Shown here: positions 1 to 64,000 of the stretch, piece after piece | Numbering within the stretch: the first letter of the stretch is position 1 | Layout of the letters: every line of letters starts with the position of its first letter | Source of the DNA: Minisyncoccota bacterium | GTDB taxonomy: Bacteria; Patescibacteriota; Minisyncoccia; Phycocordibacterales; UBA9973 | Direction: 5' to 3' | NCBI GenBank assembly: GCA_035510575.1 | Contig: DATKGV010000012.1 | Span: 7,596-71,595, forward strand | DNA: 64,000 nt | The notes under the pieces: model-generated | Database searches by the model: none | The model's input: only the letters and a program-made list of their open reading frames with translations | What the model was told of the DNA's origin: nothing | Program-made: the position numbers and the translations under genes

Positions 1-354
1 ATTTCCGTACGGATTTTTTTGTACAAATATCGCATTGGAACGGATGAGATTTCGAAGCGAAGTGTTTATGGACGGACGAGACAATCCTGTACCAAAGTCG
101 AGCTGCTTTCCCTGATGTGATTTGATGCCATTCTCAAACTGAGTGAAGCTTATACTGTCTTCGTCCTTGTGAAATCCAAATGTGCGACGGCAGATGTAGA
201 GAAGACATCGCGCTTCGGCCTCCGGTAATCTAGGAAGAACAAAATCCAAAATGATATTTGGAATCTGAGAACTATTGGGTATTAAATTTTGTTTATGATC
301 GTCCATTGTTTTTGGAAGAGAGAAGCATCGACTTTTAATCGATGTTTCTCTCAT
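1..354 (-). CDS. Partial ORF running off the left edge of the window. N-terminal winged-helix, replication-initiator/replisome-organizer-like protein (phage or plasmid type).
   Basis: Hand translation of the minus strand gives an open frame from an ATG at 354 to position 1 with no stop codon. The product, MRETSIKSRCFSLPKTMDDHKQNLIPNSSQIPNIILDFVLPRLPEAEARCLLYICRRTFGFHKDEDSISFTQFENGIKS..., has a wHTH pattern typical of phage replication proteins. GC is about 50%. This ORF is not in the supplied track because it is truncated at the window edge. Confidence 0.3.
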   Translation of the reverse strand, partial: MRETSIKSRCFSLPKTMDDHKQNLIPNSSQIPNIILDFVLPRLPEAEARCLLYICRRTFGFHKDEDSISFTQFENGIKSHQGKQLDFGTGLSRPSINTSLRNLIRSNAIFVQKNPYGN

Positions 355-459
355 ATTGTTTTGCCGTCGACCTTTACTCGGCCGTGTCGGGGATTAGCCC
401 CCGATCTCAGCCCTCATGCCACTGCGACAAGGGCTGAGTCAGTGGCGAATCCCTATCGG

Positions 460-1641
460 TTATTTGCCACTTTTCTTTGCCTTGTCAGCTGTGGGTTTCT
501 TGGGACCGTCTTCTTTTGAGTCTCGAAGGTCTTTGTCGAACTTTTCCGCCGGTGTTAATTCCGCCGGAAGCTCGCCTTTTGCTTCGGCGACTTTCTGCTT
601 TCCGAATTCGACCACTCGGGCGAATCCATCCTCGAGAAGTTCCGGCGACATCATTTCGATGGCGGACCAGCTTCGAGTATTGAAGGCATACTCAAGCGCA
701 TCGGTCTTATTTTTCTTTTCCGCTGCGCTTGAGCTTGGCCAGAGCGATACGAGGTAGCCCTCAATTTCTTCTAGCCATCGCTTTTTACCCTGTACCCATT
801 TGCGCTTGTCTTCTTCGGTCTTGATCAAGTCGCCGGCATCCTGTTCGGCATAGCTGAACCGTGCCGCAATTGGATCTTTAATGATCGCTTCAATGGCAGG
901 AGCAAAGTCTTCGTAGGTCGGGTTTTTAAATACCGCACCATCGAGGAGATTGCCTCGCCCTTTGAGGACCACTGACTGACGCCAGACTTCGCGCTTCTTG
1001 CGTTGGATGAGTTCGTGGCGCTCCATGAGTACCAAGACATCAAATTCATATGCGGCGTTTTTCTCTGCCTGCATCTTCACTCCGGTCTTGGTGAACTCCT
1101 TGCGTCCGTCCTCGTCCACTTCCTGCTCCATGCGATCCGACACGCGGCCGGTTGCAAGGATATGCAGGGGTGATTGCACGAGTGGGATTGAAAAGTATTT
1201 ATTCCACTCGCTCTTGATCGACATCCAATCCTGTATCTGGAATGTCTGTCGATTAAGTTTCTTCTTATAAGCTTCTTGGAAGTCCATCCAGATGTGAGTG
1301 ATGCTGTCGATCACCATGATGTCGGCATATCCATCCGAACAGAGCTTCATTGCTTTTACCAAGTCGGCCAGCGAGTGTGTCTCGCGCACCATCGCTTCGA
1401 TTCCATTCTCTTTGAAAAGAGGAATCAGAAACTTTGATGCTTTCTCGGTATCAATAAGCACAATCGGCTTCTTACTGTTGATCTTCTTATGAAGACCAAT
1501 CGCTACTAATGCGGCAGTCCAACTTTTACCGGTTCCCGGTTCCCCTTCAAATGCCGCTTTGAAGAAAGGTTTTGTGTTCCCGATGGCGGTGAAGAATGTA
1601 TCTTCAGCTGTCGGAGAACTGCTTCGTTCTAGTGTTTGCAT
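460..1641 (-). CDS. P-loop ATPase, phage-associated AAA/RecA-like (AAA_24/Sak4-like).
   Basis: Walker A motif GEPGTGKS near the N-terminus and a Walker B-like MVIDSITH. GC of about 50% is atypical for the window. Confidence 0.5.
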   Translation of the reverse strand: MQTLERSSSPTAEDTFFTAIGNTKPFFKAAFEGEPGTGKSWTAALVAIGLHKKINSKKPIVLIDTEKASKFLIPLFKENGIEAMVRETHSLADLVKAMKLCSDGYADIMVIDSITHIWMDFQEAYKKKLNRQTFQIQDWMSIKSEWNKYFSIPLVQSPLHILATGRVSDRMEQEVDEDGRKEFTKTGVKMQAEKNAAYEFDVLVLMERHELIQRKKREVWRQSVVLKGRGNLLDGAVFKNPTYEDFAPAIEAIIKDPIAARFSYAEQDAGDLIKTEEDKRKWVQGKKRWLEEIEGYLVSLWPSSSAAEKKNKTDALEYAFNTRSWSAIEMMSPELLEDGFARVVEFGKQKVAEAKGELPAELTPAEKFDKDLRDSKEDGPKKPTADKAKKSGK

Positions 1642-1721
1642 AATTTATTTTGCTTGACACCACGAAGGGGTCTTTGATACACTTGTATCTGTTTGATGAA
1701 AGGCTCCCTTCGAGGGGTCTT

Positions 1722-2039
1722 TTATTTTTTCTCTAGTAATGTGCTGATTCGTTTGTCAGCGTCAGCAAGCATGTCTTTCTTGATTTGCTTGATGATTTCT
1801 CTGAGTAATCCATCGCGGATGATTCCATGAGCCATGACCATGGCTTTCTCGTCTTCCGCATCCATGTTGGTTAGCTTGCCCATAAGTTCGCCGGTGTATT
1901 CGGCTACCTGGTCAAATGTCTCTGCAAGGATTCGTTCGTCGACAATTGCCGGCGCTCTATCCTCGACTAGTTTTAATGCTTCCCTCGCTAGTACTTTCAT
2001 TTGTGCTTTGTTTGGCATCTGTGTCTTCTTTGAGCTCAA
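1722..2039 (-). CDS. Hypothetical protein. It overlaps the upstream ORF, so its true start may be an internal Met.
   Basis: ORF only. It lies in the GC-rich block. No motif recognised. Confidence 0.25.
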   Translation of the reverse strand: MSSKKTQMPNKAQMKVLAREALKLVEDRAPAIVDERILAETFDQVAEYTGELMGKLTNMDAEDEKAMVMAHGIIRDGLLREIIKQIKKDMLADADKRISTLLEKK

Positions 2040-2286
2040 ACTTAAGGTCGCGCCTCTTTTGATTTTTAAGGCTTAGGGCGACGTTCTTCTTCAGTCGTAG
2101 CTCGTTAGGCTGATAATCGATATCGACTTGATCGCCTATTTGCAGTCGATACTTTTCTGTGAGCCATCTACCTTCGAGGATTAAAGCTGGTATGCCATAT
2201 CTTCGATAGGTAACCGCTCTAGTTTTTTTAAGTGTTTTCATTGCTAGCATCTGCCGTTGTACATCGGCTGATCTCTTTCGAGACAA
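1957..2286 (-). CDS. Small AbrB/SymE-fold protein (SymE-like).
   Basis: The segment IPALILEGRWLTEKYRLQIGDQVDIDY resembles the SymE/AbrB swapped-hairpin core IPAITLKGQWLEAAGFxxGTxVDV. Confidence 0.35.
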   Translation of the reverse strand: MSRKRSADVQRQMLAMKTLKKTRAVTYRRYGIPALILEGRWLTEKYRLQIGDQVDIDYQPNELRLKKNVALSLKNQKRRDLKFELKEDTDAKQSTNESTSEGSIKTSRG

Positions 2287-2350
2287 TGTTGTCAGACTTC
2301 GCTCTCGTCTGATTGGTTAATAATTTCGACCTTTAAGGCGAGCGTAAGCG

Positions 2351-2384
2351 GGCAATAAAAAAGCCCTGCTTTTTTCGCAGGGCT
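2351..2384 (-). terminator. Rho-independent terminator downstream of gap.
   Basis: Stem AGCCCTGC / GCAGGGCT with loop TTTTTTC. On the minus strand it is followed by TTTTTATT. Confidence 0.7.
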
Positions 2385-2409
2385 TTCTTGAAATTTTCTT
2401 ATATGGTTT

Positions 2410-3453
2410 TTATTTTATACTTTGTCCAGTCTTGATGACGTGTTCGACCAACGTGTGGGTGTACCCCATTTCATTGTCGTACCAGCCCATGACTTTCACA
2501 AGATTGCCTCCGACAACGCGAGTCATTTCAAGGTCAGCGATTGAAGCATGAGAATTTCCAAGTATGTCGCTTGAAACCAATGGTTCATTTGTGACAGCAA
2601 ATAATTTGTCCCAACGCTTATCAGCTGATGCTTTCTTTAATATTTCATTCACTTCTTCTTTTGTTGTTGGTCGCTTTGAAATGAAAGTAATATCAACAAT
2701 TGAGCCGGCTATCACTGGCACGCGGATAGATATGCCATCAAAGAGACCTTTTAGCTCTGGGAACGCTTCTGTGACTGCAATAGCAGCACCTGTAGAGCTA
2801 GGAACGATATTCTGAGCGGCAGCCCTGCCTTCACGCAGGTCTTTCTTGCTTGGTCCATCCACAAGTGATTGACTAGCAGTATAACCATGAACAGTATTTA
2901 AAATTGCCTTCTCTATGCCTAAACTCTCATGTAATATTGCAATAAGTGGCGATGCAGCATTTGTCGTGCAAGAAGCGTTTGAAGTTATATCGCAAATGCC
3001 GAATTTGTCTTCATTAACTCCAAGCAATATTGTTTCGCCTTTCGCGCTGCCAAGCGAAGATTTTGAAGGTGCTGATATGACAACTTTCTTTGCTCCGCAA
3101 GTTATATGGAATTGCGCTTTGTCATATGAAGTAAACAAGCCGGTAGATTCAACAACAACATCAATATTTAAGTCCTTCCATGGTAGTTTTGCCGTATCTT
3201 TTTCTGAAATAAACTTAACTTTTTTATTGTCAATAATAAAATCAGTGCCAGAAATTTTCACATCATGATTCCAGTCATGGTAGACAGTGTCATGACGAAG
3301 CAAATACGCCAAGCTATCAATAGAACCGAGATCATTGACAGCAACTATCTCAATGTCCTCCCTTTCCCATGCGATTTTTAGAAATGCCCGGCCAATCCTG
3401 CCAAAGCCATTAATTGCCACCCGAACTTTTTTTGTATTGTTGAATAATTTCAT
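2410..3453 (-). CDS. gap: Glyceraldehyde-3-phosphate dehydrogenase.
   Basis: N-terminal NAD-binding motif INGFGRIGR. Catalytic motif SNASCTTN. Confidence 0.92.
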   Translation of the reverse strand: MKLFNNTKKVRVAINGFGRIGRAFLKIAWEREDIEIVAVNDLGSIDSLAYLLRHDTVYHDWNHDVKISGTDFIIDNKKVKFISEKDTAKLPWKDLNIDVVVESTGLFTSYDKAQFHITCGAKKVVISAPSKSSLGSAKGETILLGVNEDKFGICDITSNASCTTNAASPLIAILHESLGIEKAILNTVHGYTASQSLVDGPSKKDLREGRAAAQNIVPSSTGAAIAVTEAFPELKGLFDGISIRVPVIAGSIVDITFISKRPTTKEEVNEILKKASADKRWDKLFAVTNEPLVSSDILGNSHASIADLEMTRVVGGNLVKVMGWYDNEMGYTHTLVEHVIKTGQSIK

Positions 3454-3490
3454 AATTCGATTATATCATTTTATTATTATAAATTACAAA

Positions 3491-3513
3491 ATTTAGTAGT
3501 TGAACTACTAAAT
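3491..3513. repeat. REP palindrome copy 1: ATTTAGTAGTT-G-AACTACTAAAT.
   Basis: Perfect palindrome with 11-bp arms, 22 bp upstream of the RAYT start. Confidence 0.8.
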
Positions 3514-3534
3514 TTATGATATAATCAAATAATC

Positions 3535-4164
3535 ATGAGAAATCATATTTTTGAAATTGGGAAATATTATCATATTTATAATAGAGGAGTAGATAAAAGA
3601 GATATTATTTTAGACGAAGAAGATATTAAAAGGTTTTTGCAAAGTTTAATTGAATTTAATACTATTGATCCAATTCAAAGTATTTTTCAACAACACTTAA
3701 AGAAAAAGTTAAAATTTAGTAGTTCAACTACTAAAAAACAATTGGTTTCTATTGTTGCTTATTGTATAAATCTTAATCATTTCCATTTACTCATTACTCC
3801 TCTAGTAGATAAAGGAATTGAAAAATTTATGCAACGTATTGGTGGTTACACTAGGTTTTTTAATGAAAAATATGATAGATCTGGAGCTTTATTTCAAGGA
3901 AGATTCAAATCAAAAATTATAGAAGATAATAATTACCTTCTTAATTTAAGTGCTTATATAAATTTTAATAATAGAAAAGAAGATGGAGATTTTATTTCAG
4001 AATTTAGTAAATCAAGCCTTGAGGAGTATATTCAAGATGACACAAAAGGTCTTTGTTCCAAAAAAATAATTTTATCTAATTTTAAAAATAAAAAAGATTA
4101 TTTAGAATTTGCAAAATCTTCATGGAAAGAAACTTTAAAAAGAAAAGAAGAAGTAGAATTTTAG
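3535..4164 (+). CDS. REP-associated tyrosine transposase (RAYT, IS200/IS605 TnpA-like Y1 HUH transposase).
   Basis: HUH motif HFHLLI. Conserved GYTRFFNEKYDRSGALFQGRFKS block typical of Y1 transposases. YHIYNRG near the N-terminus. Flanked by REP palindromes. Confidence 0.7.
   Translation: MRNHIFEIGKYYHIYNRGVDKRDIILDEEDIKRFLQSLIEFNTIDPIQSIFQQHLKKKLKFSSSTTKKQLVSIVAYCINLNHFHLLITPLVDKGIEKFMQRIGGYTRFFNEKYDRSGALFQGRFKSKIIEDNNYLLNLSAYINFNNRKEDGDFISEFSKSSLEEYIQDDTKGLCSKKIILSNFKNKKDYLEFAKSSWKETLKRKEEVEF
3715..3735. repeat. REP palindrome copy 2: TTTAGTAGTT-C-AACTACTAAA. It lies inside the RAYT ORF and is in frame.
   Basis: Perfect palindrome. It encodes KFSSSTTKK within the RAYT. Confidence 0.8.
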
Positions 4165-4178
4165 TAGTTGGACTACTA
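4162..4178. repeat. REP palindrome copy 3: TAGTAGT-TGG-ACTACTA.
   Basis: The palindrome overlaps the RAYT stop codon TAG. Confidence 0.75.
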
Positions 4179-4939
4179 TTATTTATATAATTTAAAACAT
4201 TTATTCTTAAGTATAGCTACTTCTTTTATTATATTTAGTTTTGATGCATATTTTACATCCTCATCAAATTCCCAACTACGTAATTCTCTTCCACTAATAG
4301 AATCCCAAATTAATTTTTTAAATTTGGATTTAGATTTTTTATATGCATTTAAACACACTTCTACTTCTGGTGATTTTGTTCCTTTTAAATAACTAATTAT
4401 TAATCCCGCTCCTAAATAATCTTCAATATTGGGACGTAATTCCTTATCCCCCTCCATCTTTCTCCACAAGATATAATAGTAACAGGTATTTTATTAAATT
4501 TTCTTATTCTATTAACTATTTGCGCCACAGGACGAGCATTTATTATGGAACCAATAAAAACAAAATCATTATTTTCAGCTATTTTAGAATAAGTTGAACC
4601 ATTACGAGATGGTAATAAAAATTTTTTACCATTACATGATTTATTAAAAGACAAAGAAGATAAGGATTGTTTATTATAAAGTTTTGCTTCTGACCTTCCT
4701 AATACAACTTCTGCATTAATCTCTTTTGCATATGAATCTATATCTTCTATTTCTGTTTTTGAAAAAGGAAAAATTTCTGATCCATAGTGAATTGCTGTTG
4801 TTACAGTAGTGGAGAAACTCAAAATATCAACAATTATAATAATATCTTTTCTTTTTACTGCTTCTTTTATACCATTTAGACCCCAATCCAATTTACATTC
4901 AAATGGTTCTTGATTAAATACATTATCTGTTTCTTTCAT
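4179..4939 (-). pseudogene. 2-phosphosulfolactate phosphatase family (ComB-like), split by a frameshift at a G5/C5 homopolymer near 4440-4446.
   Basis: Two adjacent-frame ORFs, 4412..4939 and 4179..4469, together resemble ComB: VDILSFSTTV; FLLPSRNGST...ISCGERW; EDYLGAGLIISYL. The frames are joined by a +1 shift at GGGGG. Confidence 0.5.
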
Positions 4940-4951
4940 TATTTTTGAGAA

Positions 4952-4978
4952 AATTTTAGTAGTTGGACTACTAAAATT
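4952..4978. repeat. REP palindrome copy 4: AATTTTAGTAGT-TGG-ACTACTAAAATT.
   Basis: Near-perfect palindrome just upstream of the ComB-like gene start. Confidence 0.75.
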
Positions 4979-4984
4979 ATTAAT

Positions 4985-6433
4985 TTATTTTAATAACTCT
5001 TTTAATATCTTCTGAACAAGTGCAGGATTAGCCGAACCTTTGGTTTCCTTCATAATTTGGCCGACAAGTGACATAAGGGCATTTTCCTTGCCCCCTTTAT
5101 ATGTTGCTACCACTTGCGGATTAGCATCAATAACTTTTTGAACGATTTCTTTAAGCGCGCTCTCATCATGATTCTGTATCAGTCCCTTCTCATTGGCTAT
5201 TTTTTCCGGAGATTCGTCGTTGACTACAATCATAGCAAGCATATCTTTGGCTACACGAGATGAAATTTTTCCATCAGTTGCCATATTTATAAGCTCGGCA
5301 AAGTTTTTAACGCTTGGAAGTTTAATATCTCCATTTAATTTTTTTAACCCCAAATAATCAGAAGTTATATAATTGGAAGATATTTTAATTTTATTTTTAT
5401 CATTTAATATTTTAGCAATATCTTCAAACCATGTTCCAAGTTCAATATCAGTAATATAGCTTTCAATATCCTCATCTTTTATTCCGTAATCATTCTTATA
5501 ACGATTTCGTTTTGCGCTTGGCAATTCAGGCAAGCTTTTCCTTATTGCTTCAATATCAAAGACCTTGCTTAAATACAATTTTGGCAAATCAGGGTCCGGG
5601 AAATAGCGATAATCATTAGCATTTTCTTTTGAACGCTGAGAGAAAGTTATTTGTTTATTCTCATCCCAACCACGAGTTTCTTGAACTATTTCACTTCCCT
5701 TTCCAGCATCAAGTAATTCTGTCATTCTTTTAATTTCAAATTCTGCTGCTCGTTCAACTGCGCGAAAAGAATTGATATTTTTTATTTCGCATTTTGTGCC
5801 TAATTTATCAGGATTATCAGAAAGTGATATATTAAGCTCCACTCGCATTTGGCCTTTTTCCATATTTGCTTCTGAGACGCCAAGATAACGAAGCAAAAGC
5901 TGTAATTCACGGCCAAAGTTCCCCGCTTCTTTAGCGCTGTGTATAACTGGTTCAGTAACAAGTTCCATAAGCGGTACGCCTGCGCGATTAAAATCTACAA
6001 GCGAATAATCGCCCTTGTCGTGCTTGCTTGTTGCTGTATCTTCTTCAAGATGAACTCGAGTTATAGCAACTCCATTTAATTCTCCGCCTGAAACGATCGG
6101 AAATTTATATTGAGAAATCTGATACGCCTTTGGTATGTCGGGATAGAAATAATTTTTGCGGTCAAATTCGGTAAAATCGGCAATATTGGCATTCAGTGCA
6201 AGCCCTACTTTTATAACATATTCAACTGCTTTCTTATTTATTACAGGCAAAGTGCCGGGGTGTGCCATGCAGACCGGGCAGATATTTACGTTTGGCGCAT
6301 CTATATCTGGATTATTGGCGCAACCGCAAAACATCTTTGAATTTGTCTTCAATTCCGCGTGAATTTCAAGGCCTATGGTTGTGTAATATTGTTTCGGCAT
6401 TGGTTGATTATAGCAAAAGTTGTAAAATTTCAA
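4985..6433 (-). CDS. gatB: Asp-tRNA(Asn)/Glu-tRNA(Gln) amidotransferase subunit B.
   Basis: N-terminus YYTTIGLEIHAELKTNSKMFCGC. C-terminal GatB/YqeY domain. Confidence 0.9.
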   Translation of the reverse strand: MKFYNFCYNQPMPKQYYTTIGLEIHAELKTNSKMFCGCANNPDIDAPNVNICPVCMAHPGTLPVINKKAVEYVIKVGLALNANIADFTEFDRKNYFYPDIPKAYQISQYKFPIVSGGELNGVAITRVHLEEDTATSKHDKGDYSLVDFNRAGVPLMELVTEPVIHSAKEAGNFGRELQLLLRYLGVSEANMEKGQMRVELNISLSDNPDKLGTKCEIKNINSFRAVERAAEFEIKRMTELLDAGKGSEIVQETRGWDENKQITFSQRSKENANDYRYFPDPDLPKLYLSKVFDIEAIRKSLPELPSAKRNRYKNDYGIKDEDIESYITDIELGTWFEDIAKILNDKNKIKISSNYITSDYLGLKKLNGDIKLPSVKNFAELINMATDGKISSRVAKDMLAMIVVNDESPEKIANEKGLIQNHDESALKEIVQKVIDANPQVVATYKGGKENALMSLVGQIMKETKGSANPALVQKILKELLK

Positions 6434-6465
6434 AAATTATGTAATTATTTACTCGTAATAATATT

Positions 6466-6547
6466 GCCCGAGTGGCGGAATTGGTATACGCGCACGACTT
6501 AAAATCGTGTCTCGCAAGGGATGTGGGTTCGATTCCCACCTCGGGCA
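6466..6547 (+). tRNA. tRNA-Leu, anticodon UAA, type II with a long variable arm.
   Basis: Acceptor stem GCCCGAG/CTCGGGC. Anticodon stem CACGA/TCGTG with loop CTTAAAA. T-arm GTGGG-TTCGATT-CCCAC. No encoded CCA. Confidence 0.9.
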
Positions 6548-6592
6548 CAAAGAAAAAAAGCAGGCAAAATACCTACTTTTAATTTTGAGAAT

Positions 6593-6958
6593 TTAATTAG
6601 TTTGAACACCCAGCTTTTTTTGTATGGCATTTATATTCAATGTTTTATCTATTGCAGATTGGTCTACTGTTGGAAGCTTTAAACTTGGTATGACGCTTTG
6701 TACTTGGTTAATTCCCTGGCTGATTGCGCTTCCCCAAATTACATTATTCCAAACATACATGACAGGTTTAGAAAGATATTTATTCCAGATATCTTGGCCT
6801 GTCTGTTCAATATAATTTACATTGCCTTGGAATTGAGGAGAATTAATGAAGGATTTGATATTAACCTTAAACAGAACAAACAAAATTATTATTATAATAA
6901 TTGCTCCCCCGATATGGATATGTATATTTGATCTTGGTTTTTGCATATCTTCACTCAT
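6593..6958 (-). CDS. Hypothetical membrane-anchored protein.
   Basis: N-terminal TM helix GGAIIIIIILFVLF. Confidence 0.35.
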   Translation of the reverse strand: MSEDMQKPRSNIHIHIGGAIIIIIILFVLFKVNIKSFINSPQFQGNVNYIEQTGQDIWNKYLSKPVMYVWNNVIWGSAISQGINQVQSVIPSLKLPTVDQSAIDKTLNINAIQKKLGVQTN

Positions 6959-6973
6959 GCTCCTATTTTATCA

Positions 6974-8290
6974 CTAATCTCGAGCTGTGTCATTCTTAAT
7001 CATATTTGCTGATATTTTAGGCAGGTAAAGAAGTGGATCAAGATAAGCGCTTGTCGGCGCGATTGGCATAATGAACGTCTTGCCATTACAGCTTAAGCTT
7101 GGCACCGTCTTCACATCAGCGCCTTGAGATGCATAAACCGTCACGTGCAAATGCGGCGCAGTTGAGTGGCCAGTATTGCCGGATAATGCGACCACATCTC
7201 CTGTTTGAACTTTTTGACCGGCAACTCCCAATATTAATGATAAATGGCCGAATGTGCTCGATAGCCCGTTATAATATCTTATGAAAACCCATTTGCCGAA
7301 AGATGCTCCTTTGCAATATTGATCAGTATCGCCTGTGCCGATGATTGTGCCTGCACCCATTGATTTGACCTGCGTGCCGATTGAAGCTCTGAAGTCCACA
7401 CCGCTATGAGAACCTGAGACATAGAGGCGCTTCGCCGCGACTGTTTTCCCAAAAAGCTGCGTTACAAAGACACTATCAAGAGGCCAGGATAAAACGCTTG
7501 ATCCTTCTGCCGGCAGAAGATTAGGATTTAATATGAATTTAAGCTGCGATTCATAATCGCTTAATTTCTTTTCAAATTCATCGCGCTTTTTCTGGCGGTC
7601 AGCCAGAAGCTTTTTATACGCTGATTCTGTATTTTTAGTTTCAGTCAGGAGATCGCTATTTTCTTTTTTTGTTATTTCTATAACCTGTTGCTTTTGTATC
7701 AAATTATTCTTTAGAGTCGTCAAATTCTTTTGCTCAGTTTCTTTCTTGTTTTTTGATATATTGAGCGAATTTATTTGTTCTCCCAAATCTATGATATGCT
7801 TCCGTATTCCTTCATTGATATTCAATATGTTATTATACTCCCTGCTCATACTGGCCAGATCATCTTGAGAGAGTAATTTTTCTATCGTAGTCAAACTATC
7901 GCTCTCATTCAAATCTTTCAGCATTTTAATCAAAGAACTTTTTGATTCATTTACTGATTTTTGCTGAATGCTTATATTGCCGGACAATTCCTGGATAACC
8001 AGATTTGCCGCGACAATTTTCTTTTGCGTTTGCGCTTTTTCCGTGAGCAGCTTGGATCTTGTTAAAGCAAGTTCTTTAATCAAATTTGCCAAAGTATTCG
8101 ATTTTTCATTGGTTTGCGATATTTGCGCTTGATATTGGCTTATTTCATTATCAAGGGCTTGTATTTGGCTGTTAACATCATTTATTTGCTTATTCAAATC
8201 TTCGGCTGTTGCGGAGTAAATATGATGTGCCGGAACGCAAAAAATAGACACCATAATTATCAAGCTTGCTATAAATATCAGCTTTTTCAT
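6974..8290 (-). CDS. M23 family peptidase (LytM/EnvC-like) with a signal peptide and a long coiled-coil.
   Basis: C-terminal M23 motifs HSGVDF...GNTGHSTAPHLH. Q/N/K-rich coiled coil. Confidence 0.75.
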   Translation of the reverse strand: MKKLIFIASLIIMVSIFCVPAHHIYSATAEDLNKQINDVNSQIQALDNEISQYQAQISQTNEKSNTLANLIKELALTRSKLLTEKAQTQKKIVAANLVIQELSGNISIQQKSVNESKSSLIKMLKDLNESDSLTTIEKLLSQDDLASMSREYNNILNINEGIRKHIIDLGEQINSLNISKNKKETEQKNLTTLKNNLIQKQQVIEITKKENSDLLTETKNTESAYKKLLADRQKKRDEFEKKLSDYESQLKFILNPNLLPAEGSSVLSWPLDSVFVTQLFGKTVAAKRLYVSGSHSGVDFRASIGTQVKSMGAGTIIGTGDTDQYCKGASFGKWVFIRYYNGLSSTFGHLSLILGVAGQKVQTGDVVALSGNTGHSTAPHLHVTVYASQGADVKTVPSLSCNGKTFIMPIAPTSAYLDPLLYLPKISANMIKNDTARD

Positions 8291-8308
8291 TATAAGTTTA
8301 TTATACTA

Positions 8309-9790
8309 CTACGCGCGAAGTATTTGTATTGCGGCATTCAAGCGGGAAATCGTTTCATTCTTGCCTAATATTGAAGCTATAATAAACGGATCTGGAGATT
8401 TATCGAGGCCTGACAGAGCATAGCGAATCGGCCAAAGAATATCGCCGCGGCCAATTTCTTCGGCATAAGGCCATAATTTTTCTTTGATATTTTCTTTTGT
8501 AAAATCTTTAATTGGTATGTCCTGTATTATAGATATCGCATTTGCGAGATAATCTGAAAGTATTTGATATTTGTTTTCCTCGGGTATTTTTGATGACTTA
8601 AAGAATAATGAATCCCTGTCAAATGCGGGCTTGCCGAAAAAGTAAGTCAATTCGCCATTTACAGCCATATCCGCTATATCTTTTCCTTTTGAAATTCTTT
8701 CCATGATTATTGGAACAATATTATGTATTACTTCGTTCGTATAGCCCTTAAGTTTCCTTAAACTATTTGGAATAAATTTTTCCGCATATTCTTCTTGCTC
8801 TTCATAAGATAACAATTTTAAATGTTCTTTGTTTATCCAATCCAATTTTTCTTCGTTGAATTTTCCTCCGCTGTGATGAATTTTATCTATGTCAAAAAGC
8901 TTTATAAACTCATCCATATTTATTATTTCAGTTTCATTTCCGGGATTCCATCCTATAAAAGCCAGGAAATTCACCATGGCCTCCGGCAGATATCCTTCTT
9001 TTTCATATTCCAAGACATCTTTAGCCCCGTCGCGCTTGCCTAATTTCTTTTTGCCATCCGGCCCCATTATAGGGGGCAAAGTTGCAAAATGCGGCCTTTC
9101 TATTTCTAAGGCGTCATAAAGCGAAAGAAACTTCGGCGTTGAAGCGATAAACTCATCGGCGCGCATAATATGGGTTACGCCCATTTCAAAATCATCAATA
9201 ATGTGCGCGAAATTATATGTGGGATAACCGTCGCTTTTTATTAATATGAAATCATCAAGCGCTTCAGGTCCCGCTTTCAAATCTCCGCGGACCAGATCAT
9301 TCCACTCATACGGTTTAATATCTGCAACTTTAAAGCGAAGGGGCTGCGTTCCATTCCATATCGGCGGATTTTTCGGCCGGTGATTCCTGTATAAAAATGG
9401 TTTTTTAGATTCTTTCGCTTGCCTGCGAAAAGTTTCCACTTCTTCTTCGGTATAAGGATCGGCATAAGCCATGCCTTTATCTATCAGTATTTTCGCGTAT
9501 TTTAAGTATGATGAGAGCCGTTGCGACTGAATGTATGGAGCATGAGATCCTCCTATGTCAGGTCCCTCGTCCCAATCAATTCCCAGCCATTTCAAAGATT
9601 CAATTATATGGCTTATCGAACCGCCAACTTCCCTTTCTTTGTCGGTATCTTCTATTCTAAGTATAAATTTGCCATTATGCGCTTTGGCATAAGCAAAAGC
9701 GTATAGAGCAGTTCTAACGCCGCCAATGTGCATAAAACCTGTAGGTGAAGGAGCAAAGCGCGTGACAACAGTTTTAGAATTTGTAGACAT
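8309..9790 (-). CDS. gltX: Glutamyl-tRNA synthetase.
   Basis: HIGG motif, VVTRFAPSPTGFMHIGGVRTAL. KLGKRDG (KMSKS-like). Confidence 0.9.
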   Translation of the reverse strand: MSTNSKTVVTRFAPSPTGFMHIGGVRTALYAFAYAKAHNGKFILRIEDTDKEREVGGSISHIIESLKWLGIDWDEGPDIGGSHAPYIQSQRLSSYLKYAKILIDKGMAYADPYTEEEVETFRRQAKESKKPFLYRNHRPKNPPIWNGTQPLRFKVADIKPYEWNDLVRGDLKAGPEALDDFILIKSDGYPTYNFAHIIDDFEMGVTHIMRADEFIASTPKFLSLYDALEIERPHFATLPPIMGPDGKKKLGKRDGAKDVLEYEKEGYLPEAMVNFLAFIGWNPGNETEIINMDEFIKLFDIDKIHHSGGKFNEEKLDWINKEHLKLLSYEEQEEYAEKFIPNSLRKLKGYTNEVIHNIVPIIMERISKGKDIADMAVNGELTYFFGKPAFDRDSLFFKSSKIPEENKYQILSDYLANAISIIQDIPIKDFTKENIKEKLWPYAEEIGRGDILWPIRYALSGLDKSPDPFIIASILGKNETISRLNAAIQILRA

Positions 9791-9792
9791 AA

Positions 9793-10923
9793 TTATGATT
9801 CATGGCTAACTGCTATAGCAAGAGCCTGTTCAGCAATCTTTTTTGCTGCGTCGGGTGATGCGAAAGCAAGAGCTTTATTTTTCATTTGAGTAAGTTTTTC
9901 TTTATCAGCCATTAACCTGTCAATTTCTGCGACAAGAACATGCGGTGTCAGATTGCTTTCTTCTATCACAAGGCAAGCGCCAGTTCTGGCATAACTGAAC
10001 GCATTTTTCTTTTGATGATCGCCGTTTGAATTTGTAATTGGAATAATTATAGATGGTATTCCCCAAGATGCTATTTCAAAAATAAAAGATCCTGCTCTTG
10101 AAATTACCAAAGTGGCAGCGCCTGCAGCCATGCGTATGGCAAGATTATTCAAGTAAGGAATAGGCACGTATCTTATAAGATTTTTTGAATCGCTTTCCAT
10201 TACAAGTTTAGACCGCGCGAGCACGTCATCAATATTTTTGACTCCTGTTTGATGAATTATTTGATAGCGGGAAAGAAGCTCTGGTAAGACCTCAATGATA
10301 TTATTATTTATAACTTCCGCTCCTTGCGAGCCGCCAAGAACAAAAATAACAGGCAATTTGGGATCAAGCTTGAAAAATTCAAATGCGCCCTCTGGACTTC
10401 CATGCAGTATTTCTTTGCGAATCGGTTGGCCGGTTAAAGCCGTTTTATCCTTTGGAAGATGTTCTCCGGCTTCTGGCCACGATACGGCTACGCGCTTGGC
10501 GAATTTAGCAGTCCACGCATTTAGCCGTCCTGGAATTGAATCTGATTCATGAACAATGACAGGTATGCGAAGCAATCTGGCCGCAAAAACCGCCGGGAAA
10601 GCAGAATAGCCCCCTTTTGATATGACAACATCGGGGTAAATAAAAAACATAGTGATTAAGCCGAAGAACATGCCAATAGCCAAAGGGAAAATATCAAAAA
10701 AGTTCCTGATAGAAAAATAAGTGCGCATTTTGCCTGACGGTATCTGGACAAAAGTGATCTTATTCTCAAAAAGCATGCGCTTATCGTATGGAGTATCGGA
10801 CATATAATAAAGCCGCAAATCGATTATCTTCTGCTTTTCTGCAACTTCAAGTAATTCTTCGGCTATGGCAATGAGCGGCAGAAAATGTCCGCCAGTCCCG
10901 CCTCCTGTAAGTAATATCTTCAT
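9793..10923 (-). CDS. murG: MurG, the lipid II-forming GlcNAc transferase.
   Basis: N-terminus LLTGGGTGGHFLPLIAIA. GT28 family. Confidence 0.9.
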   Translation of the reverse strand: MKILLTGGGTGGHFLPLIAIAEELLEVAEKQKIIDLRLYYMSDTPYDKRMLFENKITFVQIPSGKMRTYFSIRNFFDIFPLAIGMFFGLITMFFIYPDVVISKGGYSAFPAVFAARLLRIPVIVHESDSIPGRLNAWTAKFAKRVAVSWPEAGEHLPKDKTALTGQPIRKEILHGSPEGAFEFFKLDPKLPVIFVLGGSQGAEVINNNIIEVLPELLSRYQIIHQTGVKNIDDVLARSKLVMESDSKNLIRYVPIPYLNNLAIRMAAGAATLVISRAGSFIFEIASWGIPSIIIPITNSNGDHQKKNAFSYARTGACLVIEESNLTPHVLVAEIDRLMADKEKLTQMKNKALAFASPDAAKKIAEQALAIAVSHES

Positions 10924-11037
10924 AAGCGCTATTATAATCCATTTATTGTCACTTTTCCAGTATATTAAAATAAAAAACCTGTCAATTACTTGGCAGTAAT
11001 CAACAAGTTTTTTTATTAATTAAAATTTTCGCTTCCC

Positions 11038-11238
11038 TTATTTAAATTTTATGTTTCTTCTTAAAGCGTATATAATAACGAACATGGTTAATACCGTGTT
11101 TAATATTAATCCCCAAAAGAGCAAAGGAGGTGATACACTATTAGCTCCTTGAATGATAGATGTGCCAATGAGATATGTGAAAATAATCCAACAGAGTATT
11201 CCTGTTGCAACTGCCAAAAACCGAACAAATTTTTTCAT
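11038..11238 (-). CDS. Small membrane protein.
   Basis: Two TM helices. ORF only. Confidence 0.3.
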   Translation of the reverse strand: MKKFVRFLAVATGILCWIIFTYLIGTSIIQGANSVSPPLLFWGLILNTVLTMFVIIYALRRNIKFK

Positions 11239-11299
11239 AACTTTACTTTTTTAGTTAACAAATATTTCCTACTATACTACCATAGAAAATATAATCTTG

Positions 11300-12403
11300 T
11301 CAAGCTGGCTTTTTTTGAGAGTTAGAAATATTTAGCACTATTCCCATTGTGCCGAGCGCAAGCAGAAGCGCCGTGCCACCGTGGCTTATAAATATGAGAG
11401 GAACGCCGGTTAATGGGAAAACACCGATAATGGATGCTATATTCATGAACGATTGCGCAGTTATCATTGTGATAATGCCTATGACTAAAAGCTTGCTGAA
11501 TGAATCCGGCGCGTAATGCGCAATGCGATATCCGCGCAATGCAAAAGCGATAAATAGGCAAATAATAATCGTGCATCCTACAAATCCAAGTTCCTCGCCG
11601 ATAACGGCGAATATCGAGTCGCCTTGCGGTTCAGGCAAATAATTGAATTTCTGAATGCTTTGGCCCAGCCCTCTGCCGAATATTCCGCCGGAACCGACGG
11701 CAATAAGCGATTGCTGAAGTTGATATGAAGAACCGCTTCCATTTTCATTCGGGTTTAAAAATGTATTGATGCGCTCCATGAGATAGGGCTTGAATGCGGC
11801 AAGAATAATGAAAGCTATAATGCTCGCGCCGAATAATCCCAAAATATATTTCCACGGCAAGCCGGAAACAAACAGCATTACTAAAGCCGTAGCAGTTATA
11901 AGTATCAAACTTTTAGTATCGGGCTGCTTAAGCAAGATGAAAGCGATAATGGAAAGACAGATAATAAGCGGCAGTATGCTGAAGCGCACGTCTTTAATTC
12001 TTCCTTTTACCCAAGACAGCCAAGCCGCAAAATACATTATAAAACCTATCTTTAAGAATTCCACCGGCTGGAATGAAATCCCAAAAATATCAATCCATCG
12101 CCTAGCTCCTCCATGAATGGATCCCAAATGAGGCACAAATACCAAAGTTGTCAGCGCTATTGATATTAAAAATATAATAAGCGAGTATTCTCTCCAAAAT
12201 TTATACGGTATATGAAGGCCGAAATATAAGGCAACAAGCCCTCCGCAGAGGCCGAATACAAATTGATTAAATATAACTCCATAAAATTCGGATTCGTTTT
12301 TAGCGAGAATTCCAAGCGAGGCGGATGTGAACATAATCACGCCGATGATTATAAGCGCTATGACAATGCCGAAAAAAAAATTATCGATTTTTTTTATTTT
12401 CAT
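11300..12403 (-). CDS. ftsW: SEDS family lipid II flippase/glycosyltransferase (FtsW/RodA).
   Basis: Multi-TM SEDS pattern. The likely start MKIKK overlaps the mraY stop (TAATG). The upstream extension in the ORF track is probably spurious. Confidence 0.75.
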   Translation of the reverse strand: MKIKKIDNFFFGIVIALIIIGVIMFTSASLGILAKNESEFYGVIFNQFVFGLCGGLVALYFGLHIPYKFWREYSLIIFLISIALTTLVFVPHLGSIHGGARRWIDIFGISFQPVEFLKIGFIMYFAAWLSWVKGRIKDVRFSILPLIICLSIIAFILLKQPDTKSLILITATALVMLFVSGLPWKYILGLFGASIIAFIILAAFKPYLMERINTFLNPNENGSGSSYQLQQSLIAVGSGGIFGRGLGQSIQKFNYLPEPQGDSIFAVIGEELGFVGCTIIICLFIAFALRGYRIAHYAPDSFSKLLVIGIITMITAQSFMNIASIIGVFPLTGVPLIFISHGGTALLLALGTMGIVLNISNSQKKPA

Positions 12404-13452
12404 TAATCTATCATTGAAATTATAACTCCCAAAATTGCGGTTATAGTGCCCACAATCCAATAGCGCATCGTGACTTTATATTTGGGCCAGCCGAGCGCTT
12501 CAAAATGATGATGAAGAGGCGCGAAGAGAAAAATTTTCCTGCCATTGCGCAACCTTCTTGAAGCCATTTGCATTATATCCGACAGTGATGTGATGAAGAG
12601 CGGAAACGCGATTATCGGCAGCAGCAAAACGGTGTTTGTGAGAAAGGCTATGACAGAGAGCGTAACTGTAAGCCCGATCATGCCGGTTTCTCCCATATAA
12701 AAGCGCGCCGGCGGAATATTGAACCACAAGAATGATAAAATTGAACCTGCCACAACCGCGCAGAACACGGCCAAGTCGATCTGATTATGAAAGAAAGCTA
12801 TAAGCGCGTAGCTTCCGAATATTGCCGCCAATACCCCGCCTGACAGGCCGTCGATGCCGTCAATCACCGAGGATGAAAACACCCCGAGCATTATTATTAT
12901 GAAGAACGGAATAAAAATATATCCTAATTGAATAAATCCATACCAAGGTATATAGAGCTGTGAAATTCCAAGCTTGGCAAAAAACCACCAGCCGATAGTT
13001 ATGCCAAGCAATATAATAATGCTCACTTTAAGATATCGCAGTTTTATGGGATCAGTTGTCCATTGGCCGCGGCCGAAAATTTGCAGGAAATCGTCTCCAA
13101 GCCCTATCAATGAAGCCGTTATCAGCGTGAATAGAGGAAGAATAGTTTGATTGCGGCTTATAAAATATAATTTGTTTGTTAGATCATTATTAATGATTAA
13201 ATTAATGAAGCCGAAAATAAAAATGGTAATAATCACGGATACCCATATTATCATTCCGCCTGTGCGGGGAGTCGATACCTCGGCTTTCTCATCATGCAAT
13301 TTTTGAAAGTCGCTTTCAGGGACGTTTTCATTTCTTGAAATTCTGCGCCACATGCGATACTTGTAGAAATAATGAGTGGCAATCGGAGTCAGCAAGATTC
13401 CGACAATGAAACTGATTATGGCCGGCAATAAAATTTTTATGGCGTTAGTCAT
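12403..13452 (-). CDS. mraY: Phospho-N-acetylmuramoyl-pentapeptide transferase.
   Basis: GLGDDFLQIFG and GLSGGVLAAIFGSYALIAFFHN motifs. Polytopic membrane protein. Confidence 0.9.
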   Translation of the reverse strand: MTNAIKILLPAIISFIVGILLTPIATHYFYKYRMWRRISRNENVPESDFQKLHDEKAEVSTPRTGGMIIWVSVIITIFIFGFINLIINNDLTNKLYFISRNQTILPLFTLITASLIGLGDDFLQIFGRGQWTTDPIKLRYLKVSIIILLGITIGWWFFAKLGISQLYIPWYGFIQLGYIFIPFFIIIMLGVFSSSVIDGIDGLSGGVLAAIFGSYALIAFFHNQIDLAVFCAVVAGSILSFLWFNIPPARFYMGETGMIGLTVTLSVIAFLTNTVLLLPIIAFPLFITSLSDIMQMASRRLRNGRKIFLFAPLHHHFEALGWPKYKVTMRYWIVGTITAILGVIISMID

Positions 13453-13984
13453 TTTTGTCGCTTTGATTAATAACTTTTTCTAATTGAGTTTTGACTTCGG
13501 AATAATTCGGAAGCCCTTCAATTGAAGCTATGCCCATATATGAAAGCATGTCAAAGGTTGGGCGATAAAGGATGCGCCTATTATCACTGCTGTCGATTAT
13601 TTTTTCTATCAATCCTCGAACCAGCAGGTTGCGCAATATGAAGCTTGAATTTACGCCTCTGATATAATCTATTTCGCTTCTGGCAATTCCATTCTTATAA
13701 AGAATTATTGAAAGTGTTTCAAGCGAAGCTTTTGAAAGTTCTTTCGTTATTTCATCTTTGCGGATTGATTCAATAAGAGGGCTCAATTCTTTTGATATGC
13801 CCAAAACCACGCTGTCATCTTTTCTGACAAGCACCAATCCCCTATTTTCATGAGATTTTTGGAGTTTAAGAAGTGCAACTTCCACTTCTTCTTTTGTAAC
13901 TTCAAAAATCTCGGCAATTTTACTGATTGCCATATCTTCGCCCTTATAAAAAAGTAGTCCTTCAATTTTTGATTCTAATTCCAT
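13445..13984 (-). CDS. scpB: Segregation and condensation protein B.
   Basis: ScpB wHTH pattern IEGLLFYKGEDMAISKIAEI. Confidence 0.8.
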   Translation of the reverse strand: MELESKIEGLLFYKGEDMAISKIAEIFEVTKEEVEVALLKLQKSHENRGLVLVRKDDSVVLGISKELSPLIESIRKDEITKELSKASLETLSIILYKNGIARSEIDYIRGVNSSFILRNLLVRGLIEKIIDSSDNRRILYRPTFDMLSYMGIASIEGLPNYSEVKTQLEKVINQSDKND

Positions 13985-13994
13985 AATATTAATC

Positions 13995-14765
13995 TTAATT
14001 ATTTTCTATAATTTTTTGCTTGCTCATACTTATATCTCCGAATGAAGAATTTTGGATCACATCTATAATGCCCTCGCGCACTAATTCTAACATGGCTAAG
14101 AATGAAACGATAATATGAACACGAGCTTCCTCACCTGTTTTTGCGCCATGGCTTTTGGCGAATTCTCCAAATGAAATATTCATTGCGTTTTGGATCCGAT
14201 CAGTCAAGCTGTTTATTACGTCATCCAGATTGATTATTTTTTTTACTTCAATTTCCGGCAGTTTTTCTGCTTCTTTGGGCGCGCGAGAAATAACTTCAAA
14301 AATTGATTTAGTCATATTTGCGGGCGTAATCAGCAGATCAGGCGAGAATAATGGCTCGTTCCAAATGCGCTCGCATGGAGCGAATATTATATTTGCCCCG
14401 AAATTATTCTTGATATCTATGCTGGCATTCTTGATAATCTGGTATATTTTAAGGCGTTTTTCAAGATCAATTATTTTTTCATTTTCATCTTCTGTCAGCA
14501 GAAGATTGGGAAGCAGCGATTTTGATTTTATAAGTATCAGAGTTGCCGAGATAAGTATGAAATATGATACGTCGGCAATATGTTTGTCTTTTGAAACATT
14601 TGACAATGATTTTATATACGCCATATAATCATTTGTCACTTCAGCAAGCGATATTTCATTTACAAAAAGCTTCCTTTGCTCAATCAGCGACAACAAAAGT
14701 TCAAGCGGACCTTCAAACGTCCCCGCACGAACTTTATATGTTGATGTTGTACTTTCTTCGGACAT
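13995..14765 (-). CDS. scpA: Segregation and condensation protein A.
   Basis: FEGPLELLLSLIEQRKLFVNEISLAEVTNDY. Confidence 0.8.
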   Translation of the reverse strand: MSEESTTSTYKVRAGTFEGPLELLLSLIEQRKLFVNEISLAEVTNDYMAYIKSLSNVSKDKHIADVSYFILISATLILIKSKSLLPNLLLTEDENEKIIDLEKRLKIYQIIKNASIDIKNNFGANIIFAPCERIWNEPLFSPDLLITPANMTKSIFEVISRAPKEAEKLPEIEVKKIINLDDVINSLTDRIQNAMNISFGEFAKSHGAKTGEEARVHIIVSFLAMLELVREGIIDVIQNSSFGDISMSKQKIIENN

Positions 14766-15761
14766 TTAATGTTCTAAAATAGTTATTTTAATATCATTAT
14801 TTGTGACTGATAATTTAGCTGTTCCGCCAATTGGAAAAGTTATTTTGGGATCTGTATGTCCAAAATCTACATTTCCGATTATAGGAATTAAATCAAGTTC
14901 TTTCTTTGACTTTATAACTTTTAATAATAATTTTTTTGTAAAATTGCTTGCAATATTAAAGCGTCCGATTACAATACCTTTTACTAAATTAAAATTAGGT
15001 TGATGAATAAGCGCCTGAAGATTTCTATCAAATTCAACAATGAATGAATCATTTCCAGTATCATCATCTTCAATAAAAATAATAGTATCAGTTAAATCGG
15101 GAAAATATTCAGTGCCTCTTAATAATCCAAAAGTGCATTCATTTGATCCGATTATGGTTCCAATTGCGGTGCCTTCATTTAAAACCCAATACCCCTCATT
15201 TTTTATTAAATTTCGTTTTTCTTGATCTCTCCACCATGAATCATCACTCCAAAATTGACTTGGAATAATATCAAAACTGTCATTAGTTTCTAAGCATTTT
15301 TTAAAATATTCAAGTGTGTATTCATAATATTTTTTTTGTCCAAATGTTGAATAATGTGGTCCTGAATAATTAACTAAACCAGTTTTAGTAAAAATTGCAT
15401 TATTTAAAGCAGTAATGTCAGAATATCCACAAAAAATCTTGGGATTATTTTTAATAATATCCCAATTTATATATTTTAATAATTGATTACTATTAAATCC
15501 ACCTCTTGGTGTCATAATACATTTAACATTTTTATCTTCAAATGCATCGTGTAAATCGCTAATTCTAGATTCTATGGAAGAAGAGCCGAATTCATCGAAT
15601 TCATTAACATATTTTCCAAATGAAACTTTATATCCCATTTCTTCAAGTCTTTTTTTCCCTAAATCTGCTATTTCTTTAGAAATGGTTGAATTAGATTGAG
15701 ACGGTGCAATAATTCTTATCTCATCACCCTTATTAAGTTTTTCTGGGAAAATTTTCTGCAT
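14766..15761 (-). CDS. ldcA: LD-carboxypeptidase (peptidase S66).
   Basis: GDEIRIIAPS and catalytic GYSDITAL motifs. Confidence 0.75.
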   Translation of the reverse strand: MQKIFPEKLNKGDEIRIIAPSQSNSTISKEIADLGKKRLEEMGYKVSFGKYVNEFDEFGSSSIESRISDLHDAFEDKNVKCIMTPRGGFNSNQLLKYINWDIIKNNPKIFCGYSDITALNNAIFTKTGLVNYSGPHYSTFGQKKYYEYTLEYFKKCLETNDSFDIIPSQFWSDDSWWRDQEKRNLIKNEGYWVLNEGTAIGTIIGSNECTFGLLRGTEYFPDLTDTIIFIEDDDTGNDSFIVEFDRNLQALIHQPNFNLVKGIVIGRFNIASNFTKKLLLKVIKSKKELDLIPIIGNVDFGHTDPKITFPIGGTAKLSVTNNDIKITILEH

Positions 15762-15762
15762 A

Positions 15763-17181
15763 TTATTTTTTATTTATATTTAAACCTAATTCTTTAAGTT
15801 GTTTATCAGAAGTTATAGATGGAGATTTCATCATTAAATCTTTTCCTTCCCCATTTTTAGGAAATGCTATGACTTCTCTAATATTTGGTTCGTTTTCAAG
15901 TATCATCATTAAACGATCAAAACCCCAAGCTATACCTCCATGTGGCGGAGTTCCAGAACGAAATGCATCAAGCATATAGAAAAGATTTTTTTCTACTTCT
16001 TCTTTTTTAACTCCCATAATGTCATAAACTGCAAGAAGTGCTTCTGGTTCGTGGTTTCTGATAGAACCACCACCTATTTCATAACCATTAAGTACAATAT
16101 CATATTGATTTGTAAGAATATTAGATATATTTCTTTTATTTAATAAATCATCATGAAATTGTGGTTGTGCAGCTGAAAAAGGATTGTGAGTAAATGTCCA
16201 TTCTCCTTCTGCTTGTGGATTATTTTCATCATTAGCTTTTTCAAAAAATGGAAAATCAATTACCCAACAAAATGCTAAAAGATTTTTATTTTCCTTATCT
16301 TTTCTTATGTCTGGTCTATCAGTACCATATTTTTCAATTGCATCTTTATAAGGAATTTTTGGGAATGGAATTTCTTGTATTTCTTTTTCAGGATATAATT
16401 TTTGAACGATTTCTATTAATAAATTTTCATTAAGAGATATTACTTCTTCACGATCAACGAAACTCATTTCCATATCAAGTTGAGTAAATTCAGGTTGACG
16501 ATCACCTCTTAAATCTTCATCTCGCATACATTTTGCCATTTGAAAGTATTTTTCCATTCCTGATGCCATTAGAAGTTGTTTGTATTGTTGGGGAGCTTGT
16601 GGTAATGCATAAAATTTTCCTTGGTCAAGTCTTGAAGGCACAATAAAGTCTCTAGCACCTTCTGCTGTTGATTTTGAAAGTATAGGAGTTTCTATTTCTA
16701 TAAAATTCTCTTTATCTAAATAATCACGAATAAATTTTACAACTTTGTGCCGATTGCGAATATTTTTTTGCATTCTAGTTCTGCGTAAATCAAGATATCT
16801 GTGTTCCAGTCTATGCTCTTCGCCTATTTCATAACCATCAGTAGACAAATCAATTGCTGGAGTTTCTGCTTTATTCAAAACATCAATATCAATAACTTCA
16901 AGTTCAATGTCTCCATTTATTGCTCCATCTTTTATATTTTTTTCCGGGCGCTTATTTATGACGCCGATTATTTTAAGAACCCATTCATTGCGGATTTCCT
17001 TCACTTTTTCTATTGCTTCCGCATGATTAGGCAGGACTACGCATTGGATTTTGCCTGTCACATCTCTCATATCAATAAAAATCATTTTTCCTTGATCGCG
17101 GCGGACATCCACCCATCCGGCAATGGTAACTTGTCTGCCTATAAAATTTTTTAAGTCCGCTATATGTGTGCGATTTGTCAT
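15763..17181 (-). CDS. aspS: Aspartyl-tRNA synthetase, compact form lacking the bacterial insertion domain; likely non-discriminating given gatB.
   Basis: QLLMASGMEKYFQMAKCMRDEDLRGDRQPEFTQLDMEMSF. Class II motifs. Confidence 0.85.
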   Translation of the reverse strand: MTNRTHIADLKNFIGRQVTIAGWVDVRRDQGKMIFIDMRDVTGKIQCVVLPNHAEAIEKVKEIRNEWVLKIIGVINKRPEKNIKDGAINGDIELEVIDIDVLNKAETPAIDLSTDGYEIGEEHRLEHRYLDLRRTRMQKNIRNRHKVVKFIRDYLDKENFIEIETPILSKSTAEGARDFIVPSRLDQGKFYALPQAPQQYKQLLMASGMEKYFQMAKCMRDEDLRGDRQPEFTQLDMEMSFVDREEVISLNENLLIEIVQKLYPEKEIQEIPFPKIPYKDAIEKYGTDRPDIRKDKENKNLLAFCWVIDFPFFEKANDENNPQAEGEWTFTHNPFSAAQPQFHDDLLNKRNISNILTNQYDIVLNGYEIGGGSIRNHEPEALLAVYDIMGVKKEEVEKNLFYMLDAFRSGTPPHGGIAWGFDRLMMILENEPNIREVIAFPKNGEGKDLMMKSPSITSDKQLKELGLNINKK

Positions 17182-17207
17182 AACGCTGATGTTTTTAAAT
17201 TATAATA

Positions 17208-17423
17208 TTAATGCGCAGCAAATTTGGAAATCCATTCATAAGGATAAGAAATAATGAAAACTATGGCGACTAGAATCCAGTAGAATGGAGCAAAAGCGAA
17301 ATATATAACTCTGTCCTTGTGCCACATCGGCAAATACCATTTTTGCATTTTCATATAAAGCAGGTTCAGCGGATAATAAATTATTCCCAATACTATCAAT
17401 AATAATGTGGCTATAAATCTCAT
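17208..17423 (-). CDS. Small membrane protein.
   Basis: Two TM helices. ORF only. Confidence 0.3.
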   Translation of the reverse strand: MRFIATLLLIVLGIIYYPLNLLYMKMQKWYLPMWHKDRVIYFAFAPFYWILVAIVFIISYPYEWISKFAAH

Positions 17424-18391
17424 AAATTAACTCCTATATTATCGCGGATAATGCGCATTTTTTCCGTAATGCGGGGTTTTATTTTATTCGCTCCTTCTTT
17501 CAAGATTGAAATAACTTTCTCCGGATTATTCATGTATGATTCCCTTTTCTTTCTCATTGGACTTATAAAAGCTATTATTTCATTTAAAAGCATTTCTTTT
17601 GATTCTTTATATCCAAGCCCGCCATGCTCATATCTTGCGCGAAGATCCTGCAAGGACTCCCCTTGCAAAAATAGCTTATGCAAGGCGAAAATATTGCACT
17701 TTTCCGGATCCTTAGGTTCTTCAGGCGTTTTGGAGTCCGTGACTATTTTCATAACGGCTTTTTTTATTTCATCATCGCTTCCAAAAAGCGGAATTGTGTT
17801 GCCGTAGCTTTTCGACATTTTTCTGCCGTCAATGCCTGGAACTATTGCCACTTCTTTCATTATTAATGCTTCCGGTATTTTAAATGTCTCCCCAAATGTA
17901 TTATTGAATTTTTGAGCAGTATCGCGCGCGTACTCAATATGCTGTTTTTGGTCGGCTCCCACCGGCACAATATCCGCGTCTTCTATTAAAATATCAGCAG
18001 CCATAAGCATCGGATAATCGAAAAGGCCGGCTGTCACCTCTTTTGCCTTCATATGGGCATCTTTATATGTTGTCGCCCGTTCAAGATACGACACCGTTGT
18101 TATGCAATTAAAATACCAAGCAAGTTCCGCAACTTCCGGAATATCCGACTGTTTGAATAGATTTACTTTTTCCGGATCAAGGCCGCAAGCCAGATAATCC
18201 ATAGCGACTTCCAGTATGTTTTTTGACAGATTATCTTTGTTTTGGGTTGTTGTTACGGCATGCAAATCCGCGATGAAAATCGAGGAATCATATTTGTCTT
18301 GAAGATCCACAAATTGCTTTACAGCTCCGAAATAATTGCCTATATGCATCACGCCCGAGGGCTGCACGCCCGATAATAATCGTTTTTTCAT
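17420..18391 (-). CDS. trpS: Tryptophanyl-tRNA synthetase.
   Basis: LSGVQPSGVMHIGNY (HIGH) and KMSKSYGN. Start assigned to MKKRLLSG, because the upstream ORF extension is occupied by a terminator hairpin. Confidence 0.85.
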   Translation of the reverse strand: MKKRLLSGVQPSGVMHIGNYFGAVKQFVDLQDKYDSSIFIADLHAVTTTQNKDNLSKNILEVAMDYLACGLDPEKVNLFKQSDIPEVAELAWYFNCITTVSYLERATTYKDAHMKAKEVTAGLFDYPMLMAADILIEDADIVPVGADQKQHIEYARDTAQKFNNTFGETFKIPEALIMKEVAIVPGIDGRKMSKSYGNTIPLFGSDDEIKKAVMKIVTDSKTPEEPKDPEKCNIFALHKLFLQGESLQDLRARYEHGGLGYKESKEMLLNEIIAFISPMRKKRESYMNNPEKVISILKEGANKIKPRITEKMRIIRDNIGVNL

Positions 18392-18448
18392 ATAAGCTGT
18401 ATAATACCAAAATAATGCGACTTTTGCACATATTTTATTAATCATATA

Positions 18449-18484
18449 AATAGAAAACCCAACAGTGGATTTCCTACTGTTGGG
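18449..18484 (-). terminator. Rho-independent terminator after the 103-aa gene.
   Basis: Stem CCCAACAGT / ACTGTTGGG. On the minus strand it is followed by TTTTCTATT. Confidence 0.65.
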
Positions 18485-18488
18485 TAAT

Positions 18489-18800
18489 TTAAACATGACT
18501 CATTTTTTCAACAAGAACAACGGCACTTAAATTCTCACATGTTCCATTTAACCAGCCTGCAACAAGATAACACATAGAAATGTCATCTGTTGATACAAGA
18601 TAATTAAATATAACCTCAAACTTATCATTAGAATTTTCAGCGATTACCGTTTTAATATCGTTGTAGATTTTTTGACAAAGACCCAAAAGAGAGTTTACAC
18701 TCATGTTTAGATCGTAATCGTAAGCGAAATCATGTTTAATAATTCCACCTTCTACCATAGATACACCTGATTTTTTGATAAAGAATTTAATTTTTTTCAT
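18489..18800 (-). CDS. Hypothetical protein.
   Basis: ORF only, very AT-rich. Own terminator. Confidence 0.4.
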   Translation of the reverse strand: MKKIKFFIKKSGVSMVEGGIIKHDFAYDYDLNMSVNSLLGLCQKIYNDIKTVIAENSNDKFEVIFNYLVSTDDISMCYLVAGWLNGTCENLSAVVLVEKMSHV

Positions 18801-18961
18801 TTCTTTGAGTATTAAATTGTTAGTAAATTATTTATTAAGTTCTCTCAATATCCATAAAGAAACTGGGAGAACCTAATAAAATCTAACAATCAAACTCAAT
18901 TTCAAAGAACTAATTTACTGTTGGCAGTTTATCACATAATATCACATTTGTCAAGCATAGC

Positions 18962-18992
18962 AGGCCTGCGGAAGCAAGGCTTCCGCAGGCCT
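18962..18992. promoter_or_regulatory. Perfect 31-nt GC-rich palindrome AGGCCTGCGGAAGC-AAG-GCTTCCGCAGGCCT in a divergent intergenic region.
   Basis: 14-bp arms. Lies between divergently oriented genes, the 103-aa gene and dnaB. Preceded by direct repeats TATCACAT x2 at 18930-18947. Confidence 0.5.
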
Positions 18993-19058
18993 TTAATTAT
19001 CAATAGTTTTGCACATCTTAATCACAGATTTATTCGAAAAGGCAAGATTGCATAGCTT

Positions 19059-20477
19059 ATGCTTAATGCTACAATAATCTTTATGGCAGATACAAAACAA
19101 AAAACAAATCTTCGCGTTCCTCCGCAAAGCGTGGATTCGGAAAAAGCCGTTCTCGGCTCTATTATGCTTCGGCCTGGAGCCATACATGAAATTAATGGCA
19201 TCATAAACGCTGATTCTTTTTATGCTTCAAAGCATTCTCAAATTTATAAGACGATGCTTGAACTTTCAAATAAGGGCGAGCCGATAGACATACTATCTGT
19301 CTCACATAAATTAACCGAGAAAGGGCTTATTGATTCCGTGGGCGGCAGCAGTTACTTGAGCGAACTTGTTAATGCCGTTCCAGCTTCAACGAATATCAAG
19401 CATTATGCCGAAATTGTGTCAAAGAAAAATATTTTAAGAAAAATAATTGAAGCCGGAGCCGATATATCTGAGATGGGTTTTCGTGAAGAAGTGGAGAATG
19501 TCTTTGATGTGCTGGATCAAGCGGAAAAGCGCATGATGGGCATCAATGACAATGTCGGCTCCCATTCGTTTAAGTCCCTTAAAGAAAGCTTGCCTGAAGC
19601 CTGGGAACGATTGGAACGGCTTCATGAAAATAAAGGCGAACTGCGAGGCGTATCGACAGGATTTCATGATTTGGACCAATATCTGTCCGGCCTTCAGAAA
19701 TCGGATCTTATCATCTTGGCGGCGCGCCCATCAATGGGCAAGACCACGCTTGCTTTAGATATTGCCCGCCAAGCTGCGCTAAAGAACGGCATTACGACTG
19801 TTATCTTTTCTCTTGAAATGAGCACTCAGCAGCTTGTTGATAGAATGCTGGCTGCAGAATCAAGAGTCAATGCCTGGAATTTAAGAACAGGCAATTTATC
19901 GGCTGAAAGCGAATTTTCAAAAATTCGCGATTCTCTTGATCGCTTGTCCAAGGCGCCTATTTTTGTCGATGATATGGCCGGCAATTCCATAGTCCGCATG
20001 CGATCAATCTGCCGCCGCATCCGCGCCGAACACGGCATAGGCATGATTATCGTGGATTATCTCCAGTTGATGTCGACTTCCAAAGATTATGACAGCATGG
20101 TCAATCAAGTAACTGAAATTTCCCGTTCCCTCAAGGCGCTTGCTAAAGAATTCGAAGTGCCGGTTCTGGCATTGTCCCAGCTTTCCCGAGCTGTTGAATC
20201 GCGCGGCGGCAGGCCTCGACTATCCGATCTTCGCGACTCGGGTTCCATCGAGCAGGATGCCGATGTCGTGATGTTCATCCATCGGGAAGATAAGGGCAAA
20301 GATGAGTCGGAAAGGACCAATATAGCGGAAATATTGATTGAAAAGCATCGCAATGGGCCTGTTGGCAAGATAAATCTGTACTTCGATGAAAAGACCACGA
20401 CTTTCATGAACGTAGAGAAGACAAATTTAAATCAGTTTATCTCGACTCAATCCGGCGATGAATTGGATGAACTTTAA
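19059..20477 (+). CDS. dnaB: Replicative DNA helicase.
   Basis: DnaB N-terminal domain, Walker A ARPSMGKTTLAL, RecA-like core. The start may be the internal MADTKQ at 19083. Confidence 0.9.
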   Translation: MLNATIIFMADTKQKTNLRVPPQSVDSEKAVLGSIMLRPGAIHEINGIINADSFYASKHSQIYKTMLELSNKGEPIDILSVSHKLTEKGLIDSVGGSSYLSELVNAVPASTNIKHYAEIVSKKNILRKIIEAGADISEMGFREEVENVFDVLDQAEKRMMGINDNVGSHSFKSLKESLPEAWERLERLHENKGELRGVSTGFHDLDQYLSGLQKSDLIILAARPSMGKTTLALDIARQAALKNGITTVIFSLEMSTQQLVDRMLAAESRVNAWNLRTGNLSAESEFSKIRDSLDRLSKAPIFVDDMAGNSIVRMRSICRRIRAEHGIGMIIVDYLQLMSTSKDYDSMVNQVTEISRSLKALAKEFEVPVLALSQLSRAVESRGGRPRLSDLRDSGSIEQDADVVMFIHREDKGKDESERTNIAEILIEKHRNGPVGKINLYFDEKTTTFMNVEKTNLNQFISTQSGDELDEL

Positions 20478-20489
20478 AAGATAATAAAA

Positions 20490-20528
20490 AAGCTGAGAAT
20501 TAAATATTCTCAGCTTCTTATGTTTTTT
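20490..20528. terminator. Bidirectional terminator between convergent dnaB and the 146-aa gene.
   Basis: Stem AAGCTGAGAAT / ATTCTCAGCTT flanked by A-run and T-run. Confidence 0.65.
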
Positions 20529-20967
20529 AAGATAATAATACAGATGATATAGCAGATTGAATAATTTCGATGATTTTCATAAAAGGAGGTAACGCTCCGT
20601 GTGTAACCGTTCTAACTTCATATTCTATTTTTAATTGAGGAATGTCAGTTTTTATTCCCTCATTAAAAATTTCTAATGTTAAAAAAGGTTTTGGATCGAA
20701 TACATTTATCTCACTAGTATCTTCAGTTCCCATTGGAGTGCGGGTCCAAACACAAAGAACCTGTTTATCATCACTGGATTTTATCCTTAAGCCAACAGAG
20801 CACTCATAAGCTTTTGATCCACTCGGAATAATTAATTCCACGACGGAGTATTTAGACATCCCAGTTATAACTTTTTTGGGTTCTTTTTCTTCTCCGAAAT
20901 TCTTTTTGAGAAAATTAAATATTTTCTCTACAGAATCAATCTGTAATACACTTCCTGTTTTTCCCAT
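20527..20967 (-). CDS. Hypothetical protein.
   Basis: ORF only. Confidence 0.4.
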   Translation of the reverse strand: MGKTGSVLQIDSVEKIFNFLKKNFGEEKEPKKVITGMSKYSVVELIIPSGSKAYECSVGLRIKSSDDKQVLCVWTRTPMGTEDTSEINVFDPKPFLTLEIFNEGIKTDIPQLKIEYEVRTVTHGALPPFMKIIEIIQSAISSVLLS

Positions 20968-21099
20968 ATCTATTAAATTTTAGAATTATATATTTTCTTT
21001 GATATTACTATATATTTATTATGTTGTCAATAATAACAATAATATTCTACTATATTTAATACAAGATAATTTTTTACAAAAATATGCTAAAATCATTTT

Positions 21100-21750
21100 A
21101 TGAATCCAATAGAAAAACTTGCAGAGCAATTTAAAGAATTTCCGGGCATTGGCGAACGGCAGGCCAAGCGCTTCGTTTATTTCTTGCTTCATAAGAATCC
21201 GGATTATGTAAATGAACTTGGCGAGGCAGTTTTGTCGATTAAGAATTTAATACACCAATGCCCGTCATGCTTCTTATTTTTCCAAGGAGATAAGGGCAAG
21301 TTATGCGAGGTTTGTGCAAATAGTAATACTGACAGAACTTCCCTTCTGATTGTTGAAAAAGATGCCGATTATGAAAGTATAAAGAAAAGCAAGAATTATA
21401 ATGGCATGTATTTTATACTTGGTGGACTGGTGCCCATTGTCACGAAAGAAACGCCTAATTTTGTGCGCATTAAAGAGCTTTTAAAAACTGTTGAAGAAAG
21501 ATCAAAAAAACCTGCCCGCCCTCACGAAAGTTCGGGAGCAGGCGGGGGCGAACTTAAAGAAATTATTGTAGCCTTATCATTAAACCCGCAAGGCGAGCAT
21601 ACGGACATGTATCTTAGGGAGATATTGAATCCGCTTAAAGAAACATATAAATTTAATATCGTATCTTTGGGGCGAGGTCTTTCTACTGGCACTGAACTGG
21701 AATATTCAGACAGCGAGACGATAAAAAATGCTCTTTTAAATAGAGCATAA
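21100..21750 (+). CDS. recR: Recombination protein RecR, carrying an in-frame GC-rich repeat insertion.
   Basis: HhH EFPGIGERQAKRF. C4 zinc finger CPSCFLF..CEVC. Toprim EIIVALSLNPQGEHT. An atypical KKPARPHESSGAGGG insert is encoded by repeat A. Confidence 0.85.
   Translation: MNPIEKLAEQFKEFPGIGERQAKRFVYFLLHKNPDYVNELGEAVLSIKNLIHQCPSCFLFFQGDKGKLCEVCANSNTDRTSLLIVEKDADYESIKKSKNYNGMYFILGGLVPIVTKETPNFVRIKELLKTVEERSKKPARPHESSGAGGGELKEIIVALSLNPQGEHTDMYLREILNPLKETYKFNIVSLGRGLSTGTELEYSDSETIKNALLNRA
21504..21550. repeat. GC-rich repeat family A, copy 1 (AAAAAAACCTGCCCGCCCTCACGAAAGTTCGGGAGCAGGCGGGGG), in frame in recR.
   Basis: Near-identical reverse-complement copy at 26125-26170. Partial copy at 48156-48170. 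About 70% GC in an AT-rich context. Confidence 0.8.
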
Positions 21751-21757
21751 TTTATTT

Positions 21758-22209
21758 CTAACCCAATTTTTTCTCTATATCTTTTAATTCATCGCTTATC
21801 TCTTTGAGTTCAACAACTTCTTTCTGTATTTCTTCTTCTGTTTTTTTGCTTACTTGATCTTCCTTATCAATGAAATTTTTAATTTGTGATATATCTATTT
21901 CTTCGCTTCTTATTTCCTCTTCCGTTTTTTCATCTACTCTCTTTTCTTGTTTTATACCGGAAATTATAATTCTATCGCCGACAAAAAACGAGACAAAAAG
22001 TCCTATAAACATTGAAAGCAATATTCCTAATATTACCGAAAGCCACCCGGGTATATTGAGATTATCCGCTATTATCCAAATGCCGCGCCAGATCAATATG
22101 ATGCCTATGCTGCCGAGGAATGCGTAAAGAATAGGCAAACGGCTCAATCTATTCCGCACTTGCCTCTCCAAATGAGAGAAATATTTTATTATTGTTTTAA
22201 TAATATCCA
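21758..22209 (-). CDS. Membrane protein with an acidic C-terminal coiled tail.
   Basis: Two TM helices. The ORF-track start at 22231 is TTG, whereas ATG MDIIK lies at 22209. Confidence 0.35.
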
Positions 22210-22227
22210 TACGGCGATTATAGCATA

Positions 22228-22260
22228 TCAAAATAAAAACGCTCCAGATTTATATTGGAG
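22228..22260 (-). terminator. Terminator downstream of rplU.
   Basis: Stem GCTCCA / TGGAGC. On the minus strand it is followed by GTTTTTATT. Confidence 0.6.
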
Positions 22261-22265
22261 CGATT

Positions 22266-22607
22266 TTATTTAATGGCTGAAATTTTGATTTCGGTGAATG
22301 GCTGGCGATGGCCGTTGCGCTTGAGGTATCGGCTTTTCTGCTTATATTTGACAACCTTGACTGTCTTGCCGCGGCCTTGCTTTTGAAACAATGATTCTAC
22401 TTTAGCATTTGATATGTAAGGCGATCCGATAGTGGTATCGACGCCGTTATCCACAAGCAGAATTTTATCAAAAACAATCTTGTCTCCAACATTAAAATTA
22501 CCGTCAAGCTTCTCGATTTTAAGAATATCGCCGACTGCGACTTTATACTGCTTTCCGCCTGTGCAGATGACAGCGAATTCTTTGTTGTTTTTTATTATTT
22601 TTGCCAT
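22266..22607 (-). CDS. rplU: Ribosomal protein bL21.
   Basis: FAVICTGGKQYKV...GRGKTVKV pattern. Confidence 0.9.
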   Translation of the reverse strand: MAKIIKNNKEFAVICTGGKQYKVAVGDILKIEKLDGNFNVGDKIVFDKILLVDNGVDTTIGSPYISNAKVESLFQKQGRGKTVKVVKYKQKSRYLKRNGHRQPFTEIKISAIK

Positions 22608-22715
22608 ATATATTATTCAAAAAGTGCAGAAAACCGCCAAATAGCCAAGTTTTCCACAGACCTCATCATACACAAAAGTTTTGAAAAACGCAAGCAGAGC
22701 TGTATACTAGAGCTT

Positions 22716-23627
22716 ATGATATCGAAATATAATTATAAGGGCTTGATATGGGTTGATCTTGAATCGCCCACTGAAGAAGAAATAAATCACATAATGGAGC
22801 ATTATTCCATACCGGGCGCGGTGGGAAGAGAAATACTCAATGAGAGCATACAATCCAAAGTGGATTTGTATCCTAATTTTATTTATCTTATATTGCATTT
22901 TCCGCAAATTTCCAGCAAAGAGAGCAGAAGCGTGGAAAAAGAAATTGATTTTATCGTCGGCAACGAATTTATAATTACCATACATTACGAATTCATTGAT
23001 TCGATTAACGAGTTTTCAAAGACCTTTGAGAATGACGCGATGTCAAATAAAGATTTGAGAATTGAACATGCGGGATTGCTTTTCTCCAATTTGATAAAAA
23101 CTTTATACATAAATTCCCGCCGCCAATTGCACAGCGTCAATCTGCTCTTGAAAGATACCGAGGATAAGATTTTCGAGGGCAAAGAGGGAGATATGGTTGC
23201 AACCATATCGAATATCAACCGCACTTTGCTTGATTTCAAGCAGGCCTTGAGATTCCATAAGGAAGTTCTAAACTCATTTGAAATTTCAGCCAAGAAATTC
23301 TTCGGAGAAGAATTCGGCTTTTATATCTCGTCAATAATCAACGAATACAATAAGACCCGCGCCATACTGGATAGCCATAAGGAAATACTTGATGATTTGC
23401 GCAATACCAATGATTCCCTATTGGCGAATAAAACCAAGGAAACGATGAAAATTCTGACTATTATCACTTTTCTTGTTTCTCCTATTACCGTCATTGCCAA
23501 TATTTTCATGATAAACAGCAATTTCTTGAAAACAGGAAACATAAATCATTATTACTTGGTATTATTATTAATGTTCACTACGAGCTTGCTCGCATATTTA
23601 TATATAAAGACAAAGAAATGGCTCTAG
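22716..23627 (+). CDS. CorA-family divalent cation transporter, with the non-canonical pore motif (F)MIN instead of GMN.
   Basis: N-terminus WVDLESPTEEEI. Two C-terminal TM helices. ANIFMINSNF aligns where YGMNF is expected. Confidence 0.55.
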   Translation: MISKYNYKGLIWVDLESPTEEEINHIMEHYSIPGAVGREILNESIQSKVDLYPNFIYLILHFPQISSKESRSVEKEIDFIVGNEFIITIHYEFIDSINEFSKTFENDAMSNKDLRIEHAGLLFSNLIKTLYINSRRQLHSVNLLLKDTEDKIFEGKEGDMVATISNINRTLLDFKQALRFHKEVLNSFEISAKKFFGEEFGFYISSIINEYNKTRAILDSHKEILDDLRNTNDSLLANKTKETMKILTIITFLVSPITVIANIFMINSNFLKTGNINHYYLVLLLMFTTSLLAYLYIKTKKWL

Positions 23628-25000
23628 AAATATACAATACTTTATCCAGGAAAAAAGAAATTTTTAAGCCAATTCATGGTAATAATGTTGGTTTTTATAC
23701 TTGTGGACCAACTGTTTATAATTATGCCCATATTGGAAATTTAAGAACTTATATCTTTGAGGATATATTTAAACGCGTTTTAATTTTTAATGGTTATAAA
23801 GTTAAACATGTGATGAATATTACTGATGTAGGTCATTTAACTGGTGATCGTGATATGGGTGAAGATAAAATAGAAAAAGAAGCAAAAAAAGAAAATAAAA
23901 CTGTTTGGGAAATAGCTAGTTTTTACACAAAAACTTTTAAAGAAGATTTAAAAAACATAAATATTATTTTTCCTGATATTGTTTGTAAGGCTACTGATAA
24001 TATAAAAGAACAAATAAAAATGATAAAGGTTTTAGAAAAAAAAGGTTTCGCTTATAAAATAACTGATGGAATATATTTTGATACTTCGAAAGTTAGTGAT
24101 TATACAAAACTTTCTCATCAAAACCTTGAAGCTCTAAAAGAAGGAGCTAGAGTTGAAATAAATAAAGAAAAGAAAAATCCTACTGATTTTACTCTTTGGA
24201 AATTCTCACCAAAAGATGTAAAAAGACAAATGGAATGGAATAGCCCTTGGGGAGTAGGTTTTCCAGGTTGGCATATTGAGTGTTCTGCCATAAGTGTTAA
24301 GTATCTTGGAGAACAATTTGATATACATTGTGGAGGTGTTGATTTCATTAATTTACACCACACAAATGAATTAGCACAAACTGAAGCTGTTACAGGGAAA
24401 ATACCATGGGTTAAATATTGGGTACATGGAGAATTTTTAAATATAAAAAATGGTGAAAAAATGGCTAAAAGCACAGGAAATTTTCTGACTTTAAAAAGTG
24501 AATTTATTAATAAAAATATTAATCCTTTAATTTATCGTTTTGCTACTTTTAGTGTTCATTATAGAAAACAAATGGAATGGAATGATGATGTGTTAGAATC
24601 AGCAAAGAATGGCTTTAATAATCTATCTTCAAAAATTGAAAGTTTAGGAAAAAAGAAAGGTAGTATAAATAATGAGTGGAAAGAAAATTTTATACTTGCA
24701 ATAAATGATGACTTAAATATGCCCCAAGCAATGGCAGTATTAAATGAAATGTTGAAGTCAGAAATTTCAAATGAAGATAAACTTGCAACAATTTTAGATT
24801 TTGATAAAGTATTGGGCCTTGAATTAAAAAAGATTAAACCAATAAAAATTCCTAATAATATTAAAGATTTACTCAATCAAAGAGATGAAGCAAAGAAAAA
24901 TAAGAACTGGCAAGAGAGTGATAAATTAAGAAAACAAATAGAAGAACTCGGTTATGAGATAAATGATACTAAAGATGGACAGCAAATTAGGAAAATATAA
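23618..25000 (+). CDS. cysS: Cysteinyl-tRNA synthetase.
   Basis: CGPTVYNYAHIGN (HIGH) and KMAKSTGN (KMSKS). Confidence 0.9.
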   Translation: MALEIYNTLSRKKEIFKPIHGNNVGFYTCGPTVYNYAHIGNLRTYIFEDIFKRVLIFNGYKVKHVMNITDVGHLTGDRDMGEDKIEKEAKKENKTVWEIASFYTKTFKEDLKNINIIFPDIVCKATDNIKEQIKMIKVLEKKGFAYKITDGIYFDTSKVSDYTKLSHQNLEALKEGARVEINKEKKNPTDFTLWKFSPKDVKRQMEWNSPWGVGFPGWHIECSAISVKYLGEQFDIHCGGVDFINLHHTNELAQTEAVTGKIPWVKYWVHGEFLNIKNGEKMAKSTGNFLTLKSEFINKNINPLIYRFATFSVHYRKQMEWNDDVLESAKNGFNNLSSKIESLGKKKGSINNEWKENFILAINDDLNMPQAMAVLNEMLKSEISNEDKLATILDFDKVLGLELKKIKPIKIPNNIKDLLNQRDEAKKNKNWQESDKLRKQIEELGYEINDTKDGQQIRKI

Positions 25001-25001
25001 T

Positions 25002-26066
25002 CTATTTTTGACTTTTAATTGCAAGTAAGCAAAGTTTATAGAGAATTCTTGCGCCAACATTGCCGTCCCATTCGCCTTCTTTACCCGGAGCAACTTCACA
25101 CAAATCAAAACCGATTATTTTCTTTTTTGAAGCTATAAGCTTTTCAAATAAGAACGTCATTTCTTCTATCGAAAATCCTCCGGGCATTGGCGTGCCGGTA
25201 TTTGGGCATAAATATGGCAGAAGTCCATCTATGTCAAAAGATATATAGACATTATCTGGCAAAGTTTTAATAATTTTATCGCAAACTTTTGCCCAACTAC
25301 TGCCATTAAAAATTGATTTTTTTATTTCATAATCAGTGAATATAGTCACGCGATTTTTATTTGCCTCGGCAAATTTAATTTCAGCCTCGCAACAATCTCT
25401 TACGCCAATCTGCGTAAGTTGGCTGATATTCTTAATTTTAAGAGCATTAAAGAATATTGAGGCATGAGAGTATTTCAATCCCTCATAAGCATTTCTCAAA
25501 TCGCAATGCGCGTCTATATGCAAGATTCCGAAAGATTTATATTTTTCCGAAAGCGCTTCTAGGTATCCAAGCGGCACGCTGTGATCTCCGCCGACTACTC
25601 CCGCAATTTTGCCTTCATCAAGCAATTTGGCGGTATTTTCCTTAATTGATTCTTTCAATAACAGACACTCTTTGTTTATATACTTTTGCAGATCTTTATT
25701 TACACGGCCGTCAGAATATTCGCCTAAATACTTTTCTGCCTTCTCTCTGACTTGTTTGTTTTTATAAAATATATCTGCTGGTATTTCCTGCATGGCAATT
25801 CCCATTCTCCATCCATCGGGCAAGATTGGATCATATAGATCAATTTGTTGGGAAGCGTTCAGTATTGCTTCCGGACCTTTAGATGCGCCTGTTTTATAAG
25901 AAACAGTTGCTTCCCAAGGAATTGGCACAAGTACTGCTTCCGATTCAGCCGGCAAGAATGGCAAGCCGAAAATACCGTGATCACGCAGGCCGTTTTCATT
26001 CGGATTAAATTTGGCAATTTTTTCTTTACGCGCCTTTTCTCTATTTTTTGAATTATTTTTTGTCAT
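25002..26066 (-). CDS. speB: Agmatinase (arginase/ureohydrolase family).
   Basis: Metal-binding motifs GGDHS, DAHCD, SFDIDGL. Confidence 0.75.
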   Translation of the reverse strand: MTKNNSKNREKARKEKIAKFNPNENGLRDHGIFGLPFLPAESEAVLVPIPWEATVSYKTGASKGPEAILNASQQIDLYDPILPDGWRMGIAMQEIPADIFYKNKQVREKAEKYLGEYSDGRVNKDLQKYINKECLLLKESIKENTAKLLDEGKIAGVVGGDHSVPLGYLEALSEKYKSFGILHIDAHCDLRNAYEGLKYSHASIFFNALKIKNISQLTQIGVRDCCEAEIKFAEANKNRVTIFTDYEIKKSIFNGSSWAKVCDKIIKTLPDNVYISFDIDGLLPYLCPNTGTPMPGGFSIEEMTFLFEKLIASKKKIIGFDLCEVAPGKEGEWDGNVGARILYKLCLLAIKSQK

Positions 26067-26067
26067 T

Positions 26068-27336
26068 TTAAGACAATCTCTCTTTGAAATCCTTATAGCC
26101 GAATTTCTTTATAATTTTAATCTTACCCCCGCCTGCTCCCGAACTATCGTGAGGGCGGGCAGGTTTTTTTATTATAGCAATTGAAGGAAGATTTATGCCA
26201 TTAAAAGTATTGTTCTTAACCATCGTATAAATGGCCATGTTTAAGAAAATTATTTTTTGCCCGATAGTTGAAGGTTGTGGAAAAGAGTAATCTCCTATAA
26301 CATCTCCAGTCAAACAGCTCGGGCCGACTAAGCGATAAATGTTCACATTTCCTTCTGTAGCTGATTTAGCGCCAAGAATAGTTGGTAAATAAGGCATTTC
26401 CAAGACGTCAGGCATATGAGTAGTGGCCGAGACGTCTATTACAGCGATATTCATATTATTTTTTGTTATATCAACTACGCTGCCTATTAAAATGCCAGCA
26501 TTAAGTGCTATGGCTTCACCCGGCTCTAAATAAACTTGCAAGTGCGGATATTGGGCTTTAAAATCCATGATTATCTTATTAAGAAGCGCAATATCATAGT
26601 CCTTGCGCGTAATATGATGCCCGCCGCCGAAATTAACCCATTTCATCCGAGGCAAAAATTCGCCGAATTTTTCTTCAAATACTTTAAGCGTACGCTCTAG
26701 TGCATCAGCATTAAGCTCGCAAAGATTATGAAAATGAAGGCCGTCTATGCCATCCAAATTATTTGATTCAAAATTCGTTTTGGTCACGCCGAAATGGGAA
26801 TTAGGCCTGCTTGGGTCATACATAGGATTTTCCGTTTCGCTATGTTCCACATTTACCCTGATTCCGCAAGAAATTTTCTTTTTAGAATTTTTAATAACAT
26901 TCTTAAATTTATTCCATTGCGAAAATGAATTAAAAACCATATGATCAGCGTATCTGACATATTCTTTCATATTTTCTTTAGTATATGACGGAGAAAAGAC
27001 GTGGACTTCCCCGCCGAATTTTTTATATCCTAGACGCGCTTCATTTACTGAACTTGCTTCGCTTCCTGTAAGATATTTTTTGATCAATGGGAAAACGGAA
27101 AACATAGAAAAACTTTTCAGCGCCATTATGATTTTACAGCCGGTTTTTTCTTGAACGGAAGAAAGTATTTTAAGATTATGTTCCAATCTTTCCTCGCTCA
27201 CCACATAACAGGGCGTTTCAACATCAGAAAAATCCTGCGCATTCCAGCCCTCTTCATCTACCCAAGGTTCAATAAACATATTTTCTTTTTTATCAGGCAT
27301 TTTAATTTTAATTTTTGATGCTACAAACTCTGCCAT
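26068..27336 (-). CDS. nspC: Carboxynorspermidine/carboxyspermidine decarboxylase (PLP fold III), with a repeat-encoded C-terminal extension.
   Basis: NspC-like alignment throughout: KSFSMF...NFGGGHHI...EPGEAIA...GPSCLTGDV. C-terminal tail IKKPARPHDSSGAGGGKIKIIKK is encoded by repeat A copy 2. Confidence 0.8.
   Translation of the reverse strand: MAEFVASKIKIKMPDKKENMFIEPWVDEEGWNAQDFSDVETPCYVVSEERLEHNLKILSSVQEKTGCKIIMALKSFSMFSVFPLIKKYLTGSEASSVNEARLGYKKFGGEVHVFSPSYTKENMKEYVRYADHMVFNSFSQWNKFKNVIKNSKKKISCGIRVNVEHSETENPMYDPSRPNSHFGVTKTNFESNNLDGIDGLHFHNLCELNADALERTLKVFEEKFGEFLPRMKWVNFGGGHHITRKDYDIALLNKIIMDFKAQYPHLQVYLEPGEAIALNAGILIGSVVDITKNNMNIAVIDVSATTHMPDVLEMPYLPTILGAKSATEGNVNIYRLVGPSCLTGDVIGDYSFPQPSTIGQKIIFLNMAIYTMVKNNTFNGINLPSIAIIKKPARPHDSSGAGGGKIKIIKKFGYKDFKERLS
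26125..26170. repeat. GC-rich repeat family A, copy 2 (reverse complement of copy 1), at the 3' end of nspC.
   Basis: CCCCCGCCTGCTCCCGAACTATCGTGAGGGCGGGCAGGTTTTTTT. One mismatch relative to copy 1. Confidence 0.8.
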
Positions 27337-27351
27337 GGCAGAGTTTGTAGC
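27320..27351. promoter_or_regulatory. Perfect 32-bp palindrome GCTACAAACTCTGCCATGGCAGAGTTTGTAGC centred on the nspC start codon.
   Basis: The minus-strand ATG at 27334-27336 sits in the central CCATGG. The arms would form a 14-bp stem sequestering the AUG, or a dyad-symmetric operator. Confidence 0.7.
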
Positions 27352-27362
27352 ACTTCGTTATT

Positions 27363-29030
27363 TTAATAAACTTCCTGTTGATAACACTTCTCGCAATATA
27401 TGGTTTCTGGTCGATCTGGAGAGTAGGTTGTCTCAAATTCATTCAAACAATCTTTTTTCATACACTTCCTATGCCAAAGCTTGATGGGATTTCTTTTGGA
27501 CATTCTTTCTTTGTGACGACATTCAAAATCTTTGTGAGGTGAAGGCAGATGCATTCTTTTATAAAAATCTAATTCTGCTTGTATTAGTCTGAAGTTCTTG
27601 TTGCATTCTTCACAGACCAAAATTTCATTTGTTAGATTATCTACAACATCCTCTGGCATATTTGGTATTTCACCTTTTTTAATAGTTTCTTTTCCATAAG
27701 TACCAGTCGCTTTATCTTGCCATTTGTATCCTCTTTTCATTGTTTCATCTTTATTAAGAGGAAAGAAGTCTTGAATTAGTGATTCATTATAAGCAAAAGG
27801 CGCAACTTCTGGCGGAAAGAATTGTCCAAATATGTCTTCTTTTTTGAATTGTTCCTCAATTTTTTCTTTTAAATTAAAATATTCTTCTTTTGAATATTCC
27901 TTGTTCAAGATCATATAGTTACCTTTTCTAATAGAAATACATCCTATGGCATTTGATAAATGGTGGCAATTATCACAATACTCAACTTCATTACAATAAA
28001 ACACAAAAGCTGAATTTTTAAGTCTACTACCTTCAAGAGCACCCATAATATTGTATCCGAATTCAGGTTTATAATAATAATTATTACAATCCCAACTATC
28101 TATTGGTTTTTCGGTATCTTTCATATAAGAACAATTTTTTGAATCATAAGTATCAAAGAGCATTACTCCTTCATGACAATTATGAAGATAGTCTCCGGTT
28201 ACATTATGACATTTTGTTTGTGTGGAAAATTTTACGATAGTTTCCTTTTTTAATTTTTCAAATTCTTTTTTGGCGTTTTCTATACTTTCATAATCTTTTA
28301 AAATTTCAGATTTTTTCTTATCATATTCTTCTTTACTATATTTAATATTAAAAATTGAATTAGATATATTCATTCCATTTACGCAGAAAATACAATTATT
28401 TGAATTGTGAGTGTTGTAACAGAATAACAAATCACTAGACGACTGACATTTTTCACAAAACATGCATTTAAAACATTTACGACTATCTATGCATTCATAA
28501 CATAATTCTGATTCATGAAGAAAGGCGCAGTCTACGCACTGCTTGTCTCTTTGCATTAGTCTCCCATATAGACAATCTTCATTATAATCAGAAGCGAAAA
28601 TCAGATAGCAATCTTTATTTTCAGCTGATCCATTTGTATAATCGCTTCTAACATTTTGTATAGCCACAAGACCAAGCCTAGGTACTTCAAGTTGTAATTC
28701 TCTATATTGTTCAAAAAAAGTTTTAGAAAAATCATAATCTTTTGCAAAACTTTTTGGATCCCAATCATCACTCCACCAACATTTACTACAATATACTTTA
28801 TATGGAGATTCTGGATCATAAAGTGTAATCATATCTTTTTTACATAAATCGCACGGTCTTTTATATAAGATTCTTTCGTTTCGAAAGAGTAGACGTCTAG
28901 CCATTCGGCATTCTGGACAATAAAGCGGTGAAGCTGTTTTCATTTGTTCATAAAAAACAAGGTCTTCAGGTCTAATAATGAAGTCTTGTTTGCAAGTCCG
29001 GCACACTTTTTTTTCTGATTGGTATTTCAT
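27363..29030 (-). CDS. Cys-rich multi-zinc-ribbon protein (paralog A) of a family I do not recognise, embedded in the polyamine operon.
   Basis: 555 aa with at least 10 CxxC pairs. N- and C-terminal modules resemble each other (CxxC..F.I...D..FY....P..CP.CR..R...RN...LYKR.C). Identical C-terminal YSPDRPExIYCEKCYQQEVY to the paralog at 48195..49982. Confidence 0.7.
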   Translation of the reverse strand: MKYQSEKKVCRTCKQDFIIRPEDLVFYEQMKTASPLYCPECRMARRLLFRNERILYKRPCDLCKKDMITLYDPESPYKVYCSKCWWSDDWDPKSFAKDYDFSKTFFEQYRELQLEVPRLGLVAIQNVRSDYTNGSAENKDCYLIFASDYNEDCLYGRLMQRDKQCVDCAFLHESELCYECIDSRKCFKCMFCEKCQSSSDLLFCYNTHNSNNCIFCVNGMNISNSIFNIKYSKEEYDKKKSEILKDYESIENAKKEFEKLKKETIVKFSTQTKCHNVTGDYLHNCHEGVMLFDTYDSKNCSYMKDTEKPIDSWDCNNYYYKPEFGYNIMGALEGSRLKNSAFVFYCNEVEYCDNCHHLSNAIGCISIRKGNYMILNKEYSKEEYFNLKEKIEEQFKKEDIFGQFFPPEVAPFAYNESLIQDFFPLNKDETMKRGYKWQDKATGTYGKETIKKGEIPNMPEDVVDNLTNEILVCEECNKNFRLIQAELDFYKRMHLPSPHKDFECRHKERMSKRNPIKLWHRKCMKKDCLNEFETTYSPDRPETIYCEKCYQQEVY

Positions 29031-30281
29031 TTAATAATCTTTTTTAAGCGCAGGTGGAACATCTTTAAGTTTTTTAACTGTCCAAGTTAATCCTGTCTTT
29101 GCCATTTCGTCCAAGAATATTTTTGAATCAAGCGATTCATCTTCAGTATTCTTGACTCCTGTGCCCTTCCATTTGCCTTGTAAGACAAGTTTGGCGCATG
29201 TAACCGTCGGAATGGCTGTAGTGTAGCCGATAGCATTGCCGCCGGTTTCCTTGAAAGCGCTCTCGTGGTCGCAGACATTATAAATGTAAACAACTTTTTT
29301 CTTGCCATCTTTGATGCCTGAAATAATATTGCCGATATTAGTCTTGCCTTTATAACTTTTATTGAAATCCTCGCCCTTTGGAAGTATGGCTTTCAAGAAT
29401 TTAACTGGAATAATGGATGTGCCTTGGTAATCTATAGGATCAATTCTGGTAAGCCCGACATTGTAAAGTACGCGCAAATAAGTCAAATATGTCGTTGAAA
29501 ATGTCATCCAAAAGCGAATTCTCTTCAAATCCGGCATGTGAGTCGGTATTGTCTCCATTTCTTCGTGATACATGAGATATGGGGTAAATCTGCCCGCTTC
29601 TGGAAAATCAAAATCAATATGCGAGGCATCTTCGTCGATAAGGCGCCCTCTCTCCTGCCATTTGCCGTTTTTCCAGAACTTAATCGGCAGGATTAGTTCG
29701 CGCAAATTTATTTCCGGGTCGAAATTCGGAGCAAATTTTATTTTCTTGTCTTTTGATCCGCCGTTGCAGTCCAATATGTCAATTGTGTAAACTTTATCAA
29801 AAAGATAATCGCGCGCGTAAGCCGAGAAAATATTTGAGACCCCAGGATCAAAACCGCAGCCGGTTATGGCAAGCAAATTTTTATTTTTAAAATCTTTGTC
29901 TTTGGCAAGCTGTTTGGCGTAAGAAAAGCCGTATTTATCCGGATGCTCATAGCAAGCGGTGTCTATATAGTTGACGCCATATTCCAAACAGGCATCCATG
30001 ACTTTCAAATTATCATAAGGACTTCCCCAATTTACGACAAGTCTGGGATTTACTTCTTTCAGAAGTTTCAGAAGGAATAAATCCTCGCTGACATCGCCCC
30101 GATGGATATGCAAATCCACTTTGCCGTTTGTTCTTTTTTTTATTGAATCCCTGACAGCTTCGCATTTGGCAAGCGTCCGCCCGACGACATGAATCTCGGA
30201 AAAAATATCCGGATATTGGGCCATCTTATGCAAGCCGACGCTGCCGACATTCCCGCATCCGATTACAAGTATTTTAGACAT
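29031..30281 (-). CDS. Carboxynorspermidine dehydrogenase/synthase (saccharopine dehydrogenase-like).
   Basis: N-terminal Rossmann ILVIGCGNVGS. SDH-like core. Stop abuts the start of paralog A. Confidence 0.8.
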   Translation of the reverse strand: MSKILVIGCGNVGSVGLHKMAQYPDIFSEIHVVGRTLAKCEAVRDSIKKRTNGKVDLHIHRGDVSEDLFLLKLLKEVNPRLVVNWGSPYDNLKVMDACLEYGVNYIDTACYEHPDKYGFSYAKQLAKDKDFKNKNLLAITGCGFDPGVSNIFSAYARDYLFDKVYTIDILDCNGGSKDKKIKFAPNFDPEINLRELILPIKFWKNGKWQERGRLIDEDASHIDFDFPEAGRFTPYLMYHEEMETIPTHMPDLKRIRFWMTFSTTYLTYLRVLYNVGLTRIDPIDYQGTSIIPVKFLKAILPKGEDFNKSYKGKTNIGNIISGIKDGKKKVVYIYNVCDHESAFKETGGNAIGYTTAIPTVTCAKLVLQGKWKGTGVKNTEDESLDSKIFLDEMAKTGLTWTVKKLKDVPPALKKDY

Positions 30282-30357
30282 AAAATAAGTTTACTATCGC
30301 CACCCCTATAAGTCAATAAATAATCTTTGATTTTCGGCTTAAATGTTATATATTTAA

Positions 30358-31680
30358 GTGGTTATGGCACGAAAAATTATAATAAATAAATTCGGCGGAG
30401 GAATACTGACTAAAAAATTCATTCCGTTGATTAAGGAGCGTTTGAATGAGCAAATAAAAGCAGGTTATATGCCTGTCATTGTCGTTTCAGCAATGCATGG
30501 AATTACTGATGAAATAATCAAGTTTCTAAATAATAAAAAAATATCAGATCAATCAATTAGAGTGTTTATAAAAAATCTTAGAGATATGCATGATCAAATA
30601 ATGGCAAATATGGGTGTTAAAGTTAATTTGCAAGAAATATTTTCTAAGTTAAGGACTGTCCTTGAGGAGGCCCTCTTAAGGACAGTCCTTGCACCCGCAG
30701 ACGAAGATGAAATAGTTTCTTATGGAGAGAAATTATCGGCAGCTATTTTAACTTCTTATTTAAGCGACCTTAAATTGCCGGTAAAGAAATATTTAGCAGA
30801 AGAAATACCTATAATAACTGATGATAATTTCAAGAATGCAAATATTTTATATAAGGAATCGGAAAAAAATGTTCAAAATAAATTTCTCAATTTAAAAGAA
30901 ATACCAATTATTCCAGGTTTTACCGGCATAACTAGAGACGGGCAAACTACGACGCTTGGCCGAGGAGGCACTGATACGACTGCTTGCTTCATCGGATCTG
31001 CTCTTCAAGCTCGCAATATAATTTTATGGAAAGACGTGGCAGGCGTGTTTTCAGCCGATCCTAAAATAGTTCCCAAGGCGCGCACAATACCGTATATAAG
31101 CTACAGAGAAGCCGAGGAATCCGGCAAAGTCATTCATGAAAAAGCCATTCAATATGTTAAAATGTTTAAAACCCCGATTGAAATAACTTATATCGCAAAT
31201 CCCAAATTAAAGACAAAAATTGGCAAAATTATGGATCAGCAAAAAGGCGCCAAGATAGTCAGCTTCAAAAAAGATCTGGCTCTGATTATTATTACTGATG
31301 AAACTGCAAAAATAACGGAGCTTCTATATGAGACGAGCCGAATTTTTTCCAAATACAAAGTTGATATGATACTTATCAGCAATACCCGTTACAGCTTGCA
31401 AATCGTGGCTGATAATAACAACGGATTGCTCGATAAAGTTATTGGCGAATTAAAAGGCAACTTTTCTAAAATTGAAATTTCCAAGGTTAACATGTTTTTC
31501 TTAGTCGGCAATTTTAACGTCAAAGATGTGAATGATTTCAATGATATTTTAATCAAGCATAAAACCGGCCTCCAAATCAGCGCCTTCCTTTATGAGAATT
31601 GCACTCGGCTTGAAGCAGTGGTTAAAAGTGATAAGGTTGAAGATATTATTAGAGTTCTATATAAGAAATTTATTAAATAA
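30358..31680 (+). CDS. lysC: Aspartate kinase.
   Basis: Amino-acid kinase N-terminus IINKFGGGIL. C-terminal ACT-like region. Contains an in-frame nested palindrome encoding LRTVLEEALLRTVLA. Confidence 0.85.
   Translation: MVMARKIIINKFGGGILTKKFIPLIKERLNEQIKAGYMPVIVVSAMHGITDEIIKFLNNKKISDQSIRVFIKNLRDMHDQIMANMGVKVNLQEIFSKLRTVLEEALLRTVLAPADEDEIVSYGEKLSAAILTSYLSDLKLPVKKYLAEEIPIITDDNFKNANILYKESEKNVQNKFLNLKEIPIIPGFTGITRDGQTTTLGRGGTDTTACFIGSALQARNIILWKDVAGVFSADPKIVPKARTIPYISYREAEESGKVIHEKAIQYVKMFKTPIEITYIANPKLKTKIGKIMDQQKGAKIVSFKKDLALIIITDETAKITELLYETSRIFSKYKVDMILISNTRYSLQIVADNNNGLLDKVIGELKGNFSKIEISKVNMFFLVGNFNVKDVNDFNDILIKHKTGLQISAFLYENCTRLEAVVKSDKVEDIIRVLYKKFIK
30650..30692. repeat. Nested palindromic insert in lysC (TAAGGACTGTCCTT-GAGGAGGCCCTCTT-AAGGACAGTCCTT).
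   Basis: Two self-complementary 13-mers, AAGGAC(T/A)GTCCTT, flanking a GC-rich core. Encodes the duplicated peptide LRTVL. Confidence 0.65.
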
Positions 31681-31681
31681 A

Positions 31682-32770
31682 ATGAAAATATTTAATGTTG
31701 GAATTCTTGGCGCTACGGGCATGGTCGGACAGAATTATATTCGCCTTCTGGAAAATCATCCGTGGTTTAAAGTTGTCTATCTGGCAGCTTCAGCCAATTC
31801 CGCCGGCTATAAATATCATGAGGCGGTTTCAAGCAGATGGCACATGGCATCGCCTATTCCAGCAGATGTGAAAAATATTATTGTAGAAGATGTGGCTAAT
31901 GTGGATAAAGCTAGAACAAAATGTGATTTTGTCTTTTCAGCTTTTGAACTTCCAGATAAAAAATTAGTCAAGGAAATAGAAGAGAAATATGCAAGCGTCG
32001 GACTGCCGGTCATATCTAATGCTTCTGCAAATAGAAATACTGATGATGTTCCAATGATTATTCCAGAAATTAATACTGAGCATTTGGAGATGATTCCAAT
32101 TCAGCAAAAAAATCACGGCTGGAAAAAAGGTTTTATAGTTGTGAAGCCGAATTGCAGCTTGCAAAGCTATCTTCTGCCGATTTTCGCCTTGATTCAGGCC
32201 GGTTATCCTGTTAAAAAAATACTTATTACCACTCTTCAAGCTGTTTCCGGAGCGGGCTATCCGGGAGTTGCAAGCTTGGATATTTTAGACAATGTTATAC
32301 CTTATATCGGCGGCGAGGAAGAAAAAACCGAAAACGAACCGCTGAAAATTTTAGGCCAGATTAAAAGCAAAAAGTTTGTTAATGCCGAAGATATTGCAAT
32401 CTCAGCGACTTGTACAAGAGTGCCGGTATCCGACGGTCATTTGGCAGCAGTCAATATTTTATTCGGGGCAAGCAAACCAACTAAAGAAGAAATAATAAAA
32501 ATTTGGACAGAATTTAAATCTTTACCACAAAATTTGAAACTGCCTTTTGCTCCTAAAAACCCGATAATTTATCTTGAAGAAGAAAATCGTCCACAACCGA
32601 AATATGATCGTGACACAGATAAAGGCATGGCTGTAACTGTCGGACGCTTAAGAGATTGCAGTATATTCGACTATAAGTTCGTATCTTTAAGCCATAATAC
32701 CGTTCGCGGAGCCGCCGGAGGAGGAATCCTAAACGCCGAACTTTTAGTTAAAAAGGGGTATATAAAATAG
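31682..32770 (+). CDS. asd: Aspartate-semialdehyde dehydrogenase.
   Basis: N-terminus VGILGATGMVGQ. Catalytic Cys region KPNCSL. Start taken at MKIFNVG, immediately after the lysC stop. Confidence 0.85.
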   Translation: MKIFNVGILGATGMVGQNYIRLLENHPWFKVVYLAASANSAGYKYHEAVSSRWHMASPIPADVKNIIVEDVANVDKARTKCDFVFSAFELPDKKLVKEIEEKYASVGLPVISNASANRNTDDVPMIIPEINTEHLEMIPIQQKNHGWKKGFIVVKPNCSLQSYLLPIFALIQAGYPVKKILITTLQAVSGAGYPGVASLDILDNVIPYIGGEEEKTENEPLKILGQIKSKKFVNAEDIAISATCTRVPVSDGHLAAVNILFGASKPTKEEIIKIWTEFKSLPQNLKLPFAPKNPIIYLEEENRPQPKYDRDTDKGMAVTVGRLRDCSIFDYKFVSLSHNTVRGAAGGGILNAELLVKKGYIK

Positions 32771-34153
32771 TTACCAGCCGAATTCTTTGCCGACATCATC
32801 TGGAGTTTCTCTTTTGCTAGCCACAACAATATGTCCATTCTCGACAATAATTTTCATTGGAGAAGAAAGCATGCAGTGTTTAGCTGCCAGAGAATCTTCA
32901 TAAGCTCCTGTATCATAAACAACAAGATACATTGACTCGTTGCCGCCATTAACATCAAAATCTGGCAACATTATTACTCCATTTTTACCCTTATAGACAT
33001 CATCTGAATCGCAGCTAGATCCTGCCAGCCAAACTTCAGTTAAATTATTATCATTTTTATTGTTTACTGGAGAAAGCGCCCATTTTTGTTCTATGGCCCA
33101 CGTATCAAGAAGGTCGTTCATAAAACTGCCATCTATCACATACCACTTCTTAGCTGGACATTTTTTATAATTAATAATTTTTGTGTCTATTATTTTAAAT
33201 ACTGTAATTTGCGCTGGCGCTACCATGTATCTGCCCCACTCGCAAATTAGATTAGGATGAGGAACTCCCCTTTTTTCAGATTCTCGTTTGAGCAGTTCTA
33301 AAATTTTTTCCATTAATTTATCTGTCGAATAACCTTTAGTTCTTGTATATGGTATGGGCATGCCGCCTCCAATATCCAGAGTATCAAGAGATGGATTCTT
33401 TTCTTTTAATTTAAAATATACATCAAGGGCATATTTAATAGGAACAATAACATCAGATAATTTTTCTATTTGTGATCCTATATGATAGTGAATAATTTTC
33501 AAATTCTTAAATGATTCCATTTTGAGAATTTCTTTTGCTGAAAATCCGAAACGATCAATCGGCTTATTCCAATAAGAACTGGTTTTTACCGGCATATCAA
33601 GCCGGAGGCCGACGTCAAATTTAGAATATTGAAATGGTTTGAGTTCGTTCGGCCCCTCGATTATCGGAATTATTTTTAATCCCCGATGCTGAAGCTCATC
33701 TATCAGATTTATATATTTATCAGTTTTTGGACCGCTGCAAAGAACGCGAATGTTTGGATTGAAAGTTTCTTGTTCAAGCATTTTCTTCACTAGCCATAAT
33801 TCATTATAGGAAGAAGTTTCCAAGTGTGCTCCTTCGCCAACTATGGACATAACAACTTCTTTGGTTTGATTAACTTTCATCGGATAATGATAATAAAACT
33901 TGCCTTTATATCCCAACTTTTTCGACAGCATAACAGTCAAATCAAGCATATCTTCTATTCGCTCTTCAATCACAAAAGGCATCAAAATTTCTAGTGATGT
34001 TCCAAACTTCTCCGCCAAGTAGCGGACGTTGTATATATTATGGCCTTCTTTGATTATTAAATCCCCTTCATTATTGAAATCAAAATATTGAGTGTTGAAA
34101 TCATTTATGCCGAGCTTCCATAATTTTCTGGAAGCGATTGAACGTTTATTCAT
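32771..34153 (-). CDS. PLP-dependent fold III decarboxylase, arginine/ornithine decarboxylase-like.
   Basis: PLP-lysine region YPMKVNQ. LDIGGGMP. CEWGRYMVAPA (EPGR-like). SSCDSDD. Confidence 0.65.
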   Translation of the reverse strand: MNKRSIASRKLWKLGINDFNTQYFDFNNEGDLIIKEGHNIYNVRYLAEKFGTSLEILMPFVIEERIEDMLDLTVMLSKKLGYKGKFYYHYPMKVNQTKEVVMSIVGEGAHLETSSYNELWLVKKMLEQETFNPNIRVLCSGPKTDKYINLIDELQHRGLKIIPIIEGPNELKPFQYSKFDVGLRLDMPVKTSSYWNKPIDRFGFSAKEILKMESFKNLKIIHYHIGSQIEKLSDVIVPIKYALDVYFKLKEKNPSLDTLDIGGGMPIPYTRTKGYSTDKLMEKILELLKRESEKRGVPHPNLICEWGRYMVAPAQITVFKIIDTKIINYKKCPAKKWYVIDGSFMNDLLDTWAIEQKWALSPVNNKNDNNLTEVWLAGSSCDSDDVYKGKNGVIMLPDFDVNGGNESMYLVVYDTGAYEDSLAAKHCMLSSPMKIIVENGHIVVASKRETPDDVGKEFGW

Positions 34154-34238
34154 CTCTTTGCATCAAGCAATTTTTTTTCTGCCTGTGATAAATAATAATA
34201 AAAACAATTGTATCAAAAATTACAAATATGTAAAGCTT

Positions 34239-35342
34239 TTACAGCCCTTCCGCTTTCAATTTTTCCACTATGTCTCTCGCGCTGCGCGACAATTTTGCCG
34301 GCATCTTGATAATTATGCGAAGAATGATGTCGCCTCGGCCGCGACTGGACGGGACTCCTTTGCCTCTTACGCGCAGCATTTCGCCATTATTAATGCCTTC
34401 GGGTATTTTTACTTCTACCACATTGCCTTCAAGGGTCTTCAGATTGTAAGCCATGCCCATAAGAGCATCAGTAAGCTTAATCGGCAGATCCATGGTTAAG
34501 TTTAAACCATCACGCTTAAAAACGGGATGTGGTTCCACATTTATTTTAATATATAAGTCGCCCGATGTTCCATCTTGCACCGCTTCGCCGCTTCCGGTTA
34601 TGCGGACCATTTCGCCGTTATTAATTCCAGCCGGGATATTTACGCTTATCTCTTCATCTTTCTTATAGACGCCGCTGCCGTGGCATTGAGGACACTTCTC
34701 AGACGGAATTTTGCCTTTGCCTCGGCAGGTCTCGCATGTCTTGACGCTTGAAAAACTCCCAAGAATCGATTGCCTGATTTCGCTGACTTGGCCGCTGCCG
34801 TTGCAGGTCTTGCAAGTATTCATTTTTGATCCCGGTTTTGCGCCGGTGCCTTTGCAGACATCGCAGACAGATTGCTTATTGATAAATATCTTGCGAGTCG
34901 CGCCGAAAATCGAGTCCTTGAACGGCAGATTGATTTCAGTCGATATGTCTCTGCCTCGGCGGGCGCTTTGCTTGCTTCGTTTCATGCTGCCACCAAAAAA
35001 ATCGCCGAAAATATCGCCAAGATCTCCCATATCAAATTCTACGCCTCCATTCTGGCCGGTGAAATCAAAACCGCTGAAACCGCCTTGCTGATATCCTTGT
35101 TGCGCTCCGCCATAACCTCCTCCGTTAAAAGATGGACCTTCCGATCCGAATCTGTCGTATTGCGCGCGCTTTTGATCATCTGAAAGCGTCTGATAGGCCT
35201 CATTGACTTCCTTGAACTTCTTATCGTCTCCTTTATTCTTATCAGGATGATATTTATGCGCCATCTTATGAAAGGCCTTCTTGATTTCATCTTTCGAAGC
35301 AGTTTTATTTACACCAAGTGTATTGTAGTAATCTTTAGGCAT
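34239..35342 (-). CDS. dnaJ: Chaperone DnaJ.
   Basis: J domain with HPD (HKYHPDKN). Gly-rich linker. Four CxxCxGxG zinc-finger repeats. Confidence 0.92.
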
Positions 35343-35409
35343 GTGATTTGTTTCGTAATAACTTGTCCCGTAGTGAGCTTTGCTCTACTATGGGATCTTT
35401 GGCCATGAA

Positions 35410-37302
35410 TTATTTCTTCTCTGGATTTTCGTTTACTTCAGCGTCTTTGATTTCTTCGCCTTGAGCTTCTGGAGTTGCTGGTGCGCCTTCTTGCGGAGCG
35501 TTCTTGCTCATAGCTTCGCCAATTTTTGAAACTTCAGTTGTAAGAGCTTCGAGTGCAGTTTTAATTGCTTGCAAGTCAGTGCCGTCTTTGGCTTTCTTCA
35601 CATCGGCAATTTTGCCTTCTACGCTTGTCTTAAGTTCAGTCGGAATTTTATCGCCGTATTCTTTAAGCGATTTTTCAGATGAAAAGATTATCATTTCCGC
35701 CGTATTTTTCTCATCAACCAATTCCTTCTTCTTGGCATCCTCATCAGCATGAGCTTCGGCGTCATCTTTCATTTTCTTTATATCGGCATCAGTAAGACCA
35801 GATGAGGCCTCAATGCGGATTGATTGCTCCTTACCCGAAGCTTTATCTTTAGCTTTAACATTTAAGATTCCGTTGGCATCAACATCAAAAGTCACTTCTA
35901 TCTGCGGCATGCCTCGAGGGGCCGGCGGAATGCCATCTAGAATAAACCTGCCGAGTGACTTATTATCGGATGCCATCGGGCGCTCGCCTTGCGTAATATG
36001 AATTTCCACGGATGTCTGATTATCAGCGGCAGTTGAGAACACTTGGCTCTTTGAGTTTGGAATTGTCGTATTGCGTTCAATAAGCTTGGTAGCCACTCCG
36101 CCAAGCGTTTCAATGCCGAGCGATAGCGGTATGACGTCAAGAAGAAGGACATCTTTAACATCGCCTTGAAGGACTCCAGCTTGAACAGCCGCGCCGAGCG
36201 CCACAACTTCATCCGGATTAATGGAACGGTTCGGCTCTTTGCCGTTGAACAATTTCTTGACTTCTTCAACAATTTTAGGCATGCGCGTCTGTCCGCCAAC
36301 CATGATAATTTCATTAATTTCATTCATCTTGAACGGCGAGACCTCCATTGCGCGCTTTGAAATCTCTATCGATCTCGTAATATATTCTTCAGCTAGCGAC
36401 TCAAGCGTGGCGCGAGTCATTTTCATAAGAAGATGCTTCGGGCCCGATGCATCGGATGTGATAAACGGAATATTAATTTCTGTTTCCGGCGTGGTTGAAA
36501 GTTCAATCTTGGCTTTTTCAGCGGCTTCATCAAGGCGCTGAAGCGCCAGCGGATCTTTAGTGACATCTATGCCTGATTCTTTTTTATATTCAGCCGCAAT
36601 CCAATTGATTATTTTCTGATCTATATCACGGCCTCCCATGTGCGAGTCGCCGTCGGTGGATTTCACTTCTATAACATCGTCTGAGACCTCAAGCACGGAA
36701 ATATCAAATGTTCCGCCTCCGAAATCGTACACAACTATCTTTTCATTTTTCTTGGTATTAAATCCATAAGCAAGAGCGGCCGCTGTCGGCTCATTTATAA
36801 TTCTCTTTACATCGAGACCGGCAATTGCTCCGGCATCTTTGGTGGCTTTTCTTTGCGCGTCATTGAAATATGCTGGCACGGTAATAATAGCTTCAGTGAT
36901 TTTCTCGCCAAGCTTGGCTTCAACATCGGTCTTAATCTTTGAGAGAATCATGGCTGAAATCTCTTCCGGACGATACCATTTATTGCCGATATTCACTTCA
37001 ACTCCGCCGTCAGTTCCTTTCTGAATTTTGAACGGCGCCGTTTTTTGCGATTTCTGGATTTCCGGATCGTCAAACATGTGGCCCATGAATCGCTTGATGC
37101 CGTAAATAGTATTCTGCGGATTTGTCACCGCCTGGCGCTTGGCAAGCAAACCGACAAGGCGATCGCCATTCTTGGCAATTGCGACAATCGACGGAGTTGT
37201 TCGTCCGCCTTCAATATTTTCTATAATCTTCGGCTGCCCTCCTTCTATAATCGCAACCGCGCTATTTGTTGTACCCAAGTCAATACCAATTATTTTTGAC
37301 AT
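35410..37302 (-). CDS. dnaK: Chaperone DnaK (Hsp70).
   Basis: [21 protein letters not shown]. Start taken at MSKIIGID. An in-frame ATG 15 nt upstream is also possible. Confidence 0.92.
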
Positions 37303-37335
37303 ATATTTGTTTAGCATAGCAAATTATTTATTTCT

Positions 37336-37369
37336 GAATGGTCTGGTGAGAAAGTCCGAGGACCTGAAG
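37336..37369. repeat. Repeat family B, copy 1 (TGAATGGTCTGGTGAGAAAGTCCGAGGACCTGAA), in the dnaK 5' leader.
   Basis: A second copy at 50198-50231 is identical at 32 of 34 positions. Confidence 0.75.
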
Positions 37370-37423
37370 AAATATATAATTTGCGAAGCGTTTTTAATTA
37401 ATAATTTTTAATTTATAGAAGCA

Positions 37424-37451
37424 TTATATACTACTCTTTTATTTTTGACAA
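37424..37451 (-). promoter_or_regulatory. Sigma70-type promoter for dnaK: -35 TTGTCA, 16-bp spacer, -10 TATAAT.
   Basis: Minus-strand reading gives cTTGTCAaaaataaaagagtagtaTATAATg, about 100 nt upstream of the dnaK ATG. Confidence 0.6.
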
Positions 37452-37483
37452 GTATTTCGTGGTCGCGAGATACTTGTATATTG
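37445..37483 (+). promoter_or_regulatory. Divergent promoter for the regulator gene: -35 TTGACA with an extended -10 TGtTATATT. It overlaps the inverted repeat ACAAGTAT-N14-ATACTTGT (37448-37477).
   Basis: The -35 hexamers of both promoters share the near-palindromic TTGACAA. A second IR, ATGTCAA-N14-TTGACAT, lies at 37509-37536 in the leader. Confidence 0.45.
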
Positions 37484-37563
37484 GTAATATAATTGATAAT
37501 ATATGGGCATGTCAACCCCGTAGTAGATTTTGACATTTAAAAGGGGTTTTCATTATAAAATAT

Positions 37564-38109
37564 ATGTCAAAATTCACTACAGGGTCAAGTAAAAGCGACT
37601 ATTCCAAGAAAATATTGAAGATTTTGGCTGAAAAACCGGCAGTTTCTGTTATGGAACTTGTAGATAGGGCTTTAGGCGCTCAGATAGCGCCTAAAGCCCT
37701 ATCTACGTATGCCCTTACACGCTCGCTAAAAGGCCTTACAGAGGCAGGATTTGTTGAGAGCGTATCATCGGGTCAAAACGAATACGCGCGTCTTACAAAC
37801 GAAGGCAAGCGCAAGGCCTATAGCATAAAACTGGAATCCGGACTTGTTTCAACGAAATGGGACGGCTATTGGCGAATGATTATGCTTGATCTGCCAGAAG
37901 AACGCAAAAGCGAACGCGAGGCGCTTCGCTATCTGCTCAAAAAGGCCGGATTTGTCTGTGTTAAAAATTCTGTCTGGGTGTCTATGTACCCATATGAGAA
38001 TCTTTTCATAAATATTAAAAAAGATCTCGGTCTTACAACCGAGATGATGATACTCGTCACAGATAAAATTGACGAAGAAACAGAGAAAGAATTAATTAAG
38101 ATGTTTTAA
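37564..38109 (+). CDS. Small winged-helix regulator with a PaaX_C-like C-terminal domain.
   Basis: N-terminal wHTH ILKILAEKPAVSVMELV. C-terminal WDGYWRMIMLDLPEERKSEREALRYLLKKAGF...NSVWVS resembles the PaaX C-terminal domain. Located between grpE and dnaK. Confidence 0.45.
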   Translation: MSKFTTGSSKSDYSKKILKILAEKPAVSVMELVDRALGAQIAPKALSTYALTRSLKGLTEAGFVESVSSGQNEYARLTNEGKRKAYSIKLESGLVSTKWDGYWRMIMLDLPEERKSEREALRYLLKKAGFVCVKNSVWVSMYPYENLFINIKKDLGLTTEMMILVTDKIDEETEKELIKMF

Positions 38110-38722
38110 ATTCAAATATAGTCACTCTGGCCGGGCGAATGATTCTGACTTGCCCCGTATTTGCGGGGTCGCCTATCTTGTATCCGGCTTGGATTACTTT
38201 TTCTATGATATGATCTTTACTTTGATCGTCAGTTAAAACGCTTTCAATGGACTGATGAAGATTAGGATCAAAAGGCACATTTACTTTATCGATTTTCTCA
38301 ACGCCGGAATTGGATAAGCTTGTCATAAACTGCTGGTAAATGTATTCAATGCCTGTCCGCCAATTTTTATCAACGTTTTCCCAGACGTCTTTGTTGGCAA
38401 ATGCCATATCAAAGCTATCAAGCGCCGGAAGAAGATTTTCTATTATTCTCTCTTTGGCATGTATTGAGACGCTCTTGCTGATTTGATCCATTTCTTTCTG
38501 TAGATTGATATAATCGGCTTTGGCTCTCTGCCAGCCGGTCAGATATTCCTCTTTTTCAGCGCGAGCTTTCTTCAAATCCTCCCTTAATTTCTTGACAATA
38601 TCTTTTGTCGGCAATTCATCGCCGTCTTCAGTGCTGTCAACAAAAGTCACATCTTGGAAATTTTCTTCAGGTTCTTGTTTTTTTATTTCTTCTTCATTAT
38701 CCATATAAATTATCATAAACAA
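38096..38722 (-). CDS. grpE: Nucleotide exchange factor GrpE.
   Basis: Acidic N-terminus, coiled coil, GrpE C-terminal beta domain. Confidence 0.85.
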   Translation of the reverse strand: MFMIIYMDNEEEIKKQEPEENFQDVTFVDSTEDGDELPTKDIVKKLREDLKKARAEKEEYLTGWQRAKADYINLQKEMDQISKSVSIHAKERIIENLLPALDSFDMAFANKDVWENVDKNWRTGIEYIYQQFMTSLSNSGVEKIDKVNVPFDPNLHQSIESVLTDDQSKDHIIEKVIQAGYKIGDPANTGQVRIIRPARVTIFEFKTS

Positions 38723-38760
38723 AAAATCAGATTATCGCAAATCTGATTTTTTTAAAATAT

Positions 38761-39177
38761 TTAACGCTTGCTCCACTGCGGCGATTTGCGGGCTTTTTTG
38801 AGTCCGAATTTCTTGCGTTCAACGACGCGAGGATCGCGCTTGAGCATTTTGGCTTTCTTAAGAGGACTGCGAAGTTCTGCGTCAAATAATACCAATGCGC
38901 GCGATATGCCATGGCGAACCGCTTCGGCTTGAGCGTGAACGCCTCCGCCGCGAACAGTAGCGATTATTTCAAATTTGTCCGCTGATGCCGCTATTTCAAA
39001 GGCCTCGGTGACAATCTTTTTCAATTCAGCTGTCGGGAAATATTTGATAAACTCTTTGCCATTAATCGAATATGAATTCTTGGAAGCTTTATGAAGGCGA
39101 ACAACGGCAGTCGCGGTCTTGCGGCGGCCAATGGCTCTCCAGTATTCTTTTTCTTTTGTTGGTGATTTCTTTTCCAT
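38761..39177 (-). CDS. rpsI: Ribosomal protein uS9.
   Basis: TVRGGGVHAQAEAVRHGISRAL...RDPRVVERKKFGLKKARK. Confidence 0.9.
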   Translation of the reverse strand: MEKKSPTKEKEYWRAIGRRKTATAVVRLHKASKNSYSINGKEFIKYFPTAELKKIVTEAFEIAASADKFEIIATVRGGGVHAQAEAVRHGISRALVLFDAELRSPLKKAKMLKRDPRVVERKKFGLKKARKSPQWSKR

Positions 39178-39180
39178 AAA

Positions 39181-39534
39181 TTATTCTTTTACTGTTAAAT
39201 GCTTCATCATTTGAGGCCTGAGCTTGTTGGACGGAAGCATTCCATAGACAGCCAGTCCATAAAGTCCGGCCCAGCCCTTTTTGCCGATTATTTCCGCATT
39301 AGTTGAAGTTCTGAAACCTCCGGGATATCCTGAATATCTCTCATGAAGGGTCTCATTCATCCGGCGGAGCGACATTTTTGTTTTGCTTGCATTTATTATA
39401 TCTACGCGGACATCGGCAACTTTGTTCGGAACATAATCCGGGCTTGTCTTTCCCATGAGAGCTTTGGCGGCTTCTGAAGCTATTCGCCCGAAAGCTTTAT
39501 CTGTTGCATCAATTGTGTATGTTTTCATAGTCAT
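39181..39534 (-). CDS. rplM: Ribosomal protein uL13 (short form).
   Basis: uL13 pattern GRIASEAAKALMGK...YSGYPGG. Conserved rplM-rpsI order. Confidence 0.85.
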   Translation of the reverse strand: MTMKTYTIDATDKAFGRIASEAAKALMGKTSPDYVPNKVADVRVDIINASKTKMSLRRMNETLHERYSGYPGGFRTSTNAEIIGKKGWAGLYGLAVYGMLPSNKLRPQMMKHLTVKE

Positions 39535-39536
39535 AA

Positions 39537-39890
39537 TTATACAAATTCTATTATTGCCATTTTGCTTGCATCGCCCGCGCGGCGCGGCAATTTGGTAATG
39601 CGCGTATATCCTCCGGAGCGGCTTTTATATTTAGGAGCGATAACATCGATTAATTTGTCCGCCTCGGCTTTAAGATTATATAAGCGGGAAATAACTAGGC
39701 GTCGAGACGCCAAAGTGCCGATATTGGCTTTTGTAATCATTTTTTCAACCATCGGGCGCAGTTCTTTGGCTTTTGCTTCAGTCGTTTCAATACGACCATG
39801 GGCGATAAGCGACAAGACCAAGCCCTTCAATAAGGCGCTTCTTTGGCTTCTGCCTCTTCCGAATTTTCTAATGTTATTGTGATGTCGCAT
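39537..39890 (-). CDS. rplQ: Ribosomal protein bL17.
   Basis: MRHHNNIRKFGRGRSQRSALLKGL...GGYTRITKL. Confidence 0.9.
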   Translation of the reverse strand: MRHHNNIRKFGRGRSQRSALLKGLVLSLIAHGRIETTEAKAKELRPMVEKMITKANIGTLASRRLVISRLYNLKAEADKLIDVIAPKYKSRSGGYTRITKLPRRAGDASKMAIIEFV

Positions 39891-39906
39891 AAAATATAAT
39901 TAATAA

Positions 39907-40884
39907 TTACTTAAGAGTTATACCATACCCGCCGAGAATTTTCTTTATTTCTTGTATTCCTTTGTCGCCGATGCCTTCGATCTCAAGCAAGTCCTCTTTC
40001 TTCTTGCGGGCGATGCCGCCGATTGTCCTGATATTGGCGCTAGTCAAGGCATTTAGCGTGCGAGTGGAAAGATCAAGAGTGTCTATGCGGGTCTTTAAAA
40101 TATCCGTAAACTCATTGCCTTCGCTCTTTAGAGAATCATTTTTTTCTTTTGAGTTTTCTTCTTTCATATCTTCCTTGCCAGGCAATCTGGAAGATATGGC
40201 AAAACCGATAATGGCTTGCAGTTGTTCTACCATGATAGTAATGGCTTTTTCAAGCGCTTCGCGAGGAGAAAAAGTGCCATCTGTTTCAATGATCATGCGC
40301 AAGCGATTATGGTTTGTCTTGTCTCCGACGCGCATATTTTCAACTTCATAAGCAACGCGCCTGATAGGAGTAAAGATGGCATCGACAGCTATGACGCCGA
40401 CTTCGGTTTTTGTTTTTTGGTGCAAATCCTTTGGGACGAATCCTAGCCCTTTTTGTATTGTCATTTCAATAGAAAGAGTAATCTTGCCGGTAACTTCGGC
40501 TATATGAAGATCTTTATTCAAAACTTCTACCTGGCCAGTGGCTTCAATGTCTCCAGCTGTGACTGATTTAGGCCCTTTGACCAATAATCTCACAACTTGC
40601 GGTTCGTCTGTCAGCAAGCGGAAGCGGATTTGCTTTAAATTCAGCAGGATAGTTATAACATCCTCCTTAACGCCGTCAAGAACAGAAAATTCATGATCAA
40701 CTCCGTCTATTTTAAGAGAAGTAATAGCCGCTCCGACAAGCGATGAGAGCATAATGCGGCGAAGCGAATTGCCCAAAGTATGCCCATAACCCGGATAAAG
40801 GCCGTCTATTTCATAAACGCCTTTCGTGCCAGCTTCGGAAACTATTGATAATTTTGACGGCAATATGATATTTAAATCAGACAT
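39907..40884 (-). CDS. rpoA: RNA polymerase alpha subunit.
   Basis: Alpha N-terminal domain plus C-terminal domain. Operon context rpsD-rpoA-rplQ. Confidence 0.9.
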   Translation of the reverse strand: MSDLNIILPSKLSIVSEAGTKGVYEIDGLYPGYGHTLGNSLRRIMLSSLVGAAITSLKIDGVDHEFSVLDGVKEDVITILLNLKQIRFRLLTDEPQVVRLLVKGPKSVTAGDIEATGQVEVLNKDLHIAEVTGKITLSIEMTIQKGLGFVPKDLHQKTKTEVGVIAVDAIFTPIRRVAYEVENMRVGDKTNHNRLRMIIETDGTFSPREALEKAITIMVEQLQAIIGFAISSRLPGKEDMKEENSKEKNDSLKSEGNEFTDILKTRIDTLDLSTRTLNALTSANIRTIGGIARKKKEDLLEIEGIGDKGIQEIKKILGGYGITLK

Positions 40885-40910
40885 ATGATTTTGCGTTACT
40901 TTATAAATTA

Positions 40911-41519
40911 TTAACGACTATAAAATTCAAGCACAGTATTAAGATCAAGGTATCCTTCTATATTTTTAGGATTGCCCTGCATAACTCCGGAAAGCGATTC
41001 AATATTAAAAGTCAGCCAATTTGGAAGATTATATTCTTTCATTTTTTTATCCATGTCGGCGAACAACGGGCTTTTCCTGCTTCCTTCGCGGACGGCAATC
41101 ACATCGCCGATGCGAACTTGGCTAGACGGGATAGTTGTTTTTTTGCCGTTCAATATTATATGCCCGTGAGAAACCATCTGGCGGGAAAGGCGCCTAGTAT
41201 GAGCAAGCCCAAGGCGGTAAACGATATTATCAAGCCGAGTTTCAAGCAAATCAAAAAGATATTCGGTGGCCAAAACGCCCTTATGGGAAACCGCTTCTTT
41301 TACGTAATTTGAAAATTGTTTCTCGCTGAGGCCGTACATAAAGCGAACTTTCTGTTTTTCCACGAATTGCAAGGCATATCCTGAAAGAACTTTAGGCCTT
41401 TTGTTTTTAAGATTTTTGGAATGCTTGGCTTCAGACATCGTGAATTTTGGCGTCTGACATTTTTCAAATACGCCTGATCCCAAACGCCTGCAAATTTTAT
41501 ATTTTTTGACTGTTTTCAT
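40911..41519 (-). CDS. rpsD: Ribosomal protein uS4.
   Basis: N-terminus KYKICRRLG. S4 RNA-binding domain. Start placed at MKTVKK, because the ORF-track extension overlaps the intercistronic hairpin. Confidence 0.85.
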   Translation of the reverse strand: MKTVKKYKICRRLGSGVFEKCQTPKFTMSEAKHSKNLKNKRPKVLSGYALQFVEKQKVRFMYGLSEKQFSNYVKEAVSHKGVLATEYLFDLLETRLDNIVYRLGLAHTRRLSRQMVSHGHIILNGKKTTIPSSQVRIGDVIAVREGSRKSPLFADMDKKMKEYNLPNWLTFNIESLSGVMQGNPKNIEGYLDLNTVLEFYSR

Positions 41520-41529
41520 AATATTTGTT

Positions 41530-41571
41530 CCCCATGTCGGACTTGTGGTTAGCCATAAGTCCGACATGGGG
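41530..41571 (-). promoter_or_regulatory. Intercistronic hairpin between rpsK and rpsD, with a perfect 15-bp stem.
   Basis: CCCCATGTCGGACTT / AAGTCCGACATGGGG with a 12-nt loop. It starts 6 nt after the rpsK stop and ends about 10 nt before the rpsD start. Confidence 0.6.
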
Positions 41572-41576
41572 TCTCA

Positions 41577-42032
41577 TTAGACCCTTCTCGGCTTTTTTGG
41601 CTTTGGACCGTTATGAGGAACCGGGGTCATATCGCGAATGCTTGTTATATCTATATCGTAAGCCATGAAAGCGCGGATAGTCGGCTCGCGGCCGCTGCCG
41701 ACTCCTTTGACGACAACATCGACCTCTTTAATGCCAAGCTCCTTTGCTTTTTCACCGACAGCCGAACCGGCTTTTGAAGCGGCAAAAGGCGTGCCTTTTT
41801 TAGCTCCTTTAAACCCCAATGATCCGGCGGAAGTCCAATAAATCGTGTTGCCATTTTTATCCGAAAGAAGAACTTTCGTGTTATTGAAAGTGGCTTCGAT
41901 ATGCAATGTTCCGGAAATGAACTTCTTCTTAGGAATTTTCGGCGCTTGGCTGGGCGAACTTTCCGCAACATTTTTTTCTGCCGGCTCAATTTTGTCTTCT
42001 TCTTTTTTGGTTATAATTTTTATTTTTCCCAC
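41577..42032 (-). CDS. rpsK: Ribosomal protein uS11 with a Lys-rich N-terminal extension.
   Basis: ATFNNTKV...TSAGS...TPFAA...VKGVGSGRE...TPVPHNG. Confidence 0.85.
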   Translation of the reverse strand: MGKIKIITKKEEDKIEPAEKNVAESSPSQAPKIPKKKFISGTLHIEATFNNTKVLLSDKNGNTIYWTSAGSLGFKGAKKGTPFAASKAGSAVGEKAKELGIKEVDVVVKGVGSGREPTIRAFMAYDIDITSIRDMTPVPHNGPKPKKPRRV

Positions 42033-42074
42033 TTTAGTATGTTTGCTAATTAATAAATCAAATAAAAATCAATT

Positions 42075-42455
42075 CTATGTCTTTTCAGCTTTTCTTCGTC
42101 CGCTGCCCATTGTCTTCCTGACATTGCCTCTGACCGTGCGAGAATTGGTCTTGGTCCTCTGCCCGTTGACTGGAAGGCGGCGCATATGGCGTATTCCCCT
42201 GTAGGTCTTAATATCTTTTAATCTTTTTATATTGGCGGCAATTTCACGCTTTAAAACGCCTTCAATGGGCATGGTCTCAATGATTTTGCGGATTGCATTT
42301 TCTTGATCAACAGTTAGAGCGTCGCTTTTTATGTTAGGGTCTATCTTGGCTTCTTTCAGTATTTTTCTGGCGCGGGAAATGCCTATGCCATATAAGCAGG
42401 TCAAACCTACGTCTAAATGCTTATTGTTTGGAATTGTTATGCCTAATATTCTCAT
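42075..42455 (-). CDS. rpsM: Ribosomal protein uS13.
   Basis: MRILGITIPNNKHLDVGLTCLYGIG. Confidence 0.9.
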   Translation of the reverse strand: MRILGITIPNNKHLDVGLTCLYGIGISRARKILKEAKIDPNIKSDALTVDQENAIRKIIETMPIEGVLKREIAANIKRLKDIKTYRGIRHMRRLPVNGQRTKTNSRTVRGNVRKTMGSGRRKAEKT

Positions 42456-42457
42456 AA

Positions 42458-42568
42458 TTACTGCTTCTGCTTGTGCTTAGGATTAGAACAAACCACGCGA
42501 AGATGGCCTTCGCGTTTTATCATCTTGCACTTGGCACAAATTTTTTTTACGGCTGATTTTATCTTCAT
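42458..42568 (-). CDS. rpmJ: Ribosomal protein bL36.
   Basis: [36 protein letters not shown]. Internal start used. The ORF-track extension is not conserved. Confidence 0.85.
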
Positions 42569-42672
42569 ATTCTTTATCACGCGAAAGAAAAATATAGGGA
42601 CCTTCCCCGTATTTTCAACTAAAAATGCTATATGACAGTATGATACATTATTTGAATAAAAAAGCAAGAGGA

Positions 42673-42888
42673 TTAAACTCTTTTGATTATCCTGCCTTTT
42701 CCGCCATACGAATCAATGAGAACTTCAACGCGATCCCCCACTAATACCTTGATTCTATGTATCCGCATTTTGCCGGCAAGATACGAGATAATATTCTTGC
42801 CATCGCCCACATCAACTCTGAAAAGAGTGTTAGGAAGAGCTTCAGTGACAGTGCCTATAACAGTATTATTATCGTCTTGTTGATTCAT
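42673..42888 (-). CDS. infA: Translation initiation factor IF-1.
   Basis: S1-like OB fold. [14 protein letters not shown]...[11 protein letters not shown]. Confidence 0.9.
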
Positions 42889-42931
42889 TTAATGTGACCA
42901 TATTGTAACAAAAGAATATTTTTCCGTCAAA

Positions 42932-44212
42932 TTATTGCGTATAAATCTTTATTCTAGAGGTATCATCTGGCAGATATGACTGCCATGGCGGAAAGATTTT
43001 GATGCTGGCGGAATCTATGCCGGGATCTTGCTTGAATATCGACTGTATGGAATCTTTTGAAACTCCCATCAAATTTGATTTGATTGCCGTTATATCCGGC
43101 TGCCAGAGGGCTTCTATATTGCCAGTCAAAGTAAACGGCAATGATTGAGTATCTTTGCCTATTAACTGATTTGGATCTGCAAAACTAAAAGATAATCCGG
43201 GCACATTGCTTATTGTTATCTCTTTCAATTCATCAGCCGAAACATCGGGAAATAGATTTTTTATCAATACTGCCGATAAGTCATTTTCTTTTAAGAGAAT
43301 AGCTGATAATGTTCCGCTAATTTTAACGCTTGCATCCGGCGTTTTAGATAAAATATTATCATCGATACTATACGCAAACCTCACAGCACTAGGATACAAG
43401 AAATATCCAGCCGGTATTTCAGCATTCACTTTTTTAATCAAATTATCTTTGAATGACGAGTTGGCGATAATGCTCAAATTACTTTCTATTGAAAAATCGG
43501 TTTTATACACTTCTCCCTGCGCTCCGCCCGCTAATGCTGTTTGTATTTTGCCGTATATCTTGCTATATTTCGGCGTTCCTTTAAATGAACTTACGTTAAA
43601 ATCGCTTGGTGATCCGTTATAGGAATCGCCTGCCAGAAATGCAGTTATAGAAGCAAGAGTTTTTCCGGGAATAATTTTGCCGGCGCTCTTTGCATATCCC
43701 GGTATGGATACGGCCTTATCGGTCAAATACGCTTTTCCGCCGGTATCTGAAAGGAAAGCGTGCATTGGCAATTTTATCGGTTGCGCGCTGTATTCATTAT
43801 ATAAAGTAATTATGCCCTTGGCTTTCAAAGATACATTGCTTGATTCGGTAAAGACCACGTTCTCGTTTTCCTGATCAGAAACAATCATTAATTCAAACGT
43901 TATAGGATTATTTATTTGCGCGGATGCGCCGGTATTTTTCAAAGCGATAAATTGCTTATTATTTAAAGTTAACGATTGATGTTTTGCTTTTATATTGATA
44001 TTGGCCACTTGAAATTCATTTGAAATCCAATATATTCCTCCGATAAAAGATACAATTAACAGTACAACAACCAAACCGCGCAAATAACTTTTATTTTTAT
44101 GTTCATGCGGCAATTGCGCGCTTGTTAAAGTTTCTTTGGGGCGCGCAATACGAACCATATCATGATTTCTTGATTTATTAGATTTTACATCTTCCAATAA
44201 TTTTTTGCTCAT
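42932..44212 (-). CDS. Hypothetical membrane-anchored protein with one TM helix and a large extracytoplasmic domain.
   Basis: Start taken at MSKKLLED, which forms an ATGA overlap with the upstream FtsA/PilM-like gene. TM LRGLVVVLLIVSFIGGIYWI. Confidence 0.4.
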   Translation of the reverse strand: MSKKLLEDVKSNKSRNHDMVRIARPKETLTSAQLPHEHKNKSYLRGLVVVLLIVSFIGGIYWISNEFQVANINIKAKHQSLTLNNKQFIALKNTGASAQINNPITFELMIVSDQENENVVFTESSNVSLKAKGIITLYNEYSAQPIKLPMHAFLSDTGGKAYLTDKAVSIPGYAKSAGKIIPGKTLASITAFLAGDSYNGSPSDFNVSSFKGTPKYSKIYGKIQTALAGGAQGEVYKTDFSIESNLSIIANSSFKDNLIKKVNAEIPAGYFLYPSAVRFAYSIDDNILSKTPDASVKISGTLSAILLKENDLSAVLIKNLFPDVSADELKEITISNVPGLSFSFADPNQLIGKDTQSLPFTLTGNIEALWQPDITAIKSNLMGVSKDSIQSIFKQDPGIDSASIKIFPPWQSYLPDDTSRIKIYTQ

Positions 44213-45369
44213 ATTATTTTCGCTTTCCTCCTTGCAATAGCTATCGCTTCTATCATTAAAAATGGATCGCATATATTGTCTTTTATGCTGCACATGTTCA
44301 AAAATTCCTGTCCCTCTAGGGTTACTACGGCGCACTTTCTGTCGCGTTTCATAGCATCAATAAATAACTCTTTAATATCCGCATCGGCAGTCAAAAATAC
44401 GGTCTTAGGAATTTGCAGCTTGCCGCGTAAATCATAAACGCATTGCCTGAATGATTTATGCCATAAGTCCTTGATCGATTCAATTATCGGCTTAATCTTA
44501 TTTTTGCGCTTTTCTTCCATAATGTCAGCCATGAAAAGATTGAGTAATTCTCCGGCATCGCGCAATTCCATATGAAGGTTGGCGCATAAATGCCTTAAAA
44601 AAGTATTTTTTCCAAAGGGAAAAGAAATTGATGTTTCCAGAACTCCGCGAGATACGATGCCAATATCGGTAATCTCTCCGCCAATATCAAGCAAAATATA
44701 TGAGTCAGGGCTCACGTATTTGTCGCGCACAGCCAGATAGGAAGCCAGCATAAACGATGAAAAAGAAATATTCCTGCTGTTCAAGGTGTTTGACAATGTA
44801 TCGCGCATCTTATTTAAAAATAATTTAGGCGAAAGAGATGCAAGCATGCTCATTTCCAAGGACTTGGCGGACTTGCCGATTGGATTTTCGTCCCTATGAT
44901 TATCCAACAAAACGCTCATAATGCGATTCTCTATTAATTCCGGAACGCTATCAATTCCTTTATATTTTTTCTGGTATTCGGAATTTAATTTGGATATTTC
45001 TTTTTTAATCAAATCGGACGCAAATTTTTCCCTGAAAATAAATGAGTGCTCCTTGGATATTTTTATAGTTCTAGTTTCCGATAAATACCAAGGCGAAGCC
45101 AAGACGCAGACAATTTCATCAGGCACGCCGATTTTTTCGTTGTAAATGGATATTGCGACAGAGTTCAAAGCAGAAATGGTATCCTTTATAAACAAATCAG
45201 GACTAAATTCGCCGCGAAATTTAATTTCTTTGCGGAATGATTTAATTATAGTTGGTAAACTATTTGCATCGGAAGAAATATGAGCAAAAGCTCCTCCAAC
45301 ACTGCCGGAGCCGATATCAAAAATTATTGCTTTTCTTGCGTTATTCTTTTGCTTGAACAGAAATCCCAT
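44209..45369 (-). CDS. Actin-fold ATPase of the FtsA/PilM family.
   Basis: Phosphate-1 IFDIGSGSVGGA. Phosphate-2 LLDIGGEITDIGIV. No FtsZ gene follows, so PilM-like cannot be excluded. Confidence 0.5.
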   Translation of the reverse strand: MGFLFKQKNNARKAIIFDIGSGSVGGAFAHISSDANSLPTIIKSFRKEIKFRGEFSPDLFIKDTISALNSVAISIYNEKIGVPDEIVCVLASPWYLSETRTIKISKEHSFIFREKFASDLIKKEISKLNSEYQKKYKGIDSVPELIENRIMSVLLDNHRDENPIGKSAKSLEMSMLASLSPKLFLNKMRDTLSNTLNSRNISFSSFMLASYLAVRDKYVSPDSYILLDIGGEITDIGIVSRGVLETSISFPFGKNTFLRHLCANLHMELRDAGELLNLFMADIMEEKRKNKIKPIIESIKDLWHKSFRQCVYDLRGKLQIPKTVFLTADADIKELFIDAMKRDRKCAVVTLEGQEFLNMCSIKDNICDPFLMIEAIAIARRKAKII

Positions 45370-45414
45370 AGCATTATCATTATACTACAGGATTTGATAA
45401 AAGCGTTAGTAAAA

Positions 45415-47178
45415 TTATTCTAAAACGGCCTTAATGCGCCTGATGCCTGAAGAGACGGCTTCTTCTTTGATTATTTTAAAATGGCCCAATTTGGAAGTGT
45501 TTTGGACATGCGGTCCGCCGCAGAATTCTTTGGAGATAGGATTGCCATTTTTATCTGAAATTACGTAAATTGAAACAATTTGCGGATATTTTGCGCCAAA
45601 CTCCATTTCTGCGCCGATTTTTTCCGCTTCAGACAATGGCATCTCATGATGAACGACTGCAAGACCTTCTTTTATTTTAGCATTGACCCAATTTTCCGCT
45701 TTTTTCTTCTCTTCATCGGTTAATTTGTGATCGCAAATAAAATCCATACGCAAGCGCTCTTCAGTAATATTGCTTCCGCGCTGTTTTATTTCCGGACTAA
45801 CAATAGCTTGAAGTCCAGCAAGCAACAAATGATGCGCAGTATGGAGTTCTATCGTTTTTTCATTATGATTTGCCAGACCGCCTTTAAACATGCCAGCAGC
45901 AGAAGTGCGAGATAGTTCTTGGTGTTCTTTGAGAGCTTCTTCAAAACCAATCTCGTCAAACTCAACGCCTTCTTCAGTACAAAGTTCTTTCATTATCTCC
46001 ATTGGAAAACCAAAAGTCTCAAATAAATAAAAAGCATTTTCGCCACTCAATCTTTTTTTAAGAGAAATACCATTAAAAGTTTTAATATTTTTAATTGAAA
46101 CGCCGTTCACAGTTTTAACATTTTCAATAGGTATTCCATTAATATTTGAAATATTGCTTATAAATTTTTTAAACTCTTTAAGACCATACTCCAATGTTTG
46201 CCTAAATTTACTTTCCTCTTTTGTTATTTCACCTTTATCATCAAGACTATAAGTATTTCTATAAATCTTTTTTATTTTTTCAATTTCTTGAGTAAGTGAA
46301 GTTTTAGAAAGTCGCACAGCTCTTCTGATTAACCTTCTTAACACATATCCTCTTCCCGTATTTGCCGGCAAGATACCATCGGAAATCATAAAAAGAGCAG
46401 TTTTGACATGATCCGCAATAATGCGCTCATTTCTTGTTTTTTCATTATTAAACAAATCCGTATCATAAACGCTTTCTTTCTTATCCACTATTGTGAGCAA
46501 TCTCTCAAGCCCCATGCCGGTATCAACGCCAAGAATTGCTAATTTTTCAAGATTGGCTTCACCTTTATCTAATTGTTCCCGTGAACCATCGCAGAAATAT
46601 TCATTGAAAACAATATTCCAAATTTCCACATCTTCGCCGCTGGCATTTTTGCAATAAATCTCGGTTGTCGGACCGCATGGTCCGGAATCACCAGTCGGGC
46701 CCCAGAAAACATCTTCGCCTTCTTCTCTGATGTCTTTAATTCCAATTTCTTTCCAAATTTTTTCCGATTCTTCGTCTTTCGGAACATTTTTATTTCCTTT
46801 ATAAAAAGTCACATAAGAAATTTGGAGTCCCAGTTCTTTGGCAATAAATTCATAGGCATATTCTATCGCTTCGCGCCGGCCATAGCCGCCGAAAGAAAAA
46901 TTGCCCAGCATTTCAAAAAAAGAAAGATGTGTCGCATCTCCCACCTCATCTATGTCTCCGGTGCGGACGCATTTCTGGACAGTTGCAACATTTTTAGCGC
47001 CGAAATCGCGCAAGGCATTTTCAGGCGCCCCGTAATACGGCTTAAATTGCTGCATTCCGGCAGTAGTGAAAAGCACCGAGATATCGCCCTCCGGCACCAA
47101 AGAAGAAGACGGCAATATCTTATGCCCGCGTTCTTTAAAAAATTCCAAAAATCTGCTGCGTAATTTTTCTGATTGCAT
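45415..47178 (-). CDS. alaS: Alanyl-tRNA synthetase, compact form with catalytic and editing domains and no C-Ala domain. It carries an internal tandem peptide repeat.
   Basis: Catalytic N-terminus FTTAGMQQFKP and SFFEMLGNFSFGGY. Editing motifs HTAHHLL and CGGPHV. Internal repeat NINGIPIEN/VKTVNGVSIKN/IKTFNGISLKK. Confidence 0.8.
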   Translation of the reverse strand: MQSEKLRSRFLEFFKERGHKILPSSSLVPEGDISVLFTTAGMQQFKPYYGAPENALRDFGAKNVATVQKCVRTGDIDEVGDATHLSFFEMLGNFSFGGYGRREAIEYAYEFIAKELGLQISYVTFYKGNKNVPKDEESEKIWKEIGIKDIREEGEDVFWGPTGDSGPCGPTTEIYCKNASGEDVEIWNIVFNEYFCDGSREQLDKGEANLEKLAILGVDTGMGLERLLTIVDKKESVYDTDLFNNEKTRNERIIADHVKTALFMISDGILPANTGRGYVLRRLIRRAVRLSKTSLTQEIEKIKKIYRNTYSLDDKGEITKEESKFRQTLEYGLKEFKKFISNISNINGIPIENVKTVNGVSIKNIKTFNGISLKKRLSGENAFYLFETFGFPMEIMKELCTEEGVEFDEIGFEEALKEHQELSRTSAAGMFKGGLANHNEKTIELHTAHHLLLAGLQAIVSPEIKQRGSNITEERLRMDFICDHKLTDEEKKKAENWVNAKIKEGLAVVHHEMPLSEAEKIGAEMEFGAKYPQIVSIYVISDKNGNPISKEFCGGPHVQNTSKLGHFKIIKEEAVSSGIRRIKAVLE

Positions 47179-47180
47179 GT

Positions 47181-47672
47181 CTATTTTATGTTTGCGTCGT
47201 TATTATTGCTGTCTTTGAAAAGAATGGTCTTCCTCAGCTGCTGTTCTATAAACCACAAAACTATGAATATAAAAAGAGTTAATATTGTCGCTATAATGGC
47301 TATGCTAAAGAGGCCGAATCCAGATGCCATGCCTATGCCGGCCGAAACCCAAAGTCCCGTGACAGTAGTCAAACCCATCAATTTTGAATCTTTTGTAAAT
47401 ATAAGTCCGGCGCCGATAAATCCAACACCAACGATTATCTGGGCGACAATCATCAAAGGATTCATTCCAGCAAAACCTGCATATGTTTTAACCATTTCAT
47501 TTGAAATGATGACAAACAGAGCCGAACCCATGGCCACTAGCGCGTAAGTCCGCATGCCGGCCGTTTTATGCGCCCACATGCGCTCAGTGCCGATAACCAT
47601 GCCTAATAATAAAGCCACAAAAAGACGCAATATTACATCCAATGTAGCCGGATCAATAAAATTATTTATCAT
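47181..47672 (-). CDS. MgtC/SapB family membrane protein.
   Basis: LLLGMVIGTERMWAHKTAGMRTYALVAMGSALFV matches the MgtC signature. Confidence 0.7.
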   Translation of the reverse strand: MINNFIDPATLDVILRLFVALLLGMVIGTERMWAHKTAGMRTYALVAMGSALFVIISNEMVKTYAGFAGMNPLMIVAQIIVGVGFIGAGLIFTKDSKLMGLTTVTGLWVSAGIGMASGFGLFSIAIIATILTLFIFIVLWFIEQQLRKTILFKDSNNNDANIK

Positions 47673-47692
47673 AATGCCTTATTATATCATAA

Positions 47693-48115
47693 TTACTTTA
47701 ACCTATCATAATGATACCCTTCTTCTTCTCTTTTTCTCGTTTGTTCTTCTGTTTCTGTTATATATTTTCCCTTGCCTGTTAATGTATTTTCAACCCAAAG
47801 AAAATATGGCGGGGTTGTCATTGAAATATCGGATCTCACTATCATTGGAATATTATACGAGTGTTCTGTTTCTATATGTTTAATAAGCTTGTCGCTTAAT
47901 ATTTTCGTGGTTGCAAGCATTAGCATGCATTGGCCAATTTCTCGTATGACATTGTTCCATGGATATATTGAATTAACCATCCAATAATCCGCAGAAGTGG
48001 CCAACTTTTCTTCTATGGCGGAATAACCTATTGCTCTCGCCTCTTCCATATCCATGCAAGTCGTATAAACAAAAACGATTTCTTTTGACTCTTTTTCTAC
48101 TTTTTCAAAAATCAT
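47693..48115 (-). CDS. cutA: Divalent cation tolerance protein CutA.
   Basis: VYTTCMDMEEARAI...LATSADYWMVNSIYPW...NIPMIV aligns with the CutA1 fold. Confidence 0.65.
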   Translation of the reverse strand: MIFEKVEKESKEIVFVYTTCMDMEEARAIGYSAIEEKLATSADYWMVNSIYPWNNVIREIGQCMLMLATTKILSDKLIKHIETEHSYNIPMIVRSDISMTTPPYFLWVENTLTGKGKYITETEEQTRKREEEGYHYDRLK

Positions 48116-48149
48116 AATAATTACATTATATATTAATTAATAAACTTCC

Positions 48150-48185
48150 TGCTGACCCGCCTGCTCCCGACTACAGTAGAGCGAG
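48150..48185. repeat. Partial copy of GC-rich repeat family A (CCCGCCTGCTCCCGA core), flanked by a duplicated pseudo 3' end of the Cys-rich paralog gene.
   Basis: 48156-48170 matches the repeat A core. AATAAACTTCCTGCTGA (48139-48155) duplicates the paralog stop region AATAAACCTCTTGCTGG (48197-48213). Confidence 0.55.
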
Positions 48186-48194
48186 TAACATTTC

Positions 48195-49982
48195 TCAATA
48201 AACCTCTTGCTGGTAACATTTCTCGCAGTATATAATCTCTGGTCGGTCTGGTGAATATGATGTTTCAAACTCTATGTCACAGTTATTATTTCCGTGAAAA
48301 TGACTTGTCTTGTCACACATACACTTCCTATGCCAGAGTTTCATAGGATTACGCATTTTTAATCTTTCTCTATGACGACAAAAGAAACATAGATGTGGCA
48401 ATGGCACTTTTAATTTTTTATACAAATTTAATTCATCTTCTATTACTTTAAAGGCCTTCCGGCAATAAATATTATTTTCATTTACATTTTCGCATTCTAT
48501 AATTTCTCTAATTATTTCATCAGAAACGTCATTTAGTTTATCCGGCAAATCTTTTGCTTTTATAGTTGCTTTATATTCATTTACTTGCCTCTCTCGCCAT
48601 TTATAACCTTCTTTTAATATCTTCTCTTTTGTTTTAGGAAAATAATCTTGAGCAACTGTTTCATTGTAGGCAAATGGTGAAAGTTCTACTGGAAAAAATT
48701 CTCCATATTTATAAATAATCTTATTTTTATCAACATAAGGAATATTCATCATTTGCTGTTTTATTTTTGAAACGAGTTTTTCATATTCATCTTTTGAATA
48801 TTGTTTATTTAAAATACAATATTTTTTATTTCTTAAGCCAAGACAGCCAAATAGGTTAGAACAGCCATAACAATTAAAGCAATATTCTATTTCATTTGAA
48901 CTATATACAACACTAGTAAAAAGATTGCGGTAATTTCCTATTCCAGTGTCAAAAATTTCATAAGTCAATTCTGCTAATCCTATTCCAGGACCAGAATCAT
49001 AACCATCTTTTACATCTTTTTCTAGCCAATGAGAATATTTACAATCTTCTATATTGCCCTTTGCATCAAAACAAAATTTGCAATTTTTTGTTCCCTCAAG
49101 ATTATCGCCGATAGAATTAACTGTTTTTATATGGATAGCAAAGCGATGTAATGACTTTAAATACAATTCTTTGAAATTTTTTTTGAGCTCTAAAATTATT
49201 TTATAATCTGTTAAATCCAATTCAGCCAGACGATGATTATACTCTTCTTTAGACAGTTGCTTATTCCACATACAATAGGACTTGCTTCGAAGATTACTGC
49301 AACCAAAACAATTTACACAGCCATGACAATCATATAAAAAATAAGAGTCGACACAATTTTTGCAGTTTAAAGAATATAAAAGATGGTAACAATCTGAACA
49401 AATAACATCATCATAACAAAGTTCTGCATCATTAACTACATAAAGATCGGAAGAATCTTTAATTCTTGAAATCCGATTCGAATAAAAAGTTTGTTCAATT
49501 TGCCAAGAACCAGATGACATGTAACTGTTTCTACTTTCCTCAGCAATATTACAATAATCACTATTCGTAGCATTGCTATTTGAAAGAATTTGGAGGGGAA
49601 ATTGATTCATTAGATTTTTCCATTGCTTAAAAAATGGTTCAGAAAAATCATAATCACGCCCATAAAACATTGGGTCCCATTTATCTCCCCACCAATATTT
49701 TATATCATAAACTATGAGATTTTCATCTGGAGGATAAAGAGAAATTAAAGTTTCATTATGATCGGGAGCATTGCATTTCCTCTTAAAAAGAGACATCTCA
49801 TTTCGCCAGCATAATCTTCTTATCGTTCTGCATTCCGGACAAAAAGTTGGTGGAGGAACTTTAATTTTCTCATAAAAAGAAAAGTCGTCCGGCTCAATAA
49901 TAAAGTTTTGCTTACAGTTTTGGCATATTCTAGTTTCTGAATTCATATTCAGAATTATGCCACAATACCTCCGCCTAGGCAA
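48195..49982 (-). CDS. Cys-rich multi-zinc-ribbon protein (paralog B).
   Basis: 595 aa. Same architecture and identical C-terminal motif as 27363..29030. Overlaps the mnmA 3' end by 28 nt. Confidence 0.7.
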   Translation of the reverse strand: MPRRRYCGIILNMNSETRICQNCKQNFIIEPDDFSFYEKIKVPPPTFCPECRTIRRLCWRNEMSLFKRKCNAPDHNETLISLYPPDENLIVYDIKYWWGDKWDPMFYGRDYDFSEPFFKQWKNLMNQFPLQILSNSNATNSDYCNIAEESRNSYMSSGSWQIEQTFYSNRISRIKDSSDLYVVNDAELCYDDVICSDCYHLLYSLNCKNCVDSYFLYDCHGCVNCFGCSNLRSKSYCMWNKQLSKEEYNHRLAELDLTDYKIILELKKNFKELYLKSLHRFAIHIKTVNSIGDNLEGTKNCKFCFDAKGNIEDCKYSHWLEKDVKDGYDSGPGIGLAELTYEIFDTGIGNYRNLFTSVVYSSNEIEYCFNCYGCSNLFGCLGLRNKKYCILNKQYSKDEYEKLVSKIKQQMMNIPYVDKNKIIYKYGEFFPVELSPFAYNETVAQDYFPKTKEKILKEGYKWRERQVNEYKATIKAKDLPDKLNDVSDEIIREIIECENVNENNIYCRKAFKVIEDELNLYKKLKVPLPHLCFFCRHRERLKMRNPMKLWHRKCMCDKTSHFHGNNNCDIEFETSYSPDRPEIIYCEKCYQQEVY

Positions 49983-51139
49983 ATATCTTTGTCATATACT
50001 ACAATTGATTGACCAGAATCAACTAAAACATCATTATCAAAGGTTACTCTAGCTTCTTTATCCGAAATAATTTTTATATGACAGTTTAGTAATTCTCCAT
50101 GATAGCGAATTTGCGCAGTATATATTTTATTTTTGTCCGGAAGCTCATTTATCCAATTTGTATTATTAATAATTAATGAGCTAAAAAATTCTTTTTTTGA
50201 ATGGTCTGGTGAGTTAGTCCGAGGACCTGAAAAAAATGAATTATTTGGCGAATTTAAAACTGTAATTGTATTTTCTTTTAAATTTTTTGAAACAACATAA
50301 AGAGGCCTATTTTCGGAAGATTTTTCAGTAATCGTAAATCCATGCCTTTCGCCTAAAGTGAAAAATATTGCTCCATCATGAGTGCCTATAACTTCCTCAT
50401 TTTCATTCAGAACATTTCCCTTTTTTGATTCTATATAATGCTTTAGAAAATCTTTCATATCAAGTGGCCCTAAAAAGCAAACACCTTGACTATCTTTTTT
50501 AACTGCCGTAGGAAGCTTATATTTCTTTGCAAGTTTACGAACTTCTGTTTTCTTTAAATGTCCAATTGGGAAAAGTATATGTTCTAAATCTTTCTGAGTA
50601 AGAGTCCACAAAAAATAACTTTGATCTTTTGATGAATCAGGACTTTGTTTTAAAAAGTATTTTTCCTCCCCTGCTAAGGGGAGGTGGTCTTTAGACCGGA
50701 GGGGTGCACCCCCTCGTCTTTCAGACACTCCCCCTTCGCAGGGGGAGAAAAAAACTTTAGCATAATGTCCAGTTGCAATAAAATCTGCTCCATGACTTTT
50801 TGCAAAATTCCAAAATACACCAAACTTCACTTCGCGATTGCACATGACATCTGGATTGGGAGTATGGCCCTTTTTATATTCTTCTATCATATAGAGAGCC
50901 ACATTCTTCTTATATTCTTCCTCCGCATTACACTCCAAAAACGGAATGTTTAAATGGGCGCAAACTTTCATGGCGTCGCGCCGTTCATTTCGCCAAGAGC
51001 ATTCTATGAAGTCCGGCGTCCATGTGCGTATAAAAACTCCGACGACATTATAGCCTTGGTCTTTTAAAAGCGCGGCGCTGACTGAAGAATCTACGCCTCC
51101 GGAAACGCCGACAAACACTGTTTTATTATTTTTATTCAT
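49955..51139 (-). CDS. mnmA: tRNA-specific 2-thiouridylase MnmA carrying two in-frame repeat-derived inserts.
   Basis: PP-loop VGVSGGVDSSV. GHYA...DQSYFL. The insert SPCEGGVSERRGGAPLRSKDHLPLAGEE is encoded by a GC hairpin triplet. The insert FFSGPRTNSPDHSKKEFF is encoded by repeat B. Confidence 0.85.
   Translation of the reverse strand: MNKNNKTVFVGVSGGVDSSVSAALLKDQGYNVVGVFIRTWTPDFIECSWRNERRDAMKVCAHLNIPFLECNAEEEYKKNVALYMIEEYKKGHTPNPDVMCNREVKFGVFWNFAKSHGADFIATGHYAKVFFSPCEGGVSERRGGAPLRSKDHLPLAGEEKYFLKQSPDSSKDQSYFLWTLTQKDLEHILFPIGHLKKTEVRKLAKKYKLPTAVKKDSQGVCFLGPLDMKDFLKHYIESKKGNVLNENEEVIGTHDGAIFFTLGERHGFTITEKSSENRPLYVVSKNLKENTITVLNSPNNSFFSGPRTNSPDHSKKEFFSSLIINNTNWINELPDKNKIYTAQIRYHGELLNCHIKIISDKEARVTFDNDVLVDSGQSIVVYDKDICLGGGIVA
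50198..50231. repeat. Repeat family B, copy 2, in frame in mnmA.
   Basis: TGAATGGTCTGGTGAGTTAGTCCGAGGACCTGAA, compared with copy 1 at 37336-37369. Confidence 0.75.
50664..50747. repeat. Array of three GC-rich hairpins in frame in mnmA.
   Basis: CCTCCCC-TGCTAA-GGGGAGG. GAGGGG-TGCA-CCCCCTC. CTCCCCC-TTCGCA-GGGGGAG. Confidence 0.75.
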
Positions 51140-51154
51140 AATCTAAAACTGGAA

Positions 51155-52024
51155 TTAATTCTTGCTCCATCTGGCAAAAATGCCGCACGGAAGCAATCGA
51201 TTGCTTTTGCTTTCTTCTATCACCAATTCGCCTGATTCAATAACACCATTGTATCTTTTCATCATATCTTTCAAATTATTTTCATACGTAATAGGCGAAT
51301 AACCGGCAGTATAGCCGTTTATAAGGACAAATAGCGGATTTTCGGATAATATTTGCTTGCCTAAATCCATAAGTTCCAGAAAATTTTCTTCTATTTTCCA
51401 CAATTCATCTTTAGGACCGTGGCCGAAAGCCGGCGGATCCATAACGATAGCGTCATATTTGCGTCCGCGCTTGATTTCCCTTTTCATAAATTGGATGACA
51501 TCATCTGTTATCCACCTTATAGGAGCATTCTCCAAGCCAGAAAGTTCGGCATTCTGGCGCGCCCAAGCAACAGCTGTTTTTGATCCGTCAACATGGCAAA
51601 CTTCCGCTCCGGCTCGCGCGCATGCCATAGTCGCTCCGCCCGTGTAAGCAAACAGATTTAAAACGCTGATAGGATTATCGCGCTTATTTTTTTTTATTAT
51701 ATTTTCCATCCATTGCCAATTAATTGCTTGTTCAGGGAAAAGGCCTATGTGCTTGAAAGATGTCGGCTTGATTGCAAAAATCAAATTATGAAGCGTAATA
51801 TTCCAAGATTTCGGAGTAACTTCTTTAATAATCCATTTGGTGCGCTCGCCGTTTCTAATAAATTTTAATTCGGCTTTATCCCAAACATCTTCAGGCAATA
51901 ATCTGCGCCAAAGGGCCTCTGGATCCGGGCGCGATAATATATAAGGCCCATAGCGTTCGAGCTTGCAACCCTCGCCTCCGTCAAGCAATTCATATTCTTT
52001 TTGTTTTTCTATTTTTAAAATCAT
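51155..52024 (-). CDS. Class I SAM-dependent methyltransferase, RlmI/RlmK-like rRNA methyltransferase.
   Basis: LNLFAYTGGATMACARAGA...VDGSK...AIVMDPPAFG. Confidence 0.65.
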   Translation of the reverse strand: MILKIEKQKEYELLDGGEGCKLERYGPYILSRPDPEALWRRLLPEDVWDKAELKFIRNGERTKWIIKEVTPKSWNITLHNLIFAIKPTSFKHIGLFPEQAINWQWMENIIKKNKRDNPISVLNLFAYTGGATMACARAGAEVCHVDGSKTAVAWARQNAELSGLENAPIRWITDDVIQFMKREIKRGRKYDAIVMDPPAFGHGPKDELWKIEENFLELMDLGKQILSENPLFVLINGYTAGYSPITYENNLKDMMKRYNGVIESGELVIEESKSNRLLPCGIFARWSKN

Positions 52025-52047
52025 ATTTATCTGGCCATAGGCGATGA

Positions 52048-52956
52048 TTATTTGAGATATTTGGCAATATTAATCTTATGCTCTTGGAATGTTTTTGCAA
52101 AATGTATCATGCCATTCTTATCATACAGATAATACAGATATGGAGAGTCAACAGGATAAAGAGATGCGCTTATGGACATTAGCCCGGGATTTGCAATAGG
52201 TTCCGATGGAAGTCCCAATATCTTATAAGTGATAGGCGCGGCATCAACTTGAAGGGGCATGCCAAGCGAAAGGCGCTTCCAGAGAATTCCGGAAATGATT
52301 TTCATATCGCTTTCGCTGGACGCTTCATGCTCAAGTATGGAAGCCATTGTTATAATATCATTCAAGCTGTGCTTGGAATTCAAAACATCTTGGCGCAATT
52401 TTGCCGTTTGCTTGTCGAAATTATCGGATAAAACCGAGATTATTTCATCCGTGGTGGAAAGAGAAAAGAAAAAATAAGTATCCGGGAATAAATATCCCTG
52501 TTTTGCGGCGGCATTTTTATCAAATTCTTCTTTATTAAAACCAGCAATATTTTTTGACAGCAAATCGGATATCTCGCCGTTGGTCAAACCTTCCCTGATT
52601 GTAATCTTAATCGGATTAACATTATGCATTCCGTGAGCAAGATCCCATGCTACTTTAAAAAGCGGCGAATTTTTATTGAAATAATAATCGCCCCACGGTA
52701 TCTGCCTATCGCTTTTGAATAATTCAGCCAGCAATTGGAGCAAGGTTTTTGAACGAATAATATTCTTGTCTTTTAAATCATTGGATATCGCATGAAGCGA
52801 TTCTTTGGGAGAAATATGAATTGTAGTCGGATTTGAGCCGATAGGCGCTGATATTAAAGAATAATAGCCGATAATAAAGACAATCATGGCAATTAAAACA
52901 TACACACGGCTTCGGCGTGTGTATGTTTTAATTGGTTCTTTATCGGATATATCCAT
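52048..52956 (-). CDS. mltG: Endolytic murein transglycosylase MltG (YceG-like).
   Basis: N-terminal TM helix. YceG motifs GYLFPDTYFF and ASILEHEAS. Confidence 0.8.
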   Translation of the reverse strand: MDISDKEPIKTYTRRSRVYVLIAMIVFIIGYYSLISAPIGSNPTTIHISPKESLHAISNDLKDKNIIRSKTLLQLLAELFKSDRQIPWGDYYFNKNSPLFKVAWDLAHGMHNVNPIKITIREGLTNGEISDLLSKNIAGFNKEEFDKNAAAKQGYLFPDTYFFFSLSTTDEIISVLSDNFDKQTAKLRQDVLNSKHSLNDIITMASILEHEASSESDMKIISGILWKRLSLGMPLQVDAAPITYKILGLPSEPIANPGLMSISASLYPVDSPYLYYLYDKNGMIHFAKTFQEHKINIAKYLK

Positions 52957-52959
52957 ACG

Positions 52960-54258
52960 TTATATAGGCAAATTCGTAGGCGGTTTTGCAATCTTTGATT
53001 CAATGCGCTTGAAGCTTGGCGTCTCAGAAACCATACCTGGAAAGTGATAAATCGTCGCAAGTTCTTCCGATGAAAGGACAAAAATATTGGCTTTGTGCGA
53101 TGGAAAAAATGCTGAAAGAATCGCTGGATAATTATACGCATATTGGATTGGTGGATGAAAGAAAGTTCTCATGCGATACCAATCAAGCATTCTCTTCTTT
53201 ATTTTTGTCAGAGCAAGACCAGTCGGATCAGACCATGGCGCGTCAAACTGAGTTGAATTAACACGCCATAATTCATTTGAAAAAGGCGCTGCATATTGGC
53301 GAAAAAGAAGGCGGGAAGAACGCCTTAAATTTTGAAACTGTTCTTCGGTAGTGATTCTTTTATCAGATAAAGTTATAAGGCGTATGCCGCAGTCAAAGTG
53401 TATCTGCCTCAAATTCGTGGACCATAGTTTGATCATATCATCCAAATAACCTGGGGCACGAATTTCCATAGAATCTGTTCCTCCTGGACCTTCTCCGAGA
53501 TGCAATCTTACAAACGGTTTGAGCACTTCTTTTATATGTTCCTCGGCATAGGTCTCAAAATCAATATTTTTGCCGGTAACATGGCTGTGATATTTTTTTA
53601 TGCTTTGCCTTATAATTATTTGAATCCAGACCTGCTGGCCTTTGGGTAGAGCGCCCAAATATTCAATAACCGGAGTTATGGGATCAACTTTGAATTCTTC
53701 TTTAGTTCCGCTTTTCATTTCCTCCATCTGCTTGTATGTTTTTATCGACTGGACATCATGCTTTAATTTCTTGAATTCGCAGCCCCACATATTCCAGTCG
53801 CCGTTTTTCTTGTATTGAGGCACATGAAAAGCATAATCGTCAACTTCAACAACTTTGGCCTGAGGATATTGGCCATAAATCTGGGTCTCAACCAAATCGC
53901 GTATGCGCGTCGGCGTGCGCACAAAGAAATGGACATTGCCGTCAATGGAAGCTATTTCAAGAGAAAACCACATCCATGGCGCTCCTTGTATATACTGCTC
54001 CCAAAAACCCTTGAAGCTTTTATGATAAAAAGCATTCGATAAAACTAGTTCCATGGCGGCCGGGGTCTTGACGACATCGCGCGGCACTTGAATTTCAAGA
54101 AGCACCCACTTGATGCCCATGATAAACCGCTCTTGGCGATAATGATGCCATAAATTAAAAGCAATCATAGCCAAAGGAATCGGCATCAAATAGCCGATGA
54201 CAACCAACAATATCTGTATAAGATTAAAATTATGCGTGGCAAAAAATTCTTGAATCAT
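52960..54258 (-). CDS. Hypothetical protein with an N-terminal TM anchor.
   Basis: ORF only. No motif recognised. Confidence 0.4.
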   Translation of the reverse strand: MIQEFFATHNFNLIQILLVVIGYLMPIPLAMIAFNLWHHYRQERFIMGIKWVLLEIQVPRDVVKTPAAMELVLSNAFYHKSFKGFWEQYIQGAPWMWFSLEIASIDGNVHFFVRTPTRIRDLVETQIYGQYPQAKVVEVDDYAFHVPQYKKNGDWNMWGCEFKKLKHDVQSIKTYKQMEEMKSGTKEEFKVDPITPVIEYLGALPKGQQVWIQIIIRQSIKKYHSHVTGKNIDFETYAEEHIKEVLKPFVRLHLGEGPGGTDSMEIRAPGYLDDMIKLWSTNLRQIHFDCGIRLITLSDKRITTEEQFQNLRRSSRLLFRQYAAPFSNELWRVNSTQFDAPWSDPTGLALTKIKKRMLDWYRMRTFFHPPIQYAYNYPAILSAFFPSHKANIFVLSSEELATIYHFPGMVSETPSFKRIESKIAKPPTNLPI

Positions 54259-54376
54259 TTTATTGGGACGATTTAAACATGCCGATTAGGATTGCAATAA
54301 ACAAAAGACCGACTAGGATTATCACAATATTTATAATACCGCGATTGCGCATGCCGTCATTATATCACAATTAAGT

Positions 54377-54410
54377 AATAAAATATCCCCGTCGATGGGG
54401 ATATTTTATT
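54377..54410 (-). terminator. Perfect 34-nt palindrome forming a terminator that overlaps the stop of the HTH protein gene.
   Basis: AATAAAATATCCCC-GTCGAT-GGGGATATTTTATT. The minus-strand hairpin is followed by a T-rich run. Confidence 0.6.
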
Positions 54411-55440
54411 ACGCTATGGAATACAGTCCGTTCTTGTTCTTCTTAAAATATTTTGAATTCTGCAGATTGACAAGTATGGTGTTCTTCTTCAAATATCTCT
54501 CTTTCATCACCTGGTTCACAATATCATCTTTCGACATAGGCCCGTTTTTTTTCAAAAGTTCTTTTATAACATCACGGACGACGCCTGACTTATACCCCCA
54601 TTCTGACAGAGCATATATGCCGCGCCCGACAAGAACGAATCTTGGATCCTTAATAAGCTCATTGTGGCAAGTCGCCGTATGGCATTTCTTGTTAAATGTC
54701 TCTGTAATAGCTTTAGCGACTTCTCTGAAATGCATGGGAGAACCGTGCTTGCGCATCATAAGAAAAGCATAATCCTTGATGCCGCGAGTTTTTATGCCTG
54801 AAGATGTGGACTTGCCCCATTCGCCGAGCGGATTCTTGCTGATCATCTTGGACATATTCAGCCAGCGTCTGGCTATTTCTTCATTCTTATATTGTTCGGA
54901 TAAATTTTTGACTTCATCAAGAAATCTCGCAATCAGATCGTTCTCGTGAACCAGCTCATCGTCTGAAAGTTTTTCATACAAGCTCTTGAGGGACTTATGA
55001 ACTTCTTCTGATATGGCATTATCGACGCTCCAGCGCGATTTAAAATGATTATCTTCTTTGTGCCTAGTGAAAGCGTCGCTCAGCGTCAAATACAAATTAA
55101 TATGATTCTGCGCAATTTTATCTTTTGAAATGTGATTTAGAAGATCTTGCTCCGAAACGATAGCGCCTAGGGTATGCATTAATTTCTTTAATTCCTCAAA
55201 AACAGCTTTCTCGCTTTTAAACGATTCTGATTTGCGGATTAAATTAAGAGCTGAATTCTCAATCTGGCGCACACGTTCGCGGGTGATGCCATATTTCTGG
55301 CCGATGGCTTCAAGCGTTTTCCTCTGGGCATCATCGGCAAGACCGAAGCGGTTCACTATAACTTCATGGGCGCGCGGTGGCAGGCCCGAAAGTATATGCT
55401 TGGTAACTTGCTTTGGTTTGAATGTGAGTGTGTTAGCCAT
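54409..55440 (-). CDS. Sigma-70 region 4-like HTH domain protein; putative transcription factor.
   Basis: N-terminal LEAIGQKYGITRERVRQIENSAL resembles sigma region 4.2. The remainder is unrecognised. Confidence 0.5.
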   Translation of the reverse strand: MANTLTFKPKQVTKHILSGLPPRAHEVIVNRFGLADDAQRKTLEAIGQKYGITRERVRQIENSALNLIRKSESFKSEKAVFEELKKLMHTLGAIVSEQDLLNHISKDKIAQNHINLYLTLSDAFTRHKEDNHFKSRWSVDNAISEEVHKSLKSLYEKLSDDELVHENDLIARFLDEVKNLSEQYKNEEIARRWLNMSKMISKNPLGEWGKSTSSGIKTRGIKDYAFLMMRKHGSPMHFREVAKAITETFNKKCHTATCHNELIKDPRFVLVGRGIYALSEWGYKSGVVRDVIKELLKKNGPMSKDDIVNQVMKERYLKKNTILVNLQNSKYFKKNKNGLYSIA

Positions 55441-55540
55441 TTGATTGTGATCTAAGATAATAAAATTTATTTGCTCTTTTTATAATATCATCAGTACTAA
55501 ATAAAGTCAACTATTTTGCAAGGTTTTATAAATTAAGCGC

Positions 55541-57355
55541 TTATTGTCCCTTATTTGATGTTTTTGCCTTTGAACGGCTTTGTTCAGTCAAGAACTTCTT
55601 GCGCAATCGTATATTTTTGGGGGTAATTTCAAGATATTCGTCATCCGCCATTATTTCAAGGCCCCTTTCAATGGACAGCTTGTAAGGCGGTTTGATTCTA
55701 ATGGCTTCGTCCGTGCCTGAAGAGCGCATATTTGAGAGCTGTTTGCCTTTTGTCGGATTGACTGCCATCTCGTCGCCTTTTGTAACATTGCCGATGACCA
55801 TGCCTTCATAAACTTCATCGCCATGCTCCACATACAAAATGCCTCTTTCCTGCAAAGTCCACAAGGAAAATGCAGCAACTTTGCCATTAACCATGGAAGT
55901 CATTGATCCGACATCACGCTTTTTTATTTCGCCGGCATAATCTCTGAATCCGATAAAACGAGAGGCGAGCATTCCTTCCCCTTTTGTGTCTATTATAAAT
56001 TGTCCGCGATATCCAAGCAATCCCCGAGTCGGAATTTCAATCAGCATTCTGGTAATTCCTTCTTTTTCATGCATATTGGTAATCGTTCCGCGGCGCGCCG
56101 CCAGCTTCTCAATCACAGAGCCGGCAAATTCATTTCTGACATCAATAGTAGCTTCCTCGTAAGGTTCCAGTTTTTTGCTATTCTCGTATTTTATAATGAC
56201 GTGGGGCTGGGAAACTTGAAGTTCAAATCCTTCGCGGCGCATATTTTCAAGCAGTATGGCGATATGCAATTCGCCGCGGCCGTACACAAGATAACCCTCT
56301 TGTATTTTCTCGGGATCGGATGTCTCAAAATTCACTTTTAATCCCACATTCACTTCAAGTTCTTTTTCCAGCCGCTCGCGTATTTGGCGGTTAGTGACAT
56401 ATTTGCCTTCTCGTCCGGCGAAAGGAGAATCATTCACCAAAAAATTAAGCGAAATTGTCGGCTCATCAATGGCAATAGATGGCAATGACGGCGTGTCAAT
56501 ATTGTCGCAAATAGTTTCTCCAATATAAACATCTGGAATTCCTGCAATCATGGCAATGTCTCCAGTAGTTAATATATCAATTTCTTTTCTATTTATGCCT
56601 TCAAAAGTAAACATTTTATTAATGCGAGTCGCGCGAGAACCTCCGGCATTATCTTTTACAATAATATTAGCTCCTGTTTTTATTGAACCGGCATAAGCGC
56701 GGACAATGGCCAAACGGCCCAAGAAATTATCATAACCCAGATTAAATACTTGAGCTTGAAAGGGCTTGTCAGAATTTACGGATGCTTCAGGCACAACTTC
56801 TAGAATTAAATCAAGAAGCGGAGTGAGATCTTTTGATTCATCCGTCAAATTATTTTTAGCAATTCCTTGCCGGCCGATCGCGTAGATAGTTTTAAAATTT
56901 ATTTGTTCATCGTTTGCTCCAAGCTCCATGAAAAGCTCCAGAACTTCTTCGTGCGTGCGGCTAGGATTGGCGGCCGGCTTGTCTATTTTATTTATGACGA
57001 CTATCGGCTTAAGCCCTAGTTCAAGTGACTTCTTCAAGACAAAGCGGGTCTGAGGCATCGGGCCTTCCTGAGCATCCACAAGCAGAAGCACGGAATCAAT
57101 GGCGCGAAGCACGCGCTCGACTTCAGAACCGAAATCGGCGTGCCCGGGAGTATCAACAATATTTATTTTGGTGCCTTTGTAATTGACCGAAGTATTCTTG
57201 GCGTAAATGGTGATGCCTCGCTCAAGCTCAATGGCGTTTGAATCCATAGTCGCGCCTTCTTCGCCTGCCATTCCGCATTGCTTCATTAATTGGTCGGTTA
57301 GTGTGGTTTTGCCATGGTCAACGTGGGCTATAATTGCTATATTTCTAATTTCCAT
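55541..57355 (-). CDS. typA: Translational GTPase TypA/BipA.
   Basis: AHVDHGKTT. DTPGHADF. NKID. EF-G-like domains. Confidence 0.9.
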   Translation of the reverse strand: MEIRNIAIIAHVDHGKTTLTDQLMKQCGMAGEEGATMDSNAIELERGITIYAKNTSVNYKGTKINIVDTPGHADFGSEVERVLRAIDSVLLLVDAQEGPMPQTRFVLKKSLELGLKPIVVINKIDKPAANPSRTHEEVLELFMELGANDEQINFKTIYAIGRQGIAKNNLTDESKDLTPLLDLILEVVPEASVNSDKPFQAQVFNLGYDNFLGRLAIVRAYAGSIKTGANIIVKDNAGGSRATRINKMFTFEGINRKEIDILTTGDIAMIAGIPDVYIGETICDNIDTPSLPSIAIDEPTISLNFLVNDSPFAGREGKYVTNRQIRERLEKELEVNVGLKVNFETSDPEKIQEGYLVYGRGELHIAILLENMRREGFELQVSQPHVIIKYENSKKLEPYEEATIDVRNEFAGSVIEKLAARRGTITNMHEKEGITRMLIEIPTRGLLGYRGQFIIDTKGEGMLASRFIGFRDYAGEIKKRDVGSMTSMVNGKVAAFSLWTLQERGILYVEHGDEVYEGMVIGNVTKGDEMAVNPTKGKQLSNMRSSGTDEAIRIKPPYKLSIERGLEIMADDEYLEITPKNIRLRKKFLTEQSRSKAKTSNKGQ

Positions 57356-57438
57356 AAAATAAAATCGCCCTCAGGCGTTTGTCTTAATACTGTATCATAT
57401 ATTTTATGAAATGTAAAATAAAAGCTAAAAAATTAATC

Positions 57439-59226
57439 TTAGTCGTATATTGGAATAGTTTTTATCATTCTATTTTGTTCAATTAAAATAATATTCTTAT
57501 CGTTTTTATCTATTTTATTATTATCATTCATTTCAAAAACATTAAAGCCAACCATGCCATTGTTGTAACAATACTTTTTGACATATTCATCAATAACTTT
57601 TGCCCCTAATATTTTGTCAGGAGTAATTTTATCTTCTATAAGAGATTCCGTTTGATACAAAGATGCTGCAAAAGTAACGGGAAGATTTGGATCAAGGATA
57701 AATTCTATCCTAGCATCTTTTTTATCTAAATTAAATACACTTTCTAACACATTTTTTTTAACAATAAGATCTTTTTTAGTTAAACTTTTTTCATATTTTT
57801 CTCGTCTTAATTTTTTGATCTGATTAAGTAAATCCATTTTATCTTGATCTTTTTCTATATCATCAAAAAAATCACAAGGAAATATCTCTTCATATTGCCA
57901 TGCATTATCTATCCAAATTTGCCCTTTTTCATTACCCTTTTTCTCTTTTCTTAATATTTTTAAACTCGAAGAAAATATATTTTTAGGGTCAATATAATTA
58001 TCACTCCATACATTAGAATCTACTAGTTTGGTAAATTTTTTTTCATATGATTCTTCATATTCTTCATTTGTTATCTGAAAAGGCTTAGTGGAGCTATTCG
58101 TATTAATATTATATATTTCAAAAACCATTTCTCTTTTTAATTTTTTAAAATTTTGCATTAGATTCTTAATTTCTGATACTAACTCACTCATTAATTTAGT
58201 GTCATAAGCATTTTCATCCCTTTTTTCTTCCATTGTTATACTACCTTTATATAAATTTAAAATAGAAACAGTATCTAAACTACCAGTTAGCATTTGAATA
58301 TCTGGACCTTCTCCCATTTTGTATTCTATTTTATTCTTTCTTTGTTCAATTATAGACAAAATGCCATATTTTATAATACTATCTAATTTACTTGTTGGAG
58401 AAAAATGTATGAAAAAATCCTTACTCTTTACTCCTTCAAAGATTTTTTTCTTATTAATTTCGTATTTTTCCTTAGCTTGTTCTGTAAGAATATTTCTTTT
58501 TTCAATAAATTTATTATCAATATTAGGTAGTTTTTTAATGATTTCATTTAAGTCGTATCCTGAATTTTGATTATAGGCATTGTCTGCTAATGTAAGAATT
58601 TCCGATTCATTAAATTCCAAACCAAACTCACTAGAGAGCTTATTTAAAAAACATACATCTCCATTATTAACAACTAATTTTTTAATTTTTTCTAGTAAAT
58701 CTCCAGAAATACCCAAATAAGCAAGAACTTCTATTATTCTGTAAGATTTTATATAATCTTTATTTTTTAGAAAAAATGACAATTCGTTAAACAACTCTTC
58801 TTTTTTTATTTCGGGAATTAATTCGCTTATCAAAAGTTGTTCCTTAGAAGAAAAAGTAGATTTTTTTAGCATATCTCCAGAAGAATTTTTTCTTAAAATT
58901 TGTTGAACTCTAAAAATAGTCACAAAATCAGTGCCATTTTCTTTTTCTCTCAAATTTTTTCTTAAAATCTCAAGTCCTCTTTCAATATCATCTCCACCTG
59001 GATTTTCTAATGAATATGAGTGAATCTCTTGTTGTATTTCAGGAATTAAATATTTATATTCCTCATAAAATCTTCTTTGTTCAATTAATTCTTTTCCCTC
59101 CTTATATTCATTTTTTTCTTGTTCCTTACTCAAATATTCCTGAGCTTTTTCAGGATTAGTTTTACGAATCTCTTTCAAATCTTTAGCAAGATTGTCACGG
59201 TAATTTGAATGATTAAATTCTTTCAT
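57439..59226 (-). CDS. Hypothetical protein (595 aa), Lys/Glu/Asn-rich and very AT-rich.
   Basis: ORF only. No motif recognised. Confidence 0.4.
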   Translation of the reverse strand: MKEFNHSNYRDNLAKDLKEIRKTNPEKAQEYLSKEQEKNEYKEGKELIEQRRFYEEYKYLIPEIQQEIHSYSLENPGGDDIERGLEILRKNLREKENGTDFVTIFRVQQILRKNSSGDMLKKSTFSSKEQLLISELIPEIKKEELFNELSFFLKNKDYIKSYRIIEVLAYLGISGDLLEKIKKLVVNNGDVCFLNKLSSEFGLEFNESEILTLADNAYNQNSGYDLNEIIKKLPNIDNKFIEKRNILTEQAKEKYEINKKKIFEGVKSKDFFIHFSPTSKLDSIIKYGILSIIEQRKNKIEYKMGEGPDIQMLTGSLDTVSILNLYKGSITMEEKRDENAYDTKLMSELVSEIKNLMQNFKKLKREMVFEIYNINTNSSTKPFQITNEEYEESYEKKFTKLVDSNVWSDNYIDPKNIFSSSLKILRKEKKGNEKGQIWIDNAWQYEEIFPCDFFDDIEKDQDKMDLLNQIKKLRREKYEKSLTKKDLIVKKNVLESVFNLDKKDARIEFILDPNLPVTFAASLYQTESLIEDKITPDKILGAKVIDEYVKKYCYNNGMVGFNVFEMNDNNKIDKNDKNIILIEQNRMIKTIPIYD

Positions 59227-59296
59227 ATATAGTTCTATGATAGCATTTTTTAGGTAAAAATGCTATAGGTTTTTTTGATTTTAAAAATCAAAAGTT

Positions 59297-60412
59297 TTAA
59301 AATAACTTTACAATATCATGGAATGTAATAACAGCCATAAGTAACATTAATAGACCAAAGCCAATCATATTAGCAAGATTAGCAATTTCAGGTTTAATAC
59401 GAGAACCTTTGATTTTTTCTATTAGAAGGAATAATAATCTACCTCCATCTAATGCTGGAAATGGAATTAAGTTTATAACAGCAAGATTGATAGATATAAG
59501 AGCCGTGAATGACAACAAATAAATAAATCCAAATTTTGCCGCATCTCCTACCACACCTACAATACCTACAGGTCCACTAATCGCAGATAAATTGCCGTGA
59601 CCAGTTAATCCATCATGAATCAATGTATAAAATCCTTTTATGGTTCCAATAAAAATATCTGATGATAATTTTAATCCTTCCCATACAGCTTTATGAATCG
59701 GAAGCTTGAGTGTGCCTATAACATCCATACTTATACCAATCATTGGAGTATTACTTGTTTTATTAATTTCTGGAATAACATTGAATTGTTTTAATTCTTT
59801 AGCGCGAACGACAGATATATTTATATTTTCTCCACCATGTCTTTTAACAAAATATTGAACACTCTCAGCAGATGGAGTCTCAGTCATATCTTTACCTGAT
59901 TCAAGTAGAATAATTTTATCACCAATTTTTAATCCTGCTTTTTCTGCTGGACTTCCAGATGCCAAACTAATGATAGTTAATGATTCATTAGCAAGTATAG
60001 ATCCAGTAGGGGTCGCACCAGATGAAGTTGGAAGTCCTGACATAAAACCAATAGAGAGCAGAAGCCATGCTACAAGAAAGTTCATTACTACACCAGCTAA
60101 AAGCACCATGGCTTGTATATACCTAGGTTTATGCATAAAGCTTCTTGCTTGATCAGACTCAGTTGTCACTTTTTCACTATTTTGCCCAGGAAAATCATCT
60201 GAACCTTGACCGTAAATTTTCACATAACCACCAAAAGGCAATGCGTTAAATTTATATGTTGTTTCCCCTCTTTTAATTCCAAAAAGTTTAGGTGGAAAAC
60301 CAAAAGAAAATTCATCTACACGAATTCCTGATTTCTTAGCGACAATAAAATGCCCAAATTCATGGGACACCACAAGCACTAATAAAATTATTAGGAATAT
60401 AATTACACTCAT
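59297..60412 (-). CDS. rseP: Site-2 protease, an M50 family zinc metalloprotease (RseP-like).
   Basis: HEFGHF zinc motif. PDZ-like region. C-terminal LDGG. Confidence 0.8.
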   Translation of the reverse strand: MSVIIFLIILLVLVVSHEFGHFIVAKKSGIRVDEFSFGFPPKLFGIKRGETTYKFNALPFGGYVKIYGQGSDDFPGQNSEKVTTESDQARSFMHKPRYIQAMVLLAGVVMNFLVAWLLLSIGFMSGLPTSSGATPTGSILANESLTIISLASGSPAEKAGLKIGDKIILLESGKDMTETPSAESVQYFVKRHGGENINISVVRAKELKQFNVIPEINKTSNTPMIGISMDVIGTLKLPIHKAVWEGLKLSSDIFIGTIKGFYTLIHDGLTGHGNLSAISGPVGIVGVVGDAAKFGFIYLLSFTALISINLAVINLIPFPALDGGRLLFLLIEKIKGSRIKPEIANLANMIGFGLLMLLMAVITFHDIVKLF

Positions 60413-60415
60413 TTT

Positions 60416-60949
60416 TTAATTCATTATATCAGTTTCTTTTTTAGTAAATATCGCTTCAAGATTATTATTTGATTCATCAACAAGTTTTTGAATATCTTCT
60501 TTGCCTCGTTTAACTTCATCTTCAGGTAAATCGGAAAGCTTATCTATCTCTACTTGTCGCTCTTTACGAACGCTTATGCGAGCATCTTCTAATTTCTCTT
60601 TCAAAATTTTTGTAAGTTTTGTACGATTCTCAGTCGTTAGCATTGGAAATATAACTCTAACTCCATCACTATCAGACGCTACAGACAATCCTAGATTAGC
60701 CGAAGAAATGGCACTTTCAATATCTTTAATTTGATTTTTGTCCCATGGAGCGACACGAAGAGTTTTTGGATCTTCCAAGTTTATACTCGCAACATTCTTA
60801 ATAGGCATTCTTGCGCCATAGCTTTCAATCATAATACTATCAAGTATCATAGGTGTTGCCCTACCGGTATGAATCTGCGAATACTCTTTAGAGAGCCATT
60901 CTTCTATTTTCTTTAATTCTATTTTTAAATTTGATGTGTTGTAACTCAT
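60416..60949 (-). CDS. frr: Ribosome recycling factor.
   Basis: RRF pattern throughout: RTGRATP, VRKERQ, KLVDE. Confidence 0.9.
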   Translation of the reverse strand: MSYNTSNLKIELKKIEEWLSKEYSQIHTGRATPMILDSIMIESYGARMPIKNVASINLEDPKTLRVAPWDKNQIKDIESAISSANLGLSVASDSDGVRVIFPMLTTENRTKLTKILKEKLEDARISVRKERQVEIDKLSDLPEDEVKRGKEDIQKLVDESNNNLEAIFTKKETDIMN

Positions 60950-60958
60950 AGGTTTCTA

Positions 60959-61654
60959 TTATAGCACAAGAGCGATATGTTCTAAAATCATTTTAACTGA
61001 TGAACCAGGAAGACTTAGAAAATCTCTACCCTTTTGTAATTCGCCAAGAATAAATTGAGATTCTTTATTATTTTTATCTTTTTTCCATTTATTATAAATA
61101 ATGAGTTCAATTTCGTTTATTATTTTCGTGGCATCATGTCTTAATTTACCACTACTTTCTTCATCTTTATATTCTTTTATTATTTTAGCGATAATATCTA
61201 TACGATCCTTAGGTGTTGCTAAAATAATTTCTTTAGAAATTTTTTTAAATGAATCATCTTCATTTAGTGTTTTAATAACATGCACTCGCGATAATATAGT
61301 ATCTAATAATAAAGAAGGATTCGGTATTATAATAAAGAAATGATTATTAATTGCTGGTTCTTCAAGAATTTTCAAAAGAGAACGTTCAGCTTCGGCATTT
61401 ATAAACTTCACGCCGATAATACAAATCTTCTTTTCATTAGTTGTTTTCTTTTCACTGTGCCATTCTTTTATCTTTCTACTATCATTTATAGTGAATGAAT
61501 CATAAATTTGGAAAAATATGTCAGGATTTTGAGTTTTAATATATTTATTTTTCTTTAAAAATTCTAATAGTTCAAATGGCGCCGTTTCAGGATTACCTAG
61601 AATGACATAGCTATGATATAGATTTTTAGGAAATAAGTTATCAAAAATATTCAT
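60959..61654 (-). CDS. DNA polymerase III delta-prime-like protein (degenerate HolB).
   Basis: LKILEEP...FIIIPNPSLLLDTILSRVHVIK resembles the delta' sensor region. No Walker A. Confidence 0.5.
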   Translation of the reverse strand: MNIFDNLFPKNLYHSYVILGNPETAPFELLEFLKKNKYIKTQNPDIFFQIYDSFTINDSRKIKEWHSEKKTTNEKKICIIGVKFINAEAERSLLKILEEPAINNHFFIIIPNPSLLLDTILSRVHVIKTLNEDDSFKKISKEIILATPKDRIDIIAKIIKEYKDEESSGKLRHDATKIINEIELIIYNKWKKDKNNKESQFILGELQKGRDFLSLPGSSVKMILEHIALVL

Positions 61655-61660
61655 AATATT

Positions 61661-63358
61661 TTATTTCAAATATTCTGGCGCATAGACACTTATATAATCC
61701 ACTACTTCACTCATAACTTGCGTGGCATTACCCGATGCCGATTTTGGACCTTTCTCCATTAACACTGCAAAAGAATATTTAGGATTATCATAAGGGAAAA
61801 ATCCAACTATCCAAGAGTTCGTATTTGTATTACCAAGACCAATCTGCGCCGTACCAGATTTCGCCGCAACTTTGACAAAAGGGAGGTTGAGCGCTGTCGC
61901 AGTGCCAGATGTCACAGCCTGTCTCATGCCATCTTGGATAACTTTCATCATATCTTGATTAACAGGAATAGTTATTTTTTTTGTATCAAAACTTGTATCA
62001 TTCAAACGAACATGAGGGACAGGAATTATTCCATTATCTGCTATACCAGCAACTGCGCGAGCCATCTGAAGCGGAGTTACTTGAAATCCGTACTGGCCAA
62101 TGGCAGTATTGTAAGTGTCGCCGACTCTCCATGGATCGCCTTTGAATGTTTTTATCTTCCAGTCAGGCGTTGGAATAATTCCAGATTTCTCGCCTGGAAG
62201 ATCAATGCCAGTTTTAATAGATATGCCGAACATCTGCGCATACTTGTCAATATTAACAATGCCCAAGCCATTCTGATCTTGATAGCCGCCGCCTATCTCG
62301 TAAAAATAAACATCCGATGAAATTGCAATCGCTTTTTGCATATCAACATATCCGAATGAGCCGTGATCTTTAAATATTGATTTCTTGTCTGGAAAATACG
62401 GATTAGGTATTGAAATGGATCCGTTGGCAAAAATTTGCTTGAACGGAGTGATGATATTTTCAACAAGAGCGGCATAGCCGATAAACGGCTTGACGATGGA
62501 ACCCGGAGTATAAAGTCCTGAAATAGGCCGATTAAGAAATACTTTGCGCTTGTCTGAAAAATAGCTATTGATGGTTTTAGCGTCCTCGCCGGCTGAAATT
62601 ATATTAGGATTGTATTCTGGATAGCTTGCAATGGTCAGCAGTTCCCCGGTTTTTATATCCATAATAACTCCAGCTCCGCCGGAAAATGACGAGACATGCG
62701 CCATCGAAGCTATGGAATTGTACATTTTTTGCTGGATTTTGGAATCTATTGACAGCTTGATATTGCCTCCGGATACGGGATTAGACACAACATTGTCGGA
62801 TTGAATCACTCCATTGACGTCGGTTTCCGATATGTGCACGCCGTTGGCGCCGGTCAGAGCGGCATTATAAGATTTTTCAACGCCGTCCTTTCCTATGAAA
62901 TTATCCTGCCAATAATTCCCCAATGAATCTTTTGCCGGCTGGCTGATATATCCGAGCAATAATCCGAACCCGGACTCATTTATGTAAGATCTCTGGGGCG
63001 GCGAGAATTTATTTATATTTTCTTTATCCCACGTATTCCATGCAAGCAAAACGTCTTTGCGGTCATAAATCAAGCCTCGATCGGCAAAAATCGGCTGCTT
63101 GGACAAAGTATTATTTTCGCTTTTCTTGAAATACGCTTCTCCGTGTATTATTTGAAGATTGCCTATTTTCCATAAGAATATGAGCGCCGCCGCCATAAAA
63201 AACAAGCCAAGCAGAAAAATTGAATTCTTGGGAATCGCTTTTTCCAATCTGCCCTCAAATTGCTGAGTATTGAAATTAGGCAAATTCTTGGAATCAAGAA
63301 AGGTCTCATCCGGATCAATGTCTTTTTTTATAAGTTTGTGATTAATGCGGAATTTCAT
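61661..63358 (-). CDS. Penicillin-binding protein 2-type transpeptidase (class B PBP).
   Basis: N-terminal TM. SIVKP (SxxK). KSGTAQ (KTG). Transpeptidase fold. Confidence 0.8.
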   Translation of the reverse strand: MKFRINHKLIKKDIDPDETFLDSKNLPNFNTQQFEGRLEKAIPKNSIFLLGLFFMAAALIFLWKIGNLQIIHGEAYFKKSENNTLSKQPIFADRGLIYDRKDVLLAWNTWDKENINKFSPPQRSYINESGFGLLLGYISQPAKDSLGNYWQDNFIGKDGVEKSYNAALTGANGVHISETDVNGVIQSDNVVSNPVSGGNIKLSIDSKIQQKMYNSIASMAHVSSFSGGAGVIMDIKTGELLTIASYPEYNPNIISAGEDAKTINSYFSDKRKVFLNRPISGLYTPGSIVKPFIGYAALVENIITPFKQIFANGSISIPNPYFPDKKSIFKDHGSFGYVDMQKAIAISSDVYFYEIGGGYQDQNGLGIVNIDKYAQMFGISIKTGIDLPGEKSGIIPTPDWKIKTFKGDPWRVGDTYNTAIGQYGFQVTPLQMARAVAGIADNGIIPVPHVRLNDTSFDTKKITIPVNQDMMKVIQDGMRQAVTSGTATALNLPFVKVAAKSGTAQIGLGNTNTNSWIVGFFPYDNPKYSFAVLMEKGPKSASGNATQVMSEVVDYISVYAPEYLK

Positions 63359-63620
63359 TTTTATATAGGATGATATGGCGGCGAATAAATTGGATACTAA
63401 TATATATTATGAATATAATCAATGTAAACCACAGGGGCGATGATATAAAGCCATGCCCCGGCACAACATATATAGAATGCATAATGATGCCGACTGCTAT
63501 GAATTCATAAAATTGAGCAAAGATAAAAATGCCGGCAAGACCTAAGATAGCGGTAATCCACCAAGGCAGAAGAAATATGGAAAGAAATAATATGACGTCA
63601 AAAGCAATTCTTTTTATCAT
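63342..63620 (-). CDS. Small polytopic membrane protein, possibly MreD-like given its position upstream of the PBP2 gene.
   Basis: Three TM helices. Context only. Confidence 0.3.
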   Translation of the reverse strand: MIKRIAFDVILFLSIFLLPWWITAILGLAGIFIFAQFYEFIAVGIIMHSIYVVPGHGFISSPLWFTLIIFIIYISIQFIRRHIILYKNEIPH

Positions 63621-63671
63621 AAAGCTAATTATACGTCAAAGACCTAAACTTCACCAGTAATCAATTAATAA

Positions 63672-63941
63672 TTATCTGTTACTAATTTTACGATAAATGG
63701 AACGGGTAATTAGAAAAATAATTACTACTAGTAATCCATAGAAAACAATTTTATTTCCGAGAATAAAAGCTAAAGCGGTTAGTAAGAAAAGTTTTATATA
63801 TGTTATTGGTTTTTGGGTTGCATCCAATGGTTTGGATATTGTTTGGGATGAAACTGAGGAATTTAATTCTTTTTGTGTTGCAATTTTTGCGTTATTTACT
63901 TTGACATAATTGCTATCGCGAAAATTATCAACAACACCCAA
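63672..63941 (-). CDS. Hypothetical protein with a C-terminal TM helix.
   Basis: ORF only. Near the window edge. Confidence 0.25.
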   Translation of the reverse strand: MGVVDNFRDSNYVKVNNAKIATQKELNSSVSSQTISKPLDATQKPITYIKLFLLTALAFILGNKIVFYGLLVVIIFLITRSIYRKISNR

Positions 63942-64000
63942 ACTATTTGATATAGGTTCGCTTATTGAAGTGGGTAAAACATCATTTATTTTAGAACTAA

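Follow-up and report, generated by a model that had tools for sequence, protein, structure and literature searches.

The locus described here raises the question of whether a Y1 HUH transposase gene and the four palindromes that lie around and inside it form one system of the REP/RAYT kind. A preliminary description had proposed a REPtron-like locus within a 64-kb stretch of Patescibacteria DNA (hereafter the window, meaning the whole stretch that was analysed). This reading was followed up in the window itself, in 81 homologous loci and in related metagenome contigs.

Four copies of one hairpin at a Y1 transposase gene

A pattern search of the whole 64 kb for TAGTAGT-NNN-ACTACTA found exactly four copies, at 3494, 3717, 4162 and 4957, which confirmed the four palindromes reported around the Y1 transposase gene. 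All four lie within 1.5 kb at the Y1 locus, and no other copy was present in the remaining ~62 kb of the window. The chance expectation is ~0.06 copies in the window, and four copies were obtained in 0 of 100 shuffles. The stricter motif first given for these palindromes, TAGTAGTT-N-AACTACTA, fits copies 1 and 2 but not copies 3 and 4, which read TAGTAGT-TGG-ACTACTA; the arm of these two copies is therefore 7 nt long. The starts first given as 3491, 3715 and 4952 correspond to longer, A/T-extended palindromes (extents in Table 1), the cores of which start at 3494, 3717 and 4957.

Table 1. Positions of the hairpins, genes and promoter element of the Y1 locus in the window.
Feature	Position	Strand	Remarks
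Hairpin copy 1 (AAATTTAGTAGTT-G-AACTACTAAATTT)	3489..3515		20-46 nt 5' of Y1 ATG
Extended -10 element (TGATATAAT), putative	3517..3525	+	Directly 3' of hairpin copy 1; read from sequence
Y1 HUH (IS200/RAYT-like) transposase gene, 209 aa	3535..4164	+	Pfam Y1_Tnp
Hairpin copy 2 (TTTAGTAGTT-C-AACTACTAAA)	3715..3735		In frame, F61-S-S-S-T-T-K67; loop before HUH strand
Second in-frame hairpin site, probably decayed	3979..4005	+	aa 149-157, EDGDFISEF; just past catalytic-Tyr helix
Hairpin copy 3 (TTTTAGTAGT-TGG-ACTACTA)	4159..4178		Y1 stop TAG (4162-4164) in 5' arm
ComB-like 2-phosphosulfolactate phosphatase pseudogene	4179..4939	-	Frameshift at or near C5 run 4448-4452
Hairpin copy 4 (AATTTTAGTAGT-TGG-ACTACTAAAATT)	4952..4978		13-39 nt upstream of ComB ATG (minus strand)

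The GAPDH and Y1 genes are divergent, and copy 1 occupies part of the 81 bp between them; folded as single-stranded DNA, this copy has an energy of -8.7 kcal/mol (z = -5.65). As had been claimed, copy 2 is part of the transposase ORF and in frame with it, its codons TTT AGT AGT TCA ACT ACT AAA encoding residues F61-K67; the opposite loop orientation would place a TGA in frame. Copy 3 does overlap the transposase stop codon, TAG being the first three bases of its core, and its 3' end is directly adjoined by the stop codon of a ComB-like gene (4179-4181, minus strand). Copy 4 lies 6 nt from the GatB stop codon and shares with copy 3 a derived TGG centre; its position is that of the single downstream hairpin of a relative (L001). 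No link between these copies and other palindromes of the window emerged.

Catalytic residues and fold of the Y1 protein

The transposase ORF has the reported length of 209 aa and is the only Y1 gene in the window. Its product matches the Pfam family Y1_Tnp (PF01797) above the gathering threshold (36.2 bits, cut-off 23, E = 7.3e-9), and scores 27.3 bits against the NCBIfam RAYT model NF047646, below the curated equivalog cut-off of 80. The HUH motif is H82-F83-H84 (nt 3778-3786), and the candidate catalytic residue, which probably acts as the nucleophile, is Tyr141 (codon at nt 3955-3957). Alignment revealed no loss of catalytic residues: H82, H84 and Y141 do not vary in a set of 29 homologs or in one of 118.

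When the PDB was searched by sequence with the family profile, no match at E <= 1 was obtained, and a comparison of folds was therefore needed. The AlphaFold model (pLDDT 88.7) places Y141 within a helix formed by residues 132-144, and the only stretch with a pLDDT below 50 is residues 61-65, in the peptide encoded by hairpin copy 2. The best Foldseek match in the PDB, with E = 1.6e-5 and a target-normalised TM-score of 0.62, was 4ER8, in which the E. coli REP-associated transposase is in complex with a REP hairpin; it was followed, among the first 24 matches, by IS608, ISDra2 TnpA and other IS200-family transposases.

A hairpin layout conserved across the family

Two or more matching hairpins occur at conserved sites in 71 of the 81 homologous Patescibacteria loci. 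The recurrent unit is a perfect palindrome of ~23 nt (family consensus ACTTGG-N4-loop-N4-CCAAGT), present at up to four fixed places per locus: ~40 nt 5' of the ATG (66/81 loci; the position of copy 1 in the window), in frame before the HUH motif (46/81, with the hairpin of the locus itself; the conserved site of copy 2), in frame after the catalytic-Tyr helix (32/81, with an intact cognate hairpin) and on or adjoining the stop codon (58/81). The second in-frame site of the window has probably decayed, since in the alignment its peptide EDGDFISEF has the length and position of LGSPTSKL or LGTPTTKL in relatives. The intragenic and promoter hairpins are conserved family-wide features, not a local accident.

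The inner stem is of 25 types across genomes and matches within a locus. As this layout is found throughout the family, the putative DNA target of each gene can be read from the gene itself. One MAG has two Y1 paralogs, both only ~50-60% identical to the protein of the window, and each has different hairpins. Loop orientation varies between sites and between loci; upstream and downstream hairpins agree in many loci, but not in all. Extra hairpins are found just 5' of the starts or at the stops of neighbouring genes, and few long perfect palindromes were found more than 3 kb from the Y1 gene among 80 loci. A looser search for distant copies with 7-mer arms was dropped, as it was estimated to yield ~0.25 chance matches per locus, and only long perfect palindromes were therefore used. 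Our literature search did not find a prior description of such a hairpin-bearing Y1 gene layout.

The hairpins could in principle be generic structural elements unrelated to Y1 (terminators acting in both directions, for example, or stems that stabilise RNA), kept palindromic by template-switch correction and clustered at this gene by chance. The runs of A and T that border the window-type stem and the position of some orphan hairpins between convergent genes would agree with such a role, but a terminator scan of 3300-5100 found none and a T tract is lacking from most hairpins of the family; intrinsic terminators were rejected on these grounds. The use of four conserved positions in 71/81 loci with a locus-specific sequence, the paralog-specific hairpin types of a single genome and the scarcity of G-U-type pairs, which argues against an RNA stem (see below), make this explanation highly improbable.

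Inheritance and base composition of the locus

The gene order GAPDH-Y1-GatB is common to the window and 8 further loci, and the identities of the three products fall roughly together across relatives; the position of Y1 is kept across hosts with GAPDH only 66-84% identical. No identical Y1 duplicates were found among 189 genome matches or 80 loci. The Y1 gene is single-copy and syntenic, not a recent insertion. Other contexts in the family are between the split halves of a transketolase gene and between ftsA and ftsZ; no conserved partner gene was found at these loci, the neighbours being varied housekeeping genes.

The genome had been described as AT-rich. For the window as a whole this was not borne out: the flanks have 38-45% GC, and only the block 3454-4984 is at 23-28%. 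A recent horizontally acquired island, suggested by the difference between this block and ~40% GC, was considered and rejected, as the Y1 gene is ~9 GC points under its flanks in 81/81 loci and the GAPDH-GatB position is kept in 8 further loci. Low GC is a family trait and no mark of recent arrival.

These observations bear on the possibility that the locus is an autonomous IS200-like element, the upstream and stop hairpins being the ends of a ~720-bp unit that moves whole and the internal copies being incidental. Such an element would account for the Y1_Tnp domain, the hairpins at both ends of a one-gene unit, the several unrelated contexts in which it is found and its low GC in all loci, and the single ComB insertion described below is an example of DNA gained at a hairpin. 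However, the position of the gene is conserved across divergent hosts, no identical multi-copy elements were seen in the matches and loci searched, and the two paralogs of one MAG have different hairpins. In addition, most dispersed hairpins lack a neighbouring Y1 gene, the two end hairpins have no fixed loop orientation, and the low GC, as a family trait, is no sign of recent arrival. We consider an autonomous element unlikely.

The upstream hairpin and the putative promoter of the Y1 gene

In the window, the Y1 ATG lies 9 nt past the extended -10 element that follows hairpin copy 1, which suggests a short-leader or leaderless mRNA. In the family, a -10 is present between the upstream hairpin and the ATG in 56 of 65 loci, with a TG in 42, and it begins exactly 2 nt past the hairpin core in 32 loci. 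The -35, at 17-nt spacing, is TTGGAA, TTGGAG or TTGGTA. The upstream hairpin thereby contributes both the -35 box, by its 5' arm, and the TG of the extended -10, by its 3' foot, and this arrangement points to a promoter function of the hairpin. A generic promoter scan of the AT-rich stretch of the window was not above expectation (15 versus 11.3 in shuffles), and because of this the argument rests on the family-wide geometry.

Covariation of the hairpin arms

Compensatory covariation of the arms was strong. In an analysis of 68 hairpins, 96.3% of cells were paired, compared with 25-45% in slid controls, and 9 of 10 pairs had changed on both sides. Double-change cells numbered 113 versus 26.5 in shuffles, and none of 500 shuffles reached 113. 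Divergent copies within one locus are still palindromic, by means of compensated pairs. G-T-type intermediates are almost absent from the 68 hairpins (6 cells), and RNA structure was rejected as the role of the hairpins for this reason. In an independent set of 118 proteins, the peptides at the two in-frame sites match in 33 cases within a protein versus 7.3 between proteins.

Enzyme action is not the only process that might produce such a pattern. Template switching that corrects quasi-palindromes could preserve the complementarity of the arms with no enzyme involved, and symmetric half-site change would also be expected for a dimeric protein that binds duplex DNA. The latter would apply if Y1 were the origin of a domesticated regulator, with the palindromes as duplex operators of a dimer that controls its own gene and a small regulon, half-site symmetry explaining the covariation. 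The overlap of the upstream palindrome with the -35 and the TG of the -10 at a fixed spacing is consistent with an operator, as are the extra copies just 5' of neighbouring starts or at stops, and the perfect palindromes of odd length that almost lack G-T intermediates are what duplex DNA would give. Nevertheless, the HUH and Tyr residues are invariant, although a pure binder would not need them, the fold matches enzymes that bind hairpin single-stranded DNA, and divergent variants within a locus keep perfect complementarity. In-frame copies in unrelated housekeeping ORFs, with clean gaps in orthologs (see below), also look like insertions rather than operators. A regulator of this type is thus improbable.

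A ComB-like pseudogene between hairpin copies 3 and 4

Single genes bounded by hairpins are found in the window, where the gene is ComB, and elsewhere, where they encode an SDR, a methyltransferase, an ABC transporter and a pilin-like protein. The ComB-like gene was correctly described as frameshifted and flanked by copies 3 and 4: two overlapping minus-strand ORFs, 4412..4939 and 4179..4469, represent the N and C parts of one ComB domain and match Pfam 2-ph_phosp at profile positions 8-142 and 144-225, respectively. The same split into 175 + 92 aa is present in 5 of the 6 contig loci shown, which come from different samples, and the 175-aa product occurs on seven contigs. An intact homolog (76% identity) has the same arrangement on L216, and the gene is absent from the relatives L001, L003, L004 and L005. 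ComB is an insertion relative to these close relatives. ComB as a mobile cassette in other contexts was rejected: its only close homolog, that of L216, has the same context, and there is therefore no independent evidence of ComB movement.

Dispersed hairpins and in-frame copies in other genes

Hairpin copies elsewhere would be expected of a REP-like family, and the same hairpin type is indeed dispersed at low copy in related metagenome contigs. Family-type centres were found in 57 of 96 metagenome matches, versus ~9% expected. One related contig of 362 kb carries about 5 orphan hairpin sites; there, most orphans have C-G as the innermost pair, and the copies of the gene itself have T-A. A Y1 gene is absent from the vicinity of most dispersed hairpins, and no conserved asymmetric flank was found in 42 oriented orphan copies. 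A 16-base pattern was matched 44 times in viral contigs; the loop triplets were scattered and no Y1 gene was present, and these matches were taken as chance.

Twenty-six dispersed copies lie inside long ORFs, where they are read as FSSSTTK or LVVELLK. In-frame hairpins were found in Obg, TsaD, IleRS-like, Mur ligase, aminotransferase and LTD-domain proteins. Orthologs free of the hairpin (of the proteins of L025, L015, L066 and L053) have a gap of 6-9 aa at the hairpin site, and the IleRS of L011 has the hairpin type of L011 itself at the insertion site.

A probable REP/RAYT-like system of Patescibacteria

We favour, with a probability of about 0.68, the reading that the locus is a REP/RAYT-like system of Patescibacteria, composed of a single-copy, vertically inherited Y1 gene and a private, low-copy family of 23-27-nt hairpins. 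Like TnpA_REP of E. coli and TnpA of IS608, the Y1 enzyme would recognise its hairpin in extruded or single-stranded form. It would cut and rejoin at the hairpin, so that hairpins would be copied or overwritten, mostly near its own gene and occasionally elsewhere. Both binding and cleavage of the hairpins would be carried out by the Y1 protein, which may also be the agent of their homogenisation. Non-coding DNA is almost lacking in these genomes, and the length of the hairpin unit is divisible by three (27 nt for the type found in the window); copies would therefore survive either exactly at the borders of genes or in frame within disordered loops of the protein surface, with two hairpin-bearing loops in the transposase itself and others in housekeeping proteins. 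The upstream copy would double as the promoter, and extrusion or enzyme binding there could feed back on transcription, making the hairpin promoter a candidate for autoregulation. In the lineage of the window, the ComB gene and one hairpin copy would have been added at the downstream hairpin, presumably by hairpin-directed integration, and the gene would have decayed later.

A further reading, tentative and rather doubtful, is that the hairpin is a promoter-carrying, frame-neutral mobile module that Y1 uses as a recombination site, copies in its own ORF being kept for self-recognition or autoregulation, not merely tolerated as junk, and adjoining hairpin-bounded genes being captured cassettes. 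If this were true, each gene would encode both the enzyme and the DNA that it recognises, the latter readable from the protein (LGSPTSK, FSSSTTK), and cassette capture at hairpins would be integron-like, but would proceed by HUH chemistry.

If the pairing of enzyme and hairpin in the favoured reading is correct, the family, of 728 or more clusters at 50% identity (E <= 1e-30), would offer many natural cognate pairs in which the DNA target is written inside the gene of the enzyme. An HUH recognition code for hairpin DNA would then be directly minable from metagenomic ORFs, which could widen the set of orthogonal HUH tags and single-stranded DNA tools, and REP/RAYT biology would be extended to the candidate phyla radiation. 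The family would also be a clear example of repeats and their transposase evolving in concert within a syntenic frame, and would illustrate how selfish palindromes may survive in genomes nearly free of non-coding DNA, by serving as promoters, by spacing stop codons and by forming in-frame loops of essential proteins.

Comparison with known systems

The Y1 protein has the same catalytic fold and HUH/Tyr chemistry as IS200/IS608 TnpA, and in both cases one small gene is bounded by hairpins. IS200/IS605 elements are mobile, occur in multiple near-identical copies with variable presence at a site among relatives, and end in imperfect hairpins that are strand-specific and have guide tetranucleotides. 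In contrast, the Y1 gene is syntenic across divergent hosts, with perfect palindromes that vary in orientation and with further copies within the ORF; no identical duplicates were seen among the 189 genome matches or 80 loci.

Palindromic elements of Rickettsia (RPEs) are ~100-150 bp long, have reportedly been inserted in frame in protein-coding genes and have, to our knowledge, no dedicated transposase. Their in-frame presence in protein-coding genes is mentioned in PMC1779305. As with RPEs, in-frame palindromes in a compact genome add a short peptide to housekeeping proteins, and orthologs have a clean gap. The hairpins differ from RPEs in size, length being the only measure by which the two were compared (23-27 nt here); they are presumably unrelated in sequence, and the Y1 gene with which they are linked bears copies of its own.

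Pseudomonas and enterobacteria possess REPIN-RAYT systems, in which a given transposase lineage is paired with a palindrome type of its own (Bertels & Rainey, 2011; Bertels et al., 2017; PMC5581495; PMC3337134). Several distinct pairs can share one genome, transposase and repeats appear to co-evolve, and the transposase gene is single-copy with a housekeeping-like inheritance, the REPINs being extragenic and abundant (PMC5581495; PMC3337134). The present family is similar in its lineage-specific palindromes, in the distinct pairs of one genome, in the appearance of co-evolution and in its housekeeping-like inheritance. Unlike REPINs, its repeats are mostly singlets and not inverted doublets, are very few and are often intragenic.

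The E. coli REPtron consists of tnpA_REP (RAYT, yafM) flanked by REP/BIME. As in the REPtron, the Y1 gene is single-copy, is flanked by palindromes (upstream in 66/81 loci, downstream in 58/81) and behaves as vertically inherited. However, the Y1 protein of the window is ~45 aa longer than the tnpA_REP product, the hairpins are perfect palindromes of 23-27 nt without a conserved 5' GTAG, unlike the imperfect REP, and they number a handful, versus hundreds for REP in E. coli. Cognate copies are also placed in frame in the transposase ORF and used as the putative promoter, an arrangement for which we found no REPtron description. The initial REPtron-like reading thus holds for the Y1 HUH fold and for the cognate palindromes around and inside the gene, but not for the RAYT model score, the GTAG guide or, in the window and the related contigs and loci, the copy number. 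The locus is best read as a REP/RAYT-like system adapted to compact genomes, and not as a canonical RAYT/REP.

A Y1 gene and its palindromes in the window

The preliminary description placed a Y1 HUH transposase gene among four palindromes, and this arrangement was confirmed by pattern search, Pfam match, reading frame and the bracketing of ComB (see the table). TAGTAGT-NNN-ACTACTA occurs at these four sites and nowhere else in the 64 kb searched, for a chance expectation of 0.06. The 8-nt arms originally given to the palindrome fit copies 1 and 2 and fail in copies 3 and 4. As single-stranded DNA, the four copies fold 3.7-6.8 sd better than shuffles. Copy 2 indeed lies in frame in the ORF, where it encodes F61-SSSTT-K67; the stop codon said to be overlapped by copy 3 is a TAG that forms its first triplet; and the ComB-like gene reported as frameshifted between copies 3 and 4 is a minus-strand, frameshift-split 2-phosphosulfolactate phosphatase gene. 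The unit of the window's type is a 27-nt palindrome, AATTTTAGTAGTT-S-AACTACTAAAATT, which makes nine codons and therefore never shifts the frame. Loop orientation varies where coding permits; in the window's type the in-frame copy must be C, because the G orientation would place a TGA in frame.

A word-indexed search returned ~3,000 homologs of roughly 208 aa from Paceibacterota, Nomurabacteria, Parcubacteria and other Patescibacteria, some bearing the JGI label RayT, and an exhaustive profile search gave 728 clusters (50% identity) at E <= 1e-30. H82 and H84 of the HUH motif and Y141 are invariant among the homologs aligned. The window protein belongs to the Y1 HUH superfamily. It does not qualify as a canonical RAYT, with 27 bits for a cut-off of 80 in the curated model and no GTAG-type imperfect REP, nor as an IS200-type insertion sequence. 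As to an abundant REP population, another RAYT trait, the 64 kb have no copy outside the locus and one 362-kb contig has five further sites. A PDB sequence search gave no match. The AlphaFold model was confident (pLDDT 88.7), and in structure it came closest to E. coli TnpA_REP with bound REP hairpin (4ER8), the IS608 and ISDra2 transposases ranking next; the sole stretch with pLDDT below 50, residues 61-65, is encoded by hairpin copy 2.

Features of the window and of the homologous loci (L numbers)
Feature	Locus	Position	Strand	Remarks
Copy 1, 5' of Y1 ORF	window	3494		27-nt perfect palindrome, A/T extensions included
Copy 2, in ORF	window	3717		21 nt, likewise
Copy 3, Y1 stop codon	window	4162		17 nt, likewise; centre TGG
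Copy 4, beyond ComB	window	4957		27 nt, likewise; centre TGG
TGATATAAT	window	3517-3525		directly 3' of copy 1
Y1 ORF, 209 aa	window	3535..4164	+	Pfam Y1_Tnp, 36.2 bits
ComB frameshift	window	4448-4452		at or near C5 run (G5 on coding strand)
Intergenic palindrome	window	18961-18992		31 nt, perfect, AGGCCTGC-GGAAGCAAGGCTTCC-GCAGGCCT; between divergent genes
Long perfect palindrome	window	27319-27352		34 nt, TGCTACAAACTCTGCCATGGCAGAGTTTGTAGCA; unrelated in sequence to TAGTAGT family
Long perfect palindrome	window	37660-37706		47 nt, GTAGATAGGGCTTTAGGCGCTCAGATAGCGCCTAAAGCCCTATCTAC; unrelated in sequence to TAGTAGT family
Upstream hairpin	66 loci	about 40 nt 5' of ATG
Site 1 hairpin	46 loci	about +175		in frame, ahead of HUH strand
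Site 2 hairpin	32 loci	about +440		in frame, directly behind Tyr helix
Stop hairpin	58 loci	overlapping or adjoining stop codon
Hairpin cluster	L058	-961 to -873
Hairpin clusters	L042	-3104 to -2900, -703 to -569
Hairpin clusters	L071	-246 to -34, +790 to +851
Hairpin cluster	L011	-997 to -956
IleRS-like class I aminoacyl-tRNA synthetase	L103	2932-6549	-	hosts in-frame hairpin; His_Phos_1 domain inserted at residues 510-677

Hairpin layout and covariation across the family

Eighty homologous loci from species-representative genomes were fetched and each was searched for palindromes; with the window added, 71 of the 81 carry a matching palindrome at up to four conserved places. The usual hairpin is 23 nt long, ACTT(G/A)G-N4-centre-N4-C(C/T)AAGT, from which the TAGTAGT form of the window derives (compare ACTTAGTAGTTCAACTACTAAGT in L022). 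Its outer stem is kept across the family, and the inner stem and centre vary among loci (25 inner-arm types) and agree inside one locus; paralogs within a single MAG differ in their hairpins (L018/L019 and L028/L041, for instance). Site 2 of the window's clade looks like a decayed copy, judging from its sequence: the length of its relatives is retained and the pairing is lost (LGxPTxKL to DGDFISEF).

The 10-bp stem pairs were counted in alignment A5, which has 68 hairpins from as many loci. Pairing was found in 96.3% of cells (25-45% in slid controls), nine of the ten pairs changed on both sides, and double-change cells numbered 113 compared with 26.5 in shuffles, a value reached by none of 500 shuffles. 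One-sided states of the G-T type are nearly absent (6 cells), a scarcity more easily explained by DNA pairing or duplex symmetry than by an RNA stem. Where a copy has diverged from its neighbours in the locus, the differences too are compensated pairs (site 2 in L052, L031 and L059; site 1 in L077). The palindromes are visible in the protein as reverse-complement codon pairs, Ser(AGT)/Thr(ACT), Ser(AGC)/Ala(GCT), Gly(GGA)/Ser(TCC) and Arg(AGG)/Pro(CCT), and in an independent set the site 1 and site 2 peptides share at least a 5-mer in 33 of 118 proteins (shuffled partners 7.3, maximum 13). That these are unrelated structural hairpins is very improbable.

Putative promoter and ends of the gene

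In 56 of 65 loci, the stretch from the upstream hairpin to the ATG contains a -10-like hexamer, which starts exactly 2 nt past the 23-nt core in 32; the TG of an extended -10, present in 42, comes from ...CCAAGTG, and the hexamer 17 nt 5' of the -10 (TTGGAA, TTGGAG or TTGGTA) falls within the 5' arm of the hairpin. The distance from -10 to ATG is 6-7 nt in 36 loci, a spacing that suggests a leaderless Y1 mRNA. A generic promoter scan was uninformative in the AT-rich stretch of the window. At the 3' end, the hairpin either overlaps the stop codon (TAA-CTTGG...) or supplies it as the TGA/TAG of its centre.

In L039, an extra hairpin 1.2 kb 5' of the Y1 gene has the 23-nt palindrome and the following 12 nt (AAGCTAAAAATG) in common with the gene's own 5' region (about 8821-8855 and 9959-9995), the repeated unit covering the promoter-proximal segment and an ATG. 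Perfect DnaA-box 9-mers (TTATCCACA) are ~2.8-fold denser at most 300 bp from the Y1 gene, on small numbers (10 in 97.5 kb versus 43 in 1,193 kb elsewhere); those near the gene are in L058, L071, L065, L078, L080, L034 and L001. In L058, AGTTATCCACAGT adjoins hairpins on both flanks of the gene.

Persistence of the gene

The low GC of the 1.5-kb block (23-28%, versus about 40% in the flanks) hinted at a recent insertion in the window; this was rejected, because the Y1 gene averages 9 points under its flanks in 81/81 loci, making low GC a family trait, and because of the GAPDH-GatB synteny. The order GAPDH(-)-gene(+)-GatB(-) is common to the window and L001, L003, L004, L005, L015, L020, L022 and L025, among which Y1, GAPDH and GatB identities drop roughly in step. 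Other clades have other contexts, including within a split transketolase and between ftsA and ftsZ, and no conserved partner gene was found among the neighbours in family loci. The shared context together with the varied ones indicates infrequent moves of the gene followed by persistence, the pattern described for RAYTs in PMC5581495. In loci L006-L017 and L026-L036, from several clades, the gene lies within normally tight housekeeping operons (between transketolase halves; between ftsA and ftsZ).

In L001, L003, L004 and L005, one hairpin fills the entire gap between the convergent Y1 and GatB stop codons; its equivalent in the window is hairpin-ComB-hairpin, with copy 4 lying 13-39 nt 5' of the ComB ATG and copy 3 abutting the ComB stop. 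An intact ComB (76% identical) is found in matching arrangement on locus L216, all remaining homologs being at most 52% identical (Bacillaceae about 46-48%). The 175-aa product is present on seven contigs from different samples, and a 175 + 92 aa split was called in 5 of the 6 loci shown; this recurrence across samples indicates that the frameshift is real, not an assembly error, and fixed in the population. Copies 3 and 4 share a derived TGG centre, whereas those of L216 are TGA and TCA, so a sub-clade gained ComB and one hairpin copy at the downstream hairpin, and ComB later decayed.

Dispersed copies

Metagenome contigs were scanned for TTTAGTAGT-NNN-ACTACTAAA, which was found in 91 stretches, with family centres (TGA, TCA, CCG, CGG, TGG, CCA) in 57 of 96 matches versus about 9% expected. 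Most matches have no Y1 gene close by, and five more sites lie on the 362-kb contig with the L003 locus. All copy numbers were estimated from the 20-kb loci, the 64-kb window and this contig, and MAG-derived loci may contain mis-binned contigs. An autonomous IS200-like element is unlikely, given the synteny, the single copy of the gene and these orphan hairpins.

Twenty-six family-type copies lie inside long ORFs and read (N)FSSSTTK(I/K) or, in the other open frame, LVV[EQR]LLK. Their hosts are Obg, a Mur ligase, an IleRS-like synthetase, TsaD, a class-V aminotransferase, an LTD-domain protein and an unknown 214-aa protein; orthologs devoid of the hairpin have a 6-9-aa gap at exactly that place, and the L011 IleRS ortholog has L011's own hairpin type (LGGSTSK) at the insertion site. 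A domesticated duplex-binding regulator with the palindromes as its operators is hard to reconcile with in-ORF insertions that have clean empty sites and with invariant catalytic residues, and we consider it improbable.

Near the Y1 gene, extra cognate copies bracket single genes (SDR, sigma-70 region-4 protein, DUF6899, DUF3147, ABC transporter, pilin-like, methyltransferase, TPR protein). Some loci have two to four cognate hairpins clustered beside the Y1 gene, spaced about 35 nt apart or overlapping as doublets; such clusters recall BIMEs or REPINs, in contrast to the single hairpins elsewhere in the family. The inner part of the intergenic palindrome of the window is the hairpin type of L025 and L070, the outer stem differs, and the palindrome may be a remnant or belong to a second family. 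The same GCGGAAGC...GCTTCCGC palindrome forms a doublet in L008 (+2907, +2932).

Comparison with known systems

We observed the anatomy, covariation, synteny, dispersal and empty sites directly, and their best-supported reading, to which we give a probability of about two in three, is that a REP/RAYT-like system has adapted to highly compact genomes. Its Y1 enzyme would recognise and recombine a private hairpin, mostly in cis; copies would survive where they border genes or keep the frame within disordered loops, two of these being the enzyme's own, and the upstream copy would also be the promoter, a putative and obvious route to feedback. We infer all mechanistic steps involving the Y1 protein (binding, cleavage, enzyme-driven homogenisation, autoregulation) from its fold and from established knowledge of TnpA_REP and IS608 TnpA. 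The literature searched yielded no account of a RAYT-like ORF with its cognate hairpins in frame, of a promoter built from a hairpin, or of a system of this kind in the Patescibacteria. As a whole, the system would work in the manner of a REPtron or REPIN-RAYT system, with in-ORF copies that behave as Rickettsia palindromic elements do.

Follow-up and report, generated by a model that had tools for sequence, protein, structure and literature searches.

Two unrelated genes in the stretch of DNA analyzed here (64,000 nt from the metagenome-assembled genome of a Candidatus Paceibacterota (CPR), an uncultivated ultra-small bacterium, referred to as the window), recR and nspC, carry the same short GC-rich sequence inside their reading frames, which raises the question of what this sequence is, how it came to lie in both genes, and what it means for the two proteins. 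The genes and the copies of the sequence, named family A, are located as follows, with scores from a covariance model of the element.

21100-21750, plus strand: recR, 216 aa (orthologs typically have 204 aa), with the Pfam domains RecR_HhH, Toprim_4, and RecR_C
21511-21546, plus strand: family A copy 1, 36 nt in frame in recR, encoding PARPHESSGAGG, residues 138-149; 57.8 bits
26068-27336, minus strand: nspC, carboxynorspermidine decarboxylase, longest ORF of 422 aa, assigned by Pfam and by PDB ID 9eaf_A (E 9e-131)
26128-26163, minus strand: family A copy 2, 36 nt in frame in nspC, encoding PARPHDSSGAGG; 58.6 bits
48156-48189, minus strand: family A copy 3, decayed and intergenic; 29.8 bits, E 8e-4

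The family A element, CCTGCCCGCCCTCACGA(A/T)AGTTCGGGAGCAGGCGGG, occurs in two copies that are identical at 35 of 36 positions and lie in the same sense and the same frame of their host genes. The original prediction described a repeat of about 45 bp, on the plus strand in recR and on the minus strand in nspC, in the same orientation relative to both coding strands, and the degenerate 45-mer pattern indeed fits 21504-21548 (+) and 26126-26170 (-) without a mismatch, where 0 matches are expected by chance and none was obtained in 100 shuffles. The two matches share the codon phase, and their products are KKPARPHESSGAGGG (recR copy) and KKPARPHDSSGAGGG (nspC copy). The size, however, has to be corrected, because the A7 run represents Lys-Lys codons of the host, which occur at the empty sites of orthologs too, leaving an element proper of 36 nt and not 45. 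The third copy, formerly taken as partial (48156-48170), does contain a third exact occurrence of the 15-mer TCGGGAGCAGGCGGG on the minus strand, where 0.03 occurrences are expected at two or fewer mismatches, but it is really a decayed full copy reaching to position 48189. It lies between the ORFs 48195-49982 (-) and 47693-48115 (-), directly past the stop codon of the former. Its 3' arm, TCGGGAGCAGGCGGG, is intact, and its 5' arm carries C>T/G>A changes, with which G-U pairing is still possible on the transcribed strand. The covariance model yields no match in the 64-kb window beyond these three copies.

The element is predicted to fold into an imperfect hairpin, CCCGCC-CUCACGA-loop-UCGGGAG-(CA bulge)-GGCGGG, with an unpaired CCUG at the 5' side. 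Structure prediction thus returns a hairpin for the palindrome proposed earlier, but an imperfect one of ordinary stability, the window hairpins having -18 to -20 kcal/mol and z-scores of -0.8 and -2.0 against composition-matched shuffles. It had also been proposed that the element is active or recently active. As family A copies are near-identical between different genomes, the 35/36 identity of the window copies is uninformative about age or recent activity.

The exact RecR protein is found on nine contigs, and the insert is present on all six of the contigs that were examined; since these are independent contigs from six samples, the recR insert is not an assembly artifact. In an alignment of the 120 closest relatives, most proteins have 204 aa and show a clean 12-codon gap at the insert. 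The nearest relative (P0003) has an empty site, with 93% identity outside the gap, and the other closest relative (P0002) has a filled one. Among 56 Paceibacteria species-representative genomes, 51 allowed the site to be located; it is empty in 48 of them and filled in 3 (L008, L009, and L011). At the DNA level, the empty sites used for comparison (L007 and others) read AAR AAA/GAT AAT, whereas the filled site reads AAA AAA/CCTGCC...GGCGGG/GGC GAA, with slashes at the junctions. The insert is likewise a gap relative to the solved structure PDB ID 3vdp_A. Its predicted placement in a linker before the Toprim domain does not hold, as Pfam assigns residues 82-176 to Toprim_4 and the insert is inside this domain. 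In the AlphaFold (AF2) model, it forms an unstructured loop between the helix of residues 124-135 and the strand of residues 154-158, with a pLDDT below 50 for residues 140-148.

Inserts are found in 15 of the 120 RecR orthologs, all at one identical position. In a neighbor-joining tree calculated with the insert columns omitted, the carriers are scattered, mostly as singletons beside insert-less sisters, and their inserts are different family A members of 27, 30, or 36 nt, all of which start with CCTGCC and end with AGGCGGG. Such a scatter would require numerous gains that are independent, numerous losses that are precise, or an exchange of alleles; the recurrence at one position could also come from recombinational exchange of recR alleles or from repeated precise loss. 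In some RecR orthologs, this place is taken by other short inserts.

The longest nspC ORF gives 422 aa, and the database record for NspC (P0121) starts 19 codons later, with 403 aa. The insert corresponds to a gap of 11 to 12 residues in the orthologs and in the solved structure 9eaf_A. The original prediction placed it at the C-terminus as a tail, but it is internal, 19 residues from the C-terminus, and is followed by the conserved sequence KIKIIKKFGYKDFKxRLS. Empty nspC sites (L062 and L029) read AAA AAW/GGN AAA. As a separate observation, several unrelated hairpin sequences are found at the same NspC loops in different lineages.

These comparisons bear on the reading that KKPARPH..GAGGG is ancestral protein sequence, a convergent low-complexity linker, or an artifact of assembly. 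The insert does lie in loops where length variation is common, as with the other short inserts of RecR orthologs, but an identity of 35/36 nt joins two unrelated genes where no chance match is expected, and the segment is absent from the nearest RecR ortholog, from 48 of the 51 locatable species representatives, and from the NspC relatives together with 9eaf_A, while being present on contigs assembled independently from six samples. Ancestral sequence and artifact are refuted by the ortholog alignments and the independent assemblies, in agreement with the original view of the segment as an insertion, and we consider this reading as a whole extremely improbable.

Further copies, as proposed originally, were found outside the window. 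JGI/ENA metagenome contigs were scanned with the pattern CCCGCCCTC-N(3-20)-GGGAGCAGGCGGG, and at least 120 contigs matched, with essential genes carrying in-frame copies at 28 or more distinct sites. The arms are fixed by the search pattern, and their conservation across phyla is therefore partly by construction; CCTG, though not in the pattern, stands directly 5' of it in 68 to 70 of the 70 AT-rich copies among the matches listed. Family A is discrete with sharp ends (5'-CCTG/CCCGCC...GGCGGG-3'), and in orthologous genes it is present or absent at the same nucleotide position. Its size is 27 to 40 bp overall, with a mode of 36 bp, and the matches listed include at least 79 distinct variants of 30 to 40 nt, nearly all of which share CCCGCC-CUCNCGA-loop-UCGGGAG-(CA bulge)-GGCGGG, with -15 to -28 kcal/mol. 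The flanks of the 70 AT-rich copies among these matches are unconserved except for A/G at -1, G at +1, and A at +2, with A/G at -1 in 57/70 and G directly after the element in 43/70, and the 5' flank is merely A-rich; the flank logo of the same 70 listed copies shows no direct repeat at the element ends. With regard to density, the window has 3 copies, and 933 kb of other Paceibacteria loci have 5 clear copies and 1 borderline copy.

The host genes were identified by Pfam or by sequence. More than one site is used in IleRS (three positions) and RpoB (two positions). GyrA, SecA, YidC, UvrB, an AddA-like helicase-nuclease, NusA, trigger factor, EF-P, and TypA are further hosts, as are a class II aminoacyl-tRNA synthetase, PurD, PurL, MurB, a Mur ligase, RsmH, Asd, ComEC, a PilB-like ATPase, aminopeptidase N, and GH130.

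Preservation of the reading frame was analyzed for the copies in AT-rich contexts (n = 77 among the matches listed), with a copy counted as inside an ORF if the ORF has at least 120 aa. By this count, 51 of the 77 listed copies are intragenic, and all 51 have a length divisible by three (30, 33, 36, or 39 nt) and are stop-free in the host frame, bearing out the frame-preserving behavior suspected originally, whereas outside ORFs 15/26 are divisible by three and 11/26 have 31, 34, 35, or 40 nt (Fisher p = 1e-6). One frame, S0 (CCT GCC CGC..., giving PARPH(D/E)xSGAGG), is used by 34 of the 51 intragenic copies listed (p = 3e-15 versus 1/6), and 41 of these 51 are in sense orientation (p = 1e-5). 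Subtype T1, with the inner stem CTCACGA/TCGGGAG, is almost always in the PARPH(D/E)xSGAGG frame. Subtype T2 (CTCCCGA/TCGGGAG) is open in the frames examined and uses several of them, most commonly the antisense one, the product of which, PPAPDxxGGRAG, is again a flexible peptide. The family A peptide is rich in Pro, Gly, Ser, and Ala and is located at surface loops. Most simply, the bias of frame and orientation would reflect a selection filter, through which only loop insertions that are Pro/Gly/Ser-rich, stop-free, and 3n in length survive, and from the conservation of the frame we infer that the insert is read through by the ribosome.

Translation of GC-rich blocks is a matter for which mitochondria offer a comparison. 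As summarized in PMC5009743, yeast mitochondria have GC clusters and Magnusiomyces capitatus mitochondria have 81 short "byps" (Lang et al. 2014), both resembling family A as short GC-rich blocks across the protein-coding genes of an AT-rich genome; but byps, according to the same source, disrupt the frame, and the ribosome skips them, whereas family A keeps the frame without a stop codon in 51/51 intragenic copies among the matches listed. This difference argues for read-through, and the same counts speak against an insert bypassed by the ribosome, of the byps or T4 gene 60 type.

A third filled and empty pair comes from an insertion sequence. The GC-rich subtype T3 has a DruA-like ORF on one side and, on the other, the start codon of an IS66-family transposase, in an element whose named relatives belong to the Phycisphaerae/Planctomycetes. 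An 85%-identical copy of this insertion sequence in GCA_041320375.1 lacks exactly 36 nt, reading GGCA/TGATGACACGCC as opposed to CGCA-(36 nt)-TGATGACACGCC. None of the three pairs shows a duplicated base, the empty junctions being AAA/GAT in recR, AAW/GGN in nspC, and GCA/TGA in IS66. Presence and absence are scar-free in three unrelated contexts from two phyla, and family A occurs both within many unrelated genes and between genes, in Paceibacteria (CPR) as well as in Planctomycetes.

Several known types of element were considered and rejected. A MITE would have terminal inverted repeats and a target-site duplication, but the insertions are of exactly 36 nt without duplication in the three comparisons, and the flank logo has no repeat. 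A phage or plasmid origin was rejected as neither the IMG/VR viral contigs nor PLSDB yielded a match to the element. The copies are solitary, unlike CRISPR repeats, and the sole tandem array (L171) is composed of identical 80-nt units. Domain V of group II introns has a similar outline, with two helices and a 2-nt 3' bulge, but compared by eye, the helix lengths are reversed and the AGC triad is missing. Subtype T4 was seen in a setting of its own, within a repeat of about 300 nt whose opposite strand resembles an IS3 OrfA helix-turn-helix with an A7G run located 17 nt upstream of the hairpin; a role as a frameshift stimulator was considered for this setting, and no intact transposase ORF is present.

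We think that family A is probably a miniature non-autonomous hairpin mobile DNA of the REP/RPE kind, which is translated through and kept where a flexible loop is tolerated. Insertion would then take place with little regard for the frame, favoring A-rich/G junctions, and selection would remove the insertions that break a frame or disturb a fold, so that the survivors would be translated as short flexible loops.

The hairpin might instead be a functional nucleic acid module under host selection, with its spread being secondary; it could stabilize mRNA, act at domain boundaries as an RNase site or a ribosome pause site, regulate the start of translation, or terminate antisense transcripts. The near-identical sequence in very different genomes (the flank GC of the metagenome copies is 0.27 to 0.68 among the matches listed) and the sense-strand bias within genes (41/51 of those listed) would fit such a role, as would the G-U-compatible changes on the transcribed strand of the decayed copy 3, but every host gene is mostly without the element among its orthologs, the intragenic positions are scattered, as in IleRS and RpoB, and the bias in frame has a simpler explanation in the encoded peptide. 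The IS66 hairpin would fit a role in translation start, as its end is 2 nt from the transposase ATG that follows and its 3' CAGG forms, with the flanking UGA, the Shine-Dalgarno-like AGGUGA; against a functional module, the intergenic copies among the matches listed have no preferred orientation or distance relative to neighboring genes. Likewise, the antisense strand of both window copies reads as a hairpin followed by U7, but these sites are not called by a terminator scan, and the A-runs are not a general feature. Neither the window nor 14 element-bearing loci gave an Rfam 15 match that reached the gathering threshold, with only chance-level matches at E of 10 or less. A host-selected module is, in our view, unlikely.

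Mobile DNA of the kind we prefer has known relatives. REPs, the GTAG-/CGTC-tagged palindromic repeats (Di Nocera et al. 2013; PMC3733652), are 20 to 40 bp long, form one imperfect stem-loop, and bear an unpaired tag of 4 nt at one end; their stems contain G-T pairs and bulges, and their families are common to several species. They are predominantly extragenic and of high copy number, and are occasionally intragenic, notably in replication/repair genes, where they add short peptides; this is described for Opitutus, Rickettsia (RPE-4 and -6, mentioned there along with RPE-1), and others, and eight phyla, Planctomycetes among them, are known to have REP super-families (PMC3733652). The novelty implied originally is therefore smaller, as short intragenic REPs had already been described in several phyla (PMC3733652). 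Family A is like the REPs in having 27 to 40 nt, one imperfect stem-loop, an unpaired 4-nt tag, and G-T pairs and a bulge in the stem, as well as in being shared by different species, Planctomycetes included, and in adding short peptides where it lies inside genes. It differs in its tag, which is CCTG (68-70/70 among the matches listed), with neither GTAG nor CGTC at either end; in its location, more than half of the listed copies in AT-rich contigs being intragenic (51/77), compared with a small minority of REPs; in its low copy density, with no cognate RAYT found that is flanked by the same hairpin; and in its host, a CPR bacterium.

The second relative is the Rickettsia palindromic element, which Ogata and coworkers reportedly described in 2000 as palindromic selfish DNA that has entered essential genes without breaking the frame, in a genome that is small and AT-rich. 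Such an element is translated as an extra surface segment and is tolerated in loops; the classical RPE-1 has about 100 to 150 bp, encodes 30 to 50 residues, and is confined to Rickettsia. The parallel drawn in the original prediction is apt, since family A is in frame in ORFs, absent from orthologs, and located in surface loops, but its 36 bp and 12 residues, its high GC content, and its occurrence in different phyla set it apart. In the literature searched, the four arm strings were not found as this element, and no report was found linking RPE or RAYT with CPR. The principle of REP- or RPE-like repeats in genes is already known, and family A is an extension of it and not a new category; what is different is the CCTG tag, the predominantly intragenic location, the CPR host, and the same hairpin in a Planctomycete insertion sequence.

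If family A is mobile DNA, its imperfect hairpin with the unpaired 4-nt tag and the 2-nt bulge would be what a structure-specific enzyme recognizes in trans. In the IS200/IS605 and RAYT/REPtron systems (Pfam PF01797, NCBIfam NF047646), the hairpin is recognized as single-stranded DNA, no target duplication is made, and excision is scar-free. The anatomy of family A, with its unpaired tag, bulged stem, lack of duplication, and scar-free polymorphism, fits a structure-specific enzyme of this single-strand type, and an HUH/Y1 transposase would also account for scar-free gain and loss. A gene of this kind is present in the window.

3535-4164: Y1_Tnp gene, 209 aa, Pfam 36 bits; the best NCBIfam match is the REP-associated tyrosine transposase at 27 bits, below the cutoff

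The gene is flanked by four copies of an AT-rich, GTAG-containing palindrome (TTAGTAGTTSRACTACTA). A second Y1 gene, in the locus L157, has flanking palindromes of its own and is located 330 nt from an EF-P gene with a family A insert; these are the two Y1 genes in about 1.8 Mb of examined DNA, and with their palindromes they show that REPtron-like systems exist in Paceibacteria. Family A is like IS200/IS605 in lacking target duplication and in sharing the window with a palindrome-flanked Y1 gene, but no fixed tetra- or pentanucleotide target was seen 5' of the insertion, only A-rich/G (70 copies among the matches listed), and the palindromes beside the Y1 genes of the window and L157 have no sequence relation to it. 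No RAYT or Y1 gene flanked by family A hairpins was found in the 1.8 Mb or among the metagenome matches listed. With unrelated palindromes and no family A-flanked Y1 gene, we can only infer the enzyme, whose identity is the weakest step of our reading, and a single-strand HUH/Y1 transposase, RAYT- or IS200/IS605-like, is put forward as the likeliest, though tentative, candidate.

The missing duplication and the lack of a linked transposase could also mean that no dedicated transposase is needed, the sequence being spread by homologous or illegitimate recombination after DNA uptake, by gene conversion, or by template switching that makes palindromes. These organisms encode ComEC, one ComEC gene carries a family A copy itself, and the unrelated hairpins in the same NspC loops could mark a mutational hotspot for palindromes. 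Template switching, however, uses local sequence and cannot account for one and the same 36-nt unit being found in recR, nspC, RpoB, and a Planctomycete IS66; the flanks share no homology that could guide recombination, and about 70 independent contexts among the matches listed agree to the base in the ends of the element. Spread of this kind is quite unlikely in our judgment, and a mobile hairpin is the reading we prefer.

A wider proposal, which we regard as speculative and rather doubtful, is that family A may be one lineage of an unrecognized class of ultra-small hairpins shared between phyla, moving without scars among CPR, Planctomycetes, and their insertion sequences, and that several families in Paceibacteria (A, B, and the NspC and MnmA hairpins) may continually remodel the surface loops of essential proteins and be a main source of the lineage-specific inserts typical of CPR proteins. 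The genomes of CPR/Patescibacteria are thought to be streamlined and poor in mobile DNA, yet a 36-bp element lies inside RecR, NspC, RpoB, GyrA, SecA, IleRS, and many further indispensable genes, and a Planctomycete insertion sequence has the same unit. If confirmed genome-wide, this would account for some of the short inserts that have been puzzling in CPR proteins, warn annotators and structure modelers that such loops are selfish DNA and not functional motifs, and provide strain-level markers as well as a very small substrate with which to look for the enzyme behind scar-free hairpin movement.

The NspC orthologs of Paceibacteria carry short inserts, which are patchily distributed over at least five loop positions of the ortholog alignment (A2). 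Inserts in NspC orthologs were located on two of the other fetched loci (Paceibacteria relatives or metagenome contigs, given as L-numbers):

L183, 2907 and 3648: inserts in the NspC ortholog
L184, 462 and 1014: inserts in the NspC ortholog

Wherever the DNA is readable, the NspC inserts are hairpins of unrelated sequence, examples being GCCTCTTCGGCGATCCGCCGAAGAGGC (-24 kcal/mol) and AAACCCCGAAGG..CCAACGGGGC, and a given loop can be occupied by different hairpin families in different lineages.

A second palindromic family, family B, reads (T)GGTCTGG...TCCGAGGACC and is flanked by inverted A/T runs:

37331-37372, window: family B, intergenic
50194-50235, window: family B, in frame in the MnmA-like ORF 49955-51139 (-), encoding FFSGPRTNSPDHSKK
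L023 2665; L027 9924; L045 11287 and 12265; L165 5407: family B copies elsewhere

In three other genomes, a family B copy lies directly upstream of recR. The MnmA-like ORF also contains two neighbouring strong GC hairpins (-30 kcal/mol; window 50692-50747), which appear to code for an extra protein segment, SPCEGGVSERRGGAPLRS..., a segment not known from Escherichia coli MnmA. This hairpin pair is another candidate for an in-frame hairpin insert.

The window encodes two Cys-rich, zinc-ribbon-like paralogs, which share a 92-nt repeat with 72% identity:

27363-29030, window: Cys-rich paralog, 555 aa, syntenic with nspC in relatives (L183)
48195-49982, window: Cys-rich paralog, 595 aa, with the decayed copy 3 of family A directly past its stop codon

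Neither paralog yields a solid Pfam or NCBIfam family, and the ORF 57439-59226, likewise of 595 aa, has no Pfam match.

The beginning of the window holds two further features:

460-1641 (-): ORF with an AAA_24 domain
3488-4980: REPtron-like unit with the gene 3535-4164 (+), a Y1/IS200-like transposase of 209 aa (PF01797)

The closest NCBIfam match of the 209-aa protein is the REP-associated tyrosine transposase, with a score under the cut-off. The palindromes around its gene (positions 3493, 4161, and 4956) are AT-rich with an internal GTAG, TTAGTAGTTSRACTACTA, and a fourth palindrome of this type at 3716 is in frame within the transposase ORF itself, encoding the peptide KFSSSTTKK. Window positions 1-2000 may be foreign or phage-derived DNA, because this region has a GC content of 47%, versus about 35% in the remainder, and carries the AAA_24 ORF. 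A perfect 14-bp GC hairpin at 18960-18992 (-29 kcal/mol), followed by TTT and located between the end of the ORF 17420-18496 and the ORF 19059-20477, looks like a bidirectional intrinsic terminator.

Family A itself is found in several further settings, including a repeat of about 300 nt that contains its sequence subtype T4:

L074, 7219-7518 and 11897-12196; also L092, L108, L117, L141, and L153: T4 repeat

On its opposite strand, this repeat resembles the helix-turn-helix of an IS3-type OrfA, after which an A7G run lies 17 nt ahead of the hairpin; no intact transposase ORF is present at these repeats. The T4 hairpin could be the frameshift stimulator of a decayed IS, or merely another insert. 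On L171 (3449-3707), three perfect tandem copies of an 80-nt unit, each with a family A hairpin within a longer palindrome, adjoin a tRNA gene (3691-3772, -). The AT-rich contig L116 (598-5328), with many toxin-antitoxin-like small ORFs, has two family A copies within a 282-nt duplicated unit, besides several further repeat families, all beginning with GCCTGCCCCG. The EF-P gene on L157, which carries a family A insert, contains a second GC-rich hairpin segment at 5415-5450, CCCCGCCATGGCGGCGG, encoding APSTAAMAGQAG; if this segment counts as an insert, EF-P would be a small essential gene with two inserts.

What the first reader, a model, noticed from the sequence alone, without database searches (positions are those of the whole stretch)
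27320..27351. A perfect 32-bp palindrome with the nspC start codon at its centre
The sequence GCTACAAACTCTGCC-ATGG-CAGAGTTTGTAGC places the AUG, and the first five codons MAEFVA, inside a potential hairpin with a stem of about 14 bp. As DNA it is an ideal dyad operator. A perfect palindrome of this length is very unlikely by chance. It suggests translational or transcriptional control of the polyamine decarboxylase, for example start-codon sequestration, or a repeat-element footprint.
Basis: seen in the sequence. Interest (0 to 1): 0.55.

Follow-up and report, generated by a model that had tools for sequence, protein, structure and literature searches.

The report
Dispersed conserved palindrome, not nspC start
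The perfect palindrome is real, but it is one copy of a conserved DNA repeat scattered through the genomes of tiny Paceibacteria (between genes, inside genes, and always on both sides of one small regulator-like gene), and the ATG at its centre belongs to the repeat and is not the start of the polyamine gene.

Summary
The palindrome exists and is longer than reported: 34 bp, perfect, at 27319-27352. Simulated sequence gives arms of only 9-12 bp. Its central ATG is not the nspC start. 120 homologues begin M-x-x-x-K/x-E-N-I-F-I-E-P-W, which matches the ATG at 27300, 36 nt downstream and 18 nt past the hairpin.

The 26-bp core ACAAACTCTGCCATGGCAGAGTTTGT occurs exactly in 78 metagenome contigs. 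The bases flanking the core differ between copies but stay complementary. They are shared by copies within one contig.

Copies lie after genes. At least 22 lie in frame inside MiaA, ArgRS, PGK and reverse-transcriptase genes, read as TNSAMAEFV. Copies also bracket every examined copy of a conserved 158-aa protein with a winged-helix and a Cas2-like fold (PaaX-like). The upstream bracket copy overlaps that gene's promoter.

In the window the copy is the 3' appendage of a Cys-rich zinc-ribbon gene that was inserted between CANSDH and nspC.

Best reading: a DNA-level dyad element, probably the binding site of the PaaX-like protein, that spreads or is homogenised within genomes. It resembles REP/RAYT and Rickettsia palindromic elements but is a member of neither. 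Start-codon sequestration is refuted.

The parts
27319..27352 (.). Perfect 34-bp palindrome: one copy of the dispersed family, made of the 26-bp core plus this genome's 4-bp flank type TGCT/AGCA
   Evidence: identical in an independent assembly, L158
27323..27348 (.). Conserved 26-bp family core ACAAACTCTGCCATGGCAGAGTTTGT. General form: ACA-NNN-TCTGC-NNNN-GCAGA-NNN-TGT
   Evidence: exact in 78 metagenome contigs; variants
27334..27336 (-). ATG at the palindrome centre. It is part of the repeat's CCATGG and a spurious ORF-extending start, not the nspC initiation codon
27301..27318 (-). 18-nt A/U-rich spacer between the hairpin and the real nspC AUG. It is homologous to the spacer after the same gene-plus-palindrome unit in L114
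26068..27300 (-). nspC (carboxynorspermidine decarboxylase) with the homology-supported start M13 (MPDKKENMFIEPW...)
27363..29030 (-). 555-aa Cys-rich zinc-ribbon gene, inserted between CANSDH and nspC relative to 7 relatives. The palindrome core begins 14 nt after its stop, as in its homologues elsewhere
29031..30281 (-). Carboxynorspermidine dehydrogenase (saccharopine dehydrogenase family). Its stop abuts the ATG of the inserted gene
25002..26066 (-). Arginase-family (agmatinase-type) gene, last gene of the polyamine cluster

Best explanation
The 34-bp palindrome is one copy of a low-copy, sequence-conserved palindromic DNA element family of Paceibacteria (Patescibacteria/CPR). Its central CCATGG, and hence the 'ATG', is part of the element. 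nspC starts 36 nt further on. In this genome the copy is the 3' appendage of a Cys-rich zinc-ribbon gene. That gene, together with the palindrome and the short A-rich spacer, was inserted between the otherwise adjacent CANSDH and nspC genes.

Shown:
- The family has a conserved core, ACA-NNN-TCTGC-loop-GCAGA-NNN-TGT.
- It has 4-15 bp of extra flanking stem that differs between genomes but is shared by copies within a genome.
- Copies occur after genes, in frame inside essential genes, and as an inverted pair around every examined copy of a conserved 158-aa wHTH plus Cas2-fold (PaaX-like) gene.
- The upstream bracket copy sits at a fixed 30-34 nt from that gene's ATG, so that the palindrome's last bases form the -35 position.

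Inferred:
- The element acts at the DNA level as the dyad recognition site of that PaaX-like protein, giving auto-repression at its own promoter.
- Its copies are spread and/or homogenised within each genome, in a way analogous to REP sequences and their RAYT gene.
- In the window the copy would be a protein-bound or hairpin-forming boundary between the inserted gene and nspC, able to dampen read-through or reinitiation into nspC, but not a start-codon trap.

Sub-confidences: dispersed family and not the nspC start, about 0.95. Arrived with the Cys-rich gene, about 0.8. DNA-level rather than RNA-level, about 0.7. Cognate site of the PaaX-like protein, about 0.55.
For: Start codon.

Dispersal: the exact 26-mer is in 78 contigs from more than 20 metagenomes, with variants in the same loci.

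Flanks:
- Perfect complementarity extends a mean of 7.3 bp beyond the core, against 1.07 bp for mismatched flanks.
- Flank pairs are 96-100% Watson-Crick with up to four pair types; 0 of 500 shuffles reach the observed value and slid controls are far lower.
- Copies within a contig share the 4-nt flank type in 18 of 26 pairs, against 8.8% between contigs.

DNA-level rather than RNA-level:
- G.U pairs are almost absent in the covarying stem.
- On the sense strand the first non-pair is G.U 8 times and A.C 9 times.
- There is no U-tract enrichment after gene ends.
- 5' bracket copies lie upstream of the -10 box and so outside the transcript.

PaaX-like partner:
- 22 adjacencies in the palindrome-selected sample (13 at 30-35 nt from the ATG), and second bracket copies were then found with relaxed patterns in every module re-examined.
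- An unbiased test gave 3 of 3 genes picked from the protein search bracketed.
- Copies with an asymmetric loop are in inverted orientation (L001, L163).
- The protein matches Pfam PaaX_M at 2e-12 and Cas2 at 1e-4. Its fold matches Rv0674/PaaX, wHTH repressors and Cas2. There are 1199 homologues, the 120 closest listed being 73-100% identical.

In-frame copies: MiaA, ArgRS, DGR-type RT, PGK and the FolD tail, always in the TNSAMAEFV frame. The MiaA site is filled in 56, empty in 32 and occupied by other palindromes in 23 of 117 orthologues.

Window context:
- CANSDH is directly followed by nspC in L001, L003, L006, L081-L083 and the P0017 contig.
- Cys-rich homologues of 35-40% identity carry the palindrome at the same 12-14 nt after their stop.
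Against: - No binding data exist. A 26-bp strictly conserved site is longer than a typical wHTH operator.
- A pure operator model does not explain in-frame copies inside coding sequences, nor why non-contacted flank bases remain complementary.
- The cognate PaaX-like gene is not in the 64-kb window. Only a 40%-identical paralogue is present, at 37564-38109, so its presence in this genome is unverified.
- The first sample was selected for an exact 26-mer, which inflates apparent conservation.
- The geometry in the window (22 nt from core to nspC ATG) differs from the 30-34 nt at the PaaX-like promoter, so a promoter-operator role for nspC itself is not supported.
- No target-site duplication or transposase was found, so the way copies spread is unknown.
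Confidence: 0.6

Rival explanations
1. Selfish mobile palindromic element (MITE- or RPE-like) with no host function. It inserts into permissive sites, including surface loops of proteins and gene ends. The PaaX/Cas2-fold gene with its two inverted terminal copies is the autonomous unit or mobilising factor. The copy beside nspC is a neutral footprint.
For: - Presence/absence polymorphism at the same MiaA loop, with 56 filled and 32 empty.
- The same loop is hit by an unrelated second palindrome family, verified on DNA in L165 and L166.
- The core has no stop codon in any frame, and in-frame copies occur in 5 protein families.
- Genome-specific flank subtype.
- The bracketed module has inverted terminal copies and sits in at least 4 different genomic contexts.
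- The Cas2-like domain keeps an invariant Asp after beta-1.
Against: - Low copy number: about 1 per 64 kb here, and only the two bracket copies in three 13-20 kb loci.
- No transposase fold. The best matches are transcription regulators.
- No target-site duplication was seen.
- No copies in viral contigs, phages or plasmids.
- The position after the Cys-rich gene is conserved across homologues only 35-40% identical. This looks like ancient retention plus homogenisation rather than recent hopping.
- A decaying selfish insert inside genes would not keep an exact 26-nt core.
Confidence: 0.25
2. RNA-level element: an intercistronic or 3'-end stem-loop that terminates transcription or protects the upstream mRNA from 3' exonucleases, setting the expression ratio between the Cys-rich gene and nspC.
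For: - Very stable RNA hairpin: -26.3 kcal/mol, z = -7.7.
- It lies 10 nt after a stop codon.
- Many intergenic copies lie at gene 3' ends: 17 between co-directional genes and 16 between convergent genes.
- Some copies have A-run/T-run flanks like bidirectional terminators, for example L098, L105 and L136.
- Long perfect-palindrome terminator-like hairpins are common in these genomes.
Against: - The sense-strand tail in the window is UCAAAAAUUA, with 3 U in 10. Across the family the T count after the stem is 4.27 on strands with an upstream gene end and 4.31 on other strands.
- G.U pairs are almost absent, and there is no G.U over A.C excess on the sense strand.
- 13 copies lie upstream of the -10 box of the PaaX-like gene, where they are not transcribed from that promoter.
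- At least 22 copies sit inside essential coding sequences, where termination would be harmful.
- A terminator needs no conserved sequence.
Confidence: 0.12
3. One reading: the hairpin sequesters the nspC start codon, or is a dedicated operator for polyamine control.
For: - The ATG at the centre opens the longest ORF.
- In one other lineage (L001) a PaaX-like module with its palindromes lies directly upstream of CANSDH-nspC, so a second association with the polyamine cluster exists.
Against: - Homologue N-termini place the start at 27300, and that AUG is unpaired in the fold.
- 7 relatives have CANSDH abutting nspC, or separated by unrelated sequence, without this element.
- The same element occurs in about 80 unrelated contexts.
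- The genome essentially lacks SD-led initiation.
Confidence: 0.03
4. Chance or assembly/vector artefact, for example an inverted chimera or a linker carrying an NcoI site.
For: Perfect zero-spacer palindromes can arise from inverted-chimera artefacts. The centre is an NcoI site.
Against: - Complementarity stops after 17 bp per arm, and both flanks continue co-linear genes.
- An identical 2567-bp stretch is present in an independent JGI assembly.
- There are 78 contigs from many projects.
- There is no match in plasmids or phages.
- Simulations give arms of at most 12 bp.
Confidence: 0.01

Closest known systems
REP/REPIN sequences with their RAYT gene (REPtrons) of Proteobacteria
   Same: Short palindromic DNA repeats dispersed mostly at gene ends. 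A single conserved associated gene is bracketed by two copies in inverted orientation. Each genome has its own sequence subtype. The hairpin-type constraint shows as variable positions that stay complementary.
   Different: The associated protein is a wHTH plus Cas2-fold (PaaX-like) protein, not a Y1 (IS200/IS605-type) transposase. There is no conserved GTAG head. The palindrome is perfect, without bulges. Copy number is low. About a quarter of sampled copies lie in frame inside coding sequences. The host clade is Paceibacteria.
Rickettsia palindromic elements (RPE)
   Same: [quoted passage not shown] Copies also occur in intergenic DNA.
   Different: RPEs are 100-150 bp and restricted to Rickettsia, have no sequence relation to this element and have no known associated gene. 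Here the insert is 27-57 nt with a strictly conserved 26-bp core.
Conserved operator/regulator pairs such as CIRCE/HrcA, or PaaX and its palindromic operator
   Same: A highly conserved inverted repeat is paired with a conserved wHTH regulator. The repeat overlaps the regulator's own promoter at a fixed distance. The protein fold matches PaaX-family regulators.
   Different: Known operators are not inserted into coding sequences, do not keep variable flanks complementary and do not bracket the regulator gene on both sides. Binding has not been tested here.
Intrinsic terminators and intercistronic stabiliser hairpins
   Same: A stable stem-loop placed a few nucleotides after a stop codon.
   Different: The window copy has no U-tract on the sense strand. 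The family core is conserved in sequence. Copies occur within genes and upstream of promoters.

Membership tests
REP/REPIN-RAYT system | Short palindromic repeat dispersed at many chromosomal sites | tested here: met
   Exact core in 78 contigs, with several contigs holding 2-3 copies
REP/REPIN-RAYT system | Associated gene flanked by two copies in inverted orientation | tested here: met
   22 modules in the first sample, plus 3 of 3 unbiased picks; inverted orientation is visible in L001 and L163
REP/REPIN-RAYT system | Associated gene is a Y1 tyrosine transposase (RAYT) | tested here: not met
   Pfam PaaX_M and Cas2; fold matches PaaX/Rv0674, wHTH repressors and Cas2
REP/REPIN-RAYT system | Conserved GTAG-type tetranucleotide at the foot of the hairpin | tested here: not met
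   Bases next to the core vary (TGCT, CTAT, GGAT, TACT, GGAC and others)
REP/REPIN-RAYT system | Extragenic location only | tested here: not met
   At least 22 of 78 copies are in frame inside coding sequences
Rickettsia palindromic elements | In-frame insertion of a palindromic repeat into conserved protein genes | tested here: met
   MiaA, ArgRS, PGK, DGR-type RT; filled and empty MiaA alleles
Rickettsia palindromic elements | Element of about 100-150 bp belonging to the RPE sequence families of Rickettsia | tested here: not met
   Insert is 27-57 nt; host is Paceibacterota. No alignment to RPE sequences was run; the lack of sequence relation rests on the size, the host and recall of the RPE literature
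Intrinsic (Rho-independent) terminator | Stem-loop followed by a U-tract on the transcribed strand | tested here: not met
   Window sense-strand tail is UCAAAAAUUA. Across the family the T count is 4.27 against 4.31. Only the antisense strand scores as terminator-like
Start-codon or RBS-sequestering translational hairpin | The genuine initiation codon or RBS lies within the helix | tested here: not met
   The homology-supported AUG at 27300 is 18 nt 3' of the helix and unpaired; the genome lacks SD motifs
Autoregulatory operator of a PaaX-family wHTH regulator | Dyad site overlapping the regulator's own promoter at a fixed position | tested here: met
   Core ends 30-34 nt before the ATG, with a TATAAT box 17 nt downstream of the terminal TTGT
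Autoregulatory operator of a PaaX-family wHTH regulator | Specific binding of the protein to the site | not testable with these tools
   Needs EMSA, footprinting or DAP-seq
MITE derived from an insertion sequence | Terminal inverted repeats with target-site duplication and a cognate transposase | tested here: inconclusive
   The element is itself one palindrome. No duplication was seen at module ends in L162 or L163. No transposase-like protein was found

The most novel reading that the evidence does not exclude
Paceibacteria (CPR) carry a REPtron-like system in which a Cas2-fold/winged-helix protein, rather than a tyrosine transposase, recognises, maintains and spreads a conserved palindromic DNA element. 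The element serves as the protein's own operator and has been written, in frame, into essential genes such as miaA, argS and pgk. It is one of several palindromic element families that colonise coding sequences in these minimal genomes.
Probability: 0.25. Interest if true: 0.8.

Novelty: new variant of a known kind. Interest (0 to 1): 0.62.

Why it matters
For annotation: the element's built-in ATG creates false N-terminal extensions (MAEFV...) on whatever gene lies downstream. Examples are nspC here and the PaaX-like genes in public databases. Its in-frame copies add a recurrent TNSAMAEFV peptide to housekeeping enzymes.

For biology: it points to an undescribed repeat-and-protein partnership in the Candidate Phyla Radiation. 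No match was found in Rfam, in the four profile libraries used or in the searchable literature. The partnership combines traits of REP/RAYT systems, Rickettsia in-gene palindromes and classical operators, and it involves a Cas2-fold protein outside CRISPR.

It offers a concrete, testable handle on gene regulation and genome dynamics in organisms that are almost entirely uncultured: one protein and one 34-bp DNA.

Tried and rejected
- Start-codon sequestration was rejected from the N-termini of 120 homologues and the fold.
- Canonical terminator: the + strand scan flags the hairpin, but the sense strand has no U-tract and the family shows no U enrichment.
- Known RNA family: the Rfam E-value scan gave only chance-level miRNA and sRNA hits.
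- Other copies or half-sites in the window: none beyond chance.
- Phage, plasmid or viral origin: no hits with the exact or the degenerate core.
- Conserved hairpin specific to the CANSDH-nspC junction: L081 and L082 have unrelated hairpins there, while L001, L003, L006 and P0017 have almost no spacer. There is therefore no conserved regulatory structure for nspC.
- Target-site duplications at module ends: none convincing.
- RNA-strand signature from G.U against A.C: no bias.
- Other window palindromes as dispersed families: only the GC-rich nspC insert recurs in the held loci.
- Sequence search of solved structures gave only marginal Cas2 hits, E about 0.1.
- Six literature searches found no description of this element.
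- One contig look-up failed (P0135) and one returned no DNA (P0017).
Full report
**1. The observation**

The stretch 27319-27352 reads TGCTACAAACTCTGCCA|TGGCAGAGTTTGTAGCA. It is a perfect palindrome of 34 bp, two more than reported. It is unique in the window. In 20 Markov-1 simulations of the window, the longest perfect arm with a loop of 8 nt or less was 9-12 bp, against 17 bp here. As RNA on the coding (minus) strand it folds at -26.3 kcal/mol (z = -7.7). As single-stranded DNA it folds at -16.6 kcal/mol. An independent JGI assembly, L158, is 100% identical over 2567 bp including the palindrome, so it is not an assembly artefact.

**2. The central ATG is not the nspC start**

All genes here are on the minus strand:
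- CANSDH, 29031-30281.
- A 555-aa Cys-rich zinc-ribbon ORF, 27363-29030.
- The NspC ORF, 26068-27336.
- An arginase-family gene, 25002-26066.

The longest NspC ORF begins at the palindrome's ATG (MAEFVASKIKIK-MPDKKENMFIEPW...). Of 120 homologues, nearly all begin M-S/P-x-x-x-E-N-I-F-I-E-P-W. P0017 reads MPDNKENIFIEPW, a near-perfect match to M13 of the ORF. NCBI's call for the identical protein starts at M20 (P0001).

The start is therefore the ATG at 27300-27298. That is 36 nt downstream of the palindrome centre and 18 nt past the helix, and it is unpaired in the predicted fold. The genome also shows a Shine-Dalgarno core upstream of only 1 of 49 long ORFs. Many genes instead have a TATAAT box 7-12 nt before the ATG. 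A classical RBS/AUG-sequestering hairpin is therefore not the expected mode of control.

**3. Local context: an inserted gene**

In seven relatives CANSDH is directly followed by nspC. These are L001, L003 and L006 from genomes, and L081-L083 and the P0017 contig from metagenomes. The gap is 1 to about 150 nt and, where present, contains unrelated sequence. The Cys-rich gene is thus an insertion in this lineage. Its ATG abuts the CANSDH stop, and the palindrome follows its own stop by 10 nt.

Homologues of this gene, only 35-40% identical, occur in other contigs. Those in L100, L114 and L146 carry the same palindrome core 12-14 nt after the stop (L132 and L140 at 39 nt), but in front of different downstream genes: RuvC, an ABC ATPase, a membrane protein or a convergent gene. 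In L114 the similarity to the window continues through the A-rich spacer up to the next ATG. The palindrome therefore belongs to the Cys-rich gene unit, not to nspC.

**4. A dispersed, conserved family**

The 26-mer ACAAACTCTGCCATGGCAGAGTTTGT is found exactly in 78 metagenome contigs from more than 20 samples. It is absent from viral contigs, phages and plasmids.

Relaxed searches in the held loci reveal the general form ACA-NNN-TCTGC-NNNN-GCAGA-NNN-TGT:
- The inner triplets change symmetrically: AAC/GTT, ATC/GAT, TTC/GAA, TTT/AAA, CTT/AAG.
- The central four bases vary: CATG, ACGT, TATA, and the non-palindromic AGGT/ACCT.

Outside the core the sequence differs between copies but remains complementary. 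Perfect pairing continues for a mean of 7.3 bp, against 1.07 bp for mismatched flanks. In a formal count, flank pairs are 96-100% Watson-Crick with three or four pair types; 0 of 500 shuffles reach the observed covariation, and slid controls are far lower. Copies in the same contig share the same 4-nt flank type in 18 of 26 pairs, against 8.8% between contigs. Each genome therefore has its own subtype.

**5. Where the copies sit**

*(a) Inside genes.* At least 22 of 78 unique copies lie in frame within long ORFs, always read as TNSAMAEFV:
- MiaA: 14-16 loci, at the same loop.
- ArgRS: 3 loci.
- A DGR-type reverse transcriptase: 3 loci.
- PGK and the tail of FolD.

Among 117 MiaA orthologues, the loop carries the family insert in 56. 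The central residue is M 26, G 13, P 10, R 5, H 1 and I 1, meaning different loops and both loop orientations. The loop is empty in 32, holds a second, unrelated palindrome family in 17, and holds a third insert in 6. The second family (CTTTCCCATAGGTC-A-GACCTATGGGAAAG in L165, with a compensated variant in L166) and an empty site (L167) were verified on DNA.

*(b) Around the PaaX-like gene.* The palindrome-selected sample held 22 adjacencies to the 158-aa gene MSIVxEILEELWNTE...: 13 at its 5' end, 30-35 nt from the ATG, and 9 at its 3' end. The second, often variant, copy was then found on the other side in the modules re-examined. In an unbiased check, three such genes taken from the protein search rather than from the palindrome search were all bracketed (L162, L163, L164). 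Where the loop is asymmetric (L001, L163) the two copies are exact or near-exact reverse complements, that is, terminal inverted repeats.

The bracketed module occurs in at least four genomic contexts:
- Next to tmk, dut, argS, glyA, thyA and folA, the commonest context.
- Next to EF-G.
- Next to L20/IF3.
- In L001, directly upstream of CANSDH-nspC.

*(c) Other intergenic copies.* These lie mostly at gene ends (17 between co-directional genes, 16 convergent, 9 divergent, 7 co-directional on the other strand). Examples are after a NUDIX gene (5), after the Cys-rich gene (6) and after PGK (3).

**6. The partner protein**

Pfam gives PaaX_M (the Cas2-like central domain) at 2e-12 and Cas2 at 1e-4, plus a weak wHTH match. 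The AlphaFold model (pLDDT 81.6) best matches Rv0674 and E. coli PaaX overall, CggR/MntR/MarR-type winged helices for the N-terminal half, and Cas2 for the C-terminal half. There are 1199 homologues, essentially all labelled Paceibacterota, Nomurabacteria or Parcubacteria. The 120 closest are 73-100% identical to the query. An Asp after beta-1 (D96) is invariant. That it matches the metal-binding Asp of Cas2 is my inference.

At the 5' copies, the last bases of the core (TTGT plus flank) lie 17 nt upstream of a TATAAT box that ends about 8 nt before the ATG. A protein bound to the palindrome would therefore occlude the -35 region. This is the classical geometry of auto-repression, and also of IS transposase promoters inside terminal repeats.

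**7. DNA or RNA?**

Several results point to a DNA-level constraint:
- G.U pairs are nearly absent in the covarying stem.
- On the sense strand the first non-pair is G.U 8 times and A.C 9 times.
- U-tracts are not enriched after the stem on strands with an upstream gene end: 4.27 against 4.31 T per 10 nt.
- The 5' bracket copies lie upstream of the -10 box.
- Rfam has no match.

The retention of complementarity at non-conserved positions suggests one of three things: hairpin or cruciform recognition, palindrome-perfecting template switching, or copying from a genome-specific master. The within-genome sharing of flank type favours the third, or gene conversion.

**8. Interpretation**

Firmly shown:
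- The palindrome is real.
- It is one copy of a conserved dispersed family.
- Its ATG is intrinsic to the repeat.
- nspC starts downstream.
- The copy came with an inserted Cys-rich gene.

Inferred, about 0.55: the family is the recognition site of the PaaX-like protein. That protein represses its own promoter through the upstream copy, and the copies are spread or homogenised within genomes, in analogy to REP/RAYT.

For nspC, the expected consequence is at most a boundary effect: a stable stem-loop or protein roadblock between the inserted gene and nspC. This is not tested.

Rivals:
- A purely selfish RPE/MITE-like element, 0.25.
- An RNA terminator or stabiliser, 0.12.
- An artefact, 0.01.

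**9. Comparison and novelty**

The system shares with REP/RAYT the bracketed gene, the dispersal and the genome-specific subtype. It fails the defining tests: no Y1 transposase, no GTAG head, and it is not purely extragenic. It shares in-frame colonisation of housekeeping genes with Rickettsia palindromic elements, but differs in size and host. It shares promoter-overlapping dyad geometry with PaaX- and HrcA-type operators, but operators do not sit inside genes or keep variable flanks complementary.

No description was found in six literature searches. I rate it a new variant of a known kind. The original claim about nspC is ordinary and wrong, but what underlies it is of real interest.

Noticed in passing
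window 37515-38109: A 181-aa PaaX-like paralogue (wHTH plus Cas2-like, about 40% identical over the Cas2-like part) sits between dnaK and grpE. A 25-nt-arm inverted repeat (37515-37539 / 37561-37585) spans its -35 TTGACA and its ATG. A different, GC-rich, near-perfect palindrome (about 37657-37703; GTAGATAGGGCTTTAGGCGCT-CAGAT-AGCGCCTAAAGCCCTATCTAC) lies in frame inside its winged-helix coding region.
   Followed up: partly
window 26126-26163 (minus strand, inside nspC): A 38-nt GC-rich in-frame insert (CCTGCCCGCCCTCACGATAGTTCGGGAGCAGGCGGGGG, read as PARPHDSSGAGGG) is absent from the NspC consensus. It recurs with 1-4 mismatches in L118 and L098, and a similar peptide (PARPPLSGAGGG) is inserted in the MiaA of L111. 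This is a second dispersed in-gene element.
   Followed up: partly
whole window (49 ORFs of 150 aa or more): Only 1 of 49 genes has a GGAG/GAGG/AGGA core upstream. Many have a TATAAT box ending 7-12 nt before the ATG, suggesting an SD-less organism with largely leaderless or very short-leader mRNAs. No paper on this was found for Patescibacteria in the held library.
   Followed up: partly
window 52890-52934; 30651-30690; 41530-41571; 13852-13912: Further long palindromes lie inside coding sequences: 19-bp perfect arms in ORF 52048-52956, and one in the probable aspartokinase 30364-31680. One (41530-41571, 19-bp arms, 95% complementary) covers the start codon of ORF 40911-41567. None recurs in the held loci.
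   Followed up: partly
L165 and L166 (MiaA loop), L167 (empty site): The same MiaA surface-loop site that hosts the TNSAMAEFV element hosts an unrelated palindrome family in other genomes: CTTTCCCATAGGTC-A-GACCTATGGGAAAG in L165 and a compensated variant in L166. A third insert type (TSN..GCTS) also occurs. The site is a hot spot for palindromic insertions.
   Followed up: yes
L001 3082-3647: In a GTDB Patescibacteria MAG, the PaaX-like gene with its two inverted palindromes lies directly upstream of CANSDH-nspC-agmatinase. This is a second, independent juxtaposition of the element with the polyamine cluster, and it may or may not be meaningful.
   Followed up: no
L162 9860-9940: Upstream of the 5' bracket copy there are three tandem partial repeats of the left half-site (GATACAAACTCAT, period about 14 nt). 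This is iteron-like and suggests multiple protein-binding half-sites.
   Followed up: no
L089, L121, L148: DGR-type reverse transcriptases (motif GLPLGNLTSQ) carry the palindrome in frame just before that motif.
   Followed up: no
L164 and L113, L130, L134, L151: The usual home of the PaaX-like module is a thymidylate/folate gene neighbourhood: tmk, dut, dcd, thyA, folA, glyA, NUDIX and argS, with Cys-rich zinc-ribbon genes nearby. This hints at a nucleotide-metabolism regulon or at local spread of the element.
   Followed up: partly
L081 4912-5000; L082 4966-4991: Some relatives have unrelated hairpins in the CANSDH-nspC spacer: 20-nt arms in L081 and CAGATAGAGGC-CTT-GCCTCTATCTG in L082. Others have no spacer at all.
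   Followed up: partly
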